DNA of 26,565 nucleotides. Source: Candidatus Coatesbacteria bacterium. Lineage in GTDB: Bacteria; Oederibacteriota; CAKKQC01. Each line of letters begins with the position of its first letter. Within the stretch, counting starts at the first letter, position 1. Below are positions 1 through 26,565 of the stretch, piece by piece. Location of the stretch: positions 1 to 26,565 of the forward strand of contig JAHFSL010000001.1 in NCBI GenBank assembly GCA_023265785.1. Reading direction: 5' to 3'. The notes under the pieces are model-generated. The model had not been told where the DNA came from. It searched no databases and was given only the letters and a program-made list of their open reading frames with translations. A program made the translations under genes and the position numbers.

Positions 1-2
1 AT

Positions 3-644
3 CCGCGCGCCGCCCGGGAGTACCTCGATTCATTCCGGGAACGGGTGGTGGTGCTGGCGGACCCGGACCGGCGGACCGGGGCCCTGCACGCGCTCCATCG
101 GCGGCTTCCCCTGCGCGTGGAGCGGGATCCGGAAACCTTCCGGCTGGTCATGCGCAAGGTGCACCGGCGGGTCCATGCCGCATTCGCGGGACGGCGGCTG
201 GTGGCCTACGCGCTCGTGCGGCGGTGGCCGGGCCGGCACGGGGTGACCTGGCAGGTGGAGGAGATGGCGGGGTCGGGGGAGGGGGTTGCCTCCATCCTGC
301 GCGCCCTGGCGCTGGCGCCCCGGACCCACCGGGTGGAGGGCCAGGTGCCGCCCCTGTTCCAACCCTGGATGCCCGCGCTCATCGCCGCGCACGAGACCTG
401 GGATTCCTCGGTGGCCTGCCTGGGCCAGATCAAGGTGGTGGACCGGACCGCCGCGCTGGCCGCACTGGGGGCACGGGATGTGGCCCGCCCGTTGGCCCGC
501 CTCCGGCCGGGTCCCCTGGCCGAGCCGCGGCTCCTGTTCGGCCCCCTCGGGCCCGCCGCCGTCCTGCCGCAGGGCGCCGTCCGCGGCCCGGTCGCGGACC
601 GCCTGCCGATTCCCCTGTTCCTCTGGCCCGCCGACCATGTTTGA
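3..644 (+). CDS. 5'-truncated protein, probably GNAT-family acetyltransferase (C-terminal part)
   Basis: Frame is open from the window edge (PRAAREYLDSFRERVVVLAD...) to TGA 642-644 and overlaps the next ATG (637). RRLVAYALVRR...WQVEEMAGS and the C-terminal LFGP...LPIPLFLWPADHV resemble the ends of two-domain GNAT/Eis-like proteins. The diagnostic N-terminal domain is outside the window. Confidence 0.45.
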   Translation, partial: PRAAREYLDSFRERVVVLADPDRRTGALHALHRRLPLRVERDPETFRLVMRKVHRRVHAAFAGRRLVAYALVRRWPGRHGVTWQVEEMAGSGEGVASILRALALAPRTHRVEGQVPPLFQPWMPALIAAHETWDSSVACLGQIKVVDRTAALAALGARDVARPLARLRPGPLAEPRLLFGPLGPAAVLPQGAVRGPVADRLPIPLFLWPADHV

Positions 645-2361
645 CCGCCGCGGGCTGGGGGCCGGCGCCGCGCTCGCCCTGGTCGCCGGCCTGGTCAGCG
701 CCGCGCCCGATGTGCGCGTGGTCCAGGACCACGGGACCTGGTGGTTTCAGGACGCCGCGGGCCGGCAATTCTTCTCGCTCGGGGTGGACTGCGTCGCCGG
801 GTGCGTTGGCCATGCGGAGGACCGGCCGCTGGAGGCCGGCCAGCACGACCGGATCGTCGGTCAATTGAAGGCGTGGGGATTCAACACGGCCGGCGCGTGG
901 AGCCGGCCGTCAGTCTGGCCCGACCTCTACGTGGCCGACCAGCTCTACATGGGGGTCACGGCGCAGGATTTCCACGATGTCTACGACGAGGCCTTCTGGC
1001 ACGGCTGGTTTCCCGGCCAGGTGACCTCGGAAGTGGGAGCGTTCCGGGGGCGGAAGAATGTCATCGGGTACTTCGTGGACAACGAGCCGCACTGGGACCC
1101 CGCCAAGATCCTGGCGTTCTTTCGCGCCCTCAAGCCCGGCGCGCCGGGGCGAAAGGCCCTGGCTGCATTCGCGAAGCGCACCTGCGGCGGCCGGCTCGAC
1201 CGGGTCGACGCTGCGGCGTGGCGGACCGAGGCCGTCCGCCAGTACTACACCCGGTATGTCGCGCTCCTGCGGGCGGCCGACCCCGACCGCCTCGTGCTCG
1301 GGGTGCGCTGGGCGGGTCTGCCCGACCTGGAGCTGTACCGGGCGCTGTCGCCCCTCTTTGACGTCAACTCGGTGAACGACTACAACCGCTACGGGGACCT
1401 GCGGCCCGCCTACGCCGAGGTGTACGCCGCCACGGGCAAGCCGATCATGATCACCGAGTGGTCGTTCTCCGGCTACCCGGAGCCGGGGCACGCCTCCCTG
1501 CAGTTCATTGATGTGTTCACGCAGGAACGCCGCGCGGTGGGGTACCGCAAGTACGTCTCCCAGGCCGCGCGGGCTCCCTACATGGTGGGGATGCACTGGT
1601 TTCTCTGGTCCGACTACGAGCCGCAGGTGGTTGCGGCCGGCGGGTATCCTCCCGACGAGAATATGGGGCTGGTCACCAACGACGGGGCGACACCGTACGA
1701 CATCCTGGTGCGCGAATGTGCCCGGACCAACGGGGAGGTGGAGGCTCTCCATCGTGCCGCCGGGGCCCCCCGCCCTGCCGTGGCGGTCGGGACCACCCTG
1801 GTCGAGGCCTCCGCGGTGGGCCGGGCGAGTCCGGTCGTGGATGGCGATCTCGCCGACTGGCCAATGGAAGCCTTCCGTGCGCCCCGGGTTTCGGAATCGC
1901 TGGAAGAGGTCCGTGACCCGGGACACGCCTATGCCCTGGCTGCGGACGGAACCTATCTTTATGTGGCCGCGCGGATTCGCGATGGCCGGCTGGATGATCC
2001 CGGCCGGGACTGGGAATGGGAGGGCGACTACCTCGCTCTCTATGCGGCCCTTACGGCGGGACCCGCCGGAACCAGGGGGGCCTCCACGGCCCTCTACCTG
2101 TACCCGCTCGGCGGAGGGGCGGACCGCAAGGCGCCCGTGGCGGGGTTCTGGGGTGGCGCCTCGCCGGGGGCGGGGACGCGCATCGCCCGGCGGGATGTCC
2201 CCGGCGGGTACACCCTGGAAGCACGATTTCCCCTGGCGGCTTTTGCGGGATGGAAATCCGGCACGCTGACGCCGTGGACCTGGATGCTGAATTACCGTGA
2301 CGACAGCGGCATCTACGAAACCTGGTGGGAACGCACCGGGGCCCTGCCGGCCGCGCCATGA
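637..2361 (+). CDS. Secreted clan GH-A glycoside hydrolase (agarase-like/GH42-GH50-like TIM barrel) with C-terminal CBM9-like sugar-binding domain
   Basis: The ORF-track start (286) lies inside the upstream gene; ATG 637 gives the signal peptide MFDRRGLGAGAALALVAGLVSA. Motifs: WWFQDAAGRQFFSLGVDCV, acid/base IGYFVDNEPHW, nucleophile KPIMITEWSF, VGMHWFLWSD, DENMGLV. C-terminal PVVDGDLADW...DGTYLYVAARIRD...GYTLEARFP is CBM9-like. Confidence 0.75.
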   Translation: MFDRRGLGAGAALALVAGLVSAAPDVRVVQDHGTWWFQDAAGRQFFSLGVDCVAGCVGHAEDRPLEAGQHDRIVGQLKAWGFNTAGAWSRPSVWPDLYVADQLYMGVTAQDFHDVYDEAFWHGWFPGQVTSEVGAFRGRKNVIGYFVDNEPHWDPAKILAFFRALKPGAPGRKALAAFAKRTCGGRLDRVDAAAWRTEAVRQYYTRYVALLRAADPDRLVLGVRWAGLPDLELYRALSPLFDVNSVNDYNRYGDLRPAYAEVYAATGKPIMITEWSFSGYPEPGHASLQFIDVFTQERRAVGYRKYVSQAARAPYMVGMHWFLWSDYEPQVVAAGGYPPDENMGLVTNDGATPYDILVRECARTNGEVEALHRAAGAPRPAVAVGTTLVEASAVGRASPVVDGDLADWPMEAFRAPRVSESLEEVRDPGHAYALAADGTYLYVAARIRDGRLDDPGRDWEWEGDYLALYAALTAGPAGTRGASTALYLYPLGGGADRKAPVAGFWGGASPGAGTRIARRDVPGGYTLEARFPLAAFAGWKSGTLTPWTWMLNYRDDSGIYETWWERTGALPAAP

Positions 2362-3176
2362 GGGTCCTGGTGACCGGCGCCAGCGGGATGCTGGGCGGGC
2401 ATATCATCCGCGAGCTGGAAACCGCGCACGACCTCGTCCTCACCTCCCGGCGGCCGGTCGCGGGGCGCCACCCCCATGTCGCCGGCGACCTCACCGATCC
2501 GGACCTGGTCCGGCGGGCGGTGGCGGGCGTGGAGGCCGTCGCCCATCTGGGCGCCAACCCCTGGTTCTCACCCGACACGTTCCGGACCAATACCGTTTCC
2601 ACCTATCTCCTGCTCGAGGCCTGCCGGGAGGCGGGCATCAACCGGTTCGTCATGGCGGGCAGTGATTGGGGCGTGGGCAAGTCCGATGAACGCGACTGCC
2701 CCCCGGAGTATGTGCCGGTGGACGAGGCGCATCCCGTCCGCCCGCGCGACCACTACGGGCTGTCGAAGGCGGTCGGTGAACTGGTCTGCGAGACCTTTGC
2801 CCGGGAGCACGGGATCCGGTGCGCCGTGATGAGGATCACGGGGGTCTGGACGCCCGAGCGCACCGCGGCCTACGGCCGCGAATCCCACGAGGGGGCGGAG
2901 GAGGACGCCAGGAAATACTGGTGGTCGTATGTCGACGCCCGCGACGTGGCCCGCGCTTTCCGGCTGGCGCTTGAGGCTCCGAACCTCCCCGGCTTCGGCA
3001 CCTATCTTCTGTCGGCCGCCGACACCGTGCTCGACGATCCGACCGGGGGCGCCGTCCGGCGGGCGTGGCCCGGGGTCCGGATCGCCGGCGCCCTTCCGGG
3101 CCACGCCTCGGTCCTGTCGGTGGAGGCGGCCCGCGCCGCCTTCGGCTGGGTTCCCGTGCACAGCTGGCGCGCATGA
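2358..3176 (+). CDS. NAD-dependent epimerase/dehydratase family (extended SDR) oxidoreductase
   Basis: ATGA overlap with the upstream stop. MRVLVTGASGMLG Rossmann GxxGxxG, catalytic YGLSK (YxxxK), YVDARDVA. Confidence 0.9.
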   Translation: MRVLVTGASGMLGGHIIRELETAHDLVLTSRRPVAGRHPHVAGDLTDPDLVRRAVAGVEAVAHLGANPWFSPDTFRTNTVSTYLLLEACREAGINRFVMAGSDWGVGKSDERDCPPEYVPVDEAHPVRPRDHYGLSKAVGELVCETFAREHGIRCAVMRITGVWTPERTAAYGRESHEGAEEDARKYWWSYVDARDVARAFRLALEAPNLPGFGTYLLSAADTVLDDPTGGAVRRAWPGVRIAGALPGHASVLSVEAARAAFGWVPVHSWRA

Positions 3177-4270
3177 CCGACCCGGCGGGGCGGATGCGTG
3201 ACCCGGTGACGGGGGTGGACATTGACCGGCTGACCGGCGGGCAGGCCATCCAGCACCACCTGTACTTCACCGGGCCGACCGTGACCCCCGACGGCCGCTG
3301 GCTCGTGTCCGTGAGCTGGGAAACCGGTTCCCCGAATCTGTGTTGCCGGGAGCCGGGCTCGGGGGAGATCCGGCGGCTGACCTACCGGCGGGACCTCCAT
3401 CCCTTTTCGGCCGTGTTGACCCGCGACGGCCGCTCCGTCCTCGCCAGCGCGGGGGCGTCCCTCCTGGGGATCACCCTGCCGGATGGCGTGGAGTCGGTCC
3501 TGGCAGGCTTTCCGGGCGGGCGGGTGGGCCAGGTGGCGATGTCGCCGGATGGCAGGTCGGTGATCGCCCAGGTATCGCAGGCGGGCGCCCAGCGCATCGT
3601 GGTCGTGGACCTGGGGGACGGATCCATCCGCACCGTCCTCGAGCGGGCGGGGCCGGTCGGGCATGTCCAGGTGGAGCCCTCCGGGGAACACATCATGTTT
3701 TCGGGCGAGTCGTCCGCGCGCATCTGGATCGTGCCCATCGCGGGGGGCGGGCCCCGGAGCCTCCCGCAGGCCGCGGGTGAATGGATCACCCACGAGGCCT
3801 GGCTGGCCCCCGGGCGAGTGACCCATACCAAATTCCACGACGGGCTCTATGTGACGGATCTGGCGGGCGCGGCAGTGCCCTTGTTCAAGGGCCCCATCTG
3901 GCACGCCGCGCCGCGGCGGGACGGCCTGGTGGTGGCGTGCGACACCCACGCGCCGGACATCGGGCTGGTGCTGGTGGCCGCCGCCACCGGCCGCTGGCGG
4001 GTGTTGTGCCACCCGCGCTCGTCCAACAAGGGGACGCAGTGGTTTGAGCCGCTTCCGGCCGGGGAGTCCGCCACCGACCCCTCCATCTTCCCTCCCGTCG
4101 GCGCGCCGCCTGACGAGTCCGAGACCCTCTACGGGCCGCAATGGACCCATCCGCATCCGTCGTGGCATCCGGACGGTCGGAGTGTGCTCTACACTTCGGA
4201 CCAGTCCGGGACGCCCCACATCTACCGGGCGTTCATCCCCGACGGCTGGCTCGACGACCTCCTGGCCTAG
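3173..4270 (+). CDS. Oligogalacturonate lyase-like (PL22/Ogl) beta-propeller protein, cytoplasmic
   Basis: ATGA overlap. N-terminal DPVTGVDIDRLT...HHLYFT, WITHEAW (base His region), IWHAAP, QWTHPHPSW matching the Ogl Q-x-T-H-P-H-P metal-binding motif, VLYTSDQSG. No signal peptide. Confidence 0.75.
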   Translation: MTDPAGRMRDPVTGVDIDRLTGGQAIQHHLYFTGPTVTPDGRWLVSVSWETGSPNLCCREPGSGEIRRLTYRRDLHPFSAVLTRDGRSVLASAGASLLGITLPDGVESVLAGFPGGRVGQVAMSPDGRSVIAQVSQAGAQRIVVVDLGDGSIRTVLERAGPVGHVQVEPSGEHIMFSGESSARIWIVPIAGGGPRSLPQAAGEWITHEAWLAPGRVTHTKFHDGLYVTDLAGAAVPLFKGPIWHAAPRRDGLVVACDTHAPDIGLVLVAAATGRWRVLCHPRSSNKGTQWFEPLPAGESATDPSIFPPVGAPPDESETLYGPQWTHPHPSWHPDGRSVLYTSDQSGTPHIYRAFIPDGWLDDLLA

Positions 4271-4272
4271 AG

Positions 4273-6060
4273 TTATTCAAACGTCTCGCCGAGGACCTCC
4301 TCGAGTGTGGTGAGGCCCTTGCGCCACTTGATGATGGCCGCGTCACGGATGGTCTTGAAGCCCGCGTCCTTGACGGCGGCCTTGAGCTGGGCCAGCGAGC
4401 CCTTGGCAAAGATGATCTCGCGGATGGTGGCGGTGATCGGCATCACCTCGTAGATGGCCAGCCGGCCCCGATAGCCGGTCTGGTGGCACTCCGCGCACCC
4501 CTTGCCCTTGAAGAACGCGGTGTCCTTGACGTCCTCGGGTGACAGGCCGATCCGCTTGAGCTCCTCGGCGGGGACCGTGATCGGGGCCTTGCAGGCCTCG
4601 CAAATCCGGCGGATGAGGCGCTGGGAGGCGATGCACAGGACGGAGGAGCCCACGTAGACATGCTCAATGCCCAGGTCCACCAGCCGCATGATGGATGACG
4701 GCGCATCGTTGGTGTGCAGCGAGGAGAGCACCAGGTGGCCGGTGAGCGAGGCCTTGACGGCGATGGAGGCCGTTTCCTTGTCGCGGATTTCGCCGACCAG
4801 GATCTTGTTGGGGTCATGGCGCAGGAACGCGCGCAGGACCGAGGCGAAGGTCCGGCCGGCGTTCGCATCCACCTGGATCTGGATGACGTACGGGAGGCGG
4901 AACTCGACGGGGTCCTCGACCGTCATGATGTTGAGCGTCGGGGTGTTCACATATTGCAGGGCCGCGAACAGCGAGGTGGTTTTGCCGGACGCCGTCGGTC
5001 CGGTGACGAACACCATGCCATACGGCTGGCTGGCCGCCTTCTTGAATTGGTCGAGCTGGTCGGGCTCGAATCCAAGGTCTTCCAGCGGCATGAGGCCCTT
5101 GCTCTGGTCCACCACGCGCATCACGATGTTCTCGCCCCACCGGGTGGGGAGCGTCGAGATCCGGAGGTTGATGACCTTGGCGCCCACCCTGAGCGTGATC
5201 CGGCCGTCCTGGGGCAGGCGCTTCTCGATGATGTTCATGGTCTTCGACAGGATCTTGAACCGGGTCGCAATACGCCGCTTGGCGGCGATCGGGGGGGCGG
5301 GGAACTCGATGAGCGAGCCGTCAATGCGGTACTTGAGCACCATCTTTTTCTCGTACGAGGAAATGTGAATGTCCGAGGCCCGTTTGCGCACCGCATCCGC
5401 GATGATGTAACTGCACATCTGGATGATCGGGCCCTCGTCCTTGATCTCGTCATCGCCTTCCTCACGCTGTTCGGAGAGAATTTCCAGCCCGACATCCTCG
5501 GGATTGACGAGTTCGCCGGCGGTCGCCTCGAGCATGGCCATCTGCTCTGAATCAGGAGCGGCAGGCGACGCGGGGTCCTGCGGTTCGGCGGCGGACCGGA
5601 TGGCGCCGTCCTGCCGCCCGCCCGTGCGGGGAAAGAGTTTCTCCAGCAGGGCGCTGACCTGCGAATTGGGTGAGACCACGATCTTGGGGCGGACATCGGC
5701 GGGCAGGCGGAGTTCCTTGGGCAGGTAGAACAGGGACAGGTCATCGGGCTGGGAGGTGGCAAACGTGATAGTGCCATTCTCCTGGGCGACCGGGACCGCC
5801 TTGTACTTCCAGGCGATGTTCACGGGCATTATCTTGATCAGGGCGGCGCCGGGCTCGACGCCCTCCAGGTGGAGGAAATCGAGGCCGTGCTGGATGGCCA
5901 GGAAGCGGTAGAGCGATTCCTCCGAGAGGTAGCCCAGCTTGACCAGCGCCTCGCCCAGGGGATCCCCGTTCTTGCGCTGGGCCGCCAGCGCGGCCTGGAG
6001 CTGTTCCTCGGTGATGAGCTGCTCTTCGACCAGGAGGGTCCCGAGCCGCTTGAGCGCCAT
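4273..6060 (-). CDS. GspE/PulE/PilB-family assembly ATPase with MshEN N-terminal domain (copy 2 in transcription order)
   Basis: RLGTLLVEEQLI MshEN-like start, ASDIHI, EKRLPQDGRI, Walker A GPTASGKTT, TVEDPVE Asp box, Walker B ILVGEIRD, TGHLVLSSLHTND His box, CEAC...CAEC Zn site. Confidence 0.93.
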   Translation of the reverse strand: MALKRLGTLLVEEQLITEEQLQAALAAQRKNGDPLGEALVKLGYLSEESLYRFLAIQHGLDFLHLEGVEPGAALIKIMPVNIAWKYKAVPVAQENGTITFATSQPDDLSLFYLPKELRLPADVRPKIVVSPNSQVSALLEKLFPRTGGRQDGAIRSAAEPQDPASPAAPDSEQMAMLEATAGELVNPEDVGLEILSEQREEGDDEIKDEGPIIQMCSYIIADAVRKRASDIHISSYEKKMVLKYRIDGSLIEFPAPPIAAKRRIATRFKILSKTMNIIEKRLPQDGRITLRVGAKVINLRISTLPTRWGENIVMRVVDQSKGLMPLEDLGFEPDQLDQFKKAASQPYGMVFVTGPTASGKTTSLFAALQYVNTPTLNIMTVEDPVEFRLPYVIQIQVDANAGRTFASVLRAFLRHDPNKILVGEIRDKETASIAVKASLTGHLVLSSLHTNDAPSSIMRLVDLGIEHVYVGSSVLCIASQRLIRRICEACKAPITVPAEELKRIGLSPEDVKDTAFFKGKGCAECHQTGYRGRLAIYEVMPITATIREIIFAKGSLAQLKAAVKDAGFKTIRDAAIIKWRKGLTTLEEVLGETFE

Positions 6061-6061
6061 G

Positions 6062-7885
6062 CTAGTCCCCTCCCATGGTCACCCGTTGCACCTCTTCCAC
6101 GGTCGTGCCGCCGTCCTTCCACTTCTGGATCGCGAGGTTACGCAGGGACCGCATGCCCTGGCTCTCCGCCACCTTGCGGATCGTGCTGGAATCGGCGGCC
6201 TCGAAAATCTGCTCGCTCAATTCCGGCGTATTCCGCATCATCTCGTAGATGCCGATCCGCCCCTTGTACCCGGTCATGTTGCACTTGGGGCACCCGGTGC
6301 CCTTGAAGAAGGTGCCGCCTTCCAGCAGGTCCACCGTCAGGTCCGCGCGCACGAGGTCCTCCTCGGTCGGCGTGGTGGGCGTCTTGCAGTCCGCGCAGAT
6401 CCGGCGCATCAGCCGCTGGGCCACGATCAGCCGGACCGCGGTGCCCACGTAGGCCGGCTCGATGCCGATGTCGATGAGGCGGGCGATGGTGCCCGGGGCA
6501 TCGTTGGTGTGCAGGGTGGAAAAGAGCAGGTGGCCGGTCAGGGCCGCCTGCACGGCGATCCGGGCCGTCTCGGCGTCGCGGATCTCGCCGACCATCATGA
6601 CGTTCGGGTCCTGGCGCAGGGCGCTCCGCAGGGCCGTGGCGAAATCCAGCCCGGCTTCGTTGTCCATCTGGACCTGGACCACCCCCGGCATCTCGTACTC
6701 CACCGGGTCCTCCAGGGTGAAGAAGGATTTCTTGGGATCCATGATCGCGGTCAGCGCCGAATAGAGGGTCGTCGTCTTGCCGCTGCCCGTCGGTCCGGTG
6801 TGCAGGATCATCCCGTAGGGCGACCGGATGCACTCGTGGTAGAGGTCCAACTCCTGCGGTTCGAACCCCAGTTTGCGCAGGTCGAGCTGGAGGGAGGACT
6901 GATCCAGGATCCGCATGACGATGTTCTCGCCGTCCATCTGCGGGATCACCGAGACGCGCAGGTCAATGGTGCGGTCGTGCACCTTGATCTTGATCCGGCC
7001 GTCCTGCGGCTTGCGCCGTTCGGTGATGTTCATGTTGGCCATGACCTTGAAGCGCGCGACGACACCCTTCTTCATGGAGGGCGGGGGGGAGGGCATGACC
7101 TGGAGGGCGCCGTCAATCCGGAACCGCACGACGATGCCGCGTTCCGTCGGGTTGATGTGGATGTCGGAGGCGCGGCGCCGGCTGGCCTCGGCGATGATGT
7201 AGTTGCACATCTTCTTGACCGGCTCCTCATTGGCCGCGTCAATGGAGTATTCCTCCCCGCCTTCCATGCTGCCGGCCACCTCGACCGTCTCGTTCATCTG
7301 CGCGATCAGCGCGGCGGGATCCATGGTTTCGGTAATGTCCTGGGTCCCGGGTGGGACGGCCAGGTTGCCCGCGTCCATGACGGTGATTTCGCCCCCGCCC
7401 GCCCCGCCGTTCACCGGCCGCAACGGGCCCGCGCCGGCCCCGGCGGGGTAGAGGGCGCCCAGCGCCTCGGTGATCCGCGACACGGGCGCGACCCGGACGA
7501 CGAATCCGACGCCGGCGGGCAGGCGCGCCAGCCGCCGCAATTCCGCCTGGGCGGTCTGGTCCATCTCGCCGGGATTATCGGTCGCCACGGTCAGGGACTG
7601 CCGGTCGTAGGCGAGGGGAATCATCCGGTACTGGCGCGCGAATTCCGCGGGCACGACCTGCCGGGCGGCGGCCGTGGGCTTGTAGGTGGCGAGGTCGGTG
7701 GTCTCCAGGCCGAACTGGTGGGCCAGGAAGTTGGCGAGGCTCTCTTCCTCGACGATCTTGAGGCCGGTCAGGCTCTGGAGGAGCGAGACCCCCGCATCAC
7801 GCGACTTTCGGAGCGCCTCATCGAGCTGGTCATCACCGATGATGCCTTCCGCCACGAGAATCTGGCCGAGCCGCCGCGGGTCCAT
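6062..7885 (-). CDS. GspE/PulE/PilB-family assembly ATPase with MshEN N-terminal domain (copy 1)
   Basis: Probable start ATG 7885 (MDPRRLGQILVAEGII). ASDIHI, ERRKPQDGRI, GPTGSGKTT, TLEDPVEY, LRQDPNVMMVGEIRD, TGHLLFSTLHTND, CADC...CPKC. TAG stop lies 1 nt before the ATG of the second copy. Confidence 0.93.
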   Translation of the reverse strand: MDPRRLGQILVAEGIIGDDQLDEALRKSRDAGVSLLQSLTGLKIVEEESLANFLAHQFGLETTDLATYKPTAAARQVVPAEFARQYRMIPLAYDRQSLTVATDNPGEMDQTAQAELRRLARLPAGVGFVVRVAPVSRITEALGALYPAGAGAGPLRPVNGGAGGGEITVMDAGNLAVPPGTQDITETMDPAALIAQMNETVEVAGSMEGGEEYSIDAANEEPVKKMCNYIIAEASRRRASDIHINPTERGIVVRFRIDGALQVMPSPPPSMKKGVVARFKVMANMNITERRKPQDGRIKIKVHDRTIDLRVSVIPQMDGENIVMRILDQSSLQLDLRKLGFEPQELDLYHECIRSPYGMILHTGPTGSGKTTTLYSALTAIMDPKKSFFTLEDPVEYEMPGVVQVQMDNEAGLDFATALRSALRQDPNVMMVGEIRDAETARIAVQAALTGHLLFSTLHTNDAPGTIARLIDIGIEPAYVGTAVRLIVAQRLMRRICADCKTPTTPTEEDLVRADLTVDLLEGGTFFKGTGCPKCNMTGYKGRIGIYEMMRNTPELSEQIFEAADSSTIRKVAESQGMRSLRNLAIQKWKDGGTTVEEVQRVTMGGD

Positions 7886-7891
7886 GCCTCC

Positions 7892-7897
7892 ATAGTA
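7892..7897 (-). promoter_or_regulatory. Putative sigma70 -10 element (TACTAT) 6 nt upstream of ATG 7885; leaderless mRNA likely
   Basis: The minus strand reads TACTAT-ggaggc-ATG. The GGAGG is too close to the ATG to act as a normal SD. Confidence 0.5.
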
Positions 7898-7937
7898 TGG
7901 CAAAAGGCGCACCCCCGGAGGTTCCGCCGGTGGGGAA

Positions 7938-8783
7938 TCATTCCTGCGCGGGCGGGGCCGGGCGGATGGCCTCTGCGGGCCGGGCACCCGTATCCACGAG
8001 GAACCGGGCCACGGCACTCGTACCGCTCACCGGGGCGGGGGCGAAAAAGGTCGCCTCCCAGGTTCCCGTGGCCGCCGGCAGGGTGGCCGCCGCGGAAAAC
8101 CTTCCGGCCCGGACGGCGACCGGCACGGTCCACGGCTTCCCGCGGGGTCCCGTCACGGCAAGCCGGAGGGGACCCGCCGTCGCGCCAAGGATTCCGGAAA
8201 AGTGGATGGCCAGCCCGTCGGGGGTCAGGGACGCCCCGGTCCGGGCAAAGCGGAGGTCCTGCCGGGAGAACTCCTGCGCCATCCACACGGTGGGCAGGAG
8301 CACCCGGGAATCCGCGTCGGCCGCCGCCGCCCCCAGGGCGAGACCGATGCCGATGTGGGTCAACCGGGGATCGAGGCAATTCCGGCGGTGCGGCGGGCTT
8401 TCCAGGAGGCGGGTCTGGAGGGTTGCGAGGAGCTCCGCGGGTCCCGCCCCGGGCCGGGAGGACCCGTAGTGCCCCACATTCTCGCCCCAGACGGCATCCG
8501 CCACGCCCGCCAGGGCGAGCCGCGCCTCCGGGGTGCCGTGGGCAAAGGAGGGGGCGCCATGCCCGGTGAATCCCCGGTCCCGCATCCGGTGGGCCTGCTC
8601 GCGGGCCACGCGGGCGAGGACCGGATCGGGGAGGAGCGGTGCCACCCCGGCCGCGGCCCGGGCTTCGTTCACCAGTACGAGCGCCCTCGCCTCCAGCGCG
8701 GAGGAAGCGTCCTGACCGGCGGCGTGGCCCGGGCCGGCCGGGGTGAGGAGCACGGCCAGCAGGGCGCCGTGCCACCGATTCAT
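7938..8783 (-). CDS. Secreted CAP (SCP/Tpx-1/Ag5/PR-1) domain protein with C-terminal extension
   Basis: Signal peptide MNRWHGALLAVLL...GHA. LVLVNEARAAAGVAPL, ARVAREQAHRM, FTGH, WGENV, LLESPPHRRNCL, THIGIG are CAP signatures. Start is uncertain. Confidence 0.85.
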   Translation of the reverse strand: MNRWHGALLAVLLTPAGPGHAAGQDASSALEARALVLVNEARAAAGVAPLLPDPVLARVAREQAHRMRDRGFTGHGAPSFAHGTPEARLALAGVADAVWGENVGHYGSSRPGAGPAELLATLQTRLLESPPHRRNCLDPRLTHIGIGLALGAAAADADSRVLLPTVWMAQEFSRQDLRFARTGASLTPDGLAIHFSGILGATAGPLRLAVTGPRGKPWTVPVAVRAGRFSAAATLPAATGTWEATFFAPAPVSGTSAVARFLVDTGARPAEAIRPAPPAQE

Positions 8784-8785
8784 TG

Positions 8786-8791
8786 TATTCT
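8786..8791 (+). promoter_or_regulatory. Putative -10 element (TATTCT) 7 nt upstream of ATG 8799, overlapping an opposite-strand TACAAT (8782-8787)
   Basis: TATTCT-tgggccc-ATG; the only AT-rich patch between two divergent genes. Confidence 0.45.
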
Positions 8792-8798
8792 TGGGCCC

Positions 8799-9545
8799 AT
8801 GCAGGGTGGGCGGGGGCGGGGTCCGGGGCGGGCGGTCGTCATGGCGCTTTTCCTGTGGGGATGCGGCGGCGGACCGGAGGTGCGCGTGACCGCTGACCCG
8901 CTGGAGTGGGTTCCCGGGCGCATCGCCATCCTGCCTGCGGTCACCGCGGCCGGGGCCATTCCGCCCGCCACCGGCCTGCCGGTGGGCCTCGCTCCGTCCG
9001 ATCCCGCCGCGGCGGCCGCCGCCGTCCTGGCCGCCGTGCGCGGTGCGCTGGCGGGGTGCGCGACCCTCGTGGCCATCGAGGCGGCTCCCGCCTTCAGCTC
9101 CACGGCGGCGGGCGAGGCGGCCGTGCGGCTGGCGACCCAGTACCTGGACCAGCGTGACGTGGATCCCCGGGCGGCGCTGGGCGTGGCCGCGGCCCTTCCC
9201 GGGACCGATGCCCTGCTCCTGACGGCCGTCGTCCGGTACGGGCCGGAGGCCGATGTGGACGTGGCCCGGCAGGCGCAGGCGGTCAACACGAAGGTCGGGA
9301 CGACCGACCTGGGGATCAGTTCGGCCGCCACCCATGTCAGCGTCTGGTTCAACGCCCAGTTCCGCTGTGCGCTGGTCCGGTGCCGTGACGGCGTGGTGGT
9401 CTGGGATGTGGGGGAGCGCCAGCGGGTCAAGCGCTCGATCCTGCGCGACGTGACCCAGGAGCAGGTGCTTGCGATGGCCGCCGCCGAACTCTGCGGCGTC
9501 TTTCCGTGGGCGCAGGAGGGGGCCGGGGGCGCATCCGCCCCCTGA
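8799..9545 (+). CDS. Lipoprotein, possibly DUF799/GNA1162-like (CsgG/LpoB-like fold)
   Basis: Lipobox AVVMALFLWG-C; RIAILPAV, DALLLTAVVRYG, ALVRCRDGVVVW follow the pattern of this lipoprotein class. Alternative start 8841. Confidence 0.55.
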   Translation: MQGGRGRGPGRAVVMALFLWGCGGGPEVRVTADPLEWVPGRIAILPAVTAAGAIPPATGLPVGLAPSDPAAAAAAVLAAVRGALAGCATLVAIEAAPAFSSTAAGEAAVRLATQYLDQRDVDPRAALGVAAALPGTDALLLTAVVRYGPEADVDVARQAQAVNTKVGTTDLGISSAATHVSVWFNAQFRCALVRCRDGVVVWDVGERQRVKRSILRDVTQEQVLAMAAAELCGVFPWAQEGAGGASAP

Positions 9546-9550
9546 CGGGG

Positions 9551-10159
9551 TCAGTCCTTCGACGCGCCCGCCGGAATCTGCAGGGCCTTGAGCAGCTCCC
9601 GCATCTCGAAGGGCTTGGGCAGGAAGGCATTCGCGCCCGCCGCTTTCATCTCCCGGATATCCTCGGGGCCGGCCTTGCCGGAGATGGCCACGATGCGCAC
9701 CGACCGGCCGACCGGCGACTGGCGGATGCGGCGGACGAGCGCGGGGCCGGGAACATCCTCGAGCATGACATCCAGAACGATGACATCGGGCTTGAATTCC
9801 GCGAGCGCCAATCCGGCATCCAGCCCCGTGGAGGCCGTCTGGACCAGCAGCCGGTTGCCCTCCGACAGCGCATCCCTCATGACATCGAGCAGTTTGGCGT
9901 CGTCCTCGACCAGCAGGATGCGGGCCCGATCGCCCGTGGAGGAGGCGGAGGGCAGGAGGCCGTGTTCGGCCATGAACCGCCGGAGGCTGTCCGCCTCGAT
10001 CCGGCGCTTGCCGCCCGGCAGCCGGGCGCCCACGAGGAGGCCCTCGTCGAACCAGCGCTGGATCGAGAAGGTGGAGACCCCGCAGATCTTGGCGGCTTCC
10101 AGGGTGGACACATACTGGGCGATGCGTTCCTTGACCGGGGTGGGGGCGACCTTCCTCAT
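9551..10159 (-). CDS. Response regulator with N-terminal excisionase-type (HTH_17/MerR-like) DNA-binding domain and C-terminal receiver
   Basis: YVSTLEAAKICGVSTFSIQRWFDEGLLVGARLPGGKRRI HTH; RILLVEDD, VIVLDVML (phospho-Asp), VAISG, FLPKPF. Start ATG 10159. Confidence 0.88.
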   Translation of the reverse strand: MRKVAPTPVKERIAQYVSTLEAAKICGVSTFSIQRWFDEGLLVGARLPGGKRRIEADSLRRFMAEHGLLPSASSTGDRARILLVEDDAKLLDVMRDALSEGNRLLVQTASTGLDAGLALAEFKPDVIVLDVMLEDVPGPALVRRIRQSPVGRSVRIVAISGKAGPEDIREMKAAGANAFLPKPFEMRELLKALQIPAGASKD

Positions 10160-10167
10160 CGGGAAGG

Positions 10168-10176
10168 ATAATAACA
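10168..10176 (-). promoter_or_regulatory. Putative extended -10 promoter (TGnTATTAT) 8 nt upstream of ATG 10159
   Basis: The minus strand reads TGTTATTAT-ccttcccg-ATG, with no SD. Confidence 0.55.
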
Positions 10177-10264
10177 AGCGGCGTGGCCCGGGGGCAAGCC
10201 GCATCGCGGCTGGTGGATCGCCCTCCCGGTCAGGGCGGGGTTGGACCCAAAGGATTGGGGGAAA

Positions 10265-11092
10265 TCAGCGGCCGGCGCGGTGAAGGATGGCAACCAGGCG
10301 CTCAAGTTCTTCGGCCGAATAATACGCGATCACGATCCGCCCCCGCTTGCCGGAGCGGACAACGCGGACCTTGGTTCCCAGGGCCCGCGAGAGTTCGGCG
10401 TCTTCGGAGGCCGCGTTGCGCGCGCGGGGGGGGGGCGACGGCCGGGTTCCACGCCGGGCCAGGGCCTCCGTCTGGCGCACGGACAGCCCGAGGTTCATGG
10501 CCTGGCGGGCCAGGGCGAGCTGGCCCGCGGGCGCCTCCACCTGCAGGATGGCGCGGGCATGCCCCGCCGAGAGGCGACCGTCCGCCACCGCCTCCTGGAC
10601 ATCCCGCGGGAGCTTGAGCAGGCGGAGGGTATTGGCGATCGTCGTCCGGTCCTTGCCGATGCGCTTGGCGAGCTCCTCCTGTCCCGAGTCCCTGAGCAGG
10701 GCCTCGTAGCTGGCCGCCGCCTCCATCGGGTTGAGGTCCTCGCGTTGGATGTTCTCGATCAGCATGAGTTCCAGCGCCTCCCGGTCGGTGGCTTCGCGGA
10801 CCACGGCGGGAACCGTCCGCAGGCCGGCCAACCGCGCGGCCCGCCAGCGCCGCTCGCCGGCGATCAGCTCCCATCCCTCGCCGTGCCGCCGGACCAGGAT
10901 GGGCTGGGCCACGCCCTTGTCCCGGATGGTCGCCGCCAGTTCCTCCAGGGCCCGGGCCTCGAACCGTTTCCGCTTCTGCTGGCGGTTGGGGACGATGGCG
11001 CTGACGGGAAGTTCCTGGACCTGGATGCCCCGCGGCCCCCCCGAGGAGAGCAGGGAGGCCAGGCCGCGGCCGAGGGGCTGGCGCGGAGGCAT
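10265..11092 (-). CDS. parB: ParB/Spo0J chromosome partitioning protein
   Basis: LGRGLASLL N-terminal ParA-binding peptide, QPILVR, ELIAGERRWRAA CTP motif, LIENIQREDLNPMEAA, HTH RIGKDRTTIANTLRLL, LSAGHARAIL, LSVRQTE. Confidence 0.96.
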   Translation of the reverse strand: MPPRQPLGRGLASLLSSGGPRGIQVQELPVSAIVPNRQQKRKRFEARALEELAATIRDKGVAQPILVRRHGEGWELIAGERRWRAARLAGLRTVPAVVREATDREALELMLIENIQREDLNPMEAAASYEALLRDSGQEELAKRIGKDRTTIANTLRLLKLPRDVQEAVADGRLSAGHARAILQVEAPAGQLALARQAMNLGLSVRQTEALARRGTRPSPPPRARNAASEDAELSRALGTKVRVVRSGKRGRIVIAYYSAEELERLVAILHRAGR

Positions 11093-11910
11093 CAGGCGCT
11101 CCGCGCCCCGGCGGCCAACGGGGCGGCCGCGGGTTCCGGAGCGTGACGTTTCAGGAATTCCCGCGCAAAGGCCAGGTACGAGGCGGCGCCCGGCGAACTG
11201 GCGTCATACAGGATGACCGGCTTGCCGTGGGAGGGGGCCTCCGACAGGCGGACGTTCCGCGGAATCACCGTCCGGTATACCCGGTCACGGAAATGGCCAC
11301 GCACCTGACGGATGACCTCCTGAGCCAGACGGGTCCGCCCGTCGTACATCGTGAGGACGGCGCCATCCACCTCCAGCGCGGGATTGAGGTCGGCGCGAAC
11401 CAGGTCAATGGTCTCCAACAGCTGGCCGAGTCCTTCCAGCGCAAAGTACTCGCACTGAACCGGGACAAGCACGGCATCGGCGGCAGCCAGGGCATTGGCG
11501 GTCAGGACGCCGAGCGAGGGCGGGCAGTCCAGGAAGATCCAGTCATATCCGTGGCGCAGGGGTTCCAGCCCGGCCCGCAGGCGATAGGCCCGGTCGTCGG
11601 CGGCGAGGAGTTCCATCTCGATGCCGTTCAGGTTCGGGCTGGAGGGCACGACCTTGAGGCCCGCGAGGGCGGTGGGCCGGACGGCATCCACCAGCGGTGC
11701 CTCGCCCAGCAGGACCTCGTACAGACTGGTTGGAACACCCACGCCGGCGGCCCGGCCGCCGGACAGGCTGCTGGTCGCGTTGCCCTGCGGATCGCAATCG
11801 ACGAGGAGGACGGACCGCTCCAGGGCCGCGATGCAGGCGGCCAGGTTGACCGCGGTCGTCGTCTTGCCCACGCCGCCTTTCTGGTTGGCGATCGCGATGA
11901 CTCGGCTCAT
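11092..11910 (-). CDS. parA: ParA/Soj ATPase
   Basis: MSRVIAIANQKGGVGKTTTAVN deviant Walker A, VDCDPQGNAT, IFLDCPPSLG, PVQCEYFALEGL, LTMYDGRT, IPRNVRLSEAPSHGKP. TGATG overlap with parB. Confidence 0.96.
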   Translation of the reverse strand: MSRVIAIANQKGGVGKTTTAVNLAACIAALERSVLLVDCDPQGNATSSLSGGRAAGVGVPTSLYEVLLGEAPLVDAVRPTALAGLKVVPSSPNLNGIEMELLAADDRAYRLRAGLEPLRHGYDWIFLDCPPSLGVLTANALAAADAVLVPVQCEYFALEGLGQLLETIDLVRADLNPALEVDGAVLTMYDGRTRLAQEVIRQVRGHFRDRVYRTVIPRNVRLSEAPSHGKPVILYDASSPGAASYLAFAREFLKRHAPEPAAAPLAAGARSA

Positions 11911-12755
11911 GGCATGAACGTGCGGGGGTCCACCGGGACCCCGTACAGCCGGACCTCGTAGTGGCAGTGGGGACCGGTGGCGTTCCCGGTGGATCCCAGG
12001 TACCCGATCACCTCGCCACGCCGCACCCGCTGGCCGGGGATGGCGCGCAGGCGCGAGCAGTGGCCATAGCGGGTGGCATACCCGTACCCGTGCACGATTT
12101 CGACCATCTTCCCGTATCCTCCCGAGGTCCAGCCCGCCTGGGTGACGAGTCCGTCCGCGGCGGCCGTGATGGGCGACCCGAGCTTGTTGGCGATATCCAC
12201 GCCCTGGTGCAGGGCGCCGATTTCGCCCGTGTAGGGGGACACCCGTTCCCCGAACTCCGAGGTAATCCACCCGCGGACCGGCCAGCCCGCGGGCGTGGCG
12301 GCGGCCAGGGAGGACAGCGATTCCCAGTCGCGGAAGATTTCCCCGCCGGCCCGCTCGAGCCGGGCGACCCGTCCGGGGATCTCGGCGGGCAGGAAATCCA
12401 CCCGGGGTCCGCCGGTGCCGCCGCTCCGCTCGGCCAGCCGGCGGGTCCCGGTGAGGGCGCGCTGGAGGTCCTGTTCCAGGGGTCCCAGCCGCCGTGTCAG
12501 GGCCTCGGCGCGGGCCACGTCCCCGGCGTAGCGGTCCAGCCGGGCCGCCATGTGCGCATTCAGCAGGCTCATGGCCTCGTACTGGATGTGCCGGGTGACC
12601 AGCCAGCCGGCCGCCCCGAGGAGGGCCGCCGCCAGCCCGAGGACCCCGGCGACCGCCAGGACGGGCAAACGGAGACGGAACGCGCGCGCGCTGTCGGCGG
12701 GCAGAACCATCAGGGTCACGGGGCGGAGCAGCAAGGACCGGAGCGTCGTGCGCAT
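11907..12755 (-). CDS. Membrane-anchored M23 family metallopeptidase (N-terminal TM, coiled coil)
   Basis: TM segment LPVLAVAGVLGLAAALLGAAGWLV; PAGWPVRGWITSEFGER, HQGVDIA (HxxxD), TRYGH, STGNATGPHCHYEV (HxH). ATGA overlap with parA. Alternative start 12773. Confidence 0.9.
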   Translation of the reverse strand: MRTTLRSLLLRPVTLMVLPADSARAFRLRLPVLAVAGVLGLAAALLGAAGWLVTRHIQYEAMSLLNAHMAARLDRYAGDVARAEALTRRLGPLEQDLQRALTGTRRLAERSGGTGGPRVDFLPAEIPGRVARLERAGGEIFRDWESLSSLAAATPAGWPVRGWITSEFGERVSPYTGEIGALHQGVDIANKLGSPITAAADGLVTQAGWTSGGYGKMVEIVHGYGYATRYGHCSRLRAIPGQRVRRGEVIGYLGSTGNATGPHCHYEVRLYGVPVDPRTFMP

Positions 12756-12771
12756 CGCTCTAGGGTGCGTC

Positions 12772-12780
12772 ATTCTAGCA
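12772..12780 (-). promoter_or_regulatory. Putative extended -10 promoter (TGnTAGAAT) for M23-parA-parB
   Basis: The minus strand reads TGCTAGAAT, 16 nt upstream of ATG 12755. Confidence 0.55.
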
Positions 12781-12841
12781 TGGCGGCCGCGGCCGTCCCG
12801 CCGCGGCCGGGCCGGGCCGGACGGTCGGGTCCCGTCCCCGA

Positions 12842-12847
12842 TACAAT
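12842..12847 (+). promoter_or_regulatory. Putative -10 element (TACAAT) 7 nt upstream of mqnD ATG; leaderless mRNA likely
   Basis: TACAAT-cggctgg-ATG(12855), with no SD. Confidence 0.6.
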
Positions 12848-12854
12848 CGGCTGG

Positions 12855-13703
12855 ATGACCGCCGACCGCGTCCTGCGCGTGGGCCACTCTCCCGACCCGG
12901 ATGATGCGTTCATGTTCTATGCGCTGATCCGGGGAAAGGTCACCCTTCCCGGGTTCGGGTTCCGGGATGTCGTCGAGCCCATCGAGGAGCTGAACCGCCG
13001 CGCTCTGGGCGGCGAGCTGGAGGTGACGGCCCTCTCTGCCCATGCCTTCGCCCGGTGCGCGGACCGGTACCGGATCCTCTCCGCGGGGGCCTCGGTGGGA
13101 CGCGGGTACGGGCCACTGCTGGTCGCCCGGGCGGCACGGTCGCTGGCCTCGCTGGCCGGCCGTCCGGTGGCCCTGCCCGGGGAGCTCACCACCGCGGCAC
13201 TGGTGGCGCGGCTGGTCCTGCCAGATGCCGCGTTCGTCCAGGTCCGGTTTGACGAGATTCCCGCGGCGGTCCTCGCGGGCCGGGTGGAGGCCGGGGTGAT
13301 CATCCATGAGGGCCAGCTCACCTGGCAATCGCTGGGACTGGCCCGCCTGCTGGACTTCGGCGAGTGGTGGGCCGGTCAGACCGGGGGCCTGCCGCTTCCG
13401 CTCGGATTGGACGCCGTGCGCGCCGACCTGGGCGAGGAGGCGGCCCGGGCCATGGACCGGGCCCTCAAGGCGTCCATCGCCTACGCCTTCGACCATCCCG
13501 CGGACGCCATGGCCTACGCGCGGGGGTTCGGGCGGGGCATTGACGAGGCGACCAACGATGCCTTTGTCCGGATGTATGTGAACCAGGACACCCGCGCCCT
13601 GCCGCCCGATTGTCTGCAGGCCCTCGACGAGCTGTACCGCCGGGCCGCGGCCGCGGGCCTGCTGGCGGCGGTGCCGGCCGTGCGCGTGGTGGACGGGGGC
13701 TGA
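12855..13703 (+). CDS. mqnD: 1,4-dihydroxy-6-naphthoate synthase (futalosine menaquinone pathway; MqnA/MqnD/SBP family)
   Basis: RVGHSPDPDDAFMFYAL, IEELNRRA, SAGASVGRGYGP, PGELTTA, GVIIHEGQLT, LPLPLG, FVRMYVN are MqnD signatures. Confidence 0.92.
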   Translation: MTADRVLRVGHSPDPDDAFMFYALIRGKVTLPGFGFRDVVEPIEELNRRALGGELEVTALSAHAFARCADRYRILSAGASVGRGYGPLLVARAARSLASLAGRPVALPGELTTAALVARLVLPDAAFVQVRFDEIPAAVLAGRVEAGVIIHEGQLTWQSLGLARLLDFGEWWAGQTGGLPLPLGLDAVRADLGEEAARAMDRALKASIAYAFDHPADAMAYARGFGRGIDEATNDAFVRMYVNQDTRALPPDCLQALDELYRRAAAAGLLAAVPAVRVVDGG

Positions 13704-15052
13704 TGCCGGGTCGGGAGGTCGTCCTGCTCGTGGATGACGACCCGCAGGTGCGTGAGCTCCTCGGCGCGGTGCTGGCCGCCGACGGGCGCACCATCCTGGC
13801 CGCGGCGACGGGTGCGGAAGGGCGGGCGCACTTCCGGCGTGAGGACCTCGCGGTCCTCCTGCTGGACGTCGGCCTGCCGGACGGCTCCGGGCTCGATCTG
13901 CTCGAGGAGGCCCTTGCGGCGGACCGGTCCCGGGTGGTCATCATGCTGACGGGCCAGGCCGAGCAGGAAACCGTCAGCCGGGCGATGAGCCTGGGCGCCA
14001 TGGACTACCTCACCAAGCCCTTTGCCCCGGCCGCCATCCGGGTCATGGTGGACAAGGCGTTGGCGCTCGCCCGGCGCAACCGGGGGAGCCCGCCGGGGGC
14101 GGGCGACCGCGGGGAACCGGGGGCGGTGGAACGCTATCTGGTGGGACGATCGCCCGCGATGCTCGAATTGTACAAGTTGATCGGGCGGCTGGCGTCGAGC
14201 GACCTGCCCGTCCTGATTCGGGGCGAGTCCGGTACGGGCAAGGAATTGGTGGCGCGGGCCCTGCACCATCATGGACGCACGCCTGCGGGGCCCTTCGTCG
14301 CGGTGGATTGCGGGAGCCTGCCCGCGGGCCTGCTCGAATCCGAGTTGTTCGGCCACGAGCGCGGCGCGTTTACGGGGGCCGAGGCGGCCCGGGCGGGCCG
14401 GTTCGAGATGGCGGACGGCGGCACGATCTTCCTCGATGAGATCGCCAACCTGACGCCCGACCTGCAGGCAAAACTGCTGCGGGCGCTCCAGGAGCGGACC
14501 ATCCAGCGGCTCGGGGCCGTGCGGCCCGTGGCCTGGCGCGCGCGCGTGGTGGCGGCCACCAACGCCGGGATCCGGGAGCGGGTGGCGCAGGGCCAGTTCC
14601 GCGAGGACCTCCTGTACCGGCTGGCCGGCGTGGAACTTCGGGTTCCCCCCCTCCGGGAGCGGCGTGAGGATATCCCCGCCCTGGTGGACCATTTCCTCGC
14701 CCGCTGGGCGGCGCAGAAGGGCCCCCTGGCCTTCTCCCCCGCCGCCCTGGCCGCCCTGTCCGCGTGGTCCTGGCCAGGGAATGTGCGGGAGCTCGAGCAT
14801 GCCGTGAATCGGGCGGGCGCCCTGGCCCGCGGCCCGGTCATCGAGGCCGAGGAGGTGGTGGCTGACCTGCGCCCGGGTCCGGCGGGGGCCCCCGTGGCGC
14901 CCCTGCCCGGCCCCGAGGCGGTCCGACCGCTCGACGAGGTCAAACAACGGTATGCCCGGCAGGCCCTCGCGGCGTGCCATGGGAACCGGGCCGAAACCGC
15001 CCGGCGGCTGGGCATCGACCGCAAGACGCTCCTGCACCTGCTCGGCGAGTAG
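13703..15052 (+). CDS. NtrC-family sigma54-dependent response regulator (REC-AAA+-HTH)
   Basis: TGATG overlap. LLVDDD, LLLDVGLPD, YLTKPF; GESGTGKE, ESELFGHERGAFTGA (intact GAFTGA), GTIFLDEI, RVVAATN, FREDLLYRL, WPGNVREL; Fis-type HTH GNRAETARRLGIDRKTL. Confidence 0.96.
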   Translation: MPGREVVLLVDDDPQVRELLGAVLAADGRTILAAATGAEGRAHFRREDLAVLLLDVGLPDGSGLDLLEEALAADRSRVVIMLTGQAEQETVSRAMSLGAMDYLTKPFAPAAIRVMVDKALALARRNRGSPPGAGDRGEPGAVERYLVGRSPAMLELYKLIGRLASSDLPVLIRGESGTGKELVARALHHHGRTPAGPFVAVDCGSLPAGLLESELFGHERGAFTGAEAARAGRFEMADGGTIFLDEIANLTPDLQAKLLRALQERTIQRLGAVRPVAWRARVVAATNAGIRERVAQGQFREDLLYRLAGVELRVPPLRERREDIPALVDHFLARWAAQKGPLAFSPAALAALSAWSWPGNVRELEHAVNRAGALARGPVIEAEEVVADLRPGPAGAPVAPLPGPEAVRPLDEVKQRYARQALAACHGNRAETARRLGIDRKTLLHLLGE

Positions 15053-15054
15053 GC

Positions 15055-15094
15055 CCGGGAGAAATTCCTTTCCCCCCGGGAATAATTCCCGGGG
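15055..15094. promoter_or_regulatory. Two candidate enhancer (UAS) sites for a sigma54 activator, 21 bp apart
   Basis: CCGGGA-gaa-ATTCC (15055-15068) and CCGGGA-ata-ATTCC (15076-15089). The second lies in a perfect inverted repeat CCCCGGGAAT-A-ATTCCCGGGG (15074-15094). Centres are at about -107 and -86 from the predicted sigma54 start. Confidence 0.65.
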
Positions 15095-15142
15095 CGGCCC
15101 GCGGGTCGGGCCCCTGCGTGGAGGCCTGCGGTCCCCGGAGGA

Positions 15143-15160
15143 TTGGCACGGCCGTTGCAT
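15143..15160 (+). promoter_or_regulatory. sigma54 (RpoN) -24/-12 promoter
   Basis: TTGGCACG-GCCG-TTGCAT matches the TGGCACG-N4-TTGCW consensus exactly, with GG-N10-GC spacing. It lies directly downstream of a GAFTGA-containing activator gene. Predicted +1 is about 15170. Confidence 0.88.
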
Positions 15161-15172
15161 TGGGAAGGTGGC

Positions 15173-15502
15173 ATGGAACACCTGAACGCCCACCCCTCCT
15201 CCCGTGCGGCGATTGCCGGCCCGGGTTGTACCTTTGAATGGAACGCCCGTCTGGACGGTCCCCAGCGCCGGCTCGCCGTCCGGTTCGCGCTGAACATGTC
15301 CGCCCGCGTCCGGTTGACGCTCACCTCGGCGCTGTCCGATGACGGCAAGGTGCTGTTCGACGCTCCCCGGTCGGCCGGGAGCTTTGCCGAGACCTGGGAG
15401 ATGGTGAACTCCCGGGGGCAGAAGCTGGCCCCGGGCATGTACCTGGTGGCGCTTGCGCTCGACGGGGAAGCCGTCAGCGAGGCGCTGGTCATCCGGTCAT
15501 GA
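15173..15502 (+). CDS. Stand-alone FlgD-like Ig domain (T9SS-type sorting-domain-like) protein
   Basis: AVRFALNMSARVRLTL...GKVL...AGSFAETWEMVNSRGQKLAPGMYLVAL follows the FlgD_ig pattern (I.F.L...V.L.I...G..V...G.....WDG.N..G..V..G.Y). The ORF-track start 15143 falls inside the sigma54 promoter, so ATG 15173 is preferred. Confidence 0.65.
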   Translation: MEHLNAHPSSRAAIAGPGCTFEWNARLDGPQRRLAVRFALNMSARVRLTLTSALSDDGKVLFDAPRSAGSFAETWEMVNSRGQKLAPGMYLVALALDGEAVSEALVIRS

Positions 15503-17022
15503 CGGCCTTGTCCGCTCCGCACTCCCGGCCCGCGCGGGTCGTGGTGGCCCTGACCGGGCTCCTGGTGGCGGGCCCGGTGCTGGCGGCGGCTGACTGGGGC
15601 GGGCTGGGTCACGCCGGCCAGCCGCTGGCCGCCGGCGCCGAGCCGGCGGCGGCATACCTCTCTGCCGACCGGGTCCTCCTGGCGGCGGGCCGGACGGCGG
15701 AGGATGGCCGGGCCCGGCTCTACGCCTGGACGCGGCAATCCGGCGACTGGTCGCCGCTCGCCGGCGGGGCGGCCCTGGACGCGACGGAGGGCCGGGATAC
15801 GCGCGCGGCCGCCGTGGCGACCGATGGGCAGGGTCACGCGGCGGTGGTGTACGCGGGATTCGAGGGCGGCGCGTGGCGCTTGTATGGGCGCTGGTTTGAC
15901 GGGGCCAATTTTCTCCCGCTGAACGGCGGCCAGCCGGTGGACCGCGGCCTTCCGGGCAATGCCTTCGCCTCCTCGGCGGCATTCCTGGACGCGGGCACGC
16001 TCGCCCTCGCCCTCACGCAGTTTGACGGGCGGCGGACGGCCCTGTTTGTCCGCACCTTCGACGGGGCCGGCTGGGCGGATGAGAACGGTGGGGCGGCCCT
16101 GGATGACCCGGCCGGCGGGTGGACGGAGTCGCCGGTCCTTGCGGCGGCGCCCGATGGGACGGCGGCCGTCGCCTTCGTGCAGGGCGGGACGCTCGGGATC
16201 GTCCGCCTCGCGGCCGGCCGCTGGTCGCGCCTGCCGGCACCGGGCGTTCCCGCGCACACCGCCGGGGCCTCCGCCCCCGCCGCCGGCTTCCTGCCGGACG
16301 GGCGGCTGGTCGTGGCCGTCCTGCGTGAGACCGGCGAGGGCGTCTCCCGCGTCTTCGCCTCCACATGGGATGGGACGGCCTGGCGCGAGGCCAACGGGGG
16401 GGCGCCGGTGGACGACAGCGCGTCCGGGGTGGCAGGGCTCGCCCTGGCGCGGGACGGGGCGCAGGCCGTGCAGATTGCCTATGTGGCTCTTGATGCGGAG
16501 GGTGGCACCACGGTTCGGGCCGTGCGGCTCGAGGGGGTGGCCGTCTCGTCCGTCAACGGGGGCGCGGCCCTCGAGGCGCCGGGCGCGGGTCCCGTGACGG
16601 CGGTCGCCCTGGCGGTGGCTCCGGGCGGGGAGGGGACCGCAGGCCTGCTGGCCATGGCCAGCGGGAGCGGCGGGGTGTATGTCCGGGAGCGGACGGAGGC
16701 GCCGCGTGCGGCGGCACCTGCCGCCGGACCGGCGGAGCGCCCCGCGGGCGTGCGGGTCGTCGGCGGGGTCCTGCACGCGGGTCGGGGCGAATCCACGCGG
16801 GTGCAGGTGGGGCTGGACCGCGGCCAGCGCGTCCGCGTGGACATCACGACGCTGACGGGATCGCTGGTCCGCGTCCTGGCGGATGGTCCGGCGGCCGGGA
16901 GCCTGGACCTGGCGTGGGATGGCCGCAATGAGGACGGCCTGCTCGTGGCGCCGGGGGCCTACCGGCTGGTGACGCGCGGGGAGACGCTCCGGAGCGCACG
17001 CCTCCTCGTGGTGGTGCGGTGA
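15499..17022 (+). CDS. Secreted repeat (probable beta-propeller) protein with C-terminal FlgD-like Ig domain
   Basis: Signal peptide ...VVVALTGLLVAGPVLA. Repeats of the type W-x3-(N/A)GG-x-(A/P)-(L/V)-D. C-terminus RVRVDITTLTGSLVRVL...LAWDGRNEDGLLVAPGAYRLV is FlgD_ig-like. ATGA overlap. Confidence 0.7.
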   Translation: MTALSAPHSRPARVVVALTGLLVAGPVLAAADWGGLGHAGQPLAAGAEPAAAYLSADRVLLAAGRTAEDGRARLYAWTRQSGDWSPLAGGAALDATEGRDTRAAAVATDGQGHAAVVYAGFEGGAWRLYGRWFDGANFLPLNGGQPVDRGLPGNAFASSAAFLDAGTLALALTQFDGRRTALFVRTFDGAGWADENGGAALDDPAGGWTESPVLAAAPDGTAAVAFVQGGTLGIVRLAAGRWSRLPAPGVPAHTAGASAPAAGFLPDGRLVVAVLRETGEGVSRVFASTWDGTAWREANGGAPVDDSASGVAGLALARDGAQAVQIAYVALDAEGGTTVRAVRLEGVAVSSVNGGAALEAPGAGPVTAVALAVAPGGEGTAGLLAMASGSGGVYVRERTEAPRAAAPAAGPAERPAGVRVVGGVLHAGRGESTRVQVGLDRGQRVRVDITTLTGSLVRVLADGPAAGSLDLAWDGRNEDGLLVAPGAYRLVTRGETLRSARLLVVVR

Positions 17023-17948
17023 GCCGCCCCGGAACCGGTCCGGCGGTGGGCCGCGCGTTGGCGGGGGCCCTGGCCGCGGGGTTCATCCTCCTCGGGCGGA
17101 CGGCGCGCGGGGAGGACTCCGGCCTCGGCGCGGGCCAGGCCCTGGACCTCATGGGATCGGCCCGGTCGGCGGCGCTGGCGGCCGATACCGCCGCCGGCGA
17201 GGGGGTCTCGGGGCTGGCCGTCAATCCCGCCGCCCTCGCGGGTCAACAGCGCCCGGCGGGCGCCGGGACGATGGTCGGCGGGCTGGGCGGCGCCCGCGTG
17301 GGCCAGGTGGCGGCGGCCGTTCCCACCCCCGCGGGCACGCTGGCCTTCGGCCTGGGGGCCGCGGATGCGGGGGACATCGAGCTGGACGACGCGTCCGGAA
17401 ATTCCCGGACGGTTCCCGCCCAGCGGGATGTCCTCGCCACGGTGGGGTTCGGCCGGCGTCTCGCGGCGGGCGTGGAGGCCGGGGTGGCCGTGACATCGTA
17501 CCGGTCCACCCTCGCCGGGACTTACAGCGCCCGGACGGTGGCGGGAGACGCCGGGATCCGCTGGACCAGCGGCGATGGCGCCGTGGCGCTGGGGCTCGTC
17601 CTCGCCCGGTACGGCCGCGGGCTGGCCTACGCCGGTGAGCGGGTGGCCCTGGCCCGCACGACTCGCCTGGGCGCCGCGTGGCGGCCCGTCCAGGGCAGGG
17701 CGCTCGCGGTGGTCCTGGCCACGGACTACGGTGCCGCGGCCTTCGGTCCCGACACGCTCGGGGCCGGCGCGGAGCTGGTCGGACTGGGTGTCCTCGCCCT
17801 GCGGGCGGGGGTGAGTGTGCTGGGCGGGGTGGCGACAGCCGGGGCCGGCATGGGGCTGGCGCTTGGCCGCCTCCGGTTCGACTACGCGCTGGCCGCGCCC
17901 GCGCGGGTGGCGCCGGTGTCCCGTGCCACGCTCACGGTGGCGCTCTGA
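17019..17948 (+). CDS. PorV/PorQ (UPF0164)-like outer-membrane beta-barrel protein
   Basis: Signal peptide, then ALDLMGSARSAALA...GLAVNPAALA (compare FLxIxxGARAxxMG...xxNPAGLA), alternating beta strands, LALRAG...GAGMGL...RFDYA...RATLTVAL at the end. GTGA overlap. Confidence 0.7.
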   Translation: MSRPGTGPAVGRALAGALAAGFILLGRTARGEDSGLGAGQALDLMGSARSAALAADTAAGEGVSGLAVNPAALAGQQRPAGAGTMVGGLGGARVGQVAAAVPTPAGTLAFGLGAADAGDIELDDASGNSRTVPAQRDVLATVGFGRRLAAGVEAGVAVTSYRSTLAGTYSARTVAGDAGIRWTSGDGAVALGLVLARYGRGLAYAGERVALARTTRLGAAWRPVQGRALAVVLATDYGAAAFGPDTLGAGAELVGLGVLALRAGVSVLGGVATAGAGMGLALGRLRFDYALAAPARVAPVSRATLTVAL

Positions 17949-18697
17949 TGCCCAGCGTCAGCCCCGGGCGGCAGGCCCCGGAACAACTCCTCCTGCGCCT
18001 GCGGCGTATCGGCTGGCTGTTCGCGCTGTTCTTTACGGTCCTGTTCGCCGCGGTCCACTGGATCGTCGAGGATGTCCGCGACGCCGTGGTGACGCTCCGG
18101 CCCGGGACGGATCTGGTGGCGCGCGTGGATGATGCCGCCACCCGGCTCGACGCGGCCCTGGGCGTGGCCGCGGTCAGCCTGCTCCCGGTCTTCGCCCTGG
18201 CGTGGATGCTGGCCCGGCGGTACGTCAAGCGCAACCATCTGCAGGAGCTCGGCGAAGCCAGTTTCCGCAAGTCCCAGTTCGTGACCATGGCGACGATGGA
18301 GGAGGCGGTGCGCGGGGTGATTGCCGTGGCGGAGCGCAAGGGCGTCCGGGTGGCCGTGACGGGTTCCACGCACGCGTGGGTGGCGGCCGACCGCCTGCGC
18401 GTCCGGCAGGTGACCCTGAACCTGCTGGTCAACGCGGTCAACGCCAGCCCGCGGGGCAGTGTGGTGGAGTGCCAGGTCGAGCCGGATGGGCCGCACATCC
18501 GCGTCTCGGTGGCCGACGCGGGCCGGGGCATCCCCGAACAGGAACTGCCGCGCCTCATCAGCGACCTCCGCCAGGTGCGCAGTGCCCGGGCCGTGCGGGA
18601 GGGCCTGGGGCTGGACCTGTCGGTGTGCCGCCGGCTGATCGAGCTCAATGGTGGCCGGATCTGGGCGGAGAACGACCCGGCGGCCGGCGGGAATTAG
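17948..18697 (+). CDS. Two-TM sensor fused to a degenerate HATPase_c domain, lacking the DHp/phospho-His region (pseudokinase or decayed kinase)
   Basis: Two TMs (IGWLFALFFTVLFAAVHWI; ALGVAAVSLLPVFALAWML); N box RQVTLNLLVNAV, G1 VADAGRGIP, G2 GLGLDLSVCRRL, GGRIWAE. No H-box. Ends at a TAG in frame with the next gene. Confidence 0.7.
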   Translation: MPSVSPGRQAPEQLLLRLRRIGWLFALFFTVLFAAVHWIVEDVRDAVVTLRPGTDLVARVDDAATRLDAALGVAAVSLLPVFALAWMLARRYVKRNHLQELGEASFRKSQFVTMATMEEAVRGVIAVAERKGVRVAVTGSTHAWVAADRLRVRQVTLNLLVNAVNASPRGSVVECQVEPDGPHIRVSVADAGRGIPEQELPRLISDLRQVRSARAVREGLGLDLSVCRRLIELNGGRIWAENDPAAGGN

Positions 18698-18700
18698 CCG

Positions 18701-19900
18701 GTGCGTGGGGAGCAGGCGGAATTCATCCGGCAGGCCCGGATCCTGGTGGTGGACGACGACGAGGCGTGCCGCAACCTGCTGGCCGCCTTCCTGGCGCCGA
18801 TCGGGTGCGCGGTCACCCAGGCCGCGGACGGCCGGGAGGCGCTCGAGCGGCTGGAGGACGGGTCCTGGGACGTGGTCCTGCTGGACCTCATCATGCCGGG
18901 CCTCTCCGGGTTCGAGGTTCTGGCCCGCATCCGCGAGACCCGGCCGCAGGAGGTCCTGCCGGTCATCCTGATCACCGGCCAGGATGACGCGGACACCCGG
19001 ATGGAGGCGCTGGCCCTCCGCGCGAACGACTTCCTGGCGAAGCCGATCCACCACGCCGAGGTGATGGCGCGCATGGGGACCATCCTGGCCATGCACTGGG
19101 CGCGCGAGGAACTGGAGGAGCGGCTGACGGAACTGCGGAACGCGCAGGACCTCAAGGACCTGCTGATCAACTGCGTCATCCACGACCTCAAGGGGCCGCT
19201 CACGAGCGCCAAGGGCAATATCGAACTCGCGCTGGACCGCCTGCCGGACGGCCCGGCCGCCCGGCAGTTGCGGCGGGCGGCGGACGCCATTGACCGGACC
19301 GTGGGGATGGCCGCGGACGCGGTGGCCGTCGCGCGCATGGAGGAGGAGAAGCTCCGGCCCGCGGCAACGCCGTTCGATGCGGCCGCGCTCGTCCGCCAGC
19401 GCGTCGACGTCCTGCAGGGCATGGCGGCCACCCGTGAGGTCGCGTTGGTCGGGCCGGAGCCCGGCGCGGAGGCTCCGGCGGCGCGCGGCGATGAGGGGCT
19501 GATGGCGCGGGTCCTCGACAACCTGATCGTCAACGCCCTCAAGCACACCCCGGCAGGGGGGCGGGTGACGGTCGGCGCGGAGCGCGGACCGGAGGGCACC
19601 GTCACCTTCGCCGTGGTGGACACCGGGGAGGGCATCCCCGCGGCCTGGCTCCACCGGATCTTTGATAAATTTTCCCAGGTGGAAATGCGGCGGAAGGGGC
19701 TGGGGACCGACACCGGACTGGGGCTCACCTTCTGCAAGCTGGCCGTGGAGGCCCAGGGCGGCCGGATCGAGGTGGACAGTGAGCCGGGGACCGGCTCCAC
19801 CTTCCGGGTGAGCCTGCCGGGAGCCGTCGCCAGCGAACCGGCGGCGCTGGAATCCGTCGTCAGGTGGCAAACCGCCGCCGGGGTGGCCGCGGTCGCCTGA
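18701..19900 (+). CDS. Cytoplasmic hybrid histidine kinase (REC-HisKA-HATPase_c)
   Basis: RILVVDDD, VLLDLIMP, FLAKP; H-box VIHDLKGPL; NLIVNALKHT, DTGEGIP, IFDKFSQV, TGLGLTFCK, GSTFRVSLP. Confidence 0.92.
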   Translation: MRGEQAEFIRQARILVVDDDEACRNLLAAFLAPIGCAVTQAADGREALERLEDGSWDVVLLDLIMPGLSGFEVLARIRETRPQEVLPVILITGQDDADTRMEALALRANDFLAKPIHHAEVMARMGTILAMHWAREELEERLTELRNAQDLKDLLINCVIHDLKGPLTSAKGNIELALDRLPDGPAARQLRRAADAIDRTVGMAADAVAVARMEEEKLRPAATPFDAAALVRQRVDVLQGMAATREVALVGPEPGAEAPAARGDEGLMARVLDNLIVNALKHTPAGGRVTVGAERGPEGTVTFAVVDTGEGIPAAWLHRIFDKFSQVEMRRKGLGTDTGLGLTFCKLAVEAQGGRIEVDSEPGTGSTFRVSLPGAVASEPAALESVVRWQTAAGVAAVA

Positions 19901-19916
19901 CCCGTCCGGGCCGCGG

Positions 19917-19925
19917 TGTTACAAT
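19917..19925 (+). promoter_or_regulatory. Putative extended -10 promoter (TGnTACAAT) for the PATAN/Mgl operon
   Basis: TGTTACAAT in the only AT-rich stretch after the kinase stop; an ATG follows at 19935. Confidence 0.6.
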
Positions 19926-19967
19926 AATCGCTCGATGAATTCCTGCGGGCGCAAGCGGTAAGTCCGT

Positions 19968-20867
19968 ATGGGCCTGATCGCCGGGTCCGCCTTCGCGTCC
20001 GCCGTGGACACCCTGAAGTTTCCCCCGACCTCGTTCCCCAAGGGCAAGCCGGTCCAGAAGAACCTGGACACGCACTACATCCACCTGGCGGGCCTGTTCC
20101 GCAGCCTGGCGTCCGAGGGATTCGGCGGCATCGTCCTGATGGTCTTCGAGGACGGCTCGGAGGCCCTGATCGTGTTCCGCGAGGGCACCATCATCACCGC
20201 GTACCACGCCGGGCCCGAGGGTCGGAAGGTCGGCCTGCCCGCCCTGACGCAGGCCATCGTCCAGGCCCGCCAGATCCGGGCCTATGTGGATGTCTTCAAG
20301 CTGGAGCACGAGATCCTGGTGGCCATCCTGCCCCTCCTGCACGGCGTGCAGGTGCCGACGCAGGCGAAGGGGCAGTCGCTCGAGGAGCGGCTCGCCGAAT
20401 TCAAGAAGGCGGAGTTCGTCGGGGCCATCGTGGTGGGGGAGCAGGTTCCCGAATCCATCGGCTTGATCTACGCCGGGATCCCCATGGGCTGGTTTGACGC
20501 GCAGGGGACGGAATCCGAGACCGGATCCCAGCCTCCACCCCACCGGTCCCTCACGGTCCGCGCCTTTGCCCTGGAGGGGGCGGATACCTTCGCGGCCATC
20601 AACCTGGCGCTCGACAAGCAGATCGTCGCCGGCAGGATCCGGGAGGTGCTCGAGAAGGACCTGCACGAATTCGGGCTCGTCCTGTATGCCCGCGGCCTGG
20701 CGGCGCGCGAGGTGGTGGAGGAATCCAGGGCCAGCAAGGCCCAGTTCACCGGGCTGATCGAGGACATTGAGCGGGCGGTCGGCGTCCTGCGCGGACCGGC
20801 GCCGGCCCGGCGGCTGGCCGCCGACCTGCACGGGGTCGTGGACGCGATGATTGACGTGGGGTTCTAG
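19968..20867 (+). CDS. Protein with two tandem DUF4388/PATAN-like domains and a helical C-terminal domain
   Basis: Repeat 1 LAGLFRSLASEGFGGIVLMVFEDGSEALIVFREGTIITAY; repeat 2 LEERLAEFKKAEFVGAIVVGEQVPESIGLIYAGIPMG. Both fit the L..L..L....F.G.+.......G.+.F..G.+..A pattern. Recognised by pattern only. Confidence 0.55.
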   Translation: MGLIAGSAFASAVDTLKFPPTSFPKGKPVQKNLDTHYIHLAGLFRSLASEGFGGIVLMVFEDGSEALIVFREGTIITAYHAGPEGRKVGLPALTQAIVQARQIRAYVDVFKLEHEILVAILPLLHGVQVPTQAKGQSLEERLAEFKKAEFVGAIVVGEQVPESIGLIYAGIPMGWFDAQGTESETGSQPPPHRSLTVRAFALEGADTFAAINLALDKQIVAGRIREVLEKDLHEFGLVLYARGLAAREVVEESRASKAQFTGLIEDIERAVGVLRGPAPARRLAADLHGVVDAMIDVGF

Positions 20868-20953
20868 CCATGAAGAAACCTGATCGGGAATGCGACGCCT
20901 CAACGGCCGCCGGGCACCCGGCACAGCCGGGCGCCCGGCGCGAAGCCTAGACG

Positions 20954-21331
20954 ATGCAATTCACGAACCGGGAATATTTTCTCTTCGTGGTCGTGACGAA
21001 CTACCTCACGATTATCAGCGGGGTGCTGTTCCTGCTGGCCTTCATCCTGCTCGGCCTGCTCGCGCTCCGGGTCACGCGCGTGTTCGGGGTCAAGACCCAC
21101 TGGCCCCTGCTGTTCCTGGGCCCCGTCGGGGCCATCATGTACTCGGTGTACACCATCGTGCACGGCGGAGGCCCGTCGGGATCCAAGGAGGCCTACGCGC
21201 TCGAGCGCTGGGTGGCGTACGGCGCGTTCCTGGCGGGCGGCCTGTTGTGCTGGTGGGGGGTGTACCGGTTCCACCGGTCGCTGGATGGGCTGGTGCGCGA
21301 GGGCCGGGACGTCGGAAAGAAATATGGTTGA
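20954..21331 (+). CDS. Small integral membrane protein (3 TM), unknown function
   Basis: Three hydrophobic segments; FG-x4-W loop motif; overlaps the next gene by 8 nt. Confidence 0.75.
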   Translation: MQFTNREYFLFVVVTNYLTIISGVLFLLAFILLGLLALRVTRVFGVKTHWPLLFLGPVGAIMYSVYTIVHGGGPSGSKEAYALERWVAYGAFLAGGLLCWWGVYRFHRSLDGLVREGRDVGKKYG

Positions 21332-21686
21332 GGCGCTGTCCGAGATCCCATCCGACTACCTGGTCTACGAGGCCGGCGGGCTGGTCTTCTTCTTTGCCCT
21401 GCTCGGGTTCACCTATACGTCGCGTCGGTTGATGGCCCTCTTCGGCCGGGGCGCGTTCTGGCTCCTGCCGCTGGTGGGCGCCCTGTGCATGGTGGCCGTC
21501 GTGGGCCTGCACTTCTATGCGAACGTCTGGTATCCCATGGAGCATGCGGGCGACCCCGGCCTGACCGCCGCCATCTACCGCTTCCGGTTCGTGGCCCTGA
21601 TCGCCCTGCTGGCGTCCAGCGTCACCACGGTGCTGGGCGCGGTCCTGCTCTGGATGATGTTCACCGGGTTCCGGGTCCGGGGTTAG
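21324..21686 (+). CDS. Small integral membrane protein (3 TM), apparent paralogue of the preceding gene
   Basis: ATG 21324 after GGAAAGA; three hydrophobic segments; same FG-x4-W loop. Confidence 0.75.
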   Translation: MVEALSEIPSDYLVYEAGGLVFFFALLGFTYTSRRLMALFGRGAFWLLPLVGALCMVAVVGLHFYANVWYPMEHAGDPGLTAAIYRFRFVALIALLASSVTTVLGAVLLWMMFTGFRVRG

Positions 21687-21688
21687 CC

Positions 21689-22264
21689 GTGGCCGTCCAT
21701 CACATTCCCGGCCGCGAGATCGTCTACAAGGTGGCCTATCACGGGCCCGGAATGTGCGGGAAAACGACCAATCTCCGGTTCATCTATAACACCCTGCCGG
21801 GCCGGCAGGTTGGGAACTTCCTGGTTCTCGACACGGCCGTCGAGCGCACGCTGTACTACGACTTTCTGCCGGTGGTCATCCCGGTTGAGGACGGCTACAA
21901 GGTCCGCTTTCATCTGTATACGGTGCCCGGCCAGCCCTACTACGACGCCAGCCGCAAGCTGGTCCTGAAGGGCGTGGATGGCGTCGTGTTTGTCGCGGAT
22001 TCCCACCCCGAGCGCATGAACGAGAACCTGGACTCGCTGACGATGCTGAAGAAGGACCTGCACGAGGTGGGACTGGACTACACGACCCTTCCGCTCATCA
22101 TGCAGTACAACAAGCGGGACCTGCCCACCCCCCTGGCCATGAACCTGCTTGACGAAAAGTTGAACGAGACGAAGGCCCCGGTGTTCGGCGCGGTGGCACG
22201 GGACGGGATGGGCGTGTTCGAGACCCTGGCGGCCATGGCCGAGATGATCACCCGGAAGGCCTGA
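21689..22264 (+). CDS. mglA: MglA-family small Ras-like GTPase
   Basis: GTG start 2 nt after the upstream stop. REIVYKVAYHGPGMCGKTTNL, ERTLYYDFLP (intrinsic Arg finger), RFHLYTVPGQ, YDASRKLVLKGVDGVVFVADS, QYNKRDLP, GVFETL; nearly colinear with Myxococcus MglA. Confidence 0.95.
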   Translation: MAVHHIPGREIVYKVAYHGPGMCGKTTNLRFIYNTLPGRQVGNFLVLDTAVERTLYYDFLPVVIPVEDGYKVRFHLYTVPGQPYYDASRKLVLKGVDGVVFVADSHPERMNENLDSLTMLKKDLHEVGLDYTTLPLIMQYNKRDLPTPLAMNLLDEKLNETKAPVFGAVARDGMGVFETLAAMAEMITRKA

Positions 22265-22268
22265 CCCC

Positions 22269-22643
22269 GTGTCCCTCAAGGCGCTTGAACTCAATGCGGG
22301 CGATGTGGAACTGATGGAGGCTGAATTGCGGACGCTTTGTGCCCGCGCGGGCGCCGAGTCGGTCGTCCTCCTCGACCTGTCGGGGGTGATCCTGGCGGGC
22401 CACCGCCTGCCGGAAAAGGTGGATACGCTCCTGTTTGCCGCCCTCCTGACCTCCAACTTCGCGGCGACCGAGGAACTGTCCCGGCGGCTGGGTGTCACCT
22501 CCTTCCGGGTCATGTATCACGAGGGCAAGCGCCAGAACATCTATTTCGACAAGGTGGCCGAGGAGACGATTCTGGTCGTGCTCTTCCGGGACTCCAACGC
22601 GCTGGGCCGGGTCCGGCTCTTCACCGAGAAGTCGGTGACCTAG
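22269..22643 (+). CDS. mglB: MglB/roadblock-LC7 protein, apparently interrupted by an in-frame TAG (frame continues to 22769)
   Basis: VVLLDLSGVILAG, LFAALLTSNFAATEELSRRLG, FRVMYHEGKRQNIYF, ILVVLF...LGRVRL. TAG 22641-22643 falls in the last roadblock helix, and 41 more in-frame codons follow. Confidence 0.8.
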   Translation: MSLKALELNAGDVELMEAELRTLCARAGAESVVLLDLSGVILAGHRLPEKVDTLLFAALLTSNFAATEELSRRLGVTSFRVMYHEGKRQNIYFDKVAEETILVVLFRDSNALGRVRLFTEKSVT

Positions 22644-22774
22644 CTGGGCAAGCTGGTTGCCGCGGTGACGAAACCCGAGGGGGAGCGGCTGGACCTGGCC
22701 GCGGGCCGCCAGGCGGCCGCGTGGCTGGCCCAGGTCGCCAATACGATTCAGCCCGGAAAGTTGGCCTAGGAATT

Positions 22775-24103
22775 ATGGAAGCAACGATTGATATTCGGAC
22801 CGCTGACGGCAACGTCAATATCCTGCTGGAGGATGCCCAGGTCGGGCAGTTGCGCGAGGTCCTGGTGGACCTCTCGCTGGCCACCAGCGCGGTCTTTGCC
22901 ATGCTGATTGACGCGGCCGGGCGCGTCGTGGCCACGGGCGGCCAGACGAGCGAATTCGAGCTGGAGGCTATTGCGGCCCTGGCCGCCGGCGACCTGGCAA
23001 CCACCCGCCAGCTGGCCTCCATGCTCAACGAGCCCGAATTCTCGCTCCTCTTCCAGCACGAGAAGCAGAAGAACCTCTTCATGACCGCCATTGAGAGCGA
23101 CGCGATCCTGATCGTGGTCTTCGACGTGGACACGACGTTCGGGGCCCTGCGCCTGCGGATTCGCCGGTCCATTTCCCAGCTCTCGTCCATCCTGCACCAG
23201 GCCAAACGCAACACGCTGGTCGCGTTGTCCTCCTCCTCGGCGATCTCGGGCGCCGAGGATCTCCATGCGGGGGATGACCTCTCGGCGGTGGCCGAGCCGG
23301 AGGCTCCGCCGCCGATGGAAACCCGGGCGGCACCGGTTGCGCCCGCGCCCCGGGGGCCGGTGGCGGAGGCGGTCCCCTCCGAGTCACCGGGACCCGACGC
23401 CGGCGTGGTGGCGCCGCCGCCCGCTCCGGCGATGGCGTCCGGCCTTCCGGAGAACCTCGTCGCCGAGATGCGCAAGGCCCTGGGCTGGTTCGAGACCTTC
23501 CAGGGGTGGAAACTGGTCTTTGCCGACGAGATTGAATTCCTCCAGCGGGGCATCGAGCGCGGCCGGGCGGAAGAGACGGAGACCCTCCGCTCCATTTTCC
23601 TGCGGACGCGGGCCCGGCTCACGGAGCAAAAGCGCCTGCTGGAGGCGCGGTTCCGGCTGATCCAGAGCCTCTACCAGCAGTTCGTCGTCTCACTCCAGAC
23701 GACGATGGCGGGCGCGTGGCACGACGAGATCGTGGACCGCGCGATGAAGGCCGCGTTCTCCGGCGTGGGCCAGGACCACAATCTGGTGGGCTCGGGTGTG
23801 TCCAAGCGGGAGGGGGCCTGGAGCTTCGACTTCCAGCTCATCGGCAAACAGCTGGTGACGGTCTGCCACAGCCGCGGCTGGACCTACCACCAGGGGATGC
23901 TGGAGGTCCTGCGGCAGTTGAACGCGGCACTGTCGGCGCTGTCCGCATTTATCATCGAGGACGCCAAACTGCGCGAGGAACTCACCCGGCAGTGGGCCCG
24001 GCTGTACCGCCACTATGCCGATGGACTCAAGACCCTCGAGCTGGAGGCGGAGGTCCTTGACCTCTTCCGCCCCCTTGTCCGGACCGGCTCGCTTCCTAAA
24101 TAG
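22775..24103 (+). CDS. MglB/roadblock domain fused via a Pro/Ala-rich linker to an unknown helical domain
   Basis: ATG 22775 after TAGGA. AMLIDAAGRVVATGGQT, AIAALAAGDLATTRQLASMLNEPEFSLLFQ, NLFMT, ILIVVFD..TTFGALRLRIRR are canonical MglB features. The C-terminal ~220 aa are not recognised. Confidence 0.82.
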   Translation: MEATIDIRTADGNVNILLEDAQVGQLREVLVDLSLATSAVFAMLIDAAGRVVATGGQTSEFELEAIAALAAGDLATTRQLASMLNEPEFSLLFQHEKQKNLFMTAIESDAILIVVFDVDTTFGALRLRIRRSISQLSSILHQAKRNTLVALSSSSAISGAEDLHAGDDLSAVAEPEAPPPMETRAAPVAPAPRGPVAEAVPSESPGPDAGVVAPPPAPAMASGLPENLVAEMRKALGWFETFQGWKLVFADEIEFLQRGIERGRAEETETLRSIFLRTRARLTEQKRLLEARFRLIQSLYQQFVVSLQTTMAGAWHDEIVDRAMKAAFSGVGQDHNLVGSGVSKREGAWSFDFQLIGKQLVTVCHSRGWTYHQGMLEVLRQLNAALSALSAFIIEDAKLREELTRQWARLYRHYADGLKTLELEAEVLDLFRPLVRTGSLPK

Positions 24104-24115
24104 AAAGAGCCCCCG

Positions 24116-25288
24116 TCACCAGCGGATCGGTTCCTCGGTGGCCTGAACCCCGGCCTCGGCGCGGGCCTTCTTGAGCAATTCGTTGGCGGCCTTCATGAGG
24201 GTCCGGGCGTCCTCGAATTTCGCGGCGGTGATCGCGGCCTGCGCCTCCGCCAGCCGCCTGCGGCCCTTGTCCACCGTGGCCCCGGCCTGCCGGTTGGGGG
24301 GCGCCCCGGGCGGCTGGATCGTATCGAACCCGGAGCCGATAACATCGGCGAAGGAGCGCAATTTCTCCTTGCGGGTTTCCTCGACCTGCCGGCCCAGAAC
24401 CACCAGCTTGTCGCGCACCTGGCGTGACAGGTCCTCGGCGTTGTCAAAATTGCCCGCCTTCAACTCGCCCTCGGCGCCCGCGAGGTCCGTGGTCACATCT
24501 TTCACCTCCTCGGGCGGCAGGACATCGGCGCCGATCTTGACGAGGTCCTTCAGCTCCTTGCGCGCCGCCTCGAGGACCCGGCCCGCGCCGTGCTGGCGCA
24601 CGGTGTCCGTGGCGGCCCAGGGCGCGACATTGTAGGCGGAGGGGAAGGTCGCCGCCGCGCCGCCCGCAGGGGGCAGGACCAGGTCGTACCGGCCCGGCGC
24701 CAGGTCGGAGGCGACGACCAGGGTGACCGAGGGCAGGACGCCGTCCGCCCCGATCCGGACCGGGTCGTGGACCGTCGCGGCCCGGCCCAGGTGGATGGAG
24801 TCCGCGGCGATGAACGCGCCCTTGGGGAACCCCGTTCCCGCCAGCGTGAACACCATGCCGACAAATCCGCCGAGCGGCACGGCCTTGTTGGTCCGCCAGG
24901 TCGCCCCGGCCCGGCCGTCGCCGATGGGCGGGTCCAGCGTGACCACGGGCCGGACCAGGTAGGCCGCCCGGAAGACCGCCGGCGCGCCCGCCATGATCCG
25001 GGCATCGTGCCTGCCGGCGGGCAGGGCGCCGGCCAGCAGGACCAGGGTGGGCGGCAGGGCGCCGGTGGCGTCGGTCAGCAGGTCGCCGGGACCCGCCTCC
25101 ACGCCGCCGATTTCGATGAAGACGCTGGTGGAGGGGGCCAGGCCCGACCCGGCGATGCGCAGGACCTCGCCGGCACGGCCCGACCCCGTCGGCGGGGTGA
25201 TGCTGAATTGGGGCGCGGCCTGCGCCGCTCCCGCGATGGCGGCACAGGCCAGGAGGGTGGCGGGCTTAAGGTTCACGGGAAAATACAT
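24116..25288 (-). CDS. Secreted protein with two Ig-like repeats and a C-terminal helical bundle
   Basis: Signal peptide ...KPATLLACAAIAGAAQA. Internal duplication PPTGSGRAG...AGSG...GALP...GRHD...FRAAYLVRP versus PPIGDGRAG...AGTG...GVLP...GRYD...FPSAYNVAP. Charged helical tail. Alternative start GTG 25276. Confidence 0.65.
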   Translation of the reverse strand: MYFPVNLKPATLLACAAIAGAAQAAPQFSITPPTGSGRAGEVLRIAGSGLAPSTSVFIEIGGVEAGPGDLLTDATGALPPTLVLLAGALPAGRHDARIMAGAPAVFRAAYLVRPVVTLDPPIGDGRAGATWRTNKAVPLGGFVGMVFTLAGTGFPKGAFIAADSIHLGRAATVHDPVRIGADGVLPSVTLVVASDLAPGRYDLVLPPAGGAAATFPSAYNVAPWAATDTVRQHGAGRVLEAARKELKDLVKIGADVLPPEEVKDVTTDLAGAEGELKAGNFDNAEDLSRQVRDKLVVLGRQVEETRKEKLRSFADVIGSGFDTIQPPGAPPNRQAGATVDKGRRRLAEAQAAITAAKFEDARTLMKAANELLKKARAEAGVQATEEPIRW

Positions 25289-25346
25289 TGTATCGCCCGC
25301 GGTCCGGTGGTGCCCGGATGGGACGCCCCTGTAGCATAGGACCGGC

Positions 25347-26207
25347 ATGGCGATGCGAATTGTGCGGTCCATCACCTCGATGCGTGCGCTGGCGGAACGC
25401 TGGCGGCGCACCCGAGCACGCGTGGGGCTGGTGCCGACCATGGGCGCCCTGCACGCCGGTCATCTCGCGCTGGTGGCCGCCGCCCGGCGGGCCAGCGACC
25501 GGGTGGTCGTGAGCGTGTTCGTGAATCCCTCCCAGTTCGGGCCGCGCGAGGACTTCGCCCGCTACCCGCGTACGCCCGCCGCCGATGCCCGGCTCCTCCG
25601 CCGGGCCGGGGTGGACGCCCTGTTCCTGCCGGCGGTGGCCGCCATGGATCCGCCGGGCGGGGCGACCGTGGTGGAGGTGGGCGGTTCGTTGACCCGGGGC
25701 CTGTGTGCCCCGTTCCGGCCCGGCCATTTCCGGGGGGTCGCCACCGTGGTGGCCAGGCTATTCGCCATCATCCGGCCCCATGCGGCCTGGTTCGGCCGCA
25801 AGGATGCCCAGCAGGCGGCGGTCCTGGGCCGGATGGCCCGGGACCTGCATTTCGGGATCGCGGTGCACACCGTGCCGACGGTGCGGGAACCGGACGGGCT
25901 CGCGCGCTCTTCCCGCAACCGCGCCCTCCTTCCGGCCCAGCGTGCGGCCGCGCCCGTTCTTCACGAGGCACTGGCGCTCGCCGCGGCCGCCGTGCGCGGG
26001 GGCGCGCGCACCCGGGGCGCCGTCCTGGGGCCGGCCCGGCGCCGCCTCGCCCGGGTCCCGGGCCTGCGCGTACAATATCTGGACCTCGTGGACGCCGCGA
26101 CGCTCGCTCCCGCCTCCCGGCCCGCCGGCCGGCTCCTGCTGGCCGCCGCCATCCACCTCGGCCGGACCCGGTTGATTGACAACCGGGCCGTCCGGGCCCC
26201 GCGCTGA
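25347..26207 (+). CDS. panC: Pantoate--beta-alanine ligase
   Basis: VPTMGALHAGHLAL, SVFVNPSQFG, RPGHFRGVATVV, FGRKDAQQ, REPDGLARSSRN, RLIDN. Alternative start 25353. Confidence 0.96.
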   Translation: MAMRIVRSITSMRALAERWRRTRARVGLVPTMGALHAGHLALVAAARRASDRVVVSVFVNPSQFGPREDFARYPRTPAADARLLRRAGVDALFLPAVAAMDPPGGATVVEVGGSLTRGLCAPFRPGHFRGVATVVARLFAIIRPHAAWFGRKDAQQAAVLGRMARDLHFGIAVHTVPTVREPDGLARSSRNRALLPAQRAAAPVLHEALALAAAAVRGGARTRGAVLGPARRRLARVPGLRVQYLDLVDAATLAPASRPAGRLLLAAAIHLGRTRLIDNRAVRAPR

Positions 26208-26233
26208 CGGGGAACGGCGGCGGGCGTCAAGGC

Positions 26234-26565
26234 ATGATGCGCATCCTGCTCAAGTCCAAGATTCACGGCGGCGCGGTGACCGCCACCCGCCTGCACTATC
26301 GCGGTTCCATCACCATCGCCGCCGAGGTCATGGACGCGGCGAATCTGGTGGCCGACGAACAGGTGCATGTCCTGAATCTCAATACCGGTGACCGGCTCGA
26401 GACCTACTGCATCCGGGGGCGGCGGGCCAGCGGGAAGCTGGAATTGAACGGGCCGGCGGCCCGGCTGGGCCAGCCGGGCGACCCCCTGATCATCCTGGCC
26501 TACGGGCTGTTCGTCGATGGCGAGGCATCGCGGCCCCGGATCGTCCTCCTGGGCCCCCGCAACCG
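26234..26565 (+). CDS. panD: Aspartate 1-decarboxylase (3'-truncated by the window edge; absent from the ORF track)
   Basis: MMRILLKSKIH (K9, H11), YRG-SIT self-cleavage site G24-S25, RLETY (T57-Y58), NGPAARL, GDPLIILAY. No stop before the window end. Confidence 0.95.
   Translation, partial: MMRILLKSKIHGGAVTATRLHYRGSITIAAEVMDAANLVADEQVHVLNLNTGDRLETYCIRGRRASGKLELNGPAARLGQPGDPLIILAYGLFVDGEASRPRIVLLGPRN

Follow-up and report, generated by a model that had tools for sequence, protein, structure and literature searches.

A conserved sigma-54 promoter with paired enhancer sites beside an NtrC-family activator gene in an uncultured bacterium

Is the operon that follows an NtrC-family activator gene in this genome controlled by that activator through sigma-54, and does the locus amount, as an earlier note on the DNA had claimed, to a complete and self-contained circuit that encodes its own kinase? 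We addressed these questions in a window of 26,565 nucleotides (the whole stretch of DNA that was analysed) from an uncultured groundwater bacterium of an uncultured FCB-group lineage that is known only from metagenomes; its metagenome-assembled genome (MAG) has 3.34 Mb and 69% GC, and is 83% complete with an estimated contamination of 5%. Every element of the earlier note was found at its place. The locus as a whole is a clear, conserved and ordinary case of a known sigma-54 regulatory design, with the following features.

13703-15052, plus strand: NtrC-family response-regulator enhancer-binding protein (449 aa; ATG at 13703, TAG at 15050-15052)
15057-15069, no strand assigned: distal enhancer site GGGAGAAATTCCT (centred at 15063, near -107 relative to the predicted start)
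15074-15094, no strand assigned: proximal enhancer site, with the core GGGAATAATTCCC at 15078-15090 (centre 15084, about -86)
15144-15158, plus strand: sigma-54 promoter TGGCAC-N5-TTGC (-24 GG, -12 GC)
15170, plus strand: predicted transcription start (usual sigma-54 spacing, 12 nt past the C of the -12 GC)
15173-15502, plus strand: g1, free-standing FlgD-Ig/CTD-like (tail-like) domain (109 aa, no signal peptide; aligns to the g2 tail)
15499-17022, plus strand: g2, secreted cargo (signal peptide, six-bladed sialidase/BNR-like propeller, linker, FlgD-Ig/T9SS-type tail)
17019-17948, plus strand: g3, PorV/PorQ-like outer-membrane barrel (signal peptide; NF033709)
17948-18697, plus strand: g4, two TM helices and HATPase_c (no HisKA, no H-box; an HK-S paralogue with the DHp deleted)
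18701-19900, plus strand: g5, REC-HisKA-HATPase kinase (intact H-box IHDLKGPL and receiver Asp; no sensor domain)

The activator has all of the parts expected from the claim of an intact GAFTGA protein. Pfam placed Response_reg, Sigma54_activat, AAA_lid_14 and HTH_8 (a Fis-type HTH) domains in it (E-values of 1e-22 for PF00072, 1.6e-63 for PF00158 and 1.2e-07 for PF02954), and the translation contains GHERGAFTGA, the Walker A motif GESGTGKE and the Walker B motif FLDEI, all intact, as well as the DDD, LLLD, T and K positions of the receiver (phospho-acceptor Asp). Its best NCBIfam scores were with AtoC (402 bits vs. a cut-off of 714), NtrC (379 vs. 559) and the PEP-CTERM regulator PEP_resp_reg (361 vs. 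503), all far below the equivalog cut-offs, and it fell short of the ZraR equivalog as well; judged by these family models, the protein is the equivalog of no named regulator. The activator ATG overlaps the stop codon of an upstream VitK2_biosynth (menaquinone-pathway) gene, and the gene does not lie behind the sigma-54 promoter; it is therefore not autoregulated. The genome does encode sigma-54, since we found a full-length rpoN without stops (G000:C530; TIGR02395, 402 bits, above the curated cut-off of 277).

Between the activator and g1, the two GGGA-N3-ATTCC copies that had been pointed out (GGGAGAAATTCC at 15057-15068 and GGGAATAATTCC at 15078-15089) are present, 21 bp apart from start to start, and the palindrome around the proximal site is a perfect 10-1-10 repeat of 21 bp (15074-15094). 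A spacing of 21 bp puts both sites on the same side of the DNA helix. The consensus -24/-12 promoter was confirmed as well, with TGGCAC at 15144-15149, N5 and TTGC at 15155-15158 (10/10 consensus positions), and neither a sigma-70-like promoter nor an intrinsic terminator was found in 14800-15600. Two details count against the model: the predicted start is only ~3 nt before the g1 ATG, which itself is only 14 nt past the -12 GC, and a transcript from this start leaves out GGAAGG, which resembles a ribosome-binding site.

How unusual is this arrangement within the genome? Neither a single site nor the promoter alone is rare: the MAG contains 43 copies of GGGA-N3-ATTCC, 10 copies of the exact promoter consensus and 123 copies of GGGA-N5-TCCC (compared to 125-136 in shuffles). 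Their combination is rare. When we scored the genome for pairs of sites that have a spacing of 19-23 bp and lie between -75 and -115 relative to a GG-N10-GC element, the window scored 36.1 and a promoter on contig C432 scored 39.8, while the next best score was 15.5. The regulon scan that had been proposed, run with GGGA-N5-TCCC pairs and promoter geometry in place of the GGGA-N3-ATTCC motif, thus revealed exactly one further such promoter; the GGGA-N3-ATTCC motif, with its 43 matches, was uninformative alone. A third close site pair, on C341, was rejected, as it has no sigma-54 element in register. The C432 promoter, in a divergent region, carries the site pair and drives a gene for a two-TM sensor histidine kinase, HK-S. 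At 2.5 kb, and in a MAG with some estimated contamination, contig C432 cannot be assigned to the same genome with certainty; the HK-S promoters in two other genomes (G002 and G004) do not have the conserved design.

Comparison with relatives carried the argument further. A single design, a -24/-12 element and two GGGArwNwyTCCC sites at -104 to -108 and -83 to -87, is shared by seven promoters from five genomes or contigs: in the window, in L022 (G002), L026 and L025, before g1 and again before g2 in L039, and on C432. The sigma-54 element itself is conserved in L022, L026, L025 and (twice) L039, with a related one on C432. Orthologues of the activator with 55-63% identity are found in L039, L022, L026 and L025, with a conserved HTH recognition region and with the same target genes adjoining each. 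The site-to-promoter distance is kept in L025 although the sites are ~460 bp from the activator stop; in L039, g1 and g2 each have their own promoter and site pair; and in G002, the activator, promoter, g2, g3 and g5 remain together although the flanks differ (a group II intron RT lies upstream). In L022 and L026, divergent REC-kinase promoters have sites at -96/-115. A word-indexed protein search with g2 returned only g2 itself, and its orthologues were obtained from genome and metagenome scans. Some activator homologues were rejected as orthologous loci: that in G004 (63%) has no cassette after it and is followed by a convergent gene, that in G001 (61%) also lacks the cassette and is followed by a receiver protein that resembles g5 in the receiver only, and those in L040 and L042 (54-56%) are in other contexts, with L040 keeping a pair of sites (-105/-85) at a promoter close by.

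Since the promoter, the site sequence and the site-to-promoter geometry are all conserved across the orthologous loci, this is a real sigma-54 unit, with enhancer sites that are most likely bound by the adjacent activator; on such comparative evidence, the sigma-54 reading of the locus is strongly supported. In the full model that we infer, to which we assign a probability of roughly 0.75, the activator would be made constitutively by co-transcription and become active when its receiver is phosphorylated, by a kinase considered below. Its dimers would bind the two palindromic 13-bp sites (GGGArwNwyTCCC) ~107 and ~86 bp upstream of the predicted start and oligomerise, such that ATP hydrolysis and the GAFTGA loop would open the promoter at 15144-15158 and yield what is probably a single transcript of g1, g2, g3, g4 and g5, with g3 acting as the putative outer-membrane partner of g2. 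The same activator would turn on the C432 promoter and thereby HK-S. Two short RNA-library contigs match 15479-15631 (g1/g2) and 16406-16585 (g2) and have no 5' ends; such short, assembled contigs could derive from DNA in the library, and the match to g2 without mismatch points weakly to transcription in situ.

We considered that the palindrome and its repeat might be a terminator or a generic repeat, with the promoter served by a different, remote activator. The palindrome does begin 22 nt past the stop codon and might form a 9-bp GC-rich hairpin in RNA. However, it has no T-run, our scan of the region called no terminator, the second site would make a poor hairpin, and it is the GGGA/TCCC half-sites and their distance to the promoter, rather than hairpin strength, that are conserved. 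Moreover, the same pairs occur away from any nearby gene end in the divergent region of C432, before g2 in L039 and, at ~460 bp, in L025; nor is a generic repeat expected from sites that are no commoner than in shuffles and a motif that is not dispersed. We regard this explanation as very improbable. It is also improbable, if not quite to that degree, that a paralogous activator, such as the C444 protein with its own upstream kinase, occupies the sites and that the adjacency is coincidental. The C444 protein is the closest paralogue in the genome (50% identity), and its HTH region is close enough to the orthologue group that it could share the sites, but in five independent loci with differing flanks the site pair accompanies the gene of the orthologous activator, and the sigma-54 promoter before the kinase and activator genes of C444 lacks sites of this kind.

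The predicted binding of the adjacent activator leaves the question of its kinase, for which the earlier note had proposed g5: the circuit would be closed within 13703-19900, with g5 dedicated to phosphorylating the activator next to it, and with simple positive feedback that involves no other locus. g5 qualifies as a two-component histidine kinase (HisKA, HATPase_c and the phospho-acceptor His, with intact H-box and catalytic boxes), it comes after g3 in the window, G002 and L026, and, whereas four paralogous activators in the MAG (C444, C423, C98 and C16) are immediately preceded by a kinase, this activator is not. On the other hand, g5 lacks a sensor domain and begins with a receiver of its own, so it needs upstream input; L039 keeps the activator, sites and g1-g3 with neither g4 nor g5, so the operon can do without a kinase; a real sensor kinase is encoded elsewhere, behind the second promoter that carries this site pair; and in G003, of a sister genus, an HK-S homologue shares one operon with a related activator. 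Thus, the closed arrangement is doubtful, and the words "complete, self-contained" do not hold, given a g5 without an input domain and with a receiver of its own, a g4 without a phospho-acceptor domain, and a second target promoter elsewhere.

The operon was also said to end in a sensor-like protein and a REC-histidine kinase. This is correct for g5, but g4 is a histidine-kinase paralogue from which the HisKA domain is missing: it aligns to residues 165-263 and 324-469 of the G002 HK-S with HisKA skipped, Pfam detected HATPase_c and no HisKA/DHp phospho-acceptor His, and none of the orthologous loci contains g4. Of the four complete orthologous loci, three have g5, which comes after g3 in L022 and L026 and is absent from L039. 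With the role of g5 as kinase of the activator based on three-locus synteny, and the syntenic L039 having no operon kinase, the operon may, but need not, encode the kinase for its own activator, as had been claimed. HK-S is the only intact sensor-type kinase of the set, and we tentatively suggest, at somewhat short of even odds, that it phosphorylates the activator directly; direct phosphorylation by g5 seems somewhat less likely, and a relay from HK-S through g5 to the activator, or another kinase, takes up the rest. Since g4, g5 and HK-S would all be under the activator, its predicted regulon includes signalling kinases, and feedback on the input layer is therefore likely. TAG readthrough from g4 into g5 is unlikely: the activator TAG is approximately where three of the four orthologous activators end (that of L025 runs ~10 aa further), the g5 orthologues are separate genes that start right after g3, and readthrough would not supply what g4 lacks at the end of its ATPase domain.

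The genes that would be switched on are tightly coupled, as had been described: g1/g2 overlap in ATGA and g2/g3 in GTGA, g3/g4 share one base, and g4/g5 are 3 nt apart; the GC3 of g1 is 0.86. In an AF2 model of g2 (pLDDT 81), for which PDB fold matches were found, the propeller occupies about residues 31-400 and a C-terminal beta-sandwich residues 415-507. Pfam FlgD_ig matched residues 432-490 (28.2 bits vs. a cut-off of 27), while TIGR04183 had no match at the g2 locus; the N-terminus is signal-peptide-like, and atlas neighbours carry FlgD_ig and Por_Secre_tail. g3 aligned to NF033709 over model positions 5-324 (E 8.8e-18) at 65 bits, below the curated cut-off of 90, its atlas neighbours are PorV/PorQ clusters (0.97-0.98), and its orthologues come after g2 in L022, L026 and L039. 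The MAG contains at least 16 cargo-barrel (tail-then-barrel) pairs of this type, g2-g3 included, and at least three other activator genes adjoin a cassette of this kind. Of the secretion machine, the MAG (83% complete) yielded SprA-like fragments on C500 and C32 with TIGR04189 (E 9e-30 and 1.5e-27, below cut-off) and, for PorU, tail-domain matches only; TIGR04189 was used because Pfam SprA_N had no match in any control genome, which made that search uninformative. Thus, the earlier "surface-protein export module" does contain a secreted protein and a PorV-like barrel, but the term is too strong for a cargo and a shuttle-like barrel with no secretion machine in the operon.

The locus connects sigma-54 control with pairs of type-IX-like cargo and shuttle in an organism outside Bacteroidota, and our searches of the literature on sigma-54 with type IX secretion, and on Eisenbacteria with secretion, returned nothing on such a circuit. 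The locus offers a fully specified, testable cis-regulatory model (activator, 13-bp operator, fixed geometry of -106/-85, sigma-54 promoter and a two-promoter regulon), with an operator consensus usable for regulon annotation in related MAGs. As the design is a textbook one, the gain is in annotation and a clean experimental handle, with no new principle. We also entertain, as a long shot, the idea that each type-IX-like cargo and PorV-like shuttle cassette is switched by its own sigma-54 two-component circuit, and that g1, a regulon member with its own promoter unit in a relative, could act on the shuttle or the secretion signal as a decoy or checkpoint; if true, both would form an undescribed regulatory layer for type IX secretion.

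NtrB/NtrC with glnAp2 of enteric bacteria, DctD, ZraR and AtoC are NtrC-family two-component activators, and the locus has in common with NtrC/glnAp2-type systems the REC, AAA+ (GAFTGA) and Fis-type HTH layout, the sigma-54 requirement, and two same-face dyad sites that precede a GG-N10-GC promoter by about 80-150 bp. It differs in that no kinase gene adjoins the activator upstream, the activator gene is coupled with one of the menaquinone pathway, and both the site sequence (GGGArwNwyTCCC) and the targets (secreted propeller, PorV-like barrel and kinases) are its own. The Nla proteins of Myxococcus xanthus are likewise many paralogous NtrC-like activators that drive sigma-54 promoters of nearby surface or developmental genes, some with non-adjacent or hybrid kinases; the locus resembles them in its many paralogous response-regulator activators and its sigma-54 promoters of nearby genes, but is from a different phylum and has type-IX-like cargo and barrel pairs as targets. 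In Porphyromonas gingivalis, PorX/PorY and SigP provide two-component control of type IX secretion genes. Although both are two-component systems over genes related to type IX secretion, PorX is not an AAA+ enhancer-binding protein, SigP is an ECF sigma rather than sigma-54, and PorX/PorY-SigP controls machine components, whereas the locus would control one cargo-shuttle pair.

For type B CTD cargo, cognate shuttle genes of the PorP/SprF-like type have been described in Flavobacterium johnsoniae and Porphyromonas gingivalis (PMC12618676, PMC9143113), in papers that do not describe sigma-54 activator control. The locus shares with these systems a tailed cargo gene immediately upstream of its own barrel partner, with many pairs per genome; in contrast, its barrel scores as PorV/PorQ rather than PorP/SprF, the organism is outside Bacteroidota, and the g2 tail, which scores as FlgD_ig, is nearer to type A than to type B CTD.

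The coordinates and elements that the earlier note had assigned to the activator, its two sites, the promoter and five coupled genes were all confirmed. The activator is a 449-aa NtrC-family response regulator (Response_reg, Sigma54_activat, AAA_lid_14 and HTH_8) whose translation carries GHERGAFTGA and undamaged Walker A and B motifs. Two putative enhancer sites, 21 bp from one to the other, lie 3' of its gene, and a perfect 10-1-10 palindrome (15074-15094) encloses the proximal one. Successive genes of the set g1-g5 overlap or sit 3 nt apart, and GC3 is 0.86-0.93 in all five. The features, with site positions counted from a start placed 12 nt past the -12 GC, are as follows.

13703-15052: activator gene, from ATG at 13703 to TAG at 15050-15052
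15057-15068: distal site, GGGAGAAATTCC, centre at -107
15078-15089: proximal site, GGGAATAATTCC, centre at -86
15144-15158: sigma-54 promoter, TGGCAC-N5-TTGC
15173-15502: g1, 109 aa, free-standing copy of a tail domain without a signal peptide
G000:C432 (L027) 552-700, minus strand: site pair and TGGCAT-N5-CTGC upstream of a sensor histidine kinase gene (HK-S), on a second contig of the source metagenome-assembled genome (MAG)

With the predicted start at ~15170, the leader of g1 would be only 3 nt long and would not contain the GGAAGG that precedes the g1 ATG, itself only 14 nt past the -12 element; the g1 orthologue in the NCBI MAG locus L039 has a 35-nt leader with GGAGG. The source sample's DNA run also contains a minor variant, at depth 2 of 8.6, in which the C-run between the sites (15071-15077) is longer by one C; this would put the sites 22 rather than 21 bp apart.

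We compared the window with four loci carrying an orthologous activator (55-63% identity): L022 in the sister-genus MAG G002, whose activator carries the NCBI label Candidatus Coatesbacteria, the metagenome contigs L025 and L026, and L039. In all four, a -24/-12 element comes after the activator gene, with two 13-bp sites at a fixed distance. This holds in L025 despite an intergenic region of ~580 bp, in which the sites remain with the promoter, and L039 has one complete unit of site pair and promoter for g1 and another for g2.

Positions of the distal and proximal sites at each promoter
Window: -107 and -86
L022: -106 and -86
L026: -106 and -85
L025: ~-106 (GGAATTCC, read by eye and unlisted by the motif scan) and -84
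L039, before g1: -105 and -85
L039, before g2: -108 and -87

The consensus across these promoters is GGGArwNwyTCCC, of which the GGGA-N3-ATTCC first described is a local form. The HTH recognition region is also kept across the orthologous activators. The conservation of the promoter element, the site pair and their distances is unusually good comparative evidence for the sigma-54 interpretation proposed from the sequence, and a full-length rpoN is present in the MAG, whose absence would have spoken against it. The individual elements are another matter: GGGA-N3-ATTCC occurs 43 times in the genome, the exact TGGCAC-N5-TTGC-type consensus 10 times, and the generalised palindrome GGGA-N5-TCCC 123 times compared to 125-136 in shuffled sequence, and so is not enriched. 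We judge that neither site motif nor promoter exceeds chance singly, and that the signal comes from the cross-locus comparison. We considered that the sites might be a terminator or a generic repeat, but this is unlikely: scans found neither an intrinsic terminator nor a sigma-70-type promoter between the activator gene and g1, and the distances recur at every orthologous promoter. Binding of the sites by the closest paralogue of the activator, encoded on contig C444, is likewise unlikely.

To define the regulon, we took every GG-N10-GC element that fits 7 or more of the 10 consensus positions in the MAG (3.34 Mb in 674 contigs, the window being contig C339; 69% GC, 83% complete, 5% contamination) and scored it for two sites spaced 19-23 bp within the interval from -75 to -115. 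Contig C432 (39.8) and the window (36.1) scored highest, with third place at 15.5; the absolute scores are circular because the weight matrix includes these very sites, which does not apply to the margin over third place. C432 carries a pair of exact GGGA-N5-TCCC sites with a 21-bp spacing, located at -104 and -83 relative to its promoter. The gene downstream, truncated where the contig ends, encodes HK-S, a histidine kinase with two TM helices and a canonical H-box (AHELRTPLNG); an SRAP-like gene (MCGRY...) is divergent from the promoter. This short contig might, in principle, derive from a contaminating strain. In L022 and L026, the same motif is found at -96/-115 at the promoter of a divergent REC-kinase paralogue beside the activator, and in L022 a group II intron reverse transcriptase/maturase gene (2993-4942) lies between the activator gene and that divergent sigma-54 promoter. 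A -105/-85 site pair is also found in L040, at a promoter near a 56%-identical activator homologue (7001-8332); this homologue stops short of the HTH, with no HTH_8 match, and the promoter, ~2 kb off on the opposite strand, drives a 164-aa protein, a receiver and a 294-aa protein.

The reading with the best support is that the locus works as a standard NtrC-type switch. Once phosphorylated, the activator would bind the two same-face dyads at -107 and -86, assemble, and remodel the sigma-54 closed complex at 15144-15158, upon which g1-g5 would be transcribed, together with HK-S from the second locus. We regard the locus as a further predicted NtrC-family enhancer-binding regulator, with a new candidate operator and new candidate targets.

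The earlier note had described a complete, self-contained circuit whose operon encodes the kinase for its own activator, and neither part of this is established. The second promoter with a site pair, on C432, drives a sensor kinase outside the operon. Moreover, although g5, located after g3 in the window and in both L022 and L026, is an intact REC-HisKA-HATPase protein, it lacks a sensor domain, and L039 has neither g4 nor g5 despite matching the window on both flanks (a menaquinone-pathway gene upstream, PATAN-like and MglA/MglB genes downstream). The other kinase-like gene, g4, aligns to HK-S across the two-TM sensor part and then the ATPase domain, skipping HisKA; it is without an acceptor histidine and absent from all orthologous loci. 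In the sister genus G003, a sigma-54 promoter drives one operon in which an HK-S homologue is joined by a receiver protein and a 45%-identical activator. A closed loop with g5 only is therefore unlikely. Four paralogous activators of this MAG have a kinase gene immediately upstream, whereas the window activator, like that of L039, overlaps the stop codon of a VitK2_biosynth gene and is therefore probably made constitutively. Feedback from the regulon therefore probably falls on the kinases, not on the activator.

The output genes include a predicted secreted protein and a PorV-like barrel. The g1 orthologue of L039 (8514-8849) is likewise a free-standing FlgD-Ig/CTD-like tail without a signal peptide. 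g2 (507 aa) has a signal peptide, and its predicted model (pLDDT 81, pTM 0.70) comprises a six-bladed propeller, a low-confidence linker and a C-terminal beta-sandwich. The best PDB matches of the propeller are sialidase, BNR and GH145-type propellers (10-17% identity), and the tail matches FlgD_ig. The atlas clusters closest to g2 combine FlgD_ig with Por_Secre_tail and occur most often in Candidatus Eiseniibacteriota and further phyla of the FCB group. g3 (309 aa) aligns along its full length with the PorV/PorQ family (E 8.8e-18), though scoring short of the curated cut-off, and has PorV/PorQ clusters as atlas neighbours. The g2-g3 pair is reminiscent of the pairs of cargo and cognate shuttle reported for type B CTD and PorP/SprF-like proteins (PMC12618676, PMC9143113). 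By coordinates, the MAG holds at least 16 adjacent pairs of a FlgD_ig/Por_Secre_tail-ended gene followed by a PorV-family barrel gene (for example on C109, C44, C517, C28, C16, C507, C94, C500, C98, C204, C338, C405, C358, C78 and C554), among ~40 PorV-family matches and ~32 FlgD_ig tails. SprA-like fragments were found in this 83% complete MAG, and PorU was not. Two contigs from the metatranscriptomic library of the same study match window positions 15479-15631 and 16406-16585, weakly suggesting that g2 is expressed in situ.

Related arrangements were noted elsewhere in the MAG. G000:C16 (L028) 908-5406 has a HAMP kinase and activator, then TGGCAC-N5-ATGC and a secreted SBBP propeller protein; on G000:C28 (L029) 1398-5207, genes for a FlgD_ig-tailed protein and a PorV-like one come after an activator and a weaker GG-N10-GC element. 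Downstream of the cassette, the window (19968-24103) and L039 (11705-15350) both have PATAN-like, paired 3-TM, MglA-like and MglB-like genes; in L039 this whole block begins right behind g3, without intervening kinases.

What the first reader, a model, noticed from the sequence alone, without database searches (positions are those of the whole stretch)
19968..24103. Candidate undescribed polarity/signalling module: tandem PATAN-like protein, 3-TM pair, MglA and two MglBs
Seen: six contiguous same-strand genes behind one promoter. MglA keeps the P-loop, intrinsic Arg (ERTL), catalytic Gln (PGQ) and NKRD. Known: MglA/MglB set the leading pole for type IV pili in Myxococcus (usual order mglB-mglA, with RomR/RomX as GEF), and PATAN domains of cyanobacterial PatA-type regulators contact the pilus motor. 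Here the order is mglA-mglB-mglB fusion, no RomR-like gene is present, and two small membrane proteins and a receiver-less double PATAN-like protein are added. Inference: a membrane-anchored GTPase switch in which the TM pair provides localisation or input and the PATAN-like protein is the output to the PilB motors.
Basis: partly seen in the sequence, partly recalled or inferred. Interest (0 to 1): 0.75.

Follow-up and report, generated by a model that had tools for sequence, protein, structure and literature searches.

The report
Membrane-tethered PATAN module switched by MglA
Six genes of an uncultured groundwater bacterium form a conserved unit: a Ras-like polarity GTPase (MglA), two different MglB regulators, and a PATAN-type adaptor predicted to dock on a pair of small membrane proteins. 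The unit appears undescribed, and it offers a candidate answer to how PATAN proteins reach the membrane.

Summary
Window 19968-24103 carries six tightly packed same-strand genes behind a conserved extended -10 box. They encode a PATAN/DUF2226-like protein, two paralogous 3-TM proteins, a Group-1-type MglA, a short MglB and a long MglB fused to a helical domain with no match found.

All six components recur together. The same order (type A) is in 3 of 4 other same-family genomes and 18 metagenome loci. A paralogous, permuted order (type B) is in 4 genomes and 8 metagenome loci.

- A complex prediction places the PATAN protein's C-terminal helix bundle on the cytoplasmic loops and tails of the TM pair (ipSAE 0.62, best control 0.01).
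- In a distant low-GC lineage, one member of which is labelled Goldiibacteriota, the same PATAN-TM-TM triad is followed by a stand-alone receiver next to a histidine kinase, with no MglA or MglB within the ±5 kb fetched.

I read the triad as a membrane-anchored output unit driven by interchangeable switches. The proposed link to PilB is untested. It rests on published PATAN biology and on synteny within one family.

PATAN-MglAB neighbourhoods are already in print. This scan has also noted related MglA-Roadblock-PATAN-membrane modules on other DNA. I therefore class this as a new variant of a known kind. mglB1 in this assembly carries an in-frame TAG.

The parts
19897..19925 (+). sigma-70-like promoter (CTGACC, 17 nt, TACAAT, with TG extended -10)
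   Evidence: It is the only promoter-like site in 19700-24300. The TGnTAnAAT box is conserved upstream of the first gene in G001, G002 and G004, where the start codon follows about 10 nt later.
19968..20867 (+). PATAN/DUF2226-like protein, 299 aa: two beta-rich subdomains (about res 24-125 and 138-205) and a C-terminal four-helix bundle (213-292)
   Evidence: pLDDT 87; TM 0.62 to a PatA_N cluster. The bundle is the predicted contact with the TM pair.
20954..21331 (+). TM1, a 125-aa protein with three membrane helices (N-out, C-in)
   Evidence: The family was found only inside the module. Loop 39-44 and tail 113-124 touch the PATAN bundle in the model.
21324..21686 (+). TM2, a 120-aa three-helix membrane protein and distant paralogue of TM1; it overlaps TM1 by 8 nt
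   Evidence: (hhalign prob 92%, E 5e-7).
21689..22264 (+). mglA, Group-1-type small GTPase, 191 aa, GTG start
   Evidence: E 1.5e-59 to M. xanthus MglA, catalytic motifs in register. It falls in the type A clade of the tree.
22269..22643 (+). mglB1, short Roadblock/LC7 MglB; 124 aa as it stands, 165-166 aa in orthologues
22641..22643 (+). in-frame TAG where three relatives have GAG (Glu)
22644..22769 (+). remnant of the mglB1 C-terminal tail (41 codons and a second TAG at 22767-22769), still conserved with relatives
22775..24103 (+). long mglB, 442 aa: conserved DGNVN motif, Roadblock domain (about res 20-147), Pro/Ala-rich linker (148-221) and a helical C-domain (222-442, i.e. 23438-24100)
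   Evidence: every homologue found is Roadblock-length; most carry a Robl_LC7 hit; pLDDT 92; no match to any known fold.

Best explanation
This is one six-component small-GTPase signalling unit that works at the inner membrane.

Shown by tool results:
- The six genes are inherited and duplicated as a set.
- MglA keeps every catalytic motif of Group-1 MglA.
- Both MglBs are genuine Roadblock proteins. Their short/long split predates the duplication into types A and B.
- TM1 and TM2 are paralogues with three membrane helices each.
- The PATAN-like protein belongs to the PATAN/DUF2226 superfamily.

Supported by a model, not shown: TM1 and TM2 form a heterodimer. Their cytoplasmic loop 1 and C-terminal tails hold the C-terminal four-helix bundle of the PATAN-like protein. 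This leaves the two N-terminal PATAN subdomains free at the membrane surface.

Inferred:
- MglA cycles between GDP and GTP. The two MglBs, probably as a short/long heterodimer, stimulate hydrolysis, and the helical C-domain of the long one places or regulates that activity.
- MglA-GTP acts on the tethered PATAN protein. It would play the part that the phosphorylated receiver plays in PatA-type PATAN-REC regulators, and in the variant where a stand-alone receiver replaces MglA and MglB.
- The PATAN subdomains then bind a target at the membrane. The likeliest target is a type IV pilus extension ATPase or its platform, which would set where or when pili are made.
For: Gene set and motifs.

Same gene order in G001, G002 and G004. 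Permuted paralogous order (mglA, long mglB, PATAN, TM1, TM2, short mglB) in G001, G002, G004 and G007.

A TM1 profile scan of metagenomes gave 27 loci. Of these, 18 had the type A order, 8 the type B order and 1 the type C order; none lay outside such a context as far as the contigs reach.

The full-length PATAN-like family is tiny: 9 hits at E<1e-30 among 1.84 billion representatives. All three members looked up sit in the module.

MglA types A and B form separate clades with support 99/99 and 99/97.

Complex model: ipSAE 0.62 against a best control of 0.01. That mark was reached by 58 of 80 solved complexes and 2 of 110 mismatched pairs. The runs agree in at least 96% of contacts and the partner's pLDDT is at least 80. 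The counts hold only roughly, because my own alignments and three chains were used. The interface joins PATAN 221-279 to TM1 39-44 and 113-124 and to TM2 38-41 and 113-115.

The TM1 contacts and the TM2 loop lie in K/R-rich segments predicted to be cytoplasmic; the three TM2 tail contacts sit at its C-terminal end. The interface includes the invariant PATAN residues G236, L239, L274 and G276.

Type C: HK, PATAN (DUF4388 E 8e-12), TM1-like, TM2-like, stand-alone REC, seen in four distinct contexts. TM homology to types A/B is strong: hhalign 99.5% with E 2.7e-23, and 98.3% with E 2e-14.

[quoted passage not shown] PATAN-MglA/MglB neighbourhoods have been reported.

The genome has pilus genes: PilT-like, PilC and PilM on contig C130, and several PilB-like ATPases.
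Against: No contact of MglA or either MglB with the PATAN-TM complex was tested; the single complex job went to PATAN and the TM pair.

The complex score is the model's own confidence, obtained with shallow alignments of 9 rows.

P0001 itself is below Pfam's cut-off for DUF4388 (19.4 bits against 25). Its profile match to the type C PATAN proteins is weak (E 0.0027, prob 11%).

The pilus link is circumstantial. The two PilB-like genes lie 12 kb away on the other strand. Their synteny is seen only among close relatives. No PilB lies within about 20 kb of the G007 type B locus or within the ±5 kb fetched at the four type C loci.

The direction of signalling (switch to PATAN) is argued only by analogy.

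mglB1 is truncated by a TAG in this assembly, so this copy may be impaired.
Confidence: 0.55

Rival explanations
1. The flow runs the other way. The TM pair with the PATAN-like protein is the input: a membrane platform that recruits or activates MglA as a GEF or anchor. It would take the place of RomR/RomX and resemble the membrane-bound Ragulator scaffold of Rag GTPases. The effector would be encoded elsewhere.
For: None of the six proteins carries a receiver domain, so no RomR-like gene is in the operon. The PATAN-TM complex is predicted to sit at the membrane. Roadblock proteins are the building blocks of Ragulator (established knowledge). The genome has four further MglA-MglB sets that could share effectors.
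Against: In type C a histidine kinase and a receiver are already the input, and the triad is what remains downstream. Published work makes PATAN an output domain. The periplasmic loops are about 16 residues long, which leaves little room for sensing.
Confidence: 0.2
2. The architecture is as in the best explanation, but the target is not the type IV pilus. It would be another polar or membrane process, such as chromosome segregation, cell division or gliding.
For: In G001, G002 and G004 the operon lies divergent to parA-parB, and in G002 and G004 a receiver-HTH regulator gene follows. No pilus genes were seen beside the type B (G007) or type C loci examined. In Anabaena, PatA acts in heterocyst patterning and cell division (cited).
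Against: The only biochemically defined PATAN partners are PilB1 and PilC. MglA's best-known outputs are motility machines. parAB adjacency is seen only among close relatives.
Confidence: 0.15
3. It is an ordinary mglA-mglB polarity pair whose other neighbours are incidental.
For: MglA and MglB alone would suffice for a known switch.
Against: All six genes recur together in two different orders and in 26 metagenome loci. The TM1 family and the full-length PATAN-like family were found nowhere outside the module.
Confidence: 0.05

Closest known systems
MglA/MglB polarity switch of Myxococcus xanthus and Thermus thermophilus (Group 1 MglA of Wuichet and Sogaard-Andersen 2014, PMC4316618)
   Same: The GTPase keeps the intrinsic Arg, TxPGQ and NKxD and sits next to a Roadblock GAP. 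The Roadblock domains match solved MglB chains.
   Different: The gene order is mglA-mglB-mglB rather than mglB-mglA. There are two non-equivalent MglBs, one fused to a 220-aa helical domain with no known fold match found. No receiver-domain (RomR-like) gene is in the operon. A PATAN protein and two membrane proteins are obligatory neighbours.
PatA-type regulators of cyanobacteria (PATAN-REC fusions such as PixE, PixG, LsiR; Han et al. 2021, bioRxiv 10.1101/2021.06.11.447907)
   Same: A PATAN-superfamily output part is coupled to a molecular switch and acts at the inner membrane. That paper reports that an unidentified partner mediates PATAN's membrane localisation.
   Different: Here there is no fused receiver. 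The switch is a separate protein: MglA in types A and B, a stand-alone REC in type C. A dedicated TM pair is predicted to hold the PATAN protein through an extra C-terminal helix bundle. P0001 is below Pfam's cut-off for the domain.
PATAN genes near mglA/mglB reported by comparative genomics (Makarova et al. 2006; Wuichet and Sogaard-Andersen 2014)
   Same: [quoted passage not shown]
   Different: In the passages read, those reports describe occasional neighbourhoods of variable composition. They mention no TM pair, no long MglB with this C-domain, and no fixed six-gene unit.
Actinobacterial conservon (CvnA-D)
   Same: A membrane-associated complex of a small MglA-family GTPase with a Roadblock protein.
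   Different: The conservon has a histidine-kinase-like membrane sensor, a DUF742 protein and a Group 2 GTPase with a deviant G4 motif. None of these is present here.
Related modules noted earlier by this scan on other DNA (e1-1373016 in Actinomycetota, e1-5126905, e1-764695 and e1-1390352 in Zixibacteria, e1-4650027 in Planctomycetota)
   Same: MglA appears with Roadblock proteins, a PATAN protein and small membrane proteins, sometimes beside pilus motors (AI notes, not checked here).
   Different: I did not compare sequences with those loci. The TM1/TM2 family and the full-length PATAN-like family here were found only in this lineage and, in diverged form, in type C.

Membership tests
MglA, Group 1 (Ras-like GTPase) | P-loop GxxxxGK[ST] | tested here: met
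   GPGMCGKT aligns with GPGLCGKT of M. xanthus MglA.
MglA, Group 1 (Ras-like GTPase) | Intrinsic arginine finger in switch I, and Thr in place of Asp before PGQ | tested here: met
   ERTL aligns with DRTL, and LYTVPGQ is identical.
MglA, Group 1 (Ras-like GTPase) | G4 motif [NT]KxD | tested here: met
   NKRD is identical in the alignment.
MglA, Group 1 (Ras-like GTPase) | GTP hydrolysis stimulated by MglB | not testable with these tools
   Needs a biochemical assay.
MglB / Roadblock-LC7 (PF03259) | Pfam score above the gathering cut-off of 23 bits | tested here: met
   P0005 scores 48.1 bits and P0006 31.6 bits. Both match solved MglB chains at E 1e-12 and 6e-17.
MglB / Roadblock-LC7 (PF03259) | Equivalog of Thermus MglB (NCBIfam NF052242, cut-off 200 bits) | tested here: not met
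   Both score about 58.6-58.8 bits. They are MglB-family proteins, not equivalogs.
PATAN / DUF4388 (PF14332) | Pfam score above the gathering cut-off of 25 bits | tested here: not met
   P0001 scores 19.4 bits. Four of 12 family members match at E<=0.01, best 1.3e-5. P0043 of the same family reaches 26 bits.
PATAN / DUF4388 (PF14332) | Fold like that of PatA_N proteins | tested here: inconclusive
   The model (pLDDT 87) gives TM 0.62 over residues 2-234 to a cluster that is 95% PatA_N, and 0.52 to a DUF2226/PatA_N cluster. No matching solved structure turned up in the PDB searches.
PatA-type response regulator | Receiver domain fused C-terminal to PATAN | tested here: not met
   P0001 has no Response_reg hit; its C-terminus is a four-helix bundle.
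PatA-type response regulator | PATAN binds the PilB N-terminal domain or the PilC N-terminal domain | not tested
Actinobacterial conservon (CvnA-D) | CvnA-type membrane kinase, DUF742 protein, Group 2 GTPase with deviant G4 | tested here: not met
   None of the six proteins has an HATPase or DUF742 hit, and G4 is the canonical NKRD.
M. xanthus polarity module with RomR/RomX | RomR-type receiver protein encoded with or acting on the switch | tested here: inconclusive
   No receiver domain occurs in the six genes. The rest of the genome was not searched for RomR or RomX.

The most novel reading that the evidence does not exclude
The PATAN-TM1-TM2 triad is a previously unrecognised membrane-anchored output device. 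Evolution has plugged it into two unrelated molecular switches: a Ras-like GTPase with its two MglB regulators in one lineage, and a phospho-receiver with its kinase in another. On this reading a bacterial small GTPase and a two-component receiver are interchangeable drivers of one effector. The TM pair would then be an example of the unknown partner that holds PATAN proteins at the membrane.
Probability: 0.35. Interest if true: 0.75.

Novelty: new variant of a known kind. Interest (0 to 1): 0.6.

Why it matters
MglA/MglB is the main model for how bacteria set a front and a back. PATAN is the output domain of the cyanobacterial phototaxis regulators. Two gaps remain in print: what links PATAN proteins to MglA, and what holds PATAN at the membrane once PilB and PilC are removed (Han et al. 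2021).

This module gives concrete, testable candidates for both. A dedicated pair of small membrane proteins is predicted to clamp the PATAN protein. A natural experiment also exists in which MglA and its two MglBs are swapped for a receiver and a kinase.

The module further supplies a conserved short/long MglB pair, and a 220-aa helical domain for which no known fold match was found, always found on a Roadblock-bearing protein. These could show how GAP activity is positioned without RomR.

The organisms are uncultured and the proteins are small. The work would therefore be heterologous expression, pull-downs and structures.

Tried and rejected
**Fold searches.** For the PATAN-like model, Foldseek against the PDB gave nothing at E<=0.001. 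VIA-align wide gave only generic four-helix-bundle matches with Z<8. The long MglB C-domain also had no match: Foldseek E>=0.28, VIA Z<=7.6 with high rmsd, and Atlas feature scores of 0.80, which is noise level.

**Sequence searches.**
- phmmer of P0001 against PDB sequences found nothing.
- NCBIfam had no family for P0001, TM1 or TM2.
- PADLOC gave no hit for any of the six proteins, so the defence-system reading was dropped.
- Rfam found no RNA family in 19700-24300.

**Internal repeat.** hhalign of P0001's two subdomains gave E 0.016 in a sensible register. That is not significant, so 'tandem PATAN' stays unproven. It has only indirect support from a relative with two DUF4388 stretches.

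**Distant PATAN relatives.** P0047, P0048 and P0051 sit on short contigs that showed no MglA, MglB or TM neighbours.

**Literature.** Searches for DUF2226, DUF4388, MglA with PATAN, and Coatesbacteria found no description of this gene set.

**Upstream receiver-kinase hybrid.** I rejected the gene at 18701-19900 as part of the module. It is not adjacent in relatives, where parA lies upstream instead.


Full report
**What is there**

The window is about 70% G+C, so I separated real genes from spurious ORFs by third-position GC. Six + strand genes fill 19968-24103 exactly:
- a 299-aa protein, P0001;
- two small membrane proteins, TM1 (125 aa) and TM2 (120 aa, overlapping TM1 by 8 nt);
- mglA (191 aa, GTG start 2 nt after TM2);
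- a short mglB (124 aa, starting 4 nt after mglA);
- a long mglB (442 aa), 131 nt further on.

One sigma-70-like site with an extended -10 box lies at 19897-19925. The box is conserved upstream of the first gene in three relatives, whose start codons follow within about 10 nt. The next gene downstream is convergent.

The surrounding window holds two PilB-like ATPases, a receiver-HTH regulator, parB, parA, a menaquinone gene, a sigma-54 cassette, and panC/panD.

**Identities**

MglA matches M. xanthus MglA at E 1.5e-59, with the P-loop, ERTL/DRTL, YTVPGQ and NKRD in register. It is therefore a Group-1-type MglA in the scheme of PMC4316618.

Both MglBs pass Pfam Robl_LC7 and match solved MglB chains. 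Neither reaches the NCBIfam equivalog cut-off.

The long MglB has three parts after a conserved DGNVN motif: a Roadblock domain, a Pro/Ala-rich linker and a 220-aa C-domain. That C-domain folds confidently (pLDDT 92, all-helical with one hairpin). It has no convincing structural or feature match. All 28 homologues found are of full Roadblock-fusion length, and most carry a Robl_LC7 hit.

P0001 scores below Pfam's cut-offs for DUF4388 and DUF2226. Other evidence places it in that superfamily:
- A 12-sequence family profile reaches 452 proteins, several of which pass Pfam DUF4388 or DUF2226.
- Four of its 12 family members hit each of those Pfam families.
- Its model (pLDDT 87) superposes on PatA_N and DUF2226/PatA_N clusters at TM 0.62 and 0.52.

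The model shows two beta-rich subdomains and a C-terminal four-helix bundle. Whether the two subdomains are a true tandem repeat remains unproven.

TM1 and TM2 each have three hydrophobic helices, K/R-rich first loops and basic C-termini, and short acidic or neutral outer loops. Their profiles match each other (hhalign 92%, E 5e-7).

**Conservation**

The genome is a fragmented MAG: 674 contigs, 83% complete, with six mglA paralogues.

The same six genes in the same order (type A) occur in three of the four other genomes of its family. A paralogous set of all six components occurs in a rotated order (type B): mglA, long mglB, PATAN-like, TM1, TM2, short mglB. It is present in those same three genomes and in a complete genome of another family. 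The window's own genome has the start of one on a short contig.

- In the phylum as held, 5 of 99 species genomes carry the PATAN-like family at E<=1e-10.
- A pattern scan of 185,579 species genomes found the same four other genomes and no more.
- Among 1.84 billion representatives, only 9 matched the family profile at E<1e-30, seven of them full length.
- A TM1 profile scan of metagenomes returned 27 loci. Of these, 18 are type A and 8 type B, each showing the module as far as its contig reaches.

MglA types A and B form separate, well supported clades. The short/long MglB split is older than the A/B split. So the six genes behave as one inherited unit.

**The twenty-seventh locus**

This low-GC contig carries a bona fide PATAN protein (DUF4388, E 8e-12), TM1-like and TM2-like genes, and then a stand-alone receiver. 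A histidine kinase lies beside them.

The same arrangement recurs in three further distinct contexts, and one homologue of this TM1-like family is labelled Candidatus Goldiibacteriota. A kinase lies upstream in each, with a second receiver in two of them. No MglA or Roadblock gene lies within the ±5 kb fetched.

TM homology to types A/B is strong: 99.5% with E 2.7e-23, and 98.3% with E 2e-14. The PATAN proteins align collinearly but weakly.

The conserved core is therefore PATAN-TM1-TM2. The partner switch is either MglA with two MglBs, or a receiver with a kinase.

**Physical link**

- The result supports binding: ipSAE 0.62 against a best control of 0.01.
- That mark was reached by 58 of 80 solved complexes and 2 of 110 mismatched pairs.
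- The runs agree in at least 96% of contacts, and the partner's pLDDT is at least 80.
- The counts hold only roughly here, because my own alignments and three chains were used.

The interface is the PATAN protein's helix bundle (221-279). It meets TM1 loop 39-44 and tail 113-124, and TM2 loop 38-41 and tail 113-115. The TM1 contacts and the TM2 loop lie in segments predicted to be cytoplasmic, and the three TM2 tail contacts sit at its C-terminal end. The interface includes the bundle's invariant residues G236, L239, L274 and G276. This is a model's confidence, not a measurement.

**How it most likely works**

Published work shows that PATAN is the output domain of PatA-type PATAN-REC regulators. 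It binds PilB1 and PilC, and it reaches the membrane through an unidentified partner.

Taken with the type C swap, the most economical reading has three parts. The TM pair anchors the PATAN protein. The switch (MglA-GTP here, a phosphorylated receiver in type C) controls it. The PATAN subdomains then act on a membrane machine. The two MglBs would set MglA's off-rate, probably as a heterodimer, with the long one's C-domain positioning it.

These last steps are inference. No contact of MglA or MglB with the triad was tested.

**The pilus link is the weakest step**

The genome has pilus genes. In G002 the operon lies divergent to parA, parB, a receiver-HTH gene and then two pilB genes; in G004 and G001 the short contigs show only part of that row. 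In this window a 7.7-kb insertion separates them. These are close relatives, and no PilB lies near the type B locus of G007 or within the ±5 kb fetched at the type C loci.

**Comparison with what is known**

[quoted passage not shown] The searched literature holds no description of this six-gene set, of the TM pair, or of the long MglB C-domain.

Earlier notes of this scan describe related MglA-Roadblock-PATAN-membrane modules in other phyla. I did not check those notes. They indicate that the theme is recurrent and that this is one variant of it.

**Side finding**

mglB1 carries TAG at 22641-22643, where the closest metagenome relative and two genomes have GAG. The 41 codons after it are still conserved and end 5 nt before the next gene. 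This is a very recent nonsense change or an assembly error. Reads could not be consulted.

Noticed in passing
window 22641-22769: mglB1 has an in-frame TAG where three relatives have GAG. The following 41 codons of the C-terminal tail are still conserved and end at a second TAG 5 nt before the next gene. This points to a recent nonsense mutation, an assembly error or readthrough.
   Followed up: partly
window 19926-19967: Relatives start the first gene about 10 nt after the -10 box, which looks leaderless. The window has an ATG at the matching place (19935), but it runs into TAA after 8 codons. The conserved protein starts 33 nt later, at 19968, so there has been a small rearrangement of the 5' end.
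   Followed up: partly
G000 contigs C150, C55, C428, C663, C62 (L002-L006, L043): The MAG has five more mglA paralogues. One, with a long mglB, is a truncated type B module. Four form a separate clade with their own mglB genes. The C663 and C62 copies are nearly identical, which could reflect strain duplicates or the 5% contamination.
   Followed up: partly
window 4273-12270 and L018/L039 (G002), L019, L020: In relatives the operon lies back to back with parA and parB; G002 and G004 add a receiver-HTH gene, and G002 goes on to two pilB-like genes. In the window a block of about 7.7 kb (menaquinone gene and sigma-54 cassette) has been inserted between parA and the operon.
   Followed up: partly
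window 11095-12270 (- strand): The ParA-like ATPase is 392 aa, with an N-terminal extension of about 120 aa before the AAA_31/CbiA domain. The listed + strand ORF 11961-13700 overlaps it, so that gene's true start is probably later.
   Followed up: no
L070 4119-6095; L071, L073, L075 (about 4170-6180): A low-GC lineage, one member labelled Candidatus Goldiibacteriota, carries PATAN, two TM genes and a stand-alone receiver next to a histidine kinase, in effect a split, membrane-anchored PatA. In two contexts the row lies just upstream of rpsO and pnp.
   Followed up: partly
window 24116-25441 (- strand): A convergent 441-aa protein with a weak DUF4398 hit is conserved downstream of the operon in G002 (63% identity). 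Its function is unknown.
   Followed up: no
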